Part shown: piece by piece, positions 1 to 64,000 of the stretch
Layout: every line of letters starts with the position of its first letter
How positions within the stretch are numbered: the first letter of the stretch is position 1
Virus record (IMG/VR): IMGVR_UViG_2880395615_000008
Source of the DNA: a virus
Lineage: Duplodnaviria > Heunggongvirae > Uroviricota > Caudoviricetes
Strand: one strand, 5' to 3'
DNA length: 64,000 nt
Made by a program: the position numbers and the translations under genes
Notes under the pieces: model-generated
Told to the model about the DNA's origin: nothing
The model's input: the letters and a program-made list of their open reading frames with translations, nothing else
Databases searched by the model: none

Positions 1-1584
<1,584 letters not shown>

Positions 1585-1589
1585 GGCTT

Positions 1590-1964
1590 ATGGCAAAAGA
1601 TCTGAAAACACTGGCGCTGGCCAGACTGTCGGGGTTCCGTCATAAAACGGTGAAGGTGCCAGAATGGAGAAATGTCAGCGTGGTGCTGCGGGAGCCTTCG
1701 GCAGAGGCCTGGTATCTGTGGCAGGAAGTGCTCAATGGTGATGGAGAGGATGACGATACCCTGTCGGTGGTGGCGAAAACCCGCCGTAACCTGGAAGCGG
1801 ATGTGACGCTGTTCTGCGATGTCCTGTGTGATATTGACCTGCAACGGGTGTTCACTCCGGACGACCGTGAGCAGGTGCTGGCCGTCTATGGTCCGGTACA
1901 TGCCCGGTTGCTGCGTCAGGCACTGGAACTGATCGCTGATGCAGAGTCGGCCAGAAAAAAGTAG
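1590..1964 (+). CDS. Tail assembly chaperone (lambda G analogue)
   Basis: 124 aa; sits between major tail and tape measure genes; ends with slippery A_AAA_AAG immediately before stop. Confidence 0.75.
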   Translation: MAKDLKTLALARLSGFRHKTVKVPEWRNVSVVLREPSAEAWYLWQEVLNGDGEDDDTLSVVAKTRRNLEADVTLFCDVLCDIDLQRVFTPDDREQVLAVYGPVHARLLRQALELIADAESARKK

Positions 1965-2269
1965 CCCGCCCGGAAATTCGCTTTCTGATGCGACTTGCGC
2001 TCCGTCTGGGGCGCACCTTATCCGAACTGCGGCACAGCCTGAGTGCGAGCGAGGCGATGATGTGGATGGAGTTTGACAGGGTGTCCCCGCTGGGTGATGA
2101 GCGCGGGGATATCCGTAATGCACAGATCGTGAAAGCGGTTTTCGGGGCACAGGGGATGAATGTTGCACTGAAGGACGCCATGCTCTGCTGGGGCGAGGAT
2201 GAGGATAAGCCGGAGGTGGATCCGTTTGCGGCGCTGGAAGACGCGCTGAGCCTTGCAGCAATGTCATAA
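1955..2269 (+). CDS. T segment of tail assembly chaperone GT fusion, reached by -1 programmed ribosomal frameshift
   Basis: Slippery heptamer AAAAAAG at 1955-1961; -1 frame continues KKVARPEIRFLMRLALRLG... = ORF 1988..2269. Confidence 0.7.
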   Translation, partial: KKVARPEIRFLMRLALRLGRTLSELRHSLSASEAMMWMEFDRVSPLGDERGDIRNAQIVKAVFGAQGMNVALKDAMLCWGEDEDKPEVDPFAALEDALSLAAMS

Positions 2270-2320
2270 ATAATGATGAAAACCTGCTGTGGCAGGTTTT
2301 TTTTGCCCGGAGAAAGGTGA

Positions 2321-5300
2321 ATGGCGACGTTACGTGAACTGATTATCAAAATTTCGGCAAATTCACAGTCATTCCAGTCGGAGATCCAGCGGGCGTCCCG
2401 TATGGGCAGTGAATATTACCGGACCCTGCAGAATGGCGGGCGTCAGGCCGCTGCGGCAGCCCGGGAGCAGCGACGTGCCCTGGCAGAACTGAACAGCCAG
2501 TTGACGGAAATTCGCGGTTCTGCTGTCGGAATGGCTGGCGCATTTGCCGGTGCCTTTGCCACCGGACACCTGATTTCACTGGCTGATGAGTGGAGTTCCG
2601 TGAATGCCCGTCTGAAACAGGCGTCGCAGTCATCTGATGAATTTTCGTCATCACAGAAAGTGCTGATGGATATCAGCCAGCGGACAGGCACGGCATTTTC
2701 GGATAATGCGGCCCTGTTTGCCCGTTCGGCTGCCTCGATGCGTGAATATGGTTACAGTGCCGGTGATGTACTGAAGGTGACGGAGGCCATTTCGACAGGG
2801 CTGAAAATATCCGGTGCCAGTACGGCAGAGGCGGGCTCGGTGATCACCCAGTTCAGCCAGGCGCTGGCACAGGGTGTGTTACGGGGTGAGGAATTTAATT
2901 CGGTCAATGAAAGCGGAGACCGGATCATACGTGCACTGGCTGCGGGTATGGGCGTGGCCCGTAAAGACCTTAAGGCGATGGCGGACGACGGCAAACTGAC
3001 GGCGGATAAAGTCGTTCCTGCGTTAATCAGCCAGCTGGGGGTATTGCGTGATGAATATGCCGCCATGCCGGAAACGGTCTCTGACGGGATCACAAAGGTG
3101 GAAAACGCCTTTATGGCCTGGGTGGGTGGCGCGAATGAAGCCAGCGGAGCGACGAAAACGCTCTCCGGCGTGCTGAACGGTGTTGCCGGACAGATTGATA
3201 ATGTGGCAACAGCCGCGGGGGCGCTGGTTGCCGTCGGGGTGGCCCGGTACTTTGGCAATATGGCCGCAGGCGTGGGAAAGGTCACCACAGAGCTGATCGC
3301 GGCGAAGTCCGGGACGGTTGCCCTTGCAGCCGCACAGGCAGATGCGGCTGTTCAGGTGCAGCGTAAGGCGGCAGCTGACGCGCTGGCGGCAGAACGTGCC
3401 TGGCAACTGGCACAGGCTGAACTTGCACTGGCCAGAAATAGCAGTGCAGAGGCGCTGGCCACACAGAATGCCGTCGCAAAACGCCGGGCCATGATTGTGG
3501 CCAATGCCGCACTGGTACAGTCGAATCAGGCGGTGGCGGCCTCGAGGAAGGCGCTGGAGAATGCCACGTCGGTTACGGGAATGCTGAAAAGTGGCGCGGC
3601 ATCCCTGCTTTCGCTTGTCGGCGGGATATCCGGTTTACTGATGCTGGGAGCCGGTGCCTGGTACACGGTGTACCAGAATCAGGAACAGGCCAGGGAGTCC
3701 GCCCGTCAGTATGCATCGACGATTGATGAAATCCGGGCAAAGGTACCGGGAATGACCCTTCCGGAACTGGCTGATAATGAGGGTAAAACTCGCGAGGCAC
3801 TGGAAGAGCAGAATCGTCTGATTGCTGAGCAGGAAAGTAAAGTCCGGGGACTGAAAACACAGATTGCTGACTATCAGCGCTGGCTGCAGGAAAATCCACA
3901 GGGTGGTTCAGGTGTGGAGATTATAACCCATGGCCTTGCGGAGGCAACTGGCAAACTGGCGGTTGAACAGTCACGACTGACACAGATGCAGGAAAAGGCG
4001 AAGTCTGTACAGGAAGCTCTGGCGTCACTGGAATACAACCGTGTGGCGAGGATACGCGAGGAGGCAGCAGAGCAGAACAGAGCATACCAGGCATTGCTGC
4101 AGATGAATGTTCAGCATACGGAATTTAACCGTCTGCTGGGGCTGGGGAATGAACTGCTTCAGCAGCGGCAGGGACTGGTGAATGTGCCGTTACGGCTGCC
4201 ACAGGCCACCCTGGATGATAAACAGCAGAGTGCCCTGACAAAAACAGAGCGTGAGCTGGCCCTGTCCAGACTGAAAGGGGAAGAAAAAGAGCGTGTCCGG
4301 CTGGGATATGCGGCGGATGACCTCGGTTTTGTGGGTGATCCGTATCAGGAGGCGAGACAACGTTATATCAGTAATGCCCTGGAAGCCTGGCGCAATAACG
4401 AGGCGAATAAACCCAAATCCCGGGGTGGAAAATCAGAGACGGAAAAAGCGGAAGACAGTTTTTCCCGGCTGCTGAAGCAGCAGAAAGAGCAACTGGCACT
4501 GGCGGGTCAGTATACAGAGCTGGCGAAGCTGAAGTACCAGACTGCGCAGGGCGAACTGAAAACCCTGACGGAGATGCAGAAGCAGGAACTGCTGCGTAAC
4601 GCGACCCTGATTGACCAGCAAAAAATCCGGGAACAGTTGCGATCCCGGGAAGAGACACTGAAGAATGAGAATGCGGCTGCGCGTGCGTCGAATGATGCTG
4701 AACTGCTGGGGTACGGGCAGGGGGAACGAGCCAGAGAACGCATGCGGGAGTTGCAGCAGATCCGCGACAGCTTCCGCCAGAAGGATGCGGACCTTCAGTC
4801 TCAGTATCAGACCGGGGATAACAGTGAGGATTTTTACAGACAGGCGCTGGCGCAGAATGCACAGTATCTGAGTGAACGTCTGAAAGAGCAGGAAGCCTTT
4901 TATGCCGAATCGGATGTGCAGCGTGCGGACTGGCAGAAAGGGCTGCAGGAGGGATTCAGTAACTGGGTGGATAATGCGTCCGATTACGCCTCACAGGCAG
5001 CACAGCTTGCGACGGAGGGTATCTCAGGGATGGTGAATAACATCACGGAGATGCTGAACGGAAATAAAGTGGAATGGCGCAGCTGGGCCTCATCAGTGCT
5101 GCAGGAAATATCAAAAGTTCTTATGAATGCCGCGATTGTCAACGGGATCAAGACGGCGGCAAACGGTATGTCCGGTGCAGGAGGATTTCTTGGCAGCATT
5201 GGTGACTGGCTGGGCGGTGCGGTGGTCAATGCAAAAGGCGGCGTGTATACCTCGGCAAACCTGAGCGCGTACAGCAACAGCATTGTGGACACGCCCACGT

Positions 5301-5587
5301 ACTTTGCGTTTGCAAAAGGGGCCGGGCTGATGGGGGAAGCCGGACCTGAAGCCATTATGCCCCTGACCCGGGCGGCGGATGGCTCGCTGGGCGTACGCGC
5401 CGTGGGCAGTATGAACGGCAGTGCTGGTCTGGTGTATTCCCCGGTCTACCACATCGCCATTCAGAATGACGGGGCTAACGGACAGATAGGGCCGGAGGCG
5501 GCAGGCAGTCTTGTGCAGCTGATTGACCAGCGGGTGCAGGCGGTGATGCTGTCCATGCGACGTGACGGAGGAATGCTGAGTGGCTGA
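2321..5587 (+). CDS. Tail tape measure protein (1088 aa)
   Basis: Long Ala/Gln-rich coiled-coil ORF after G/GT; C-terminus resembles lambda H C-terminus (...QNDGANGQIGPEAAG...GGMLSG). Confidence 0.9.
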   Translation: MATLRELIIKISANSQSFQSEIQRASRMGSEYYRTLQNGGRQAAAAAREQRRALAELNSQLTEIRGSAVGMAGAFAGAFATGHLISLADEWSSVNARLKQASQSSDEFSSSQKVLMDISQRTGTAFSDNAALFARSAASMREYGYSAGDVLKVTEAISTGLKISGASTAEAGSVITQFSQALAQGVLRGEEFNSVNESGDRIIRALAAGMGVARKDLKAMADDGKLTADKVVPALISQLGVLRDEYAAMPETVSDGITKVENAFMAWVGGANEASGATKTLSGVLNGVAGQIDNVATAAGALVAVGVARYFGNMAAGVGKVTTELIAAKSGTVALAAAQADAAVQVQRKAAADALAAERAWQLAQAELALARNSSAEALATQNAVAKRRAMIVANAALVQSNQAVAASRKALENATSVTGMLKSGAASLLSLVGGISGLLMLGAGAWYTVYQNQEQARESARQYASTIDEIRAKVPGMTLPELADNEGKTREALEEQNRLIAEQESKVRGLKTQIADYQRWLQENPQGGSGVEIITHGLAEATGKLAVEQSRLTQMQEKAKSVQEALASLEYNRVARIREEAAEQNRAYQALLQMNVQHTEFNRLLGLGNELLQQRQGLVNVPLRLPQATLDDKQQSALTKTERELALSRLKGEEKERVRLGYAADDLGFVGDPYQEARQRYISNALEAWRNNEANKPKSRGGKSETEKAEDSFSRLLKQQKEQLALAGQYTELAKLKYQTAQGELKTLTEMQKQELLRNATLIDQQKIREQLRSREETLKNENAAARASNDAELLGYGQGERARERMRELQQIRDSFRQKDADLQSQYQTGDNSEDFYRQALAQNAQYLSERLKEQEAFYAESDVQRADWQKGLQEGFSNWVDNASDYASQAAQLATEGISGMVNNITEMLNGNKVEWRSWASSVLQEISKVLMNAAIVNGIKTAANGMSGAGGFLGSIGDWLGGAVVNAKGGVYTSANLSAYSNSIVDTPTYFAFAKGAGLMGEAGPEAIMPLTRAADGSLGVRAVGSMNGSAGLVYSPVYHIAIQNDGANGQIGPEAAGSLVQLIDQRVQAVMLSMRRDGGMLSG

Positions 5588-5921
5588 GATAAAAACGCTG
5601 CATCTGGTCCCGCGTGAAGGGATGCAGGTGAGTGAGAAGCCGTCGGTGGTGAGGGTGCGGTTTGGTGACGGTTATGAACAGCGCCGCCCCACAGGGCTGA
5701 ATCCTCAACTGAAGACGTTTCAGGCGGTGTTCCGGGTGACGGATGAGTCAACCCGGCGCTGGCTGGATGAATTTTTATCCTGGCATGGTGGTTACCGTGC
5801 CTTTTTGTGGCGACCGCCGAAACATAACCGGACGGTGAGGGTGGTGTGCCGGGAGTGGAGCGTCACGGATAACGCCCGGTACAGTGATTTCAGCTGTACG
5901 ATTGAGCAGGTGGTGAACTGA
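5580..5921 (+). CDS. Minor tail protein M
   Basis: 113 aa, overlaps tape measure stop; position and size as lambda M; ...FLWRPP... motif shared with second copy. Confidence 0.8.
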   Translation: MAEIKTLHLVPREGMQVSEKPSVVRVRFGDGYEQRRPTGLNPQLKTFQAVFRVTDESTRRWLDEFLSWHGGYRAFLWRPPKHNRTVRVVCREWSVTDNARYSDFSCTIEQVVN

Positions 5922-6619
5922 TGCAGAATATTCATGAAGAAAGCCTGAACGAGTCGGTTAAATCAGAGCAGTCACCGCGGGTGGTGCTCTGGGAAATTGA
6001 CCTGACGGTGCAGGGCGGTGAGCGGTATTTTTTCTGTAATGAGCTGAATGAAAAAGGGGAGCCGGTGACCTGGCAGGGGCGTGAATATCAGGCGTACCCG
6101 ATTGAGGGCAGCGGCTTTGAGATGAACGGAAAGGGCAGCAGTGCCCGCCCGTCGCTGACGGTGTCCAATCTTTTCGGCCTTGTCACCGGGATGGCGGAGG
6201 ATTTGCAGAGCCTGGTGGGGGCCACGGTGGTCCGCCGCCGGGTGTATGCCCGTTTTCTGGATGCGGTGAATTTTGTGGCAGGCAATCCTGAGGCAGACCC
6301 TGAGCAGGAGCTGACGGACCGGTGGGTGGTGGAGCAGATGTCATCGCTGACGGCCATGACGGCCTCGTTTGTGCTGGCGACACCGACGGAGACGGACGGG
6401 GCGCTGTTTCCCGGTCGCATCATGCTGGCGAACACCTGTATGTGGGATTACCGGGGCGATGAATGCGGGTATAACGGTCCGGCAGTGGCGGATGAGTTCG
6501 ACAACCCCACCACGGATATCCGGAAGGACAGATGCAGTAAATGCATGCGCGGGTGTGAGATGCGCGGCATGGCGGTCAATTTTGGCGGTTTCCTTTCCAT
6601 CAATAAACTTTCGCAGTAA
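5921..6619 (+). CDS. L: Minor tail protein L
   Basis: 232 aa, same length as lambda L; C-terminal cysteine cluster; about 98% identical to the copy at 57379..58077. Confidence 0.9.
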   Translation: MQNIHEESLNESVKSEQSPRVVLWEIDLTVQGGERYFFCNELNEKGEPVTWQGREYQAYPIEGSGFEMNGKGSSARPSLTVSNLFGLVTGMAEDLQSLVGATVVRRRVYARFLDAVNFVAGNPEADPEQELTDRWVVEQMSSLTAMTASFVLATPTETDGALFPGRIMLANTCMWDYRGDECGYNGPAVADEFDNPTTDIRKDRCSKCMRGCEMRGMAVNFGGFLSINKLSQ

Positions 6620-6629
6620 ATCCTGTTTT

Positions 6630-7373
6630 ATGACACAGACTGAATCAGCGATTCTGGCGCATGCCCGGCGGTGTGCGCCTGCGGAGTCGTGCGGCTTCGT
6701 GATAAGCACGCCGGAGGGGGAACGGTATATCCCTTGTGTGAATATCTCTGCAGAGCCGGAGGCGTATTTTCGTATCGCACCGGAAGACTGGCTGCGGGCA
6801 GAGATGCAGGGGGAGATTGTGGCACTGGTCCACAGTCATCCCGGTGGTCTGCCCTGGCTGAGCGAGGCCGACCGGCGGCTGCAGATAAAAAGTGCACTGT
6901 TCTGGTGGCTGGTCTGCCGGGGGGAAATTCATAAATTCCGCTGTGTGCCACATCTGACAGGACGGCGCTTTGAGCACGGGGTGACGGACTGTTACACGCT
7001 GTTCCGGGATGCCTACCATCTGGCGGGAATTGATATGCCGGATTTTGAGCGTGAGGATGACTGGTGGCGCAACGGTCAGAACCTTTACCTGGACAATATG
7101 GCGGTCACAGGCTTTTACCGGGTGCCCCTGTCCTCTGCACAGGCGGGCGATATCCTGCTGTGCTGCTTTGGCGCATCGGTGGCCAATCATGCCGCCATAT
7201 ACTGCGGCAACGGTGAGCTGCTTCACCATCTGCCTGAACAACTGAGTAAACGGGAGAGGTATTCCGAAAAATGGCAACGACGAACGCATTCAGCCTGGCG
7301 TCACCGCCACTGGCACGTATCTGCCTTCACGGGGATTTACAACGATTTGGCCGCCGCCTCAGCCTGTATGTGA
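6630..7373 (+). CDS. K: Tail assembly protein K (NlpC/P60 + JAB/MPN-like)
   Basis: Starts MTQTESAILAHARRCAPAESCGF... at ATG 6630; frame stays open to 7373, overlapping I by 103 nt. Confidence 0.8.
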   Translation: MTQTESAILAHARRCAPAESCGFVISTPEGERYIPCVNISAEPEAYFRIAPEDWLRAEMQGEIVALVHSHPGGLPWLSEADRRLQIKSALFWWLVCRGEIHKFRCVPHLTGRRFEHGVTDCYTLFRDAYHLAGIDMPDFEREDDWWRNGQNLYLDNMAVTGFYRVPLSSAQAGDILLCCFGASVANHAAIYCGNGELLHHLPEQLSKRERYSEKWQRRTHSAWRHRHWHVSAFTGIYNDLAAASACM

Positions 7374-7948
7374 ACACGGCAGCGGAAGCCATCCGTGCCC
7401 TGTCGATGCAGATGCCGGGATTCCGCCGTCAGATGAACGAAGGCTGGTACCAGATACGTATTCGCGGTGAGGACACGGCACCGGAGGCGGTGTACGCCCG
7501 TCTTCACGAACAGCTGGGTGAGGGAACGGTCATCCACATTGTGCCGCGACTGGCCGGGGCCGGAAAGGGTGGACTGCAGATTGTGCTGGGGGCGGCAGCC
7601 ATCGTGGGCTCTTTCTTCACTGCCGGGGCATCAATGGCGTTATGGGGTTCAGCCCTGGCAGCCGGTGGTTTTTCTGCCACCACGATGCTGTTTTCACTGG
7701 GGGCCAGCATGATACTGGGTGGTGTGGCTCAGATGCTTGCCCCGAAGGCAAAAACACCGGATTACCGCGCAACGGATAACGGCAGACAGAACACGTACTT
7801 TTCCTCACTGGACAACATGATTGCTCAGGGGAACCCGATGCCGGTGCCTTACGGTGAAATGCTGGTTGGTTCACGACGGATATCCCAGGACATCAGCACC
7901 CGTGATGAAGGCGGAGACGGGAAAGTGGTGGTTATCGGGCGGGGATGA
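7271..7948 (+). CDS. I: Tail assembly protein I
   Basis: 225 aa; ...ARICLHGDLQRFGRR... and C-terminal ...VVVIGRG resemble lambda I. Confidence 0.85.
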   Translation: MATTNAFSLASPPLARICLHGDLQRFGRRLSLYVNTAAEAIRALSMQMPGFRRQMNEGWYQIRIRGEDTAPEAVYARLHEQLGEGTVIHIVPRLAGAGKGGLQIVLGAAAIVGSFFTAGASMALWGSALAAGGFSATTMLFSLGASMILGGVAQMLAPKAKTPDYRATDNGRQNTYFSSLDNMIAQGNPMPVPYGEMLVGSRRISQDISTRDEGGDGKVVVIGRG

Positions 7949-8188
7949 AAATAAAAAAATCCCGCAGAGTTAGCGGAGCTGCGGGAGAGAACGATGAAGA
8001 TTAACGTTATGGAGTTATTTTTCAGGCATCAAAAAAGTAATGCAGCGTCATTATTGCGGCTACAGGCAATTGCCGGAAATGTGAAGAGTTTCAGAAATTT
8101 TATTCCGTCATGACACAGGCACCCTCCGGGGTGCCTGTTGTTTTCTGGCATAAACAGATTCAGACATCAGACAGGAGAGGGGGACAGA

Positions 8189-11100
8189 GTGGGTAAAGGG
8201 GGCGGCAAGGGGCACACGCCGGTTGAGGCAAAGGACAATCTTAAGTCCACGCAGATGATGAGCGTGATTGACGCCATTGGTGAAGGGCCGATTGAAGGTC
8301 CGGTGAAGGGGCTGCAGAGTATCCTGGTGAACAAAACCCCGCTGACGGACACGGACGGTAATCCTGTGATACATGGTGTGACAGCGGTCTGGCGCGCCGG
8401 GGAGCAGGAGCAGACACCACCTGAAGGCTTTGAGTCCTCCGGGGCGGAAACCGCACTGGGCGTGGAAGTGACGAAGGCAAAGCCGGTGACGCGCACCATT
8501 ACGTCCGCGAACATTGACCGCCTGCGGGTCACCTTCGGGGTGCAGTCACTGTTGGAGACCACCTCAAAGGGCGACCGTAATCCCTCTTCTGTCCGACTGC
8601 TGATTCAGTTACAGCGTAACGGTAACTGGGTGACGGAAAAGGATGTCACCATTAACGGCAAGACCACCTCGCAGTTTCTGGCGTCGGTGATTCTGGATAA
8701 TCTGCCTCCCCGTCCTTTTAACATCCGGATGGTCCGGGAGACAGCGGACAGCACCCCGGACCAGCTGCAGAATAAGACGCTCTGGTCGTCATACACCGAA
8801 ATCATCGATGTGAAACAGTGCTACCCGAACACGGCGATTGTGGGGCTGCAGGTGGATGCGGAGCAGTTTGGCGGTCAGCAGATGACGGTGAACTACCATA
8901 TCCGCGGTCGCATCATCCAGGTACCGTCAAACTATGACCCGGAAAAACGCACGTACAGCGGCATCTGGGACGGCAGCCTGAAACCGGCATACAGCAACAA
9001 CCCGGCCTGGTGCCTGTGGGACATGCTGACTCACCCGCGCTACGGCATGGGAAAACGTCTGGTGGCGGCGGATGTTGACAAGTGGGCGCTGTATGCCATC
9101 GGGCAGTACTGCGACCAGACGGTCCCGGATGGTTTCGGGGGCACAGAGCCGCGGATGACCTTTAATGCGTACCTGTCACAACAGCGTAAGGCGTGGGACG
9201 TTCTCAGTGATTTCTGCTCGGCGATGCGCTGTATGCCGGTATGGAACGGCCAGACGCTGACGTTCGTTCAGGACCGCCCGTCGGATGTGGTGTGGCCGTA
9301 CACCAACTGCGATGTGGTGGTGGATGATAACGGCGTGGGGTTTCGCTACAGCTTCAGCGCCCTGAAGGACCGCCACACGGCGGTGGAGGTGAATTACACC
9401 GACCCGCAGAACGGCTGGCAGACCTCCACGGAACTGGTGGAAGACCCGGAAGCCATACTGCGCTACGGGCGCAACCTGCTGAAGATGGATGCGTTCGGTT
9501 GCACCAGTCGCGGTCAGGCCCACCGTGCCGGGCTGTGGGTGATAAAGACCGGACTGCTGGAAACGCAGACGGTGGATTTCACGCTCGGGTCACAGGGGCT
9601 GCGTCACACACCCGGTGACATTATTGAAATCTGTGATAACGACTATGCCGGGACCATGACCGGCGGACGTATCCTGTCCATCGATGCCGCCAGCCGCACC
9701 CTGACACTGGACCGTGAGGTGACCCTGCCGGAGACAGGTGCCGCCACGGTGAACCTGATTAACGGCAGCGGTAAGCCGGTGAGCGTGGCCATCACTGCAC
9801 ACCCCGCGCCGGACCGGATACAGGTCAGCACCCTGCCTGATGGTGTGGAGACATACGGTGTATGGGGACTCTCCCTGCCGTCACTGCGTCGTCGCCTGTT
9901 CCGCTGTGTTTCCATCCGGGAAAACACGGACGGTACCTTTGCCATCACGGCAGTGCAGCATGTGCCGGAGAAAGAAGCCATCGTGGATAACGGGGCCAGC
10001 TTTGAGCCGCAGTCAGGCACCCTGAACAGCGTTATCCCACCGGCAGTGCAGCACCTGACGGTGGAGGTGAGTGCAGCTGACAGCCAGTATCTGGCGCAGG
10101 CGAAATGGGACACGCCGCGGGTGGTGAAGGGCGTGCGCTTCAGTCTGCGCCTGACCAGTGGAAGCGGTCAGGACAGCCGTCTGGTGACCACCGCCATCAC
10201 TGCGGATACAGAGCATTGTTTCAGTGGTCTGCCGCTCGGGGAATACACCCTGACAGTCAGGGCAATTAACAGTTATGGCCAGCAGGGGGAACCGGCCACC
10301 ACCACGTTCAGGATTAATGCACCTGCGGTACCCGCCACGATTGAGCTGACACCGGGCTATTTTCAGATAACAGCGGTCCCGCGTCTTGCGGTGTATGACC
10401 CGACGGTACAGTTTGAGTTCTGGTTTTCGGAAACGCGGATTACCGATATCAGGCAGGTTGAAACCACAGCCCGCTACCTTGGCACGGGGCTGTACTGGAT
10501 AGCCGCCAGTATCAATATCAAACCGGGCCATGATTATTACTTTTATATCCGCAGTGTGAACACCGTTGGCAAATCGGCATTTGTGGAGGCTGTTGGCCAG
10601 CCGAGTGATGATGCATCCGGCTATCTGGATTTTTTCAAAGGAGAGATAGGGAAAACCCATCTGGCTCAGGAGTTGTGGACTCAGATTGATAACGGTCAGC
10701 TTGCGCCTGACCTGGCGGAAATCAGAACGTCCATCACGGATGTCAGTAATGAAATCACGCAGACCGTCAATAAGAAACTGGAAGACCAGAGTGCAGCGAT
10801 CCAGCAGATACAGAAGGTTCAGGTTGATACAAATAATAATCTGAACAGCATGTGGGCTGTGAAGCTGCAACAGATGAAGGACGGACGCCTTTATATTGCG
10901 GGTATCGGTGCCGGTATTGAGAATACGCCAGCAGGAATGCAGAGTCAGGTGCTGCTGGCGGCAGACAGGATTGCGATGATTAATCCTGCGAATGGCAACA
11001 CAAAGCCGATGTTTGTTGGTCAGGGCGATCAGATATTCATGAACGACGTGTTCCTGAAACGCCTGTTTGCGGTGAGTATCACGTCATCCGGCAACCCCCC

Positions 11101-11665
11101 GACGTTTTCCCTGACGCCGGAAGGGAAGCTGACAGCCAGGAACGCGGATATCAGCGGAGCAATTACCGCGAATACCGGCACGCTCAATAATGTCACCATT
11201 AACGAGAACTGTGTCATCAGAGGGAAACTGTCTGCAAACCAGATTGAAGGCGACCTGGTGAAGACGGTGGGGAAAGCCTTTCCCCGGAATAACAGTTATG
11301 CCAGCGGGACGGTAACCGTCACAGTTTACGATGACCAGGGCTTCGACCGGCAGATCATCATTCCCCCGGTGCTGTTTCGCGGGACGAAACACCAGAATTT
11401 CAACAGCCCGAATCAGCAGTCGTACTGGTATTCCACCTGTAAGCTGCAGGTGCTGAAGAACGGGGTTGAGATTTTCCATGAACCGGCAACGGATGTCAGC
11501 CGGGTGTTCTCATCGGTGATAGATATGCCGGCAGGGCGGGGTCATGTCACCCTGACGTTTAATGTGTCGTCGGCCGGTGCGAACAACTGGACGCCGACAA
11601 CGTACATCAGTGATTTACTGGTTGTGGTCATGAAAAAATCCACAGCAGGGATCAGTATCAGCTGA
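8189..11665 (+). CDS. J: Tail tip / host specificity protein J
   Basis: GTG start at 8189 ([22 protein letters not shown]... matches lambda J N-terminus MGKGSSKGHTP...); RBS AGGAGAGGGGGA upstream; about 1158 aa. Confidence 0.95.
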
Positions 11666-11674
11666 CGGTTTATT

Positions 11675-11710
11675 AACCCGGACGGGCACCTCAGGAGGTG
11701 CCTTTTTTAT
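11675..11710 (+). terminator. Rho-independent terminator after J
   Basis: GGCACC-TCAGGA-GGTGCC hairpin followed by TTTTTT. Confidence 0.6.
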
Positions 11711-11738
11711 TGACTGAAAACGAGAGGTCATCATGCGA

Positions 11739-13064
<1,326 letters not shown>

Positions 13065-13681
13065 TGAAAGCGGACACGGTGCATTTTCCGTGGGATATGC
13101 TCAGGTTCACCCGGGCGGCGTACCGGCATTGTCCGGTACCGGTGCGCGTGCAGGTGATTTAAAAGGGATTAATGTGAAATACCGTTATGAGTTCACGGAT
13201 CACCTGGGCGGCATTGTCGCGCTGAGTTATGCATCGGTGAAGAAAAGTGACACGATGAAGACGGGTGAAAATACCTTCCATTATGAAAGCCTGCGCGGTC
13301 GTTATGTCAGTCTGATGGCCGGCCCTGTCTGGCAGCTCAGTGAGCGGGTCAGTCTCTATGGCATGGCCGGGATGGCGTACACCCGCTGGTCTGACAGTGT
13401 TCAGGATTACCGGCGTGATGAAGTGAAACCGGGGTATGTGAAGGAGACCACCACCGCCAGTGATGGTCATACTGCGCGTCATCTGTCGCCGGCCTGGAAT
13501 GCCGGGATTCAGTTCAGTCCCGTAGAGACGGTGGTTATTGACCTTGCTTATGAAGGCTCCGGCAGTGGCGACTGGCGCACTGACGGTTTCATCGTGGGTG
13601 TCGGTTATAAGTTCTGATTAGCCAGGTAACACAGTGTTATGACAGCCCGCCGGTTCAGGCGGGCTTTTTTGTGGGGTGAAT

Positions 13682-32333: not shown

Positions 32334-32746
32334 GTGAATTAGCTATCAGGCTTCAATTGTCGCTGGCATTCACATCAAAGGAGAAGAGCATGGAAATAAA
32401 ACCAGAAGATGAGTTAAGCAATATCGTTTTATTTCCGGTAAAAGAGGATGACCCACGTAATCAGGTTAATTTTCTTTATGAGCCATCGGAAAGAGCATAT
32501 TGTCATCACGCCTCTGTTCGGGTTGACGAAAAAGAGCGTCAGGTCCGCTGTAAAATCTGCGGTGCAGTTGTGGAGCCATTTGACTGGATGCTCTCTGTGG
32601 CGAAAAGAGAAACCAGACTGGCAGATGATGTAAGGATCTTGCGCCAGGAGGAACGGGAAAGGCGGAGAAATATAGAAAAGCTAATTCAGATTGAGCGTAA
32701 CGTGAAAGCGCGGATACGCAGGGTGACAAAATCCAGAACTGAATAA
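32330..32746 (+). CDS. Hypothetical protein (about 138 aa), basic C-terminus
   Basis: ORF overlapping previous stop; CHH...C..C cysteine/histidine cluster. Confidence 0.45.
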   Translation: MSELAIRLQLSLAFTSKEKSMEIKPEDELSNIVLFPVKEDDPRNQVNFLYEPSERAYCHHASVRVDEKERQVRCKICGAVVEPFDWMLSVAKRETRLADDVRILRQEERERRRNIEKLIQIERNVKARIRRVTKSRTE

Positions 32747-32794
32747 TTAAATTTAGCTCTGTTAAAAATTTAATCCTTAACCGGAGGTATATCA

Positions 32795-33007
32795 ATGTCA
32801 AACGCACAGAAAGTTATTAACGCTGAAAAATATAACGAGTGGGTGAAAAAGTTCTCAGAGCAGATTTTTAAAATTACTGGCGACGAGAATGCGGCAAAAA
32901 ATGAATTAGAGCCGTGGACACCTGAAGGTGTCGACCCAAATTATTGCTGGTGGGATGTTGATCCAGTTGATGCTGCAAATGAAGCTATGAGTTATCACAA
33001 CGATTAA
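32795..33007 (+). CDS. Hypothetical protein (70 aa)
   Basis: ORF with GGAGG RBS. Confidence 0.45.
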   Translation: MSNAQKVINAEKYNEWVKKFSEQIFKITGDENAAKNELEPWTPEGVDPNYCWWDVDPVDAANEAMSYHND

Positions 33008-33042
33008 TGTCAGGAGGCCGCCCGAAAGGGCGGTAATGAAAA

Positions 33043-33414
33043 GTGACTGAATTAACCAAAGAGAAATTAATCGAAGAAGCCAAATTAAAAATAGCGATTG
33101 CGAAATGCTACCCCAATTCAGGGATGGCACGGGTAGAGGGCGAGTTATTCAAAATTGCACTGGCATCGCTGGAAGCAGAACCGATAGCGTGGGAATGCGG
33201 TGAAAACATAATCCTGTTTAACCCTGACACAGTTGAAGCATACGCAAAACGTGCGGAAATATCACCTAAACCACTATTCTCCGCGCCGCCAGCGCTGGTA
33301 GTGCCTGATAAGTTGCCGCGTGAATACAGAAACGGTTGGCCTCTTGCGTATAGTGATTATGCTGAAGGCTGGAACGACTGCCGCGAAGCCATGCTTCAGG
33401 GAGATAAATCATGA
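33043..33414 (+). CDS. Hypothetical protein (123 aa)
   Basis: ORF; no recognisable motif. Confidence 0.45.
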   Translation: MTELTKEKLIEEAKLKIAIAKCYPNSGMARVEGELFKIALASLEAEPIAWECGENIILFNPDTVEAYAKRAEISPKPLFSAPPALVVPDKLPREYRNGWPLAYSDYAEGWNDCREAMLQGDKS

Positions 33415-33773
33415 TTAATCGTATCAAGCTGGAGCACATCCTCGAATATGCCAGGCAGCAGAGGCATATTGGTCAGCATTGTAAAATTCCACCAGGAGAT
33501 ATGGTTGAAATCATGGAGATTGCCATGCGCAAGGCTGGCAATTCTCCGGTAACTCCGGATGGTTGGATAAGCTGTAGTGAGCGAATGCCGAATACCAAAA
33601 CAGCCGTTCTTGTTGCCGTGGAGTTTGACAGGAAAGGTGACTGGCGAATGAAATGGGCTACTTACATCCCGGGGCATCCTGACGCTAATGATGGGTGGAT
33701 AATTCCTGGTGCGTCGTGGAAACCGTCACACTGGATGCCGCTACCAGAACCGCCGCAGGAGGTGCGCCAATGA
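33411..33773 (+). CDS. DUF551-type phage protein (120 aa)
   Basis: ...DGWISCSERMP... and tryptophan-rich C-terminus typical of DUF551 as I recall it. Confidence 0.5.
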   Translation: MINRIKLEHILEYARQQRHIGQHCKIPPGDMVEIMEIAMRKAGNSPVTPDGWISCSERMPNTKTAVLVAVEFDRKGDWRMKWATYIPGHPDANDGWIIPGASWKPSHWMPLPEPPQEVRQ

Positions 33774-33853
33774 TCTGGCCTGAAGCCTTTGCAATTACAG
33801 GCGTTGCTATAGCTATTGATTTTTTAGTATATGTTATTTGTCGGTGGGGGTAA
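33770..33853 (+). CDS. Small hydrophobic peptide (27 aa)
   Basis: ATG overlaps upstream stop (ATGA); MIWPEAFAITGVAIAIDFLVYVICRWG; below ORF-track length cutoff. Confidence 0.35.
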   Translation: MIWPEAFAITGVAIAIDFLVYVICRWG

Positions 33854-33888
33854 AAACGTTCGCCGGGATTCACACCAAAGGAGGGAAT

Positions 33889-33993
33889 ATGTCGGATGAT
33901 ATTTCACTGGCAATGGAAGGTGCGCTGGCTGTTATTGCTGTTGTGGGCGTTTACTGCCTGGTTGTGTTTTTGATGGATCGACTAGGGAACTGA
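33889..33993 (+). CDS. Small hydrophobic peptide (34 aa)
   Basis: Strong RBS AAGGAGGG 5 nt upstream; MSDDISLAMEGALAVIAVVGVYCLVVFLMDRLGN. Confidence 0.4.
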   Translation: MSDDISLAMEGALAVIAVVGVYCLVVFLMDRLGN

Positions 33994-34238
33994 ATTCATT
34001 ACGATATGGGAATTCCCATATCGGGTAAAAACGGTTTGCGGTAAAGCGAGAGTTAAGTAGAATTGCTGCGGGTGCTTGAGGCTATCTGCCTCGGGCATGA
34101 ACACCAACGGCAGATAGAGAAAAGCCCCAGTTAACATTACGCGTCCGGCAAGACGCTTAACATTAATCTGAGGCCATATCTATGCTCTACACACGTAGGT
34201 TAGCCTCTTACGTGCCGAAAGGCAAGGAGAAGCAGGCT

Positions 34239-34394
34239 ATGAAGCAGCAAAAGGCGATGCTAATCGCCCTGATCGTCATCTGTTTAACCGTCATAGTGAC
34301 GGCACTGGTAACGAGGAAAGACCTCTGCGAGGTACGAATCCGAACCGGCCAGACGGAGGTCGCTGTCTTCACAGCTTACGAACCTGAGGAGTAA
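34239..34394 (+). CDS. hok: Hok/Gef-family type I toxin (51 aa; HokD/RelF-like)
   Basis: MKQQKAMLIALIVICLTVIVTALVTRKDLCEVRIRTGQTEVAVFTAYEPEE matches remembered HokD; upstream in-frame extension from 34182; terminator hairpin after the gene. Confidence 0.85.
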   Translation: MKQQKAMLIALIVICLTVIVTALVTRKDLCEVRIRTGQTEVAVFTAYEPEE

Positions 34395-34645
34395 GAGACC
34401 TGGCGGGGGAGAAATCCCTCGCCACCTCTGATGTGTCAGGCATCCTCAACGCACCCCACTTAACTCGCTTCGGCGGTTTTTTGTTGTTTATTTTCGGTGA
34501 GCGTGATGCATCTGGTTGTACCGATGTGGCTGGCTGATTCTGTTATTCAGGTGGTTTATTGCTGTTGATTGGCATGTCTTCACGGCTAGAATCGAGGCTC
34601 TTAAGTAGCGCGCAGGGATAAGAGGGATGGCCCCCATAAGGGGAG

Positions 34646-34840
34646 GTGTTTATAGTTCATGGGATTTTTGTTATGAACGATAAGGAATTAATTGCTGCGC
34701 TTTCTATACCAGGTAATTATGAAGTAATAGTTCTTGGGAATGGTGAGTTTATCGTAATGCCATTGCCATCTGATGTTATTCTGATCAGCAAAGAATCGCA
34801 TGCGGATTCGGTCAGTTACTTCAGCATTAAAAGAGACTAG
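34646..34840 (+). CDS. Hypothetical small protein
   Basis: ORF only; start uncertain (GTG 34646 or ATG 34673). Confidence 0.3.
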   Translation: MFIVHGIFVMNDKELIAALSIPGNYEVIVLGNGEFIVMPLPSDVILISKESHADSVSYFSIKRD

Positions 34841-34905
34841 ATTATAATGCTGTAGTAAAGCCAGCCTGAACAACTGGCGTCTGTCGCACCATTACGAGGA
34901 TAGTA

Positions 34906-35184
34906 GTGGTGCATTACAAGAAACTTAACAATTCTGATAATTCAGCCGTCTTTGCCAGCAGGCACGGGCGGTGTTCTCATGCATTCAAATCTGACTGGTT
35001 CCAGCATGACCCATGCACTGAAGAACAGGCCGAATGGCTGATTCAGTGCTACCGCAGACGTGGTTACGAGTTTCAGAAAGATCTCAGCTTCGATCGTCGT
35101 CACTGGATAATCTCCGCCAGGCTCCCTTATTCCGAACGCCCACCGCGTCCGTCCCGCACATTCCAGCAGCGCATCTGGAGGTAA
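34906..35184 (+). CDS. Hypothetical protein (92 aa)
   Basis: ORF ending 1 nt before the start of the YdfU-like gene. Confidence 0.4.
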   Translation: MVHYKKLNNSDNSAVFASRHGRCSHAFKSDWFQHDPCTEEQAEWLIQCYRRRGYEFQKDLSFDRRHWIISARLPYSERPPRPSRTFQQRIWR

Positions 35185-35185
35185 C

Positions 35186-36235
35186 GTGCGGGTATTACTT
35201 CGACCTGTTCTGGTACCGGAACTCGGTCTGGTTATCGTTAAGCCAGGCCGTGAATCAATGTCAGTATTCCATAACGGCAGAATATTGGTGGAGCCGGAAC
35301 CGAAAAACATGCGCGGTCTGCCGTCCGGAGTCGTTCCTGCCGTTCGCCAGCCGCTGGCAGAGGATAAAACATTACTGCCATTTTTCAGCGATGAGCGGGT
35401 TATTCGTGCAGCAGGTGGTGCAGGTGCACTGTCTGACTGGTTATTACGTCACGTGAAATCCTGCCAGTGGCCACACGGCGATTATCATCACAGCGAAACA
35501 GTCATTCACCGTTATGGTACCGGCGCGATGGTGTTGTGCTGGCACTGCGACAACCAGCTGCGCGACCAGACATCAGAATCACTCGATCAACTTGCTCAGC
35601 AGAATCTGGTTGCCTGGATGATTGATGTCATCCGTCACGCAATAAGCGGTACGCAGGAGAGGGAGTTATCGCTGGCCGAATTATCCTGGTGGGCGGCCTG
35701 CAATCAGGTGGTGGATGCACTACCTGAGGCAGTAGCGCGTCGTTCGCTGGGATTACCAGCGGAAAAAATCCGCTCCGTATACCGTGAGAGTGACATCGTA
35801 CCGGGAGAACAGACAGCCATCAGCATACTGAAGCAGCGCACAAAAAATATTGCGCTGCCACTTCACGTCCACCAGCAACAAAATCCACCACAGAAAAAAA
35901 CGGTTGTCAGTATCGCCGTTGATCCGGAGTCTCCTGAATCGTTCATGAAACGACCTAAACGTCGCCGCTGGGTAAATGAGAAATACACACGCTGGGTAAA
36001 GACACAGCCGTGTGCGTGTTGTGGTAAGCCAGCCGACGATCCCCATCACCTGATTGGTCATGGTCAGGGCGGAATGGGGACAAAATCTCACGATATTTTC
36101 ACGCTACCGCTGTGTCGGGAGCATCACAACGAGCTTCATGCGGATCCGCTGGCGTTCGAAGAAAAGCATGGTTCTCAGGTTGATTTAATTTTTCGTTTTC
36201 TTGATCACGCCTTTGCAACTGGCGTGCTTGGGTAA
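35186..36235 (+). CDS. YdfU-like DUF968 protein with C-terminal HNH-like Cys/His motif (349 aa)
   Basis: C-terminus ...CACCGKPADDPHHLIGHGQGGMGTKSHDIFTLPLCREHHNELH...; GTG start; same length and position as Qin ydfU as I recall. Confidence 0.6.
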   Translation: MRVLLRPVLVPELGLVIVKPGRESMSVFHNGRILVEPEPKNMRGLPSGVVPAVRQPLAEDKTLLPFFSDERVIRAAGGAGALSDWLLRHVKSCQWPHGDYHHSETVIHRYGTGAMVLCWHCDNQLRDQTSESLDQLAQQNLVAWMIDVIRHAISGTQERELSLAELSWWAACNQVVDALPEAVARRSLGLPAEKIRSVYRESDIVPGEQTAISILKQRTKNIALPLHVHQQQNPPQKKTVVSIAVDPESPESFMKRPKRRRWVNEKYTRWVKTQPCACCGKPADDPHHLIGHGQGGMGTKSHDIFTLPLCREHHNELHADPLAFEEKHGSQVDLIFRFLDHAFATGVLG

Positions 36236-36247
36236 AAGAGGTGACTG

Positions 36248-36622
36248 ATGCTCATAGATTTGGTTTTACCTTACCCGCCGACGGTGAACACTTACTGGCG
36301 ACGCCGTGGCAGCACATATTTTGTATCAAAAGCCGGGGAGCGTTATCGCCGGGCAGTGGCGCTTATTGTTCGCCAGCAGCGACTGAAATTAAGCCTGTCC
36401 GGACGGCTGGCAATAAAAATTATTGCAGAGCCACCGGATAAGCGCCGCCGTGACCTGGACAATATTCTGAAAGCACCGCTGGATGCGCTGACGCACGCGG
36501 GGTTGTTAATGGACGATGAGCAGTTTGATGAAATCAATATTGTACGTGGAAAGCCAGTATCTGGTGGACGTCTGGGGGTGAAGATTTACCCCATAATGCT
36601 TGAAGGGCAGGTCAAAAAATGA
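36248..36622 (+). CDS. rusA: Holliday junction resolvase RusA
   Basis: 124 aa; ...PPDKRRRDLDNILKAPLDALTHAGLLMDDEQ... matches the RusA family. Confidence 0.85.
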   Translation: MLIDLVLPYPPTVNTYWRRRGSTYFVSKAGERYRRAVALIVRQQRLKLSLSGRLAIKIIAEPPDKRRRDLDNILKAPLDALTHAGLLMDDEQFDEINIVRGKPVSGGRLGVKIYPIMLEGQVKK

Positions 36623-37440
36623 AACTGGAAGATTTACCGAAATACTACTCCCCAAAATCCCCTGGCCTGACCGATGCATCGGCCTCAACGTCAAAAGATG
36701 CGCTGAGTATCACTGATGTGATGGCCGCGCAGGGCATGACACAGAATCGGGCTGAGATGGGGTTTTCTGCGTTCCTTGGGAAAATGGGCATTAGTATGAA
36801 TGACAGAGAGCGGGCAACAGAATTGCTGACAGAATATGCACTCAGTCGGTGTGATCGCGTGGCGGCGTTAAGAAAACTCCCGGCAGAAATAAAACCGGCA
36901 GTGATGCGTATTATGGCTTCGTATGCGTTTGAAGATTATGCCCGTAGCGCGGCGAGCAAAAAACAGTGCCCCTGCTGTCACGGAAAAAAATTTATTGAAA
37001 GCGAGGTTTTTACAAACAAGATCCAGTATCCGGATGGTAAGCCGCCAGTGTGGGCAAAGTGCACAAAAGGCGTGTATCCGTCTTACTGGGAGGAATGGAA
37101 AAAAGTCAGGGAGGTGGTAAAAGTTGCCTGTCCGGAGTGTGGCGGAAAGGGTGAGGTTTCCACCGCCTGTAAGGATTGCCGTGGGCGTGGTGTCGCCATT
37201 CATCGTGAAGAGTCGGTAAAACGTGGTATGCCTGTTATCAGAGACTGCCAGCGTTGTGGTGGTCGTGGCTGTGAAAGACTACCATCAACGGAGGCATTTA
37301 ATGCCATATGTAATGTAACCGATGCCATATCTCTTGATACATGGAAAAAAACAGTTAAACGTTTTTACGATACGCTGGTGGTGCAGTTTGATATTGAAGA
37401 AGCATGGGCAGAACAACAACTGAAAAAGGTGACCAGATAG
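36619..37440 (+). CDS. Late-gene antiterminator Q-like protein (QuuQ-like) with DnaJ-type CxxCxGxG zinc-finger repeats
   Basis: 273 aa immediately upstream of a lambda-like pR'/tR' region; motifs CPCCHGKK, CPECGGKG, CKDCRGRG, CQRCGGRG. Confidence 0.55.
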   Translation: MKLEDLPKYYSPKSPGLTDASASTSKDALSITDVMAAQGMTQNRAEMGFSAFLGKMGISMNDRERATELLTEYALSRCDRVAALRKLPAEIKPAVMRIMASYAFEDYARSAASKKQCPCCHGKKFIESEVFTNKIQYPDGKPPVWAKCTKGVYPSYWEEWKKVREVVKVACPECGGKGEVSTACKDCRGRGVAIHREESVKRGMPVIRDCQRCGGRGCERLPSTEAFNAICNVTDAISLDTWKKTVKRFYDTLVVQFDIEEAWAEQQLKKVTR

Positions 37441-37442
37441 CT

Positions 37443-37473
37443 TTGTTGATTTTTCCCGAATCTGTGGTAAATT
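37443..37473 (+). promoter_or_regulatory. Late promoter pR'-like with adjacent qut-like region
   Basis: TTGTTG ... GGTAAATTTGCCCTAACGATGGGCG resembles lambda pR' (TTGACT ... GGTAAATTTGACTCAACGATGGG). Confidence 0.55.
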
Positions 37474-37519
37474 TGCCCTAACGATGGGCGTTTTATGCCT
37501 GACGTTAGAAGATTTTTTA

Positions 37520-37545
37520 CACCCCGCCGCATGGCGGGTTTTTTA
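37520..37545 (+). terminator. tR'-like intrinsic terminator ending a short leader (6S-like) RNA
   Basis: CCCCGCCGC-ATG-GCGGG hairpin + TTTTTT about 50 nt downstream of the pR'-like -10. Confidence 0.6.
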
Positions 37546-37666
37546 TGACTGAAATCGCGTCAGTACAGTAAACGCGCTGGTGGCGGTGAATACCGGTCTT
37601 TCAGCTTGCTGGCTTTTTTGACAAGAGTTATTGGTGTGTCACGTTAACCGAAAAAGGGAAAAAGAC

Positions 37667-37864
37667 ATGCTGAAACAGCAGGATATGACAGAAACCGCCA
37701 GAGCAGTGTTTAATGAATTAAGCGTCACCGAACCGGCGACAGTCGGGGAGATTGCGCAGAATACTTACCTTTCACGCGAACGCTGCCAGTTAATACTGAC
37801 CCAGCTTGTTATGGCGGGTCTGGCAGACTATCAGTTCGGTTGTTACAGACGCCTTCAGTCCTGA
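37667..37864 (+). CDS. Hypothetical small protein (65 aa), first ORF of late operon; terminator-like hairpin follows
   Basis: ORF from ATG 37667; GCCTTCAG-TCC-TGAAGGC hairpin + T-run at about 37845-37875. Confidence 0.4.
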   Translation: MLKQQDMTETARAVFNELSVTEPATVGEIAQNTYLSRERCQLILTQLVMAGLADYQFGCYRRLQS

Positions 37865-38014
37865 AGGCTTTTTTATTTGTGGTAAATGGGCGGCTGGTGG
37901 GTGTTAGGGGCACTCACCAGCCATCTGCTCATGCGTCTGGATCACAAGCAAACCTCAGGCCCACTGCTTTGCGCAAAAGCAGAATGAGCCTATCAGAGAC
38001 AGGCTTAATGATCC

Positions 38015-39073
38015 ATGTTTAACACTGTAAAAATATCCAGTTGTGAGTTGATCAACGCTGACTGCCTGGAATTTATCCGGTCGTTACCCGAAAATTCTGT
38101 TGACCTGATAGTCACGGACCCGCCGTACTTTAAAGTGAAGCCTGAGGGCTGGGATAACCAGTGGAAGGGCGACGATGATTACCTGAAGTGGCTGGACCAG
38201 TGTCTGGCGCAGTTCTGGCGGGTGCTGAAACCTGCCGGAAGTCTTTACCTGTTCTGTGGCCATCGCCTGGCATCTGACATTGAAATCATGATGCGTGAAC
38301 GCTTCAGTGTGCTGAACCATATTATCTGGGCGAAGCCGTCCGGACGCTGGAACGGGTGCAACAAGGAAAGCCTGAGGGCGTATTTCCCCGCCACAGAGCG
38401 CATTCTGTTCGCGGAACATTATCAGGGGCCGTATCGTCCGAAAGATGCCGGGTATGAGGCGAAGGGCAGGGCACTGAAACAGCATGTGATGGCTCCGCTG
38501 ATTTCTTACTTTCGTGATGCGCGTGCTGCTCTGGGGATAACGGCAAAACAGATAGTGGATGCCACAGGAAAGAAAAACATGGTGTCGCACTGGTTCAGTG
38601 CCAGTCAGTGGCAGCTACCGAACGAAAGCGATTATCTGAAATTACAGGCGCTGTTTGCCCGGGTGGCAGAAGAGAAGCATCAGCGGGGTGAACTGGAGAA
38701 GCCCCACCACCAGCTGCTGGAGACGTATACTTCACTGAACCGGCAGTATGCGGAACTACAGAGTGAATATAAGCATCTGCGGCGGTATTTTGGCGTGACG
38801 GCGCAGGTGCCGTACACGGATGTGTGGACGCATAAACCGGTGCAGTACTATCCCGGGAAACATCCGTGCGAAAAACCGGCAGAAATGCTGCAGCAGATAA
38901 TCAGTGCGAGCAGTCGTCCGGGTGACCTGGTTGCAGATTTCTTCATGGGGTCGGGTTCGACAGTCAAAGCCGCGATGGCGCTGGGGCGTCGTGCAACTGG
39001 CGTTGAGCTGGAGACTGAACGTTTTGAGCAGACGGTCAGGGAAGTACAGGATTTAGTCAGTCAGAACGGATGA
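38015..39073 (+). CDS. DNA N6-adenine methyltransferase (orphan, phage-encoded)
   Basis: Motif IV DPPY near N-terminus (LIVTDPPYF) and AdoMet-binding FxGxG (FFMGSGST) near C-terminus. Confidence 0.8.
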   Translation: MFNTVKISSCELINADCLEFIRSLPENSVDLIVTDPPYFKVKPEGWDNQWKGDDDYLKWLDQCLAQFWRVLKPAGSLYLFCGHRLASDIEIMMRERFSVLNHIIWAKPSGRWNGCNKESLRAYFPATERILFAEHYQGPYRPKDAGYEAKGRALKQHVMAPLISYFRDARAALGITAKQIVDATGKKNMVSHWFSASQWQLPNESDYLKLQALFARVAEEKHQRGELEKPHHQLLETYTSLNRQYAELQSEYKHLRRYFGVTAQVPYTDVWTHKPVQYYPGKHPCEKPAEMLQQIISASSRPGDLVADFFMGSGSTVKAAMALGRRATGVELETERFEQTVREVQDLVSQNG

Positions 39074-39324
39074 TATTGCAGAATTAACCGGGTATCAGGT
39101 ACGCCCCGAAAATTTTAAATGTCTCACAATTCAGACGGTTGACAGTTGTCTGGTTTGCGGGGAGTTTGTTAAAAGAAACTGGCATGGTGAATCCCCCTGA
39201 GCGGAGGGGCATATCAGCGCAGGTGTTTCTACTCTATCCTTTCTGTGCGGGTTCAGGTGCTGATACTGAACTCACCGGGAGGCACCCGGCACCATGCATA
39301 TGGTTAACAGACACGTAGCGAAGC

Positions 39325-39350
39325 CCCTCTCCGGAGGGGCTTTTTTTATG
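39325..39350 (+). terminator. Intrinsic terminator-like hairpin (GCCCCTCTCCGGAGGGGC + T7)
   Basis: Perfect GC-rich stem followed by TTTTTTT; a second hairpin AAAAAAAGCCCGCG...CGCGGGC at about 39355-39385. Confidence 0.55.
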
Positions 39351-39576
39351 GGCAAAAAAAGCCCGCGCTGGGAGACGCGGGCGGCAAGGAATAAACAACA
39401 AAACGTGAAGTAATATTTCAGCTGGCGAATAATACCCCATGGTAATCACTCTGCGCAACTGCGCGGCCTTTTTCGAATTGCGGGCTGTAAGTCTCCCTTC
39501 TGCCATTGTCCTGTAACTTCCGGACTTCAGCCCGCTCTTTATCTGATTCAGTACACTATCCCGGCCGGGAGGATTC

Positions 39577-41523
39577 ATGACATTTAAACATTACGATGTG
39601 GTCAGGGCGGCATCGCCGTCAGACCTTGCTGATGCACTTGCGCAAAAAATTCGTGAAGGATGGCAACCATACGGTGGGCCGTTTTCTTCGTATACGGATG
39701 ATGGCGCAGCACTTATTCAGGCGATTGTCGCAGAAGGTGATGTGAGCACACCTGTTGTGGTGAAGCCGACAGGTGGAGAAGGTGCAGTAATCAGTGCCAC
39801 CAGCGACCCGGAGTATTACTTTGTTGTGGTTCTGGCGGGGCAGTCAAACAGCATGGCATATGGTGAAGGCCTTCCGCTGCCGGAGACATATGACCGTCCG
39901 GACCCGCGTATTAAGCAGCTGGCGCGCCGCAGTACGGTGACACCGGGCGGTGTCGCCTGTAAATATAACGACATCATTCCGGCGGACCATTGTCTGCATG
40001 ATGTGCAGGACATGAGCCGCCTTAACCATCCGAAAGCGGACCTGTCAAAGGGGCAGTACGGAACCGTGGGGCAGGGGCTGCATATCGCCAAAAAATTGCT
40101 GCCGTTTATACCGGCGAATGCGGGCATTCTGCTGGTTCCGTGCTGTCGTGGTGGTTCAGCGTTCACCACCGGAGCCGATGGCACATACAGTGACGCGAGT
40201 GGTGCCTCGGAGAATTCAACCCGCTGGGGTGTGGACAAGCCGCTGTATAAGGACCTTATCGGTCGAACAAAAGCAGCACTGAAGAAGAATCCGAAAAATG
40301 TGCTGTTTGCCGTGGTGTGGATGCAGGGGGAATTTGATTTTGGCGGTACGCCGGTAAATCACGCCGCACAGTTTGGTGCGCTGGTTGATAAATTCCGTGC
40401 AGACCTGGCGGATATGGCAGGCCAGTGCGTCGGTGGCTCTGCTGGCGGTGTTCCCTGGATATGCGGGGACACGACGTATTTCTGGAAGCAGAAGAACGAA
40501 TCCACGTACCAGACGGTGTATGGCAGCTATAAAAACAAAACGGAAAAGAATATCCATTTCGTACCGTTCATGACCGATGAGAACGGGGTGAATGTGCCGA
40601 CGAACAAACCGGAAGAAGACCCGGACATTCCGGGTATCGGATATTACGGTTCGAAATGGCGTGACAGCTCAGCCACCTGGACGTCACAGGACAGGGCGAG
40701 CCATTTCAGCGCCTGGGCACGCCGTGGGATTATTTCCGACCGTCTGGCAACGGCGATTTTGCGCCATGCGGGAAGAGTGGCGCTAAACGCGGGGGCATCA
40801 TCGACAGTATCAGAGGTGCGCCCGTCATCGCCTTCCGGTGCAGAAGCCACAGGCGTCACAACACTGCTCTCTTACCTTGCCAGCGAGTCAGAGGGAAGCC
40901 TGAAAGTACAGGGATGGTCAGCCAGTGGCGGCAGGGCAGAAGTGGTCAGCGATGCGGAGGGAACCGGAGGTAAGGCAGTGAAGCTGACCAAGGAAGCCGG
41001 TAAAAGCAGCTGGGTGCTGGAGTACGCCGCGGGCAACGGTGCGGCTCTGTTACAGAAAGGGGGGCAGATTCGCTGCCGCTTTAAGGTTTCGGGAGCGCTG
41101 GCTGCGAACCAGTATGTTATGGCGTTTTACTGGCCGGTATCTTCACTGCCACAGGGCGTTGCCCTGACCGGAGACGGGGGGAATAACCTGCTGGCAGCGT
41201 TCTACATCCAGACAGATGCAAAAGACCTGAATGTGATGTACCACAATGCGAAAGTGGCGACAAACAACCTGAAACTGGGAACCTTTGGCGCATTTGATAA
41301 CGAATGGCATACGCTGGCTTTCCGCTTTGCCGGGAATAACAGCCTTCAGGTGACGCCGGCTATTGATGGTCAGGATGGCACACCGTTCACGCTGACGCAG
41401 TCACCGGTCAGTGCATTTGCGGCGGATAAACTGCATGTGACAGACATTACCAGGAATGCGACTTACCCGGTACTGATAGACAGCATTGCGGTGGAAGTGA
41501 ACAGCACAGACACTGCGGCATGA
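39577..41523 (+). CDS. SGNH-hydrolase esterase, NanS-p-like (prophage sialate O-acetylesterase)
   Basis: 648 aa; VVVLAGQSNSMAYGEG (GQSN motif); position between Q/methylase and the lysis genes as for nanS-p genes in EHEC prophages. Confidence 0.6.
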   Translation: MTFKHYDVVRAASPSDLADALAQKIREGWQPYGGPFSSYTDDGAALIQAIVAEGDVSTPVVVKPTGGEGAVISATSDPEYYFVVVLAGQSNSMAYGEGLPLPETYDRPDPRIKQLARRSTVTPGGVACKYNDIIPADHCLHDVQDMSRLNHPKADLSKGQYGTVGQGLHIAKKLLPFIPANAGILLVPCCRGGSAFTTGADGTYSDASGASENSTRWGVDKPLYKDLIGRTKAALKKNPKNVLFAVVWMQGEFDFGGTPVNHAAQFGALVDKFRADLADMAGQCVGGSAGGVPWICGDTTYFWKQKNESTYQTVYGSYKNKTEKNIHFVPFMTDENGVNVPTNKPEEDPDIPGIGYYGSKWRDSSATWTSQDRASHFSAWARRGIISDRLATAILRHAGRVALNAGASSTVSEVRPSSPSGAEATGVTTLLSYLASESEGSLKVQGWSASGGRAEVVSDAEGTGGKAVKLTKEAGKSSWVLEYAAGNGAALLQKGGQIRCRFKVSGALAANQYVMAFYWPVSSLPQGVALTGDGGNNLLAAFYIQTDAKDLNVMYHNAKVATNNLKLGTFGAFDNEWHTLAFRFAGNNSLQVTPAIDGQDGTPFTLTQSPVSAFAADKLHVTDITRNATYPVLIDSIAVEVNSTDTAA

Positions 41524-41532
41524 TAAAAAAAA

Positions 41533-41562
41533 CCGCCAGCGACAGGAATGGACGCTGGCGGT
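41533..41562 (+). terminator. Intrinsic terminator after esterase gene
   Basis: CCGCCAGCG-ACAGGAATGGA-CGCTGGCGG hairpin following an A-run. Confidence 0.45.
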
Positions 41563-41660
41563 GGTAATACCTATGGAGAAAAAATAAAGGAACGATACTT
41601 TCGTGCTCTGGTTTTTTAAATGAAAACAGTTCTTATTGTCAACAATAACGGAAAGAAATT

Positions 41661-41840
41661 ATGACATTTCTAAACCAGTTAATGCTGTACTTCTGTACGG
41701 TGGTCTGTGTGCTGTATCTCCTTTCGGGTGGGTACAGGGCCATGCGTGACTTCTGGCGCAGACAGATTGACAAAAGGGCCGCTGAGAAAATCAGCGCCAG
41801 TCAGTCAGCCGGAAGCAAACCCGAAGAGCCGCTCATTTAG
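41661..41840 (+). CDS. Small membrane protein (59 aa) upstream of lysis genes
   Basis: MTFLNQLMLYFCTVVCVLYLLSGGYRAMRDFWRRQ...; one predicted TM segment; below track cutoff. Confidence 0.4.
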   Translation: MTFLNQLMLYFCTVVCVLYLLSGGYRAMRDFWRRQIDKRAAEKISASQSAGSKPEEPLI

Positions 41841-41880
41841 CGGCAACTTTCTTAATCACATCTTTCGACGAGAAAATCCC

Positions 41881-42126
41881 ATGTCAGAAATTACATCCCT
41901 GGTCACTGCTGAGGCAGTGAAGGAAGTCCTGCGCTCTGAAGAAGTCCGGAGTGCACTGAAACAGAAACTCCGCCAGAATCTTGAGTCGCGTCTTGATGCA
42001 GAAGTGGATGCTATTCTGGATGAACTGCTGGGCGCACCGGCAGTTCCTGAGCCGGAAGGTATCGCGGGTGAGGGGAGTGCTTCAGATGGCGGTGAACCCA
42101 CACCTGACAGCGACATGATGATGTAA
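41881..42126 (+). CDS. Hypothetical acidic protein (81 aa)
   Basis: [30 protein letters not shown]...; internal start of ORF 41707..42126. Confidence 0.4.
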
Positions 42127-42202
42127 GCATGCGCAAGGGGCCATCGGTGTGTGCCGGTGGTCTTTATATTGTTGTGAGCTTCCGGATTGCGGGAGACGGG
42201 GT

Positions 42203-42418
42203 ATGTACCAGATGGAAAAAATCACAACAGGTGTGTCATACACCACGTCAGCGGTGGGAACGGGCTACTGGTTCCTGCAGTTGCTGGACAGGGTTTCCCC
42301 GTCTCAGTGGGCGGCAATAGGCGTGCTGGGGAGTCTGCTGTTTGGGCTGCTGACATATCTGACGAACCTGTATTTCAAGATTAAAGAAGACCGGCGTAAG
42401 GCGGCACGGGGAGAGTAA
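42203..42418 (+). CDS. S: Holin, phage-21 S-like (pinholin type) with dual-start motif
   Basis: [71 protein letters not shown] closely resembles S21; Met1 and Met4 as alternative starts. Confidence 0.85.
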
Positions 42419-42422
42419 GCTG

Positions 42423-42956
42423 ATGAGCAGGAAACTCCGCTATGGTTTATCGGCTGCCGTTCTGGCGCTGATTGCCGCAGGTGCTTCTGCGCCTGAAATC
42501 CTCGACCAGTTTCTGGATGAAAAGGAAGGTAACCACACCACGGCATACCGTGATGGTACGGGTATCTGGACCATCTGCCGCGGTGCCATCCTGGTGGATG
42601 GTAAACCTGTCGTCCCGGGCATGAAGTTGTCGAAGGAAAAATGCGACCAGGTTAACGCCATTGAGCGTGATAAGGCGCTGGCATGGGTGGAGAAAAACAT
42701 CAAAGTGCCGCTGACCGAACCCCAGAAAGCGGGGATCGCGTCATTCTGTCCGTACAACATTGGTCCCGGTAAGTGTTTCCCGTCGACGTTTTACAGACGA
42801 ATTAATGCAGGTGATCGAAAAGGTGCCTGCGAAGCTATTCGCTGGTGGATTAAGGACGGTGGCAGAGACTGCCGTATTCGTTCAAACAACTGTTACGGTC
42901 AGGTATCCCGTCGTGACCAGGAGAGCGCGCTGGCGTGCTGGGGAATCGACAGATAA
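42423..42956 (+). CDS. R: SAR endolysin (lysozyme with N-terminal signal-anchor-release domain)
   Basis: N-terminal weakly hydrophobic LSAAVLALIAAGASAPEIL then lysozyme-like ...EKEGNHTTAYRDGTGIWTICRGA... Confidence 0.85.
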   Translation: MSRKLRYGLSAAVLALIAAGASAPEILDQFLDEKEGNHTTAYRDGTGIWTICRGAILVDGKPVVPGMKLSKEKCDQVNAIERDKALAWVEKNIKVPLTEPQKAGIASFCPYNIGPGKCFPSTFYRRINAGDRKGACEAIRWWIKDGGRDCRIRSNNCYGQVSRRDQESALACWGIDR

Positions 42957-43226
42957 GCAGAATATTTTGCTGAAAAATGAGGTTTGCTTACATGGATGGA
43001 TGACACGAAATCCTGCAAATTGGCAAAATGTAAGTGAATAAAGTCAAAACAGTTGTTTAACACTCAGGCACCGTAATGATGCCTTTGTCATTTCTGCGCA
43101 TCTCACGCGCATCTCACAACACAGAACCTTTCAGGATGACCCTTGAGGATACCGGTTTGGCTGTCGGTGCCTTTCTGTGGGCTGGATTCCTGTGAGACAA
43201 GGTTCATCACTAAAAGGAAATAACCG

Positions 43227-43796
43227 ATGAATATGATGGCCGTGCCGTTTCACGGCAACTCTCTTTATGTAGTTAACCATAATGGCGAACCATACGTTCC
43301 CATGAAACCTGTCGTTGCGGGGATGGGGCTGGCCTGGCAATCACAGTTGGCTAAGTTAAGACAGCGTTTTGCGTCAACTATAACGGAAATCGTTATGGTT
43401 GCTGAGGATGGGAAACAACGCAATATGGTGTCCATGCCACTTCGAAAACTTGCCGGCTGGCTACAAACCATTAATCCCAACAAAGTAAAACCCGAAATCC
43501 GCGATAAGGTCATCCGGTATCAGGAAGAGTGCGACGATGTTCTTTACGAGTACTGGACGAAGGGTTTTGTCGTTAATCCCCGTAAAATGAGCGTGATGGA
43601 AGAACTCAACCAGGCTTGTGCTGACATGAAACGGGATAAAAACATTGCCAGTGTGTTTGCTACCGGGCTGAATGAGTGGAAACAGGTTAAAGCCGCGCAT
43701 GTATCAAAAATCCGTACGCTGGTAAATGAAGCGAATATGCTGATTGATTTTGTCCTGGCTGATACAGGCAAAGGGAAAATAACAAAGGCGGATTGA
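43227..43796 (+). CDS. Antirepressor-like protein (P22 AR N-terminal-type domain)
   Basis: 189 aa; ...AVPFHGNSLYVVNHNGEPYVPMKPVVAGMGLAWQSQ... typical of the phage antirepressor N-terminal domain. Confidence 0.55.
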   Translation: MNMMAVPFHGNSLYVVNHNGEPYVPMKPVVAGMGLAWQSQLAKLRQRFASTITEIVMVAEDGKQRNMVSMPLRKLAGWLQTINPNKVKPEIRDKVIRYQEECDDVLYEYWTKGFVVNPRKMSVMEELNQACADMKRDKNIASVFATGLNEWKQVKAAHVSKIRTLVNEANMLIDFVLADTGKGKITKAD

Positions 43797-43942
43797 TGGG
43801 GTGGCTAATGATATCAGATAAACTCATAACGCTGGTGAAGAGCCTCTGTGTACTTGTCGGCATTTCATTTTTAGTCATGCTGGTTGCCATTTTCTTTTCC
43901 ACCGCCTGGCGAGTCCTGACGTTATCGGGACTGGTGGGGTGA
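43796..43942 (+). CDS. Small membrane peptide (48 aa) between antirepressor and Rz
   Basis: ATG overlapping upstream stop (TGATG); [48 protein letters not shown]. Confidence 0.35.
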
Positions 43943-43949
43943 AAGAGAG

Positions 43950-44417
43950 ATGAACCGTGTTCTGTGTGTGGTGATTATTGTCCTGGCGGTTGGCTGTGGT
44001 GCGCTGTGGCTGGCAACAAACCATTACCGTGACAACGCGCTCACCTACAAAGCGCAGCGTGATAAAAAAGCCAGAGAGCTGGAACAGGCGAATGCCACCA
44101 TTACTGACATGCAGGTGCGCCAGCGTGATGTTGCTGCGCTCGATGCAAAATACTCGAGGGAGTTAGCCGATGCGAGAGCTGAAAATGAAACTCTGCGTGC
44201 TGATGTTGCCGCTGGTCGTAAGCGCCTGCGGATCAACGCCACCTGCTCCGGTACCGTGCGTGAAGCCACCGGCACCTCCGGCGTGGATAATGCAACCGGC
44301 CCCCGACTGGCAGACACCGCTGAACGGGATTATTTCATCCTCAGAGAACGGTTGATGACAATGCAGAAGCAGCTGGAAGGGGCACAGGACTATATCCGCA
44401 CTCAGTGCCTGAACTAA
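43950..44417 (+). CDS. Rz: Spanin inner-membrane subunit Rz
   Basis: ...[45 protein letters not shown]... very close to lambda Rz. Confidence 0.9.
44170..44355 (+). CDS. Rz1: Spanin outer-membrane lipoprotein Rz1, embedded in +1 frame within Rz
   Basis: Lipobox LVVSAC and proline-rich mature region ...[33 protein letters not shown]. Confidence 0.85.
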
Positions 44418-44667
44418 GTTTTGCTGATGCGCCGTATCGTCACCGTATTCTTGCATTAACAGAGACCGCAGCCCGACAGGGAGACTCCTCTGCGAGAGTG
44501 TGCGGGGATAATCAAAAACGATACACACCGGGGTTTACCGCGTTAACGGAGCGCGGTGTTGTCCCCTCATAGTCGCCAGTCCGGTGCGATGGTGGAAGAA
44601 ACTGGATTTTGTTGCAAATGATAACCATTATCATTTTTTGCGGGTCCTCCTGGTGGGGTGGGCCTGA

Positions 44668-44690
44668 ACACGGGGCGGGCGGCGCGGAAA
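44668..44690 (+). other. cos site (cosN region) of lambda-like packaging
   Basis: CGGGGCGGGCGGCGCG resembles lambda cosN (GGGCGGCGACCT); located between Rz and the Nu1-like gene, followed by AT-rich cosB-like DNA. Confidence 0.45.
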
Positions 44691-44831
44691 AAGGCGCATT
44701 TTTTGATTTTTATGGCACCATCACCACCAGTGTAAGTTGTTGATATATAGAAAAATAAAAATTTTTAGTGTCGAGTCTGGTTGTTTTTTGTTCATCACTG
44801 GTGTGTGTTTACATAATTTTCAGGGGGAGTT

Positions 44832-45308
44832 ATGGATCGTGAATTAAAAAATCTGCATCTGAATATTTCCCAACTGGCCGCATTATCCGGTGCTCATCGA
44901 CAGACTGTTGCGGCTCGGGTAAAAAACATAAGCCCAGCCGGTGGTCATGAGAGCAATCTCAAACTGTACCGACTGACAGATATCCTTGCCGAGCTGATGA
45001 AAGCTCCTCTGCCTGTAGATAACGAGGAAATGGATCCTCATGCGCGTAAAGCATGGTACCAGTCAGAACGTGACCGACTGAAATTTGAGCAGGAAACTGG
45101 TCAGCTTGTGCCAGTCAGTGATGTCAGGCGGTCCTTTTCTGTCGTGGTGAAAGCGATAGTTCAGGTACTGGAAACCTGGCCTGACCGGCTGGAGAGGGAC
45201 AGGGGGTGGACCGCATCACAACTGAATGAAGTACAGATTGTGGTTGATGAGATCCGCGACACACTGGAAAAGGCAGTCATTGACTGTTGTGATGAGGCCG
45301 ATATGTGA
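44832..45308 (+). CDS. Terminase small subunit (Nu1-like)
   Basis: N-terminal HTH ...LNISQLAALSGAHRQTVAARV...; directly precedes large terminase. Confidence 0.75.
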   Translation: MDRELKNLHLNISQLAALSGAHRQTVAARVKNISPAGGHESNLKLYRLTDILAELMKAPLPVDNEEMDPHARKAWYQSERDRLKFEQETGQLVPVSDVRRSFSVVVKAIVQVLETWPDRLERDRGWTASQLNEVQIVVDEIRDTLEKAVIDCCDEADM

Positions 45309-47428
45309 ATCAGGTGAACGAGAGCCATAGCCGCGCATCCGATATCTGGCGCGAAGTGGCCTCGCTGTTTCGCCCACCCAGCCGGTTACCAGTAGCGGAA
45401 GCCATCAGGCGTTATATGCGGGTTCCACGGGGAGCCAATACTTCCGGTCCGTGGGAGTCATCGCTGACGCCCTATATGATTGACCCCATTAATACATTAT
45501 CAGCCCGTGAATATGACGCGGTGGTGTTTGTGGGACCTGCGCGAACCGGGAAAACCGAAGGGCTGATTGATGGCTGGATTGTGTACGGCATCATCTGTGA
45601 TCCGGCGGATATGCTGGTGGTGCAGATGACTGAGACGAAGGCGCGTGAGCATTCCAGAACGCGTCTTTCCAGGACGTTTCGCCACAGTCCGGAGGTCAGC
45701 AAGCGCCTCAGTCCTTCCCGTAATGACAACAACGTCCACGATAAAATGTTTCTTGACGGCTCCTTCCTGAAGATTGGCTGGCCGTCGATCACCGTCTTTT
45801 CCTCTTCGGATTACCGTCGTGTGGCGCTGACGGATTATGACCGTTTCCCTGAAAACGTGGACGGGGAAGGGGATGCCTTCACGCTGGCCTCAAAGCGTAC
45901 CACCACCTTTATGTCCTCGGGGATGACCCTGGTCGAGAGTTCACCGGGGCGGGATATCACCGATACCAAATGGCGTTGTGGTGGCGCACATGAGGCACCG
46001 CCAACAACGGGGATCCTGTCACTGTATAACCGGGGAGACCGCCGCCGGTGGTACTGGCCGTGTCCGCACTGCGGGGAATATTTTCAGCCGGTGATGGATA
46101 ACATGACCGGATACCGGAATAACCCGGATTTTGTGGCTGCCGGTCAGGCTGCCCGTCTGATGTGTCCGCATTGTCGCGGGCTGATCGCCCCTGAGCAGAA
46201 ACGCGAACTGAATAACCAGGGGATCTGGCTTCGTGAAGGTGAACGGGCGGCGGCGGACGGCAGTATCACCGGAACGCCACGAAACTCCCGGATTGCGTCA
46301 TTTTGGATGGAGGGGCCAGCTGCGGCGTTTCAGACCTGGGAACAACTGATTTTTAAACTGCTGGCGGCAGAAGAAGAGTATGAGCGAACCGGCAGTGAAG
46401 AGACCCTGAAAGCGGTGGTGAACACCGATATCGGACGACCCTATCTGCCCCGTTCAGCCACGGAACAGCGTAAAAGTGAACTGCTTGAACAGCGTGCCGA
46501 GCCGTTTCCCCGGCGATCTGTGCCGGATGGTGTGCGTTTTATTGAGGCAACGGTTGACGTACAGGGCGGTAAAAATCGCCGTTTTGTTGTGCAGATCACC
46601 GGATACGGAGAGCAGGGGGAACGCTGGATTGTTGATCGCTACAACATCCGGCATTCACTGCGCTGCAGTCCCAACGGTGAAAGTCTGCCGGTTGATCCGG
46701 CGGCATATCCGGAGGACTGGGATTTGTTGCTGACGGATGTGTTCCATAAAACATGGCCGCTGGCTTCTGATCCGGATGTGCGCATGCGTCTGATGGCCAT
46801 GGCGGTGGATACGGGAGGGGAAGCCGGGGTGACAGATAACGCCTATCGTTTCTGGCGTCGTTGCCGGAGTGACGGACTGGGCAACAGGGTGTTTCTGTTC
46901 AAGGGGGATGGACTTCGCCGTGACAGGCTGATTAACCGAACCTTCCCGGATAATACCGGCAGAAGTGCCCGCCGTGCCAGAGCCAGTGGCGATGTCGCGC
47001 TGTGGCTGGTTCAGACGGATGCGTTTAAGGATCGTGTAAATAATGCCCTGTGGCGTGACACACCAGGGCCGAACTATATCCACTTTCCCGACTGGCTGGG
47101 GCGGTGGTTTTACGATGAGCTGACCTATGAAGAGCGCGGCAGTGACGGAAAATGGCGAAAACCGGGCAGGGGCGCTAACGAAGCGTTTGACCTGCTGGTT
47201 TATGCGGATGCGCTTGCCGTTCTGCATGGTTACGAAAAGATCCGCTGGCCCTCCGCACCGGACTGGGCACAGCGGGAAACGTGGCTCGTCTTCCCGCAGG
47301 AGCGTTCTGGTGAAACGGTATCCCCGGAACTGACGGCCGGGGCAGAAAAACGCCGTCGCCGGAAGAAAAAACTGCGGACGGAGCGTGCGGAAGATAATCC
47401 ATGGATAACATCAGGAGGCTGGTTGTGA
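45305..47428 (+). CDS. Terminase large subunit (lambda A-like)
   Basis: 707 aa; Walker A-like VFVGPARTGKTEG; Cys cluster WYWPCPHCGEY...CPHCRG. Confidence 0.9.
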   Translation: MNQVNESHSRASDIWREVASLFRPPSRLPVAEAIRRYMRVPRGANTSGPWESSLTPYMIDPINTLSAREYDAVVFVGPARTGKTEGLIDGWIVYGIICDPADMLVVQMTETKAREHSRTRLSRTFRHSPEVSKRLSPSRNDNNVHDKMFLDGSFLKIGWPSITVFSSSDYRRVALTDYDRFPENVDGEGDAFTLASKRTTTFMSSGMTLVESSPGRDITDTKWRCGGAHEAPPTTGILSLYNRGDRRRWYWPCPHCGEYFQPVMDNMTGYRNNPDFVAAGQAARLMCPHCRGLIAPEQKRELNNQGIWLREGERAAADGSITGTPRNSRIASFWMEGPAAAFQTWEQLIFKLLAAEEEYERTGSEETLKAVVNTDIGRPYLPRSATEQRKSELLEQRAEPFPRRSVPDGVRFIEATVDVQGGKNRRFVVQITGYGEQGERWIVDRYNIRHSLRCSPNGESLPVDPAAYPEDWDLLLTDVFHKTWPLASDPDVRMRLMAMAVDTGGEAGVTDNAYRFWRRCRSDGLGNRVFLFKGDGLRRDRLINRTFPDNTGRSARRARASGDVALWLVQTDAFKDRVNNALWRDTPGPNYIHFPDWLGRWFYDELTYEERGSDGKWRKPGRGANEAFDLLVYADALAVLHGYEKIRWPSAPDWAQRETWLVFPQERSGETVSPELTAGAEKRRRRKKKLRTERAEDNPWITSGGWL

Positions 47429-47637
47429 GCACAGAAGAAGCCAGAGAAATGATACAGCGGTACCGTGAAGCGGAAATGGCCGTACTGGAGGGAAAGTCTG
47501 TCACCTTCAACGGGCAGCAACTGACGCTGGAAAGCCTTTCTCAGATCCGCGCCGGACGTCAGGAGTGGGAACGCAGGCTTGCCGCGATGGTGAGCCGCAG
47601 GCGGGGAAAACCGGGATTTAAACTGGCGAGGTTTTAA
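47401..47637 (+). CDS. Head-tail joining protein W-like
   Basis: Small ORF between terminase and portal; ...MAVLEGKSVTFNGQQLTLESLSQIRAG... parallels lambda gpW; true start may be 47449. Confidence 0.6.
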   Translation: MDNIRRLVVSTEEAREMIQRYREAEMAVLEGKSVTFNGQQLTLESLSQIRAGRQEWERRLAAMVSRRRGKPGFKLARF

Positions 47638-49139
47638 TGGCAATTATTGATGATGTGATCGGCGTGTTTTCCCCCGGGTGGAAAGCAGCCAGACTGCGTT
47701 CAAGGGCGTTAATCATGGCCTATGAGGCGGTGAAACCGACCCGGACACATAAAGCCCGGCGGGAAAATCGCTCTGCTGATCAGCTCAGTAAATACGGTGC
47801 GGTTTCCCTGCGGGAGCAGGCCCGTTTTCTGGATATCAATCATGACCTGGTGATTGGTGTGTTTGACAAGCTGGAAGAGCGGGTGATTGGTGCCAGGGGA
47901 ATTATTGTGGAGCCTCAGCCATTACGAAAAAACGGGGAAATGGCGGCTGAGCTGGCTGCGGATATCCGCCGTTTGTGGGCTGAATGGTCCGTGAGTCCGG
48001 ATGTGACAGGGCAGTATACCCGTCCTGTGCTTGAACGTTTACTGCTGCGGACCTGGCTGCGGGATGGTGAAGTGTTTGCGCAGATGGTCAGTGGTGCGGG
48101 AAACGGTCTGGAACGGACAGCGGGAGTGCCATTCTGGCTTGAGGCGATGGAGCCGGATTTTGTTCCCATGCGCACTGATGAATCCGCCGGACTGAATCAG
48201 GGGGTTTTTCTTGATGAGTGGGGAAGACCGAAAAAATATCTGGTTTATAAAAATTATCCGGTCAGCGGCCGGCAGAGTGATACGAAAGAAATCGCTGCCG
48301 GAAAAATGATCCACCTGAAGTTCACTCGTCGTCTGCATCAGACGCGAGGCTCATCCATGTTATCGGGGGTGCTGATGCGGATCAGTGCCCTTAAGGAGTA
48401 TGAGGATGCGGAACTGACAGCGGCGCGTATTGCTGCGGCGCTGGGACTGTATATCCGTAAAGGTGACGGACAGGACTATGAAGATCCGGGGATCAAAGAG
48501 ACCGAGCGGGAAGTCCATATCACCCCGGGTATTATTTATGACGATTTGCGCAAGGGCGAGGATATCGGCATGGTCAAATCTGACCGTCCCAATCCCAACC
48601 TTGAAACTTTCCGCAACGGCCAGTTGCGTGCAGTGGCAGCAGGCAGTCGTCTGAGTTTTTCCAGTGCGGCGCGTAACTATAACGGCACCTACAGCGCCCA
48701 GCGGCAGGAGCTGGTCGAGTCCACGGATGGTTACCTGATCCTGCAGGACTGTTTTATTGGCGCGGTAACCCGCCCGGTGTACCGGACATGGCTGAATATG
48801 GTGGTTGCGGCAGGTCTGCTGAAAATTCCGGCGGATGTGGAGATGAAAACGCTATATAACGCGACGTATTCCGGTCCGGTGATGCCGTGGATCGACCCGG
48901 TTAAGGAAGCTGAAGCCTGGAGAATTCAGATCCGGGGTGGTGCAGCGACAGAATCTGACTGGGTGCGTGCCGGCGGGCGCAATCCGGATGAGGTCAAACG
49001 TCGCCGCAAGGCTGAAATTGATGAAAACAGCAGACTGGGGCTGGTCTTTGATACTGACCCCGTCAACGACAAAGGAGGCAACAGTGCCGGAACTGAACAA
49101 CAGCGTCAGCAGGCCACCGACAGCCAGCATGAAGAATAA
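47637..49139 (+). CDS. Portal protein (lambda B family)
   Basis: 500 aa ORF between W and the protease-capsid gene. Confidence 0.85.
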   Translation: MAIIDDVIGVFSPGWKAARLRSRALIMAYEAVKPTRTHKARRENRSADQLSKYGAVSLREQARFLDINHDLVIGVFDKLEERVIGARGIIVEPQPLRKNGEMAAELAADIRRLWAEWSVSPDVTGQYTRPVLERLLLRTWLRDGEVFAQMVSGAGNGLERTAGVPFWLEAMEPDFVPMRTDESAGLNQGVFLDEWGRPKKYLVYKNYPVSGRQSDTKEIAAGKMIHLKFTRRLHQTRGSSMLSGVLMRISALKEYEDAELTAARIAAALGLYIRKGDGQDYEDPGIKETEREVHITPGIIYDDLRKGEDIGMVKSDRPNPNLETFRNGQLRAVAAGSRLSFSSAARNYNGTYSAQRQELVESTDGYLILQDCFIGAVTRPVYRTWLNMVVAAGLLKIPADVEMKTLYNATYSGPVMPWIDPVKEAEAWRIQIRGGAATESDWVRAGGRNPDEVKRRRKAEIDENSRLGLVFDTDPVNDKGGNSAGTEQQRQQATDSQHEE

Positions 49140-51108
49140 ATCCTGGTTCAGGATGCAGGCGGGTGGTCAGGGGGAGGCGGATATTTATATTTATGACGAG
49201 ATTGGTTTCTGGGGAGTTACCGCGAAGCAGTTTGTCAGCGATATGAATGCCCTGGGTGATATCACCCACATTAATCTCCACATCAACTCACCGGGTGGCG
49301 ATGTCTTTGAAGGCATCGCCATTTTTAATGCCCTGAAAAATCACGGTGCGGCCATTACCGTGTATGTGGATGGCGTTGCCGCCTCGATGGCATCCCTGAT
49401 TGCGATGGCCGGTGACACGGTCATTATGCCGGAAAATGCCTTCATGATGATCCATAAACCCTGGGGGATCAGCGGTGGTGATGCGGAGAAAATGCGCACT
49501 TATGCCGAACGTCTGGACAAACTTGAGTCGGTTATGGTGCCGGTATATGCGCAGAAAACCGGAAAAACTACCGATGAAATTGCCGCCATGCTGGCGGATG
49601 AGACCTGGATGTCCGGTGCCGAGTGTCTGGCACACGGATTTGCAGACCAGGTGACGCCAGCCGTTAAGGCAATGGCATGTATTCAGTCAAAACGTACAGA
49701 GGAATTTAAAAAGATGCCGGAATCCATCCGAAATATGATCACGCAGCCATACAACAGTGCCCCGCGTGATACCACAGTGACAATCCCTGCACCGGCGGTA
49801 ACAGAACCATCACCGGTAACGGCAGTGTCTGATGAGGCGACCATTCGCGCCCGCGTTATGGCAGAACAGAAAGCCCGCATGTCAGGCATTAACGATCTGT
49901 TTGCCATGTTCGGCGGTCGCTATCAGACGCTTCAGGCACAGTGCGTGGCTGATCCTGACTGTTCGCTGGAAATGGCCCGTGAACGTCTGCTGAATGAAAT
50001 GGGCAAGGAGTCCTCGCCGACCAACAAAAATACACCGGCTCATATTTATGCCGGAAACGGCAATTTTGTGGGGGACGGGATCCGCCAGGCGATGCTGGCC
50101 CGTGCCGGATTTGAAAATGTCGAGAAGGATAACGCCTATAACGGGATGACCCTGCGTGAATGGGCTCGCATGTCACTGACGGAGCGCGGTATTGGGGTGG
50201 CCAGTTATAACCCCATGCAGATGGTCGGGCTGGCGCTGACGCACAGCACCTCTGATTTTGGCAATATTCTGCTGGATGTGTCGAACAAGGGGCTGATCCA
50301 GGGCTGGGAGGAATCAGAAGAAACCTTCCAGAAGTGGACCCGTAAGGGACGCCTGTCAGACTTCAAAACAGCGTATCGCGTGGGGATGGGCGGTTTTGGT
50401 TCTCTGCGCCAGGTTCGTGAGGGGGCGGAGTATAAATACATCACCACCTCAGATCGCAAGGAGACCATTGCGCTGGCCACTTACGGGGAGATTTTCTCCA
50501 TCACCCGCCAGGCCATTATCAATGATGATCTGAATATGCTGGTGGACGTGCCGATGAAGATGGGGCGTGCGGCGAAGGCAACGATTGGTGACCTGGTCTA
50601 CAAGGTGCTGACGGATAACCCGAAACTGTCCGACGGTAAGGCGCTGTTCCATGCCGATCACAAAAATATTGCCACCGGGGGGATCTCCGTTTCCGGACTG
50701 GATGCGGCCCGTCAGATGATGCGCCTGCAGAAAGAAGGCGATCGTGCCCTGAATATCCGTCCGGCCTTTATGCTGGTACCGGTGGCACTGGAGACGGTGG
50801 CGAACCAGACCATCAAATCGGCCAGTGTGAAAGGGGCGGATGCAAACGCCGGTGTCATTAACCCTATCCAGAACTTTGCTGAGGTGATTGCAGAAGCGCG
50901 TCTTGATGCGGCAGACCCGAAAACCTGGTATCTGGCGGCGGCACAGGGCACTGACACCATTGAAGTGGCCTGGCTGGATGGTGTGGACACGCCATACATT
51001 GATCAGCAGGAAGGTTTCACCACTGACGGCATTGCCACAAAAATCCGTATTGATGCCGGAGTGGCACCACTTGACTGGCGCGGGCTGGTGCGTTCGTCGG
51101 TGGCCTGA
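49129..51108 (+). CDS. Prohead protease (ClpP/S14-like) fused to HK97-fold major capsid protein
   Basis: N-terminal ...HINSPGGDVFEGIAIFNALKNHGAAITVYVDGVAASMASLIAMAGD... ClpP-like; long C-terminal capsid-like region; ATG 49129 (MKNKSWF). Confidence 0.75.
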   Translation: MKNKSWFRMQAGGQGEADIYIYDEIGFWGVTAKQFVSDMNALGDITHINLHINSPGGDVFEGIAIFNALKNHGAAITVYVDGVAASMASLIAMAGDTVIMPENAFMMIHKPWGISGGDAEKMRTYAERLDKLESVMVPVYAQKTGKTTDEIAAMLADETWMSGAECLAHGFADQVTPAVKAMACIQSKRTEEFKKMPESIRNMITQPYNSAPRDTTVTIPAPAVTEPSPVTAVSDEATIRARVMAEQKARMSGINDLFAMFGGRYQTLQAQCVADPDCSLEMARERLLNEMGKESSPTNKNTPAHIYAGNGNFVGDGIRQAMLARAGFENVEKDNAYNGMTLREWARMSLTERGIGVASYNPMQMVGLALTHSTSDFGNILLDVSNKGLIQGWEESEETFQKWTRKGRLSDFKTAYRVGMGGFGSLRQVREGAEYKYITTSDRKETIALATYGEIFSITRQAIINDDLNMLVDVPMKMGRAAKATIGDLVYKVLTDNPKLSDGKALFHADHKNIATGGISVSGLDAARQMMRLQKEGDRALNIRPAFMLVPVALETVANQTIKSASVKGADANAGVINPIQNFAEVIAEARLDAADPKTWYLAAAQGTDTIEVAWLDGVDTPYIDQQEGFTTDGIATKIRIDAGVAPLDWRGLVRSSVA

Positions 51109-51195
51109 TAACCGCGTTATCACAATCACTGCCCGAAAGGGCTTTTTTTATGCCTGAAAAACAGCCCCACAGGGGCTGTCCGGAGAAACAGCATT

Positions 51196-51522
51196 ATGGC
51201 GAAAAATTTTGTACAGGACGGTACCACCATTGAACTGGTGAATGCCGGAGATCAGACCATCCTGAGCGGTGCTGCGGTGGTGGTCGGCAGTATGGTGGCC
51301 GTGGCCATTACCGATATTCCTGCCGGTGAGGCCGGTGACGGTTTTGCCGAAGGCGTGTTCCTGCTGCCCAAACAGTCTGCTGACGACATTCAGTCCGGCG
51401 CGGTGGTTTATCTGAAGGACGGGGTTGTGCAGCTGGCTGCAGACGGTGCGGTGGCAGCGGGGGTAGCCTGGGAAAATGCCCCTGCAAACAGCGCCACTGT
51501 GGCGGTAAAAATCAATGTCTGA
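51196..51522 (+). CDS. Small Gly/Ala-rich head protein (DUF2190-like; putative decoration/cement protein)
   Basis: 108 aa immediately after capsid gene. Confidence 0.4.
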   Translation: MAKNFVQDGTTIELVNAGDQTILSGAAVVVGSMVAVAITDIPAGEAGDGFAEGVFLLPKQSADDIQSGAVVYLKDGVVQLAADGAVAAGVAWENAPANSATVAVKINV

Positions 51523-51796
51523 TCTGTTTACGCGAATGTGTTGCCGGATGGACGTGGCGACCGTTCGGGTGATGGGCAAACAGGCGGAGATTAACGGCGT
51601 CGTGTACGACGTGATGCCGGAGGAAGAGTCCGCGGAGATGGGGGCGCTTTCGGGCAGCCAGTTGTCACTGGTGGTGTTTTCAGCCCGGTACCGTCCGGCC
51701 CGTCATGATGTTGTTGTGTTTGCGGGGCGCACACTGACGGTGACCCGTTATGACACGTACAACGGTAAACCCCGGATTTTTGTCGAACAGGAATGA
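51515..51796 (+). CDS. Putative head-tail connector/adaptor protein
   Basis: 93 aa between head and tail-completion genes. Confidence 0.4.
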   Translation: MSDLFTRMCCRMDVATVRVMGKQAEINGVVYDVMPEEESAEMGALSGSQLSLVVFSARYRPARHDVVVFAGRTLTVTRYDTYNGKPRIFVEQE

Positions 51797-52422
51797 GTAT
51801 GGCAATAAAAGGTCTGGCGCAGGCCATGAAAAATCTGGATGCAATTGATCGCCGTGCCGTTCCCCGGGCCTCTGCCACGACACTGAACCGAGTGGCGGGG
51901 GCCATTATTGCGAAAACGGCCTCTTCAGTTGCCAGGGAGCTGGCCGTTCCCCGTCGTCTTATCCGTGCCCGCATCCGGTTAAGTCCGGCACGACCGGATA
52001 AGGTTTACGCAAAGGTTTACATCAATACCGGCAACCTGCCCGCCATCAAACTGGGGGAGGCCCGCGTTCGACTTTCCCGCAGAAAACGGAGAAAGAAAGG
52101 ACAGCGTGCGGCCCTGAAAGGGGGCGGCAGTGTGCTGATTGTGGGGAAAAGACGGATCCCGGACGCCTTTATCACCCGGCTGGCTAACGGACGCTGGCAT
52201 GTGATGCAGCGTATGCCGTGGGCATCATCATCCACCGGCGCGGACAGCAAAGGGAGGCCGAAACGCCACCGTCTGCCGATCGAAGTGGTGAAGATTACGA
52301 CTGCCGGACCGCTGGCAGAAACCTTTGAACGTGAACGGGACCGGATGTACCGGGAAAAATTACCGGCGCAGATGATGAAAGCCATGACGCATCAGTTACG
52401 CCTGGTGCTGAAAAGAAAATGA
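51793..52422 (+). CDS. Z: Tail completion protein Z
   Basis: MSMAIKGLAQAMKNLDAIDRRAVPRA...RRKRRKKGQRAALKGGGSVLIVG...NGRWHVMQR... matches lambda Z. Confidence 0.85.
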   Translation: MSMAIKGLAQAMKNLDAIDRRAVPRASATTLNRVAGAIIAKTASSVARELAVPRRLIRARIRLSPARPDKVYAKVYINTGNLPAIKLGEARVRLSRRKRRKKGQRAALKGGGSVLIVGKRRIPDAFITRLANGRWHVMQRMPWASSSTGADSKGRPKRHRLPIEVVKITTAGPLAETFERERDRMYREKLPAQMMKAMTHQLRLVLKRK

Positions 52423-52434
52423 CTGGGAGGGTGT

Positions 52435-52833
52435 ATGAAACACCGTGAAATACGGGCGGCAGTTCTGTCTGCCCTGAAAGACAATATTTCTGAGAGGGTG
52501 AGCTGGTTTGACGGTCGCCCGGTTTTTATTGATGAACAGGAACTGCCTGCTGTTGCTGTTTACCTGACAGATGCGTCTGCTGCTGACGAGTTCGTTGATG
52601 AGGGAACCTGGGAGGCGACACTGCATATTGAGGTTTTTCTCAGGGCAAAAGAACCGGACTCGGCACTGGATATGTGGATGGAAGAAAAAATTCTTCCTGC
52701 GCTGGAGGCAGTTCCCGGGCTCAGTGCATTACTGCTGAAGATGAATCTTCAGGGGTATGACTACCGCCGGGATGATGAGTTTATGATGTGGGGATCGGCA
52801 GATCTCCTGTGGAAAATTACCTACGAGATGTGA
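52435..52833 (+). CDS. U: Tail terminator protein U
   Basis: [16 protein letters not shown]...[26 protein letters not shown]...GYDYRRDD...KITYEM matches lambda U. Confidence 0.9.
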
Positions 52834-52840
52834 GGACGAT

Positions 52841-53593
52841 ATGGCAACACCAAATCCCCTTGAGCCGGTAAAAGGTGCCGGTACCACTCTGTGGGTTTAC
52901 AACGGCAAGGGTGATGCTTATGCAAACCCGTTGTCAGACGATGACTGGCAGCGACTGGCTAAGGTGAAGGATCTGACGCCGGGCGAGATGACGGCAGAAC
53001 CCTACGATGATAACTACCTGGATGATGAAGACGCGGACTGGACCGCGACCGGGCAGGGGCAGAAGTCTGCAGGAGATACCAGTTTTACGCTGGCCTGGAA
53101 ACCGGGAGAAGAAGGTCAGAAAGGGCTTATAGGCTGGTTTGAAAGCGGGGATGTGCGGGCCTATAAAATCCGTTTCCCAAATGGCACGGTGGATGTGTTC
53201 CGTGGCTGGGTCAGCAGTATCGGTAAGGCCGTGACGGCGAAAGAAGTGATCACCCGCACGGTGAAAGTCACTAACGTGGGCAAACCTTCCGTGGCGGAAG
53301 AACGCAGCGAAATTACGCCGGCCACTGCAATTAAGGTGACACCGACATCCGGTACGGTGGCAAAAGGGAAAACAACCACCCTGACGGTTTCTTTTGAGCC
53401 GGAAAGTGCAACCGACAAGACGTTCAGAGCGGTTTCCGCCGATCCGTCGAAAGCCACCATTAGTGTGAAAGATATGACAATTACGGTAAACGGCGTGGCG
53501 ACAGGTAAGGTGCAGATCCCTGTGGTGAGCGGAAATGGTCAGTTCGCCGCAGTGGCTGAAGTCACCGTTACTGAAGCGGGCGCTGCAGGGTAA
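52841..53593 (+). CDS. V: Major tail protein V (lambda type, C-terminal Ig-like domain)
   Basis: [36 protein letters not shown]... matches lambda V. Confidence 0.95.
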
Positions 53594-53606
53594 ACGGAGG
53601 TAATAC

Positions 53607-54029
53607 ATGTTTCTGAAAACAGAACAATTTGAATATAACGGTGTGTCCGTCACGCTTTCCGAATTGTCTGCGCTGCAGCGGTTTGATTATATGAAGTTTG
53701 TTTCAGACGCAGAACAACAGAAGACAACGAAGCATGATGTCGTGCGCATTAACCAGCGATATCTGGAAACGGCATCCCTGCTTGTGGCGATGTCGCTATG
53801 GCATTCCCATTCCCTCAAAGGCACTCTGGCCTCTCCGGAGACAGAGATGCAGCAGATCCGCCGTGAAGTGATGCTGGGATGGCCTGCTGATGCACTGAAT
53901 CAGGCAACGAACCGGGTGCTTTATCTTTCAGGTATGCTGGATAACCGGCACGATGCCGATCCTGAACCAACCGGGAAAACAGAAGCGACTGAGCCGGTAA
54001 CATCAAAAAAGCATTCGAAGGCGAGCTGA
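53607..54029 (+). CDS. G: Tail assembly chaperone G
   Basis: MFLKTEQFEYNGVSVTLSELSALQRFDYMKF... matches lambda G; slippery A_AAA_AAG near the 3' end. Confidence 0.9.
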   Translation: MFLKTEQFEYNGVSVTLSELSALQRFDYMKFVSDAEQQKTTKHDVVRINQRYLETASLLVAMSLWHSHSLKGTLASPETEMQQIRREVMLGWPADALNQATNRVLYLSGMLDNRHDADPEPTGKTEATEPVTSKKHSKAS

Positions 54030-54364
54030 ACTTTGTCCTGAAACTGGCGCGTGAGATGGGGAGAGCCGACTGGCGCGCCATGCTTGCCGGGATGACATCC
54101 ACCGAATATGCCGACTGGCGACGTTTTTACTGCACGCATTATTTTCAGGATACCCAGCTGGATATGCATTTTTCCGGGCTGATGTACGCCGTACTCAGCC
54201 TGTTTTTTTGCGATCCGGATATGCATCCGGCGGATTTCAGCCTGTTCGCTCCGGAGGCAGAGGAAGGACAGGCGGAGACGCCGGACGAAAATGATGTACT
54301 GATGCAGAAGGCGGCGGGCCTCGCCGGTGGAGTCCGTTTCGGGGAGGAGGGAAGGAGGTTGTGA
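54005..54364 (+). CDS. T: T segment of GT fusion via -1 programmed frameshift
   Basis: AAAAAAG at 54005-54011; -1 frame continues ...KKAFEGELNFVLKLAREMGRADWRAMLAGM... (ORF 54056..54364). Confidence 0.8.
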   Translation, partial: KKAFEGELNFVLKLAREMGRADWRAMLAGMTSTEYADWRRFYCTHYFQDTQLDMHFSGLMYAVLSLFFCDPDMHPADFSLFAPEAEEGQAETPDENDVLMQKAAGLAGGVRFGEEGRRL

Positions 54365-54398
54365 CAGTTATTGATGGTATCAGAGGACATTTCAGGAG

Positions 54399-57053
54399 GT
54401 GACCACGATGGCAGGTAATTTTGCCGATCTGACAGCCGTGCTGACACTGGATTCTGCCCGTTTTTCTGAAGAGGCAGCGCGGGTAAAAAAAGAGCTGGGT
54501 GAAACCAGTGCGCTTGCTGATTTGATGTCCGGGAAAGTCAGTCAGTCTTTCAGAAAACAGGCTGATGCTGCTGAGCAGAGTCTGAGCCGACAGGCGCTGG
54601 CTGCACAAAAAGCCGGGATATCAGTCGGACAGTATAAGGCTGCCATGCGCACACTGCCCGCACAGTTCACGGATATTGTCACTCAGCTTGCCGGTGGTCA
54701 GAATCCCTTCCTTATCATGCTGCAGCAGGGGGGGCAGATCAGCGATTCATTCGGTGGACCGCTCAGCCTGCTTACCCTGCTGAAGGAGGAACTTCTCGGG
54801 ATCAGGGATGCCTCTGAATCATCAGAGGAGTCGCTGTCAGATACGGCAAATGCACTGGCTGAAAATGCCCGGAATGCCGGTGAGCTGGGACGATTTATGT
54901 CGGTGGCCCGTGTGGCGGCAGGTGGCGGGGTTGCCGTACTGGCCGCGCTTGCTGCCGCCGCCTGGCAGGCAGAGCAGGCTGACCGGGCCTTATTGCGTTC
55001 ACTGATCCTGACCGGAGGGGCGGCTGCCACCACAACGGCAGAATTGTGGAAAATGGCCGGGGTGATCAGCGATGAAGCCGGTGGTGGTATCAGACAGGCG
55101 GCAGAAAATCTGGCCCGTCTGGCAGAAAGCGGGAAATATACCGCCGGGCAGCTACGGATCATGGGGGAAACCTCTCAGAGATGGCTGCAGACGGTGGGGG
55201 ACGATGCCGGGAAGGTGGAAAAAGCCTTTGAAGGGATTGCAGCAGATCCGGTGAAGGCGCTGGCCTCCCTGAATCAGCAGTATAACTTCCTGAGCGTTTC
55301 CCAGTTACGCCATATTGATGAGCTTGAGCGCACGAAAGGTAAACAGGTTGCGGTGACGGAGGCGATGTCCCTGTTTGCGGATGTCATGAATGCACGTCTG
55401 GAGCAACTTGATAAAGCGGCCACGCCGGTGGAAAAAATCTGGGACGATGTTAAAACCTGGACTTCTGACGCATGGGCATGGATAGGTGATCATACACTGG
55501 GGGCACTCAGTCTGATCACTGACGTGGTGGCCGGAACCGTTGAACAAGTGAAGCTGCTGCTTGTGCAGGGGGATCTGGCGCTGGCTGAATTTATTCAGTC
55601 AGCCTGGGAAACGACAAAGAATGTGCCCGGCGTTGGTGCGTTGTTTGGTGAACTGGCAGAAGAGAACCGCGTATTTATTGAGAAAACAAAACGCGATGAA
55701 CTGGCGCTGAGAAAATCCATTGCGGAACGGGATGCGCGTATACGCCAGGGGGAAATGGGGTACATCAACCGCTCGCGTGCAACAGGCGTCAGCAAAGGTC
55801 CGGGGCAGCAGGAAGCCGTCAGCCGTCTGGCTGAAGAGCTGACAGGTAAAAAGCATACATCACCGAAAACGCGCTCTGCCGGGGAGAGGGAAGAGGAGCA
55901 GGCAAGAGAGGCTCTGCTTGCCCTTGAAGCTGAGCTCAGGACGCTGGAAAAACACAGCGGTGCGAATGAGAAAATCAGCCGGCAGCGCCGTGATTTATGG
56001 AAGGCGGAAAGTCAGTATGCGGTCCTGAAAGAGGCTGCCACGAAACGACAGTTATCTGAGCAGGAAAAATCCCTGCTGGCGCATAAAGACGAGACGCTGG
56101 AGTACAAACGCCAGCTGGCTGAGCTGGGCGACAAGGTTGAATACCAGAAACGCCTGAATGAGCTGGCACAGCAGGCGGTGCGGTTTGAAGAGCAGCAGAG
56201 CGCGAAGCAGGCCGCCATCAGCGCAAAAGCCCGCGGTCTCACTGACCGTCAGGCGCAGCGGGAGTCTGAAGCGCAGCGTCTTCGGGACGTGTACGGTGAT
56301 AATCCGGCTGCGCTGGCGAAGGCCACATCGGCACTGAAGAACACCTGGTCTGCGGAGGAGCAGCTTCGTGGAAGCTGGATGGCCGGGCTGAAGTCCGGCT
56401 GGGGCGAGTGGGCGGAAAGTGCGACGGACAGTTTTTCGCAGGTTAAAAGTGCTGCCACGCAGACCTTTGACGGTATTGCACAGAATATGGCGGCGATGCT
56501 GACCGGTGCAGAGGCAGACTGGCGGGGATTCACCCGTTCGGTGCTGTCCATGATGACAGAAATCCTGCTTAAACAGGCCATGGTGGGCATTGTCGGGCGT
56601 ATCGGCAGCGCCATTGGCGGTGCTTTCGGTGGTGGTGCATCTGCTTCCTCGGGGACGGCCATTCAGGCTGCGGCGGCGAACTTCCATTTCGCGACCGGAG
56701 GATTTACGGGGACGGGCGGCAAATATGAGCCTGCGGGGATAGTTCACCGCGGGGAGTTTGTTTTCACGAAAGAGGCAACCAGCCGGATAGGTGTGGGGAA
56801 TCTTTACCGTCTGATGCGCGGCTATGCGGAAGGTGGTTATGTGGGTGGTGCCGGAAGTCCGGCGCAGATGCGGCGGGCGGAAGGTATTAATTTTAATCAG
56901 AACAATCACGTGGTGATTCAGAACGACGGCACCAACGGACAGGCGGGGCCGCAGCTGATGAAGGCGGTGTATGACATGGCCCGCAAGGGGGCGCAGGATG
57001 AGCTCCGGCTGCAGTTGCGTGATGGCGGTATGTTATCGGGGAGCGGGCGATGA
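54399..57053 (+). CDS. H: Tail tape measure protein H (884 aa)
   Basis: Long coiled-coil-rich ORF; C-terminus ...QNDGTNGQAGPQLMKAVYDMARKGAQDELRLQLRDGGMLSG. Confidence 0.9.
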   Translation: MTTMAGNFADLTAVLTLDSARFSEEAARVKKELGETSALADLMSGKVSQSFRKQADAAEQSLSRQALAAQKAGISVGQYKAAMRTLPAQFTDIVTQLAGGQNPFLIMLQQGGQISDSFGGPLSLLTLLKEELLGIRDASESSEESLSDTANALAENARNAGELGRFMSVARVAAGGGVAVLAALAAAAWQAEQADRALLRSLILTGGAAATTTAELWKMAGVISDEAGGGIRQAAENLARLAESGKYTAGQLRIMGETSQRWLQTVGDDAGKVEKAFEGIAADPVKALASLNQQYNFLSVSQLRHIDELERTKGKQVAVTEAMSLFADVMNARLEQLDKAATPVEKIWDDVKTWTSDAWAWIGDHTLGALSLITDVVAGTVEQVKLLLVQGDLALAEFIQSAWETTKNVPGVGALFGELAEENRVFIEKTKRDELALRKSIAERDARIRQGEMGYINRSRATGVSKGPGQQEAVSRLAEELTGKKHTSPKTRSAGEREEEQAREALLALEAELRTLEKHSGANEKISRQRRDLWKAESQYAVLKEAATKRQLSEQEKSLLAHKDETLEYKRQLAELGDKVEYQKRLNELAQQAVRFEEQQSAKQAAISAKARGLTDRQAQRESEAQRLRDVYGDNPAALAKATSALKNTWSAEEQLRGSWMAGLKSGWGEWAESATDSFSQVKSAATQTFDGIAQNMAAMLTGAEADWRGFTRSVLSMMTEILLKQAMVGIVGRIGSAIGGAFGGGASASSGTAIQAAAANFHFATGGFTGTGGKYEPAGIVHRGEFVFTKEATSRIGVGNLYRLMRGYAEGGYVGGAGSPAQMRRAEGINFNQNNHVVIQNDGTNGQAGPQLMKAVYDMARKGAQDELRLQLRDGGMLSGSGR

Positions 57054-57379
57054 AAACATTTCGCTGGAAAGTGAAGCCGGATATGGAGGTGAACTCGCAG
57101 CCGTCGGTGCGTGAAGTGCGTTTTGGTGACGGGTACTCACAGCGTATGGCGGCAGGGCTGAATGCTGACCTGAAAACATACCGTGTGACGCTTTCCGTGA
57201 CCCGGGAGGAGGCCCGGCATCTGGAAGCGTTCCTGGCAGAGCACGGAGGCTGGAAGGCATTTTTGTGGAAGCCACCCTATGCATACCGGCAGATAAAGGT
57301 GACCTGTGCCGGGTGGTCTGCGCGGGTCGGGATGTTGCGCGTTGAGTTCAGCGCGGAGTTTAAGCAGGTGGTGAACTGA
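57050..57379 (+). CDS. M: Minor tail protein M
   Basis: 109 aa; ...VREVRFGDGYSQRMAAGLNADLKTYRVTL... lambda M-like. Confidence 0.85.
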   Translation: MKTFRWKVKPDMEVNSQPSVREVRFGDGYSQRMAAGLNADLKTYRVTLSVTREEARHLEAFLAEHGGWKAFLWKPPYAYRQIKVTCAGWSARVGMLRVEFSAEFKQVVN

Positions 57380-58077
57380 TGCAGGATATTCACGAAGAAA
57401 GTCTGAACGAGTCGGTTAAATCAGAGCAGTCACCGCGGGTGGTACTCTGGGAAATCGACCTGACGGCGCAGGGCGGTGAGCGGTATTTTTTCTGCAATGA
57501 GCTGAATGAAAAAGGGGAGCCGGTGACCTGGCAGGGGCGTGAATATCAGGCGTACCCGATTGAGGGCAGCGGCTTTGAGATGAACGGAAAGGGCAGCAGT
57601 GCCCGCCCGTCGCTGACGGTGTCCAATCTGTTCGGTCTTGTCACCGGGATGGCGGAGGATTTGCAGAGCCTGGTGGGTGCCACGGTGGTCCGCCGCCGGG
57701 TGTATGCGCGTTTTCTGGATGCGGTGAACTTTGTGGCAGGCAATCCGGAGGCCGACCCGGAGCAGGAGCTGACTGACCGGTGGGTGGTGGAGCAGATGTC
57801 AGAGCTGACGGCCATGACGGCCTCGTTTGTGCTGGCCACACCGACGGAGACGGACGGAGCGCTGTTTCCCGGTCGCATCATGCTGGCGAACACCTGTATG
57901 TGGGATTACCGGGGAGATGAATGCGGGTATAACGGTCCTGCGGTGGCGGATGAGTTCGACAACCCCACCACGGATATCCGTAAGGACAGATGCAGCAAGT
58001 GCATGCGCGGGTGTGAGATGCGCGGCATGGTGGCTAATTTTGGCGGTTTCCTTTCCATCAATAAACTTTCGCAGTAA
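57379..58077 (+). CDS. L: Minor tail protein L
   Basis: 232 aa; about 98% identical to 5921..6619. Confidence 0.9.
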   Translation: MQDIHEESLNESVKSEQSPRVVLWEIDLTAQGGERYFFCNELNEKGEPVTWQGREYQAYPIEGSGFEMNGKGSSARPSLTVSNLFGLVTGMAEDLQSLVGATVVRRRVYARFLDAVNFVAGNPEADPEQELTDRWVVEQMSELTAMTASFVLATPTETDGALFPGRIMLANTCMWDYRGDECGYNGPAVADEFDNPTTDIRKDRCSKCMRGCEMRGMVANFGGFLSINKLSQ

Positions 58078-58087
58078 ATCCTGTTTT

Positions 58088-58831
58088 ATGACACAGACTG
58101 AATCAGCGATTCTGGTGCATGCCCGGCGGTGTGCGCCTGCGGAGTCGTGCGGCTTCGTGATAGGCACCCCGGAGGGCGAACGGTACCAGCCCTGCGTGAA
58201 TATCTCCGCAGAGCCGGAGGCGTATTTTCGTATTGCACCGGAAGACTGGCTGCAGGCAGAGATGCAGGGGGAGATTGTGGCGCTGGTTCACAGCCACCCT
58301 GGTGGTCTGCCCTGGCTGAGCGAGGCCGACCGGCGGCTGCAGATAAAGAGTGCCCTGCCCTGGTGGCTGGTCTGCCGGGGGGAAATTCACAAATTCCGCT
58401 GTGTGCCGCACCTGACCGGGCGTCGTTTTGAGCACGGGGTGACGGACTGTTACACCCTGTTCCGGGATGCATACCATCTGGCGGGGATAACGCTGCCGGA
58501 TTTTGTGCGTGAGGATGACTGGTGGCGCAACGGTCAGAACCTTTACCTGGACAATATGGCGGCGACTGGTTTTTACCGGGTGCCCCTGTCCTCTGCACAG
58601 GCGGGCGATATCCTGCTGTGCTGCTTTGGCGCATCGGTGGCCAATCATGCCGCCATATACTGCGGCAACGGTGAACTGCTTCACCATCTGCCTGAACAAC
58701 TGAGTAAACGGGAGAGGTATTCTGAAAAATGGCAACGACGAACGCATTCTGTCTGGCGTCACCGCCACTGGCACGCATCTGCCTTCACGGGGATTTGCAA
58801 CGATTTGGCCGCCGCCTCAGCCTGTACGTGA
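58088..58831 (+). CDS. K: Tail assembly protein K
   Basis: MTQTESAILVHARRCAPAESCGF...; same architecture as the first copy, including the 103-nt overlap with I. Confidence 0.8.
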   Translation: MTQTESAILVHARRCAPAESCGFVIGTPEGERYQPCVNISAEPEAYFRIAPEDWLQAEMQGEIVALVHSHPGGLPWLSEADRRLQIKSALPWWLVCRGEIHKFRCVPHLTGRRFEHGVTDCYTLFRDAYHLAGITLPDFVREDDWWRNGQNLYLDNMAATGFYRVPLSSAQAGDILLCCFGASVANHAAIYCGNGELLHHLPEQLSKRERYSEKWQRRTHSVWRHRHWHASAFTGICNDLAAASACT

Positions 58832-59406
58832 ACACGGCAGCGGAAGCCATCCGTGCCCTGTCGCTGCAGATGCCGGGATTCCGCCGTCAGATGAACGAAG
58901 GCTGGTACCAGATACGTATTCGCGGTGAGGACACGGCACCGGAGGCGGTGTACGCCCGTCTTCACGAACCTCTGGGTGAGGGGGCGGTCATCCATATTGT
59001 GCCGCGACTGGCCGGAGCCGGAAAGGGCGGACTGCAGATTGTGCTGGGGGCAGCAGCCATCGTGGGCTCTTTCTTCACCGCCGGCGCAACGATGGCGTTG
59101 TGGGGCGCAGCCCTGAGTGCCGGAGGGCTGACTGCCACCACGATGCTGTTCTCACTGGGTGCCAGCATGATACTGGGCGGTGTGGCCCAGATGCTGGCAC
59201 CGAAGGCAAAAACACCGGATTACCGCGCAACGGATAACGGTAAACAGAACACGTATTTTTCGTCACTGGATAACATGATTGCCCAGGGGAACCCGATGCC
59301 GGTGCCTTATGGTGAAATGCTGGTTGGTTCACGACGGATATCCCAGGACATCAGCACCCGTGATGAGGGCGGAGACGGGAAAGTGGTGGTTATCGGGCGG
59401 GGATGA
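58729..59406 (+). CDS. I: Tail assembly protein I
   Basis: 225 aa, near-identical to the first copy. Confidence 0.85.
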   Translation: MATTNAFCLASPPLARICLHGDLQRFGRRLSLYVNTAAEAIRALSLQMPGFRRQMNEGWYQIRIRGEDTAPEAVYARLHEPLGEGAVIHIVPRLAGAGKGGLQIVLGAAAIVGSFFTAGATMALWGAALSAGGLTATTMLFSLGASMILGGVAQMLAPKAKTPDYRATDNGKQNTYFSSLDNMIAQGNPMPVPYGEMLVGSRRISQDISTRDEGGDGKVVVIGRG

Positions 59407-59646
59407 AAATAAAAAAATCCCGCAGAGTTAGCGGAGCTGCGGGAGAGAACGATGAAGATTAACGTTATGGAGTTATTTTTCAGGCATCAAAAAAGTAATG
59501 CAGCGTCATTATTGCGGCTACAGGCAATTGCCGGAAATGTGAAGAGTTTCAGAAATTTTATTCCGTCATGACACAGGCACCCTCCGGGGTGCCTGTTGTT
59601 TTCTGGCATAAACAGATTCAGACATCAGACAGGAGAGGGGGACAGA

Positions 59647-62600
59647 GTGGGTAAAGGGGGCGGCAAGGGGCACACGCCGGTAGAGGCAAAGGACAATCTT
59701 AAGTCCACGCAGATGATGAGCGTGATTGATGCGATTGGTGAGGGACCGATAGAAGGCCCGGTGAAGGGACTGCAGAGTATCCTGGTGAACAAAACCCCGC
59801 TGACGGACACGGACGGTAATCCCGTGATACACGGTGTGACTGCGGTCTGGCGTGCCGGGGAGCAGGAGCAGACACCACCGGAAGGCTTTGAGTCCTCCGG
59901 AGCTGAAACCGCACTGGGCGTGGAAGTGACGAAAGCAAAGCCGGTGACGCGCACCATTACGTCCGCGAACATTGACCGCCTGCGGGTCACCTTCGGGGTG
60001 CAGTCACTGGTGGAGACCACCTCAAAGGGTGACCGTAACCCGACGTCTGTCCGCCTGCTGATTCAGCTTGAGCGTGGTGGTAAATGGATGACGGAAAAGG
60101 ATGTCACCATTAACGGCAAGACCACCTCGCAGTACCTGGCGTCGGTGATTCTGGAGAATCTGCCTCCCCGTCCCTTTAACATCCGGATGGTCAGGGAGAC
60201 GGCGGACAGCACCACGGACCAGCTGCAGAATAAGACGCTGTGGTCGTCATACACCGAAATCATCGATGTGAAACAGTGCTACCCGAACACGGCCATTGTG
60301 GGGCTGCAGGTGGATGCGGAGCAGTTTGGCGGTCAGCAGATGACGGTGAACTACCATATCCGCGGTCGCATCATTCAGGTACCGTCAAACTATGACCCGG
60401 AAAAACGCACGTACAGCGGCATCTGGGACGGCAGCCTGAAACCGGCATACAGCAACAACCCGGCCTGGTGCCTGTGGGACATGCTGACTCACCCGCGCTA
60501 CGGCATGGGAAAACGCCTGGGGGCCGCGGATGTGGACAAGTGGGCGCTGTATGCCATCGGACAGTACTGTGACCAGCGTGTCCCGGATGGCTTCGGGGGC
60601 ACAGAGCCGCGGATGACCTTTAATGCGTACCTGTCACAACAGCGTAAGGCGTGGGACGTTCTCAGTGATTTCTGCTCGGCGATGCGCTGTATGCCGGTAT
60701 GGAACGGCCAGACGCTGACGTTCGTTCAGGACCGCCCGTCGGATGTGGTGTGGCCGTACACCAACTGCGATGTGGTGGTGGATGATAACGGCGTGGGGTT
60801 TCGCTACAGCTTCAGCGCCCTGAAGGACCGCCACACGGCGGTGGAGGTGAATTACACCGACCCGCAGAACGGCTGGCAGACCTCCACGGAACTGGTGGAA
60901 GACCCGGAAGCCATACTGCGCTACGGGCGCAACCTGCTGAAGATGGATGCGTTCGGCTGCACCAGTCGCGGTCAGGCCCACCGTGCCGGGCTGTGGGTGA
61001 TAAAGACAGAACTGCTGGAAACGCAGACGGTGGATTTCACGCTCGGGTCACAGGGGCTGCGTCACACACCCGGTGACATTATTGAAATCTGTGATAACGA
61101 CTATGCCGGGACCATGACCGGCGGACGTGTCCTGTCCATCGATGCCGCCAGCCGCACCCTGACACTGGACCGTGAGGTGACCCTGCCGGAGACAGGTACA
61201 CCGACGGTGAACCTGATTAACGGCAGCGGTAAGCCGGTGAGCGTGGCCATCACTGCACACCCCGCGCCGGACCGGATACAGGTCAGCACCCTGCCGGATG
61301 GCGTGGAGACATACGGTGTATGGGGACTCTCCCTGCCGTCACTGCGCCGTCGCCTGTTCCGCTGTGTCTCCATCCGGGAAAACACAGACGGCACCTTTGC
61401 CATCACGGCGGTGCAGCACGTACCGGAAAAAGAAGCCATCGTGGATAACGGGGCCCGCTTTGAGCCGCAGTCAGGCACCCTGAACAGCGTCATCCCGCCG
61501 GCAGTGCAGCACCTGACGGTGGAGGTGAGCGCAGCTGACAGCCAGTATCTGGCGCTGGCGAAATGGGACACGCCGCGGGTGGTGAAGGGGGTGCACTTCA
61601 GTCTGCGCCTGACCAGCGGAAGCGGTGAGAGCAGCCGTCTGGTGACCACCGCCATCACTGCGGATACAGAGCACCGTTTCAGTGGCCTGCCTCTCGGGGA
61701 ATACACCCTGACGGTCAGGGCGATTAACAGCTATGGCCAGCAGGGCGAACCCGCCACCACCACGTTCCGGATTAACGCACCGGCAGCGCCTGCCGGTGTT
61801 GAACTGACGCCGGGGTATTTTCAGATAACGGCAGTCCCGAAACTGACCATTTATGACCCGACGGTGCAGTTTGAGTTCTGGTTTTCGGAGGCAAAAATTG
61901 CAGACGCCGCACAGGTGGAAACCTCTGCCCGTTATCTGGGGACCGGCAGTCAGTGGAGTGTCTCCGGTCCGCACATTAAGCCCGGAAAGGATTTCTGGTT
62001 TTATGTGCGCAGCGTCAACCTGGTGGGTAAATCTGCTTTTGTGGAAGCCAGTGGACGGGCGAGCAATGATGCTGCGGGCTATCTGGAACTTTTCCGGGAA
62101 AAGATAGGAAAAACGCATCTGGCAGAGGCGCTGTGGGCAGAGATTGACAACAGTCAGCTGAAGGACGAGATGGCGGAAATGCAGACCACCATCACAGAAA
62201 CCCGCAATGAAATCACACAGACGGTCAGTAAAACGCTGGAAGACCAGAGCGCCACCATTCAGCAGATACAGCGCGTGCAGAAGGACACAAATGATGACCT
62301 GGCTGCGCTGTACATGCTGAAGGTTCAAAAAACGAAAGACGGCATTCCCTATGTGGCCGGGATTGGTGCAGGGATTGAGGATACTGATGGCCAGCCACTG
62401 AGCAACATACTGCTGCTGGCTGACCGTATCGCGATGATAAATCCGGAGAGCGGCAACAGCACGCCGTTATTTGTGGCGCAGGGGAATCAGCTGTTCATGA
62501 ACGACGTGTTCCTGAAACGACTGTTTGCGGTGAGCATCACGTCATCCGGCAATCCTCCGGCATTTTCCCTGACGCCGGACGGGCGACTGACGGCGAAAAA

Positions 62601-63123
62601 TGCGGATATCAGTGGCAGTGTGAATGCGAACTCAGGGACGCTCAACAACGTCACGATTAATGAGAACTGTCAGATTAAGGGGAAACTGTCAGCCAACCAG
62701 ATTGAAGGCGATATTGTCAAAACGGTCAGCAAGTCTTTCCCCCGCACGAGCACTTATGCCAGTGGCACCATCACGGTAAGAATCAGTGATGATCAGAAGT
62801 TTGACCGGCAGGTCATGATACCGCCAGTGTTATTCCGCGGTGGTAAGCATGAGAATTTCAACAGTAATAACCAACAGTCATACTGGTATTCAACCTGCCG
62901 GTTAAGAGTGACCCGCAATGGTCAGGAGATTTTTAAGCAGTCCACGACGGATGCTCAGGGCGTATTTTCCTCAGTTATAGATATGCCTGCCGGACAGGGG
63001 ACGCTGACACTGACATTCACCGTATCTTCATCAGGAGCGAATAACTGGACACCAACAACCAGTATCAGCGATCTGCTGGTTGTGGTGATGAAAAAATCCA
63101 CAGCAGGTATCAGTATCAGCTGA
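59647..63123 (+). CDS. J: Tail tip / host specificity protein J
   Basis: GTG start 59647; N-terminal two-thirds near-identical to the first J, C-terminal third diverged (about 75% aa identity by eye). Confidence 0.95.
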
Positions 63124-63189
63124 ATTTTATAACCCAGAACGGGCGTCAGAAATGACGCCTTTTTTATTGCAGAAAAGCGAGAGGTAATT

Positions 63190-63789
63190 ATGCGTAAACT
63201 TTATGCCGCCATTTTGTCCGCAGCCATTTGTCTGGCCGTATCCGGTGCGCCTGCATGGGCATCTGAACATCAGTCCACGCTGAGCGCGGGGTATCTTCAT
63301 GCCTCGACGAACGTTCCCGGCAGCGATGATCTGAACGGGATTAACGTGAAATACCGTTATGAGTTTACGGACACACTGGGGATGGTGACGTCATTCAGCT
63401 ATGCAGGAGACAGGAATCGCCAGATTACCCGTTACAGCGATACCCGCTGGCATGAAGATTCCGTGCGTAACCGCTGGTTCAGCGTGATGGCGGGGCCGTC
63501 TGTACGCGTGAATGAATGGTTCAGCGCGTATGCGATGGCGGGTGTGGCTTACAGCCGTGTGTCGACTTTTTCCGGGGATTATCTCTGCGTAACTGACAGC
63601 AAGGGGAAAAGGCACGACGTGCTGACCGGAAGTGATGACGGTCGCCACAGCAACACGTCTCTGGCGTGGGGAGCTGGCGTGCAGTTTAACCCGACCGAAT
63701 CCGTGGCCATTGATGTCGCTTATGAAGGTTCCGGCAGTGGTGACTGGCGCACTGACGGTTTCATCGTGGGTGTCGGTTATAAATTCTGA
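63190..63789 (+). CDS. lom: Lom outer membrane protein (intact, lambda-like)
   Basis: [41 protein letters not shown]... matches lambda Lom; terminator after gene. Confidence 0.95.
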
Positions 63790-63848
63790 TTAGTAACACA
63801 GCGTTATGACAGCCCGCCGGTTCAGGCGGGCTTTTTTGTGGAGAGGGT

Positions 63849-64000
63849 ATGGCAGCAGTACAAATATCAGGCGTGCTGAAAGATGGTGCGGGAAAACCAA
63901 TACAGAACTGCACCATTCAACTGAAAGCCAGACGGACCAGCAGCACGGTGGTGGTGAACACGGTGGCCTCTGAAAATCCGGATGAAGCCGGTCGTTACAG
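63849..64000 (+). CDS. stf: Side tail fiber protein, 5' end (runs off window)
   Basis: MAAVQISGVLKDGAGKPIQNCTIQLKARRTSSTVVVNTVASENPDEAGRY; last about 100 nt identical to 13737-13830. Confidence 0.9.
   Translation, partial: MAAVQISGVLKDGAGKPIQNCTIQLKARRTSSTVVVNTVASENPDEAGRY

Follow-up and report, generated by a model that had tools for sequence, protein, structure and literature searches.

The window, a stretch of 64,000 nucleotides, carries two tandem lambdoid prophages at ompW of the Escherichia coli O55:H7/O157:H7 lineage, each with a complete siphovirus tail operon (Table 1). The border between them was assigned from the mapped annotation of CB9615, the annotation of strain 611 and Pfam integrase domains. 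All tail ORFs are intact in either copy. Upstream of its tail genes prophage 1 is damaged, with IS elements in gp17 (window 1-742), and, given this damage, the tail genes of prophage 1 may have fallen out of use. The transposase fragment at 1-346 matched HTH_38 in Pfam and had no match in NCBIfam.

Table 1. Tail genes, repeat copies and prophage border in the window
Feature	Position	Strand	Assignment or remark
V1, major tail protein, 238 aa	868..1584	+	Pfam Phage_TTP_11/Phage_tail_2 + Ig_2
G1, chaperone	1590-1964	+	Pfam Phage_TAC_1; 62% identical to HK97 gp13
T1, chaperone	1988-2269	+	Pfam Phage_tail_T; G1/T1 span 1590..2269
H1, tape measure, HK97 type, 1088 aa	2321..5587	+	Pfam TMP_3, Phage_HK97_TLTM, Tape_meas_lam_C
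M1, distal tail (adaptor ring) protein, 113 aa	5580..5921	+	Pfam Phage_min_tail
Repeat copy 1	5902..10292	+	Prophage 1: last 19 nt of M, L, K, I, I-J spacer, J codons 1-~701
L1, hub protein	5921..6619	+	Pfam Phage_tail_L
K1, JAB/MPN + NlpC/P60 tail assembly protein	6630..7373	+	Pfam Prok-JAB + NLPC_P60
I1, tail tip insertion protein	7370..7948	+	Pfam Lambda_tail_I
I-J spacer, 240 bp	7949..8188		Low GC; copies 100% identical
J1, central tail fibre/host specificity protein, 1158 aa	8189..11665	+	Pfam gpJ domains
Prophage 1/2 border	22228..23529		ompW 3' remnant 22228-22353, then prophage 2 integrase 22399-23529 (minus strand)
V2, lambda-type major tail protein, 250 aa	52841..53593	+	Pfam Phage_TTP_12 + Big_2
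G2, chaperone	53607-54029	+	Pfam Phage_TAC_2; 41% identical to lambda G
T2, chaperone	54056-54364	+	Pfam Phage_tail_T; G2/T2 span 53607..54364
H2, lambda-type tape measure, 884 aa	54399..57053	+	Pfam TMP_2, Tape_meas_lam_C
M2, lambda-type distal tail protein, 109 aa	57050..57379	+	Similarity to lambda gpM
Repeat copy 2	57360..61750	+	Prophage 2, same genes as copy 1
L2	57379-58077	+	Prophage 2; L2-K2-I2 span 57379..59406
K2	58088-58831	+	Prophage 2
I2	58828-59406	+	Prophage 2
J2, 1158 aa	59647..63123	+	Prophage 2

The distal genes of both operons stand in the order M-L-K-I-J, and in both copies they carry Phage_min_tail, Phage_tail_L, Prok-JAB plus NLPC_P60, Lambda_tail_I and the full gpJ domain set. 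By gene order and families both sets are lambda-type siphovirus tail tip modules. L matched the corresponding chain of the lambda tail tip (8iyk_L) with E=3e-123, and both L1 and L2 have cysteines at positions 173, 182, 205, 208 and 212, including all four C-terminal residues of lambda gpL (C173, C182, C205 and C212) that bind a [4Fe-4S] cluster (PMC10721106). In J1 the domains Ig_J and Ig_J_second occupy residues 609-712 and 714-816, and the last 199 residues of J2 are 96% identical to 'A8 gpJ 713' (PDB 9wca).

The proximal genes of prophage 1 are of the HK97 type, with a Phage_HK97_TLTM tape measure and a TAC_1 chaperone. H1 is 56.7% identical to the HK97 tape measure (gp16) over 1109 aligned positions. 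M1 is 44.5% identical to M2 and to lambda gpM (E=4e-25 to 8iyk_M), and 34% identical to HK97 M. The shaft genes of prophage 2 are of the lambda type, comprising a tube protein with Phage_TTP_12 and Big_2, a TAC_2 chaperone and a TMP_2 tape measure; identity to the lambda counterparts is 79.5% for V2, 50% for H2 and 79.8% for M2 (gpM of PDB 8iyk; E=2e-55 to 8iyk_M). In both prophages the G/T pair carries a predicted signal for -1 programmed frameshifting, a slippery heptamer of the form X XXY YYZ close to the 3' end of G. Its sequence is A AAA AAG in either case, at 1955 (T1 in the -1 frame, open from 1940) and at 54005 (T2 in the -1 frame, open from 53993).

By Pfam and BLASTP, V, G and H belong to different families in the two sets, while T, M and the C-terminus of H have families in common. 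An earlier note on this DNA, which gave the tape measure lengths correctly, had called V-G-T-H-M unrelated. This description is too strong. It does not apply to M, nor to the last ~230 residues of H1 and H2, which are homologous, nor to T, whose two copies belong to one family. V1 (a tube domain and an Ig-like domain) and V2 are only 24% identical over 94 aa, but each is a tail-tube protein with an Ig-like domain.

The tail tip genes lie in a direct repeat of 4,391 bp at a constant offset of 51,458 bp. Ungapped comparison revealed 205 mismatches and no indels, i.e. 95.33% nucleotide identity. The repeat comprises L, K, I, the I-J spacer and the first ~701-705 codons of J. In self-BLAST it forms part of a single long direct match (5902-11737 with 57360-63194; 89.4% over 5.85 kb). 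In 100-bp windows identity is 48-57% upstream of 5893, 84-100% within the block, and from 10293 onwards it stays at 60-84% until J ends. The left edge is very sharp, lying 19 nt ahead of the M stop/L start: over 5 nt at 5902, identity climbs from ~50% to 95%, in agreement with the mosaic boundary that the earlier note had placed at the M/L junction. The right edge is a domain border within J, where identity between J1 and J2 falls at residues ~702-714, coinciding with the border of Ig_J and Ig_J_second. The same note had proposed repeats of about 4.4 kb some 51 kb apart, which were indeed found, with coordinates (5921-10300) accurate to within 20 bp. Its figure of about 98% holds for L (97.8% at the protein level) and nearly for residues 1-701 of J (97.0%; whole J 87.0%), but not for nucleotide identity; K and I are 95.1% and 95.3% identical.

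Within the block dS is 0.13-0.21 and dN/dS is 0.07-0.15. In J residues 714-900 dS reaches 1.4, and upstream of the block nucleotide identity is at noise level. The mismatches are clustered, leaving 11 exact runs of at least 75 bp, of which the longest measure 365 bp (9134-9498) and 314 bp (7910-8223); the longest run expected at random is 122 bp, with P(>=314) ~5e-5.

The spacer between I and J contains terminator-like hairpins on both strands and had no match in Rfam at gathering thresholds. HK97 has morons at this site. Two known RNAs were considered and rejected as identities of the spacer. The EHEC anti-sRNAs map near PR' (PMC4104026). The multicopy prophage sRNA HnrS (PMC13502914) lies between Rz and the next gene in Sakai Sp9; the flank of HnrS matches window 44410-44613, but the window lacks HnrS itself. 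A rather speculative reading is that the spacer is a small functional moron, an sRNA or a micro-protein, which spreads among EHEC prophages, and that the 314-bp and 365-bp tracts, the former of which takes in the whole spacer, reflect ongoing exchange between co-resident prophages; taken jointly, these propositions are unlikely. If they were true, co-resident prophages would, through such exchange, retain tail-tip cassettes that can replace one another, and the defective prophage 1 could donate or borrow tip parts, with gpM as a lineage-specific adaptor.

One copy could in principle be an assembly artefact, produced by collapse or duplication of a repeat or by fusion of two strains into a chimera. 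Among the genomes compared, prophage 1 is best matched by CB9615 (O55:H7) and prophage 2 by strain 611 (O157:H7), each at 99.9%, and no one complete E. coli genome matches the whole window, as might be expected of a chimera. The two copies, however, differ at 205 sites and have different flanks, and the junction from prophage 1 through the ompW remnant and integrase into prophage 2 is contiguous in the independently assembled strain 611 (window 21314-36120; 99.94% over 14.8 kb). Because this independent complete genome shares the tandem layout and the order of the two tail modules, an artefact is most improbable, and both copies of the repeat are real. At least seven further complete genomes also cover the region of the tandem junction. 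Strain 611 also has a prophage that is 100% identical to window 56500-63500, which includes repeat copy 2; in its orthologue of prophage 1 the patchwork of the block differs, and the H-M region is 97.5% identical.

The arrangement is very probably the result of past recombination at M/L that joined two shaft lineages to a shared pool of tail tips. The distal cassette (L, K, I, the spacer and ~705 residues at the N-terminus of J) would build the conical tail tip, and both prophages would have obtained it from a single pool of lambda-type sequences that is widely shared. The shaft would be built by the proximal cassette of V, G/GT, H and M, which derives from an HK97-like lineage in prophage 1 and from a lambda-like one in prophage 2. 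The joint lies within the last 19 nt of M, whose stop codon overlaps the start codon of L, and the recombination in the prophage pool may have been retained as it coincides with a structural interface. In lambda one face of the gpM ring sits on the tube and the other on the gpL/gpJ ring, and the gpH C-terminus rests on the gpI plug (PMC10721106). These contacts fit the pattern observed here, in which M and the H C-terminus are still homologous and the other shaft genes are not. The right joint lies on a domain border of J, past which the receptor-binding part differs between the prophages. HK97-type and lambda-type shafts may thus both dock on one lambda-type tip; for the HK97-type shaft, compatibility is suggested by the intact ORFs and by Stx phages with the same combination. 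We infer this history from identity patterns at a handful of loci.

High identity of the block could alternatively be maintained by gene conversion between the co-resident copies (concerted evolution), rather than stem from independent acquisition from a shared pool. The exact tracts of 365 and 314 bp, clustered far beyond chance in a ~5% divergent background, are what such conversion might leave, and over 9192-9392 the two copies agree completely, whereas copy 1 and the strain 611 orthologue of prophage 1 are only 95.5% identical. The overall dS, however, is too high for ongoing homogenisation, and copy 1 is 100% identical in CB9615, whose ompW site has this one prophage alone. Moreover, the alleles of the exact tracts are common in the population, with 518 and 427 records containing a copy at least 99% identical; since they are so widespread across genomes, gene conversion is considered unlikely. 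A further possibility, that no recombination took place and tip genes simply evolve much slower than shaft genes under strong purifying selection, finds some agreement in the low dN/dS of the block. But selection on proteins does not hold synonymous sites, where dS changes from 0.13-0.21 to 1.4 inside J, nor does it explain a jump in identity within 5 nt at 5902 or the joining of the same tip to shafts of two different Pfam families, and this explanation is hardly credible. Recombination between a common tip pool and two shaft lineages remains the preferred reading.

The earlier note had also regarded the repeats as substrates for deletion or duplication. Inter-prophage repeats in O157:H7 mediate inversions, duplications and deletions (PMC8743559; PMC7430833; PMC2669165) and, like the pair described here, are homologous late-gene segments of lambdoid prophages on one chromosome. 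Repeats implicated in large rearrangements of O157 were defined by at least 98% identity and at least 5,000 bp, present at least twice (PMC8743559); neither the 4,391 bp at 95.33% nor the whole alignable region (89.4% over 5.85 kb) reaches both values. For deletions between adjacent O157 prophages, exact direct repeats of at least 75 bp common to both were considered (PMC7430833), and the 11 exact runs found here are of this kind. In the documented deletion ~48 kb was lost through an 822-bp exact repeat in the antirepressor gene of an Sp11/Sp12-type prophage pair (PMC7430833), whereas the present repeat, 4.39 kb long and 95.3% identical, has no exact run beyond 365 bp. The expected deletion product (M1...9300 joined to 60759...63123) had no full-length match above 96.0% in 5,426 complete E. 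coli genomes. The precedent in adjacent O157 prophages speaks for such a role, and the moderate identity, the short exact runs and the lack of a recombinant speak against it; deletion or duplication of the intervening 51 kb is plausible but unproven. Within this interval lie nleH1-2 and nleF, type III effector genes that belong to prophage 1, together with the greater part of prophage 2.

The repeat pair is not special among E. coli prophages. The block was found in 4,508 of the 5,426 complete genomes (83%), at 15,449 places and in up to 14 copies each, with 9-14 copies per genome in the O55:H7/O157:H7-type lineage. Each genome of this lineage has about ten near-identical copies of the block, which accounts for the breaks of short-read assemblies at prophage tails.

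Compared with the lambda tail tip (PDB 8iyk; PMC10721106), both modules have the same gene order and the same Pfam family for every gene; the -1 frameshift signal of G/T is a further feature in common with lambda. Identity to lambda is 76-77% for L, 85-86% for K, 66-67% for I and for J, and 80% for M2, but only 44.5% for M1, and the I-J spacer, 240 bp here, is 60 bp in lambda. The C-terminal receptor-binding domains of J are not of the LamB-binding lambda type (~190 bits to lambda J versus 339-410 bits to 'A8 gpJ'). The HK97 shaft resembles that of prophage 1 (G1 62% and H1 57% identical; tape measures of 1089 aa in HK97 and 1088 aa here), whereas HK97 M, L, K, I and J share no more than 32-36% identity with the proteins of the window, and HK97 itself does not have the combination of an HK97-type shaft with a lambda-type tip. 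The pair lambda and HK97 was rejected as a precedent for the M/L boundary, HK97 M-J being equally distant from lambda.

Closer relatives are found among Stx and EHEC phages, and phage records in GenBank already contain both tail modules in full. The V1-J1 region (10.8 kb) is 94-96% identical at the nucleotide level over 94% of its length to Stx2 phage 1717 and BP-4795, which combine the first shaft set with the block; the V2-J2 region (10.3 kb) is 95-97% identical over 96-100% to CP-1639 and VT1-Sakai/Sp15, which combine the second set with it. Long-tailed Stx/EHEC phages have variable J C-termini, and in several of them L and K are separated by an arc/ant insert of 1.7 kb, which is absent here. 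Mosaic tail modules of this kind are already known and represent ordinary, well-documented mosaicism of E. coli prophages; the present pair offers a clean, though not new, illustration of mosaic joints at structural interfaces of phage genomes, namely the gpM adaptor ring and the gpJ domain border.

The two lambda-like prophages of the window (prophage 1 on the left, prophage 2 on the right; gene copies are numbered accordingly) share a direct repeat, here called the block, which carries the tail tip genes L, K and I and the start of J. Self-comparison returned a single long direct match, 5902-11737 versus 57360-63194, with 89.4% identity over 5.85 kb. Within it, the 4,391-bp block aligned at a constant offset of 51,458 bp with zero indels and 205 mismatches (95.33% identity). 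The identity per 100-bp window was 48-57% upstream of 5893, 84-100% within the block and 60-84% in the rest of J (from 10293). An earlier note had described direct repeats of about 4.4 kb lying about 51 kb apart, with a mosaic boundary at the M/L junction, and had proposed a windowed nucleotide alignment as a check; this alignment bears out both the repeats and the boundary. The left edge is abrupt, with unalignable sequence up to 5901 and near-identical sequence from 5902-5905 on; this point precedes the M stop codon by 17-19 nt, and that codon shares one base with the L start codon. The right edge (about 10293-10330, J residues ~702-714) coincides with the border of the Pfam domains Ig_J (609-712) and Ig_J_second (714-816). 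The identity of "about 98%" given by the earlier note holds, at the protein level, for L (97.8%) and roughly for J residues 1-701 (97.0%; whole J 87.0%), but not for K (95.1%) or I (95.3%). Across L, K, I and the N-terminal part of J, synonymous divergence amounts to 0.13-0.21, as against 1.4 in J residues 714-900, so the ancestor of the block is much more recent than that of its flanks, and dN/dS values of 0.07-0.15 indicate that both copies are under purifying selection.

Positions of the features discussed (window coordinates)
Feature	Position	Strand	Remark
Block	5902-10292; 57360-61750		copy 1 begins with final 19 nt of M
L1	5921-6619
K1	6630-7373
I1	7370-7948
I-J spacer	7949-8188; 59407-59646		240 bp, 100% identical between copies
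J1	from 8189
Spacer ORF	7994-8113		39 aa, with Shine-Dalgarno sequence
Terminator-like hairpin	8115-8138	+	in spacer
Terminator-like hairpin	7977-7961	-	in spacer
H1; H2 C-termini	5400-5587; 56870-57053
J1; J2 C-termini	11063-11662; 62521-63120		J2: final 199 residues
IS30-like transposase N-terminus	1-398	-	Pfam HTH_38
ISEc31 end copy	399-742		direct, 344 bp, 100% identical
ISEc31 (IS3 family)	11738-12997		between J1 and lom1
isrC (Rfam)	552-674; 12806-12928		inside the ISEc31 pieces
lom1	12979-13617		start as annotated in CB9615
ompW 3' remnant	22228-22353		prophage border
Integrase gene	22399-23529	-
DicF (Rfam)	26905-26956	-
sok (Rfam)	34070-34244	+
STnc100 (Rfam)	39153-39353	+
HnrS flank-like sequence	44410-44613		after prophage 2 Rz

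The genes of the tail shaft (V, G, T, H and M), which the earlier note called unrelated, are, on sequence comparison, different but not unrelated. V, G and most of H do differ strongly: V1 and V2 belong to different tail-tube Pfam families, each with an Ig-like domain, and share 24% identity over 94 aa, and G1 and G2 belong to separate chaperone families (TAC_1 and TAC_2). The tape measures, whose lengths of 1088 aa (H1) and 884 aa (H2) agree with those noted earlier, contain TMP_3 and Phage_HK97_TLTM in H1 and TMP_2 in H2, and are largely unrelated in sequence. However, Tape_meas_lam_C is found in both, and their final ~230 residues are homologous (alignment score 255 versus 43 +/- 7 for shuffles), with the motif RDGGMLSG at the C-terminus or 4 residues from it. 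M1 and M2 are 44.5% identical over the full length, and T1 and T2 both belong to the Phage_tail_T family; both G/T pairs carry the slippery site A AAA AAG, with T in the -1 frame. In substance the earlier finding is correct, with two details slightly overstated. What it describes is already well known from the lambdoid prophages of EHEC and is not novel.

Both copies are real; the 205 differences between them exclude a collapse or duplication artefact. Prophage 1 has its best match in the ompW prophage of O55:H7 strain CB9615 (743-22355, 99.9% identity), and prophage 2 in a prophage of O157:H7 strain 611 (36083-64000, about 99.9%; 99.9% over 44427-64000). The ompW remnant and the adjoining integrase gene indicate that the prophages lie in tandem at ompW. 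The identical order (prophage 1 with effector genes, ompW remnant, integrase, prophage 2) is found in strain 611, to which 21314-36120 aligns contiguously with 99.94% identity, and at least eight complete genomes, strain 611 among them, cover 93-96% of the tandem junction region (14000-38000). No complete genome of the collection matched the window along its whole length. From the tail fibre genes to ompW, the cargo is not that of strain 611, whose annotated nleA, IS66 element, nleG and espM1 lie in stretches without alignment to the window.

Of 5,426 complete E. coli genomes, 4,508 contain matches to the block, with 15,449 matching places in total (median 3 copies per genome, maximum 14; nine in CB9615). 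Among deposited phages, it accompanies shaft set 1 in Stx2 phage 1717 and BP-4795 (94-96% nucleotide identity) and set 2 in CP-1639 and VT1-Sakai (95-97%). The mismatches that separate the two copies lie in clusters, leaving exact runs of 365 and 314 bp (longest run under random placement about 122 bp; P of 314 bp or more about 5e-5), and the orthologous prophage 1 of strain 611 has another patchwork inside the block, with an H-M region still 97.5% identical. The patchwork is not good evidence of conversion between these two resident copies, because the exact-tract alleles are common elsewhere (copies at least 99% identical in 518 and 427 records). The clustering and the differing patchwork instead bear the mark of repeated exchange within a common pool. 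In some close relatives of prophage 1 (O157:H7 strain 493/89, L003 4637-6295; phage 1717; Stx2a_WGPS4), an insert of ~1.7 kb with two Arc-family genes and an antirepressor interrupts the otherwise conserved block between L and K; neither window copy has it.

The I-J spacer has a GC content of 45% (37% in its core) versus 59% for the adjoining genes, and an Rfam search of it gave zero matches. This variant was found in only 804 genomes, in up to nine copies each, with a copy at least 99% identical in 427 records; its counterpart in the strain 611 prophage 1 is longer and diverged, with the ORF shortened to 22 aa. HK97 has annotated morons with terminators at this position (gp22, and gp23 on the reverse strand).

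The earlier note regarded the repeats as substrates for deletion or duplication, for which published inter-prophage recombination provides precedent: large O157:H7 inversions and duplications are bounded by prophage repeats, defined as at least 98% identical and at least 5 kb long (PMC8743559), a 47.7-kb deletion between two adjacent prophages occurred via an exact direct repeat of 822 bp, and the same authors mention comparable deletions for the Sakai pair Sp11 and Sp12 (PMC7430833), and Sakai prophages yield recombinant phages with one another (PMC2669165). The present pair, however, with 95.3% identity and 11 exact runs of at least 75 bp (longest 365 bp), is a weaker substrate than these documented repeats, and none of the complete genomes matched a query built as the expected deletion product along its full length at more than 96.0% identity. 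Trouble in short-read assembly, also anticipated, arises from the roughly ten block copies per genome and not from this pair.

In prophage 1, the whole V1-J1 tail module (11.9 kb) is bracketed by the two ISEc31 pieces, the shorter of which adjoins a truncated tail-completion gene (gp17) at 743 and, on the other side, the IS30-like fragment. In CB9615 the second ISEc31 copy lies in the capsid gene instead, so that the rearrangement of prophage 1 is a different one here and the prophage is probably defective. The annotated lom1 start lies inside ISEc31, so the native start was probably displaced by the insertion. Similarity between the two prophages resumes at 13531-13830 versus 63703-64000 (89%), where lom ends and the side tail fibre gene begins (Pfam phage_tail_N and collagen repeats), giving a second shared segment on the far side of lom and of the divergent J C-terminus. 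In prophage 2, gathering-level Rfam matches to DicF, sok and STnc100 fall in the early and late regions. The sequence following Rz of this prophage matches the flank of the HnrS sRNA locus of Sakai Sp9 at 95.6% identity, and HnrS itself was not found in the window when up to three mismatches were allowed.

The C-terminus of J2 is 96% identical to PDB 9wca, "A8 gpJ 713", that of J1 77%, and the two are 78% identical to each other. The gpJ-A8 chimera is stated in a preprint (10.1101/2025.02.28.640725) to recognise EDL933 OmpC instead of LamB, and J2 is therefore probably OmpC-specific. The natural identity break (J residues ~702-714) lies near the "713" that the depositor put in the molecule name.

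Similarity rises along the tail genes, being weak or undetectable by BLASTP for V, G and most of H, moderate for the H C-terminus and M, and near-identity from L onward. In the lambda tail structure, the gpM hexamer ring has one face on the gpV tube and the other on the gpL/gpJ ring, and the gpH C-terminal helix is supported by the gpI trimer inside the tip (PMC10721106). The gradient matches these contacts, and the homologous H C-termini fit docking on a common I/J hub. It is likely that parts needing to dock on the shared hub remain compatible, that M travels with the shaft as an adaptor, and that the joints at the M/L gene border and the J domain border are survivors of selection among recombinants.

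For L, K, I and J, both copies share 66-86% identity with lambda and only 32-36% with HK97, and L1 and L2 keep the four Fe-S-cluster cysteines of lambda gpL (PMC10721106). G1 and H1 share 62% and 57% identity with their HK97 counterparts, while V2, M2 and H2 are 80%, 80% and 50% identical to those of lambda. These identities indicate that prophage 1 combines a shaft of HK97 type with a tip of lambda type, whereas prophage 2 is lambda-type throughout.

Follow-up and report, generated by a model that had tools for sequence, protein, structure and literature searches.

The window analysed here is the whole 64,000-nucleotide stretch of a tailed-phage record (Caudoviricetes; IMG/VR IMGVR_UViG_2880395615_000008). 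Its positions 36619-37600 are 100% identical to several E. coli O157:H7 chromosomes. The prophage adjoins a truncated ompW and carries its own integrase and excisionase. A DUF968/YdfU gene and then rusA (a RusA-family gene, 36248-36622) precede a 273-codon gene whose ATG overlaps the rusA stop codon (ATGA). After it come a 65-aa wHTH-like ORF, an N6/N4 DNA methylase, the STnc100 sRNA and a 648-aa sialate-esterase-like protein, with holin, lysozyme, terminase, portal, capsid and tail genes further downstream. The gene thus stands where lambdoid phages canonically have Q, with rusA before it and the late genes behind it.

Several neighbours deserve a description of their own. The 65-aa ORF (37667-37864, plus strand) is the first gene after the leader terminator tR' and gave weak winged-helix matches (TrmB, 0.0013; DprA_WH, 0.008). 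Its own terminator follows at 37851-37876, and both a Pantoea prophage and the Stx2a phage Stx2_EH1910 have the ORF at the same position. A full-length match to the prophage sRNA STnc100 (39153-39353, plus strand; Rfam RF02076, 148 bits versus a gathering threshold of 47) separates the DNA methylase from the esterase gene and ends in a strong terminator (39320-39343). The 648-aa late-operon protein (39577-41523, plus strand) combines DUF1737, a sialic-acid-specific acetylesterase domain (SASA) and DUF6645, the domain arrangement of the NanS-p-type esterases that Stx and related prophages encode. Upstream of the DUF968-RusA-Q genes lies a Hok/Gef type I toxin gene (34230-34394, plus strand; PF01848, 1.4e-23; hokD in RefSeq). 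Compared with the 100%-matching strain 611, the window is collinear only at about 21300-42000 and 44400-64000. Positions ~1-21300 match that strain in blocks of 87-98% identity, one of which carries nleH1-2 and nleF there, and the holin/lysozyme region (around 42043-44427) shows 94% identity and is followed by a divergent stretch. This patchy match points to mosaic prophage variation between O157 strains.

The antiterminator gene and its product

The gene and the segments of its product are as follows, with the evidence for each in brackets.

36619-37440, plus strand: Q antiterminator gene, 273 aa plus stop (ORF listing, PF03589, PHROG 127, 7ubm_Q, RefSeq WP_000762904.1)
36619-36750, plus strand: N-terminal segment, codons 1-44 (no gaps against lambda Q over residues 1-113; G39 invariant)
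36961-37158, plus strand: 66-residue insertion relative to lambda Q, residues 115-180 (alignment to lambda Q; phi80 Q, HK225, mEp460, ES18, YdfT)
36967-36990, plus strand: cysteine pair 1, C117/C120, inside the insertion
37129-37152, plus strand: cysteine pair 2, C171/C174, inside the insertion
37159-37275, plus strand: equivalent of the lambda Q 'arm', residues 181-219 (alignments; arm as defined in PMC9388147)
37282-37356, plus strand: likely helix-turn-helix (HTH) DNA-recognition region, residues 222-246, PSTEAFNAICNVTDAISLDTWKKTV (alignment to lambda Q H4/H5, AF2, co-variation with the Q-binding element)

The RefSeq label of the identical ORF (WP_000762904.1) is 'antitermination protein'. 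The preliminary description had also placed an antiterminator (Q) here, and the assignment stands on four grounds: the Pfam family (PF03589, 167 bits), the alignment of residues 1-113 and 182-273 to lambda Q, the position between rusA and the late genes, and the lambda pR' layout of the DNA that follows. Far from lacking similarity to any Q family, an outcome for which that description had allowed, the 273-aa protein matched PF03589 (Antiterm) with 167.4 bits against a cut-off of 26.7 (E = 7.6e-50). It also matched PHROG 127, 'anti-termination protein Q-like' (9.7e-112), and the lambda Q chain 7ubm_Q of the PDB (phmmer, 1.1e-39). In the phmmer search against the PDB, lambda Q entries (7UBM/7UBN, 4MO1 and 7UBJ-L, at 1e-39 to 9e-20) were the only significant matches.

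Comparisons proposed earlier with lambda Q, QuuQ and phage 82 Q gave unequal results. Identity to lambda Q was 40% over both flanks of the insertion, gap-free in residues 1-113 and 182-273, and QuuQ was 40% identical with the same four cysteine pairs. The phage 82 Q family (Q82, PF06323) was not matched. Q21 (PF06530) and Q82 fill the same regulatory role from the same place in the genome; neither family was matched by the 273-aa protein, and there is no sequence or structural similarity to them. The three Q families are analogues (PMC9388147).

Lambda Q residues 1-44, among which G39 is essential, refold with NusA into a torus at the RNA-exit channel of RNA polymerase (RNAP), and the rest of lambda Q comprises a body of four helices with an HTH (residues 61-113 and 153-207) and a zinc-ribbon 'arm' (residues 114-152; PMC9388147). 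D106-Y107 form the NusA contact region and S110-A112 contact the beta' zinc-binding domain (ZBD; PMC9388147). The 273-aa protein has the same overall fold, with a four-helix body and a likely C-terminal HTH, and it keeps G39, D106-Y107, S110-A112 and the four arm cysteines. Judging from the alignment, its codons 1-44 are probably the equivalent of the torus- ('nozzle'-) forming segment and may play the same role. Structure prediction, which had also been suggested, yielded an AF2 model (mean pLDDT 71) with helices in the HTH region at 223-233 and 239-272, and with two hairpin strands at 125-136 and 159-170.

The PF03589 model, which has 87 positions, matches the protein in two stretches, at residues 24-111 (E = 4.7e-23) and 182-265 (8.2e-27). 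A zinc-finger duplication was ruled out as their explanation, as the stretches share no BLASTP similarity with each other. The model thus appears composite, and its 'two domains' should not be taken for a repeat.

Cysteine motifs and the inserted module

The three canonical CxxCxGxG units and one further CxxC unit noticed in the preliminary description were borne out. The motifs are CPCCHGKK (C117), CPECGGKG (C171), CKDCRGRG (C184) and CQRCGGRG (C210). The first is degenerate (CxxCxGxx) and is canonical in most homologues, for example as CDCCAGQG. We compared 108 homologues of 258-277 aa, 55-99% identical to the 273-aa protein, from Escherichia, Salmonella, Klebsiella, Enterobacter, Citrobacter, Serratia, Pantoea and other genera. 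C171, C174, C184, C187, C210 and C213 were invariant among them, and C117 and C120 were conserved in at least 90%. Given this conservation, the motifs are not a product of chance. The further suggestion that such a signature is better known from DnaJ than from lambda Q had to be dropped: lambda Q itself (207 aa; PDB 4MO1, 7UBJ-7UBN) carries two CxxCxGxG units in its arm, CRDCHGTG and CGRCKGVG. With two such units in lambda Q and the four-motif form in phi80 Q and K-12 QuuQ, the signature is ordinary for the family and no DnaJ-like peculiarity.

C184/C187 and C210/C213 align with C118/C121 and C144/C147 of lambda Q, and from this alignment they are predicted to form a Cys4 ribbon that would hold zinc. 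Pairs 1 and 2 lie in the only insertion relative to lambda Q, which sits exactly at the junction of body and arm. Based on the AF2 model, we read the insertion as a putative second, tandem zinc-ribbon module around a long beta-hairpin, the strands of which lie at 125-136 and 159-170; model confidence within the insertion is only moderate (pLDDT 57-77). In a BLASTP comparison aimed at a possible origin of the insertion by duplication of the arm, residues 112-181 and 182-226 aligned only at the knuckles (E = 0.002 over 29 residues). The insertion segment on its own gave no Pfam model above cut-off, and searches of the PDB found no solved structure that covers it. Against the allele of phage vB_EcoS-640R1 (dS = 0.35-0.42), dN/dS was 0.075 for residues 114-181 and 0.14 for the whole gene; the low value indicates that the insertion is under purifying selection. 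An additional contact or a spacer at the arm hinge is the likeliest role of the extra 66-residue module.

One homologue of 337 aa, encoded on a 1814-bp contig, has an extra N-terminal CPCCRGEK...CPECKGKD module and thus six cysteine motifs. Either the inserted module has truly been duplicated in this protein, or the assembly or gene call is at fault.

Among characterized relatives, phi80 Q (gp17, 269 aa; JX871397, 41137-41946) is annotated in GenBank as a late antiterminator, together with pR', a Q-binding site and a terminator. It is also the subject of Guo & Roberts 2004, a paper cited by PMC9388147. phi80 Q resembles the 273-aa protein in its N-terminal region, body, inserted Cys4 module (CDCCDGGG ... 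CKPCNGKG), arm with two more cysteine pairs, and HTH, and the two insertions have long stretches in common (FTEAQVFTNKVSYPWGKPPYW...REVVRVKC). However, the proteins are only 41% identical overall, and the cysteine spacing of motif 3 differs (SCRCHGKG). The phi80 leader is likewise short, with a terminator about 45-75 nt past the start, but the HTH region, the QBE (annotated TCGCGGA) and the pause element (AACGCT instead of AACGAT) are different. The differing HTH and QBE imply a different DNA specificity.

QuuQ/YdfT of the K-12 Qin prophage (b1559, 250 aa) and mEp460 Q belong to the same family, with the same four cysteine pairs and 40% identity, and their genes are followed by a AACGATGGG pause element and then a short-leader terminator. 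They differ from the 273-aa protein in a shorter insertion (about 43 residues), another HTH and another QBE region, TTTTTCAAAAAATATGG. Lambda shares the gene position and an almost identical pR' -10, spacing and pause element, whereas its Q is devoid of the 66-residue second Cys4 module, its QBE has another sequence, and its tR' lies at about +194 instead of about +65.

Late promoter, candidate Q-binding element and leader terminator

The DNA downstream of the gene contains the following elements.

37446-37451, plus strand: -35-like hexamer TTGATT of pR', with a 16-bp spacer to the -10 (sequence reading and positional analogy with lambda pR')
37451-37466, plus strand: candidate Q-binding element (QBE) TTTTCCCGAATCTGTG, between -35 and -10 (conservation, co-variation with the HTH)
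37468-37473, plus strand: -10 hexamer TAAATT, preceded by TGG (extended -10-like TG; identity to lambda pR')
37480-37485, plus strand: predicted start (+1 = 37480) and putative sigma-dependent pause element AACGAT, +1 to +6 (sequence and spacing as in lambda pR')
37523-37545, plus strand: tR'-like intrinsic terminator, about +44 to +66 (terminator scan, fold)
37851-37876, plus strand: second intrinsic terminator, after the 65-aa ORF (terminator scan)

The likeness of this DNA to lambda pR', claimed earlier to extend almost base for base, amounted to 20 of 23 bases: GGTAAATTTGCCCTAACGATGGG (37466-37488) against lambda GGTAAATTTGACTCAACGATGGG follows the pattern GGTAAATTTG....AACGATGGG. Lambda pR' has exactly the same -10, 6-bp spacing and AACGATGGG, and the pattern occurs once in the window versus an expectation of 0 from shuffled sequences. 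A simple sigma70 consensus scan did not call pR' at 37446-37473, which is explained by the weak -35 (TTGATT, 16-bp spacer). AACGAT at +1 to +6 is the sigma-dependent pause element of lambda pR'. By analogy, a pause would be expected near +16/+17 (about 37495-37497).

Comparison between loci gives strong evidence for these assignments. We examined nine loci with intact downstream DNA and the same HTH region of Q (signature PSTEA..AIC.ITDAISLDTWKK); they come from phages of E. coli and contigs of Klebsiella, Enterobacter, Pantoea and Salmonella, and their Qs are 56-91% identical. All nine have TTTTCC[C/G]GAAnnnGTG directly upstream of a T[T/A]AATT -10. The AACGATGGG element follows in eight and AATAATGGG in one, and a terminator comes next in eight. 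Lambda, phi80, mEp460/K-12 Qin and ES18, which have other HTHs, keep the pause element but differ in sequence at the QBE position. Thus, the QBE block tracks the HTH region, which is the pattern expected of a QBE that co-evolves with its Q. Across the Q-lambda-family loci compared, AACGATGGG is conserved in 11 of 14. The GenBank record of phi80 annotates its Q-binding site at the same position as our candidate, and the window holds a single exact copy of the QBE.

Close relatives of the locus (94-100% identical) were taken from IMG/VR; the diverse loci were gathered separately, from contigs encoding relatives of the protein. In 78 IMG/VR loci the promoter/QBE/pause block is near-invariant (the QBE itself is invariant save for one or two single-base variants), and substitutions cluster in the loop and stem of the terminator.

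The tR'-like terminator that the preliminary description had seen at the end of this region was found as a GC hairpin followed by a T-run, and the position given for its end, 37545, is the end of that T-run. The hairpin CCCGCC-GCAT-GGCGGG (37523-37538) has a 6-bp all-GC stem and a 4-nt loop and precedes TTTTTTA. Predicted RNA of 37480-37547 folds at -21.9 kcal/mol (z = -3.4), and an unmodified transcript would end at about +62 to +66. The 76 related loci yielded 15 leader variants, each of which retains a T-run behind a hairpin of -10 to -17 kcal/mol. HK225, ES18 and phi80 also have annotated terminators at this place. Rfam has no family over the pR'-tR' leader. The second terminator (37851-37876) would be a further barrier for Q-modified RNAP to read through.

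A further hairpin was observed at the 5' end of the predicted pR' transcript, within its first ~27 nt (37480-37506, plus strand), formed by pairing of AACG (+1 to +4) with CGUU (+24 to +27). Of 13 lambda-Q-family leaders, 10, that of lambda among them, have a similar hairpin as their MFE structure, with an inner-stem sequence that differs by lineage (besides the window, loci L002, L004, L006 and L093-L098; single-sequence z modest, -1.2 to -3.1). RNAalifold returned no consensus structure for the 13 leaders, owing to differing loop lengths and a poor alignment.

A probable late-gene switch and its alternatives

We interpret the locus as the late-gene antitermination switch of a lambdoid E. coli O157:H7 prophage by ompW, with a long lambda-family Q of the phi80/QuuQ type, and assign this reading a probability of about 0.93. 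For the Q module, we infer activity, start site, pause position, NusA dependence and zinc content by analogy. By homology to lambda Q, pR' would fire constitutively from a start near 37480. RNAP would then pause ~16-17 nt downstream as sigma70 re-binds the -10-like AACGAT. In the absence of Q, transcription would stop at the 37523-37545 terminator, leaving a short transcript of about 65 nt that is comparable to lambda 6S RNA and StxS (PMC7547250). If Q is present, its HTH and zinc-ribbon arm would bind the QBE between -35 and -10, and Q would dock on the paused polymerase via sigma region 4, the beta' ZBD and the flap tip. [quoted passage not shown]

This module is widespread. A close DNA relative of the Q gene (at least 80% nucleotide identity) is present in 2642 of 5426 complete E. 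coli genomes. Phage records matched by tblastn numbered 249; in 131 of them the match spans 80% or more of the query and therefore takes in the insertion; short Qs of the lambda/P22 type match in two pieces. The insertion is common to phi80 Q, HK225, mEp237, mEp460, ES18 gp73, SfV Q and K-12 QuuQ/YdfT. The Stx2a phage Stx2_EH1910 carries a Q of 98.9% identity; behind it come the same leader, small ORF and methylase, and beyond these lie tRNAs and stx2AB.

Does the extra zinc module turn the long Q into a mechanistic variant, with a new contact to DNA, sigma region 4, the beta' ZBD or NusA, or with an altered swing of the arm? We consider this unlikely. The insertion sits precisely where body and arm meet, next to residues 110-112 and 117, which in lambda Q make contact with the beta' ZBD; the lambda Q arm swings through about 75 degrees around this point (PMC9388147). 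It is also conserved, under purifying selection and absent from the solved structures. However, the layout of promoter, QBE, pause element and terminator is equal for short and long Qs, and the other functional segments are all conserved. In addition, phi80 Q behaves as a classical Q, to go by how GenBank annotates it and by what Guo & Roberts 2004 announce in their title. It is similarly doubtful that the second Cys4 module gives long (phi80/QuuQ-type) Qs a distinct RNAP-loading step, for instance through one more contact with the beta' ZBD, sigma region 4 or upstream DNA, or through a changed NusA requirement. If a distinct loading step did exist, the lambda protein would serve only in part as a model for the Q of some Stx2a phages.

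The intact ORF might also be an inert relic of a cryptic prophage whose switch is dead in this strain. O157:H7 carries many defective lambdoid prophages, and the neighbouring region of a related strain contains IS elements and pseudogenes. One homologous locus, Salmonella L092, has lost the promoter module, showing that such genes can persist in decayed prophages. Here, by contrast, the ORF is full length, all four DNA elements (promoter, QBE, pause element, terminator) are intact, and they hardly vary across 78 related loci. The dN/dS of 0.14, an almost identical module in a complete Stx2a phage genome and the presence of the downstream late genes in the right orientation also speak against decay. 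A dead switch is therefore very improbable.

Database names such as 'chaperone protein DnaJ' on some homologues are misannotations. The DnaJ cysteine-rich domain (PF00684) likewise has four CxxCxGxG knuckles per protein and binds zinc, but its knuckle spacings are unlike those found here, and the fold that flanks the knuckles of the 273-aa protein is that of lambda Q. The protein missed the thresholds of DnaJ_CXXCXGXG (PF00684; 28.1 bits versus a gathering cut-off of 32.7) and TIGR02349 (23 bits versus 377), and no J-domain family (HPD motif) was among its Pfam matches at E <= 0.1. The zinc sites of DnaJ are nested, with repeats 1+4 and 2+3 paired. Those of the 273-aa protein would instead be sequential (1+2, 3+4), since lambda Q has its one zinc site at the counterparts of motifs 3 and 4 and the AF2 hairpin 125-136/159-170 separates motifs 1 and 2. 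A role as DnaJ-like zinc-finger chaperone or anti-TRAP-like regulator instead of antiterminator, as names borne by some homologues would have it, is next to inconceivable, given that all such matches fall under the curated cut-offs (32.7 and 377 bits) and involve the cysteine knuckles only, that a J-domain family is missing, that the zinc sites are sequential and that the remainder of the protein is lambda Q.

The preferred reading, a late-gene antitermination switch, makes the locus a textbook regulatory module, and it carries little weight as a discovery: the Q/pR'/tR' module is already known, very common and correctly labelled by annotation pipelines. Its practical relevance is modest. The specificity and strength of the QBE bear on the expression of toxin and late genes, because this allele is very common in E. 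coli and a copy with 98.9% identity precedes stx2AB in at least one Stx2a phage.
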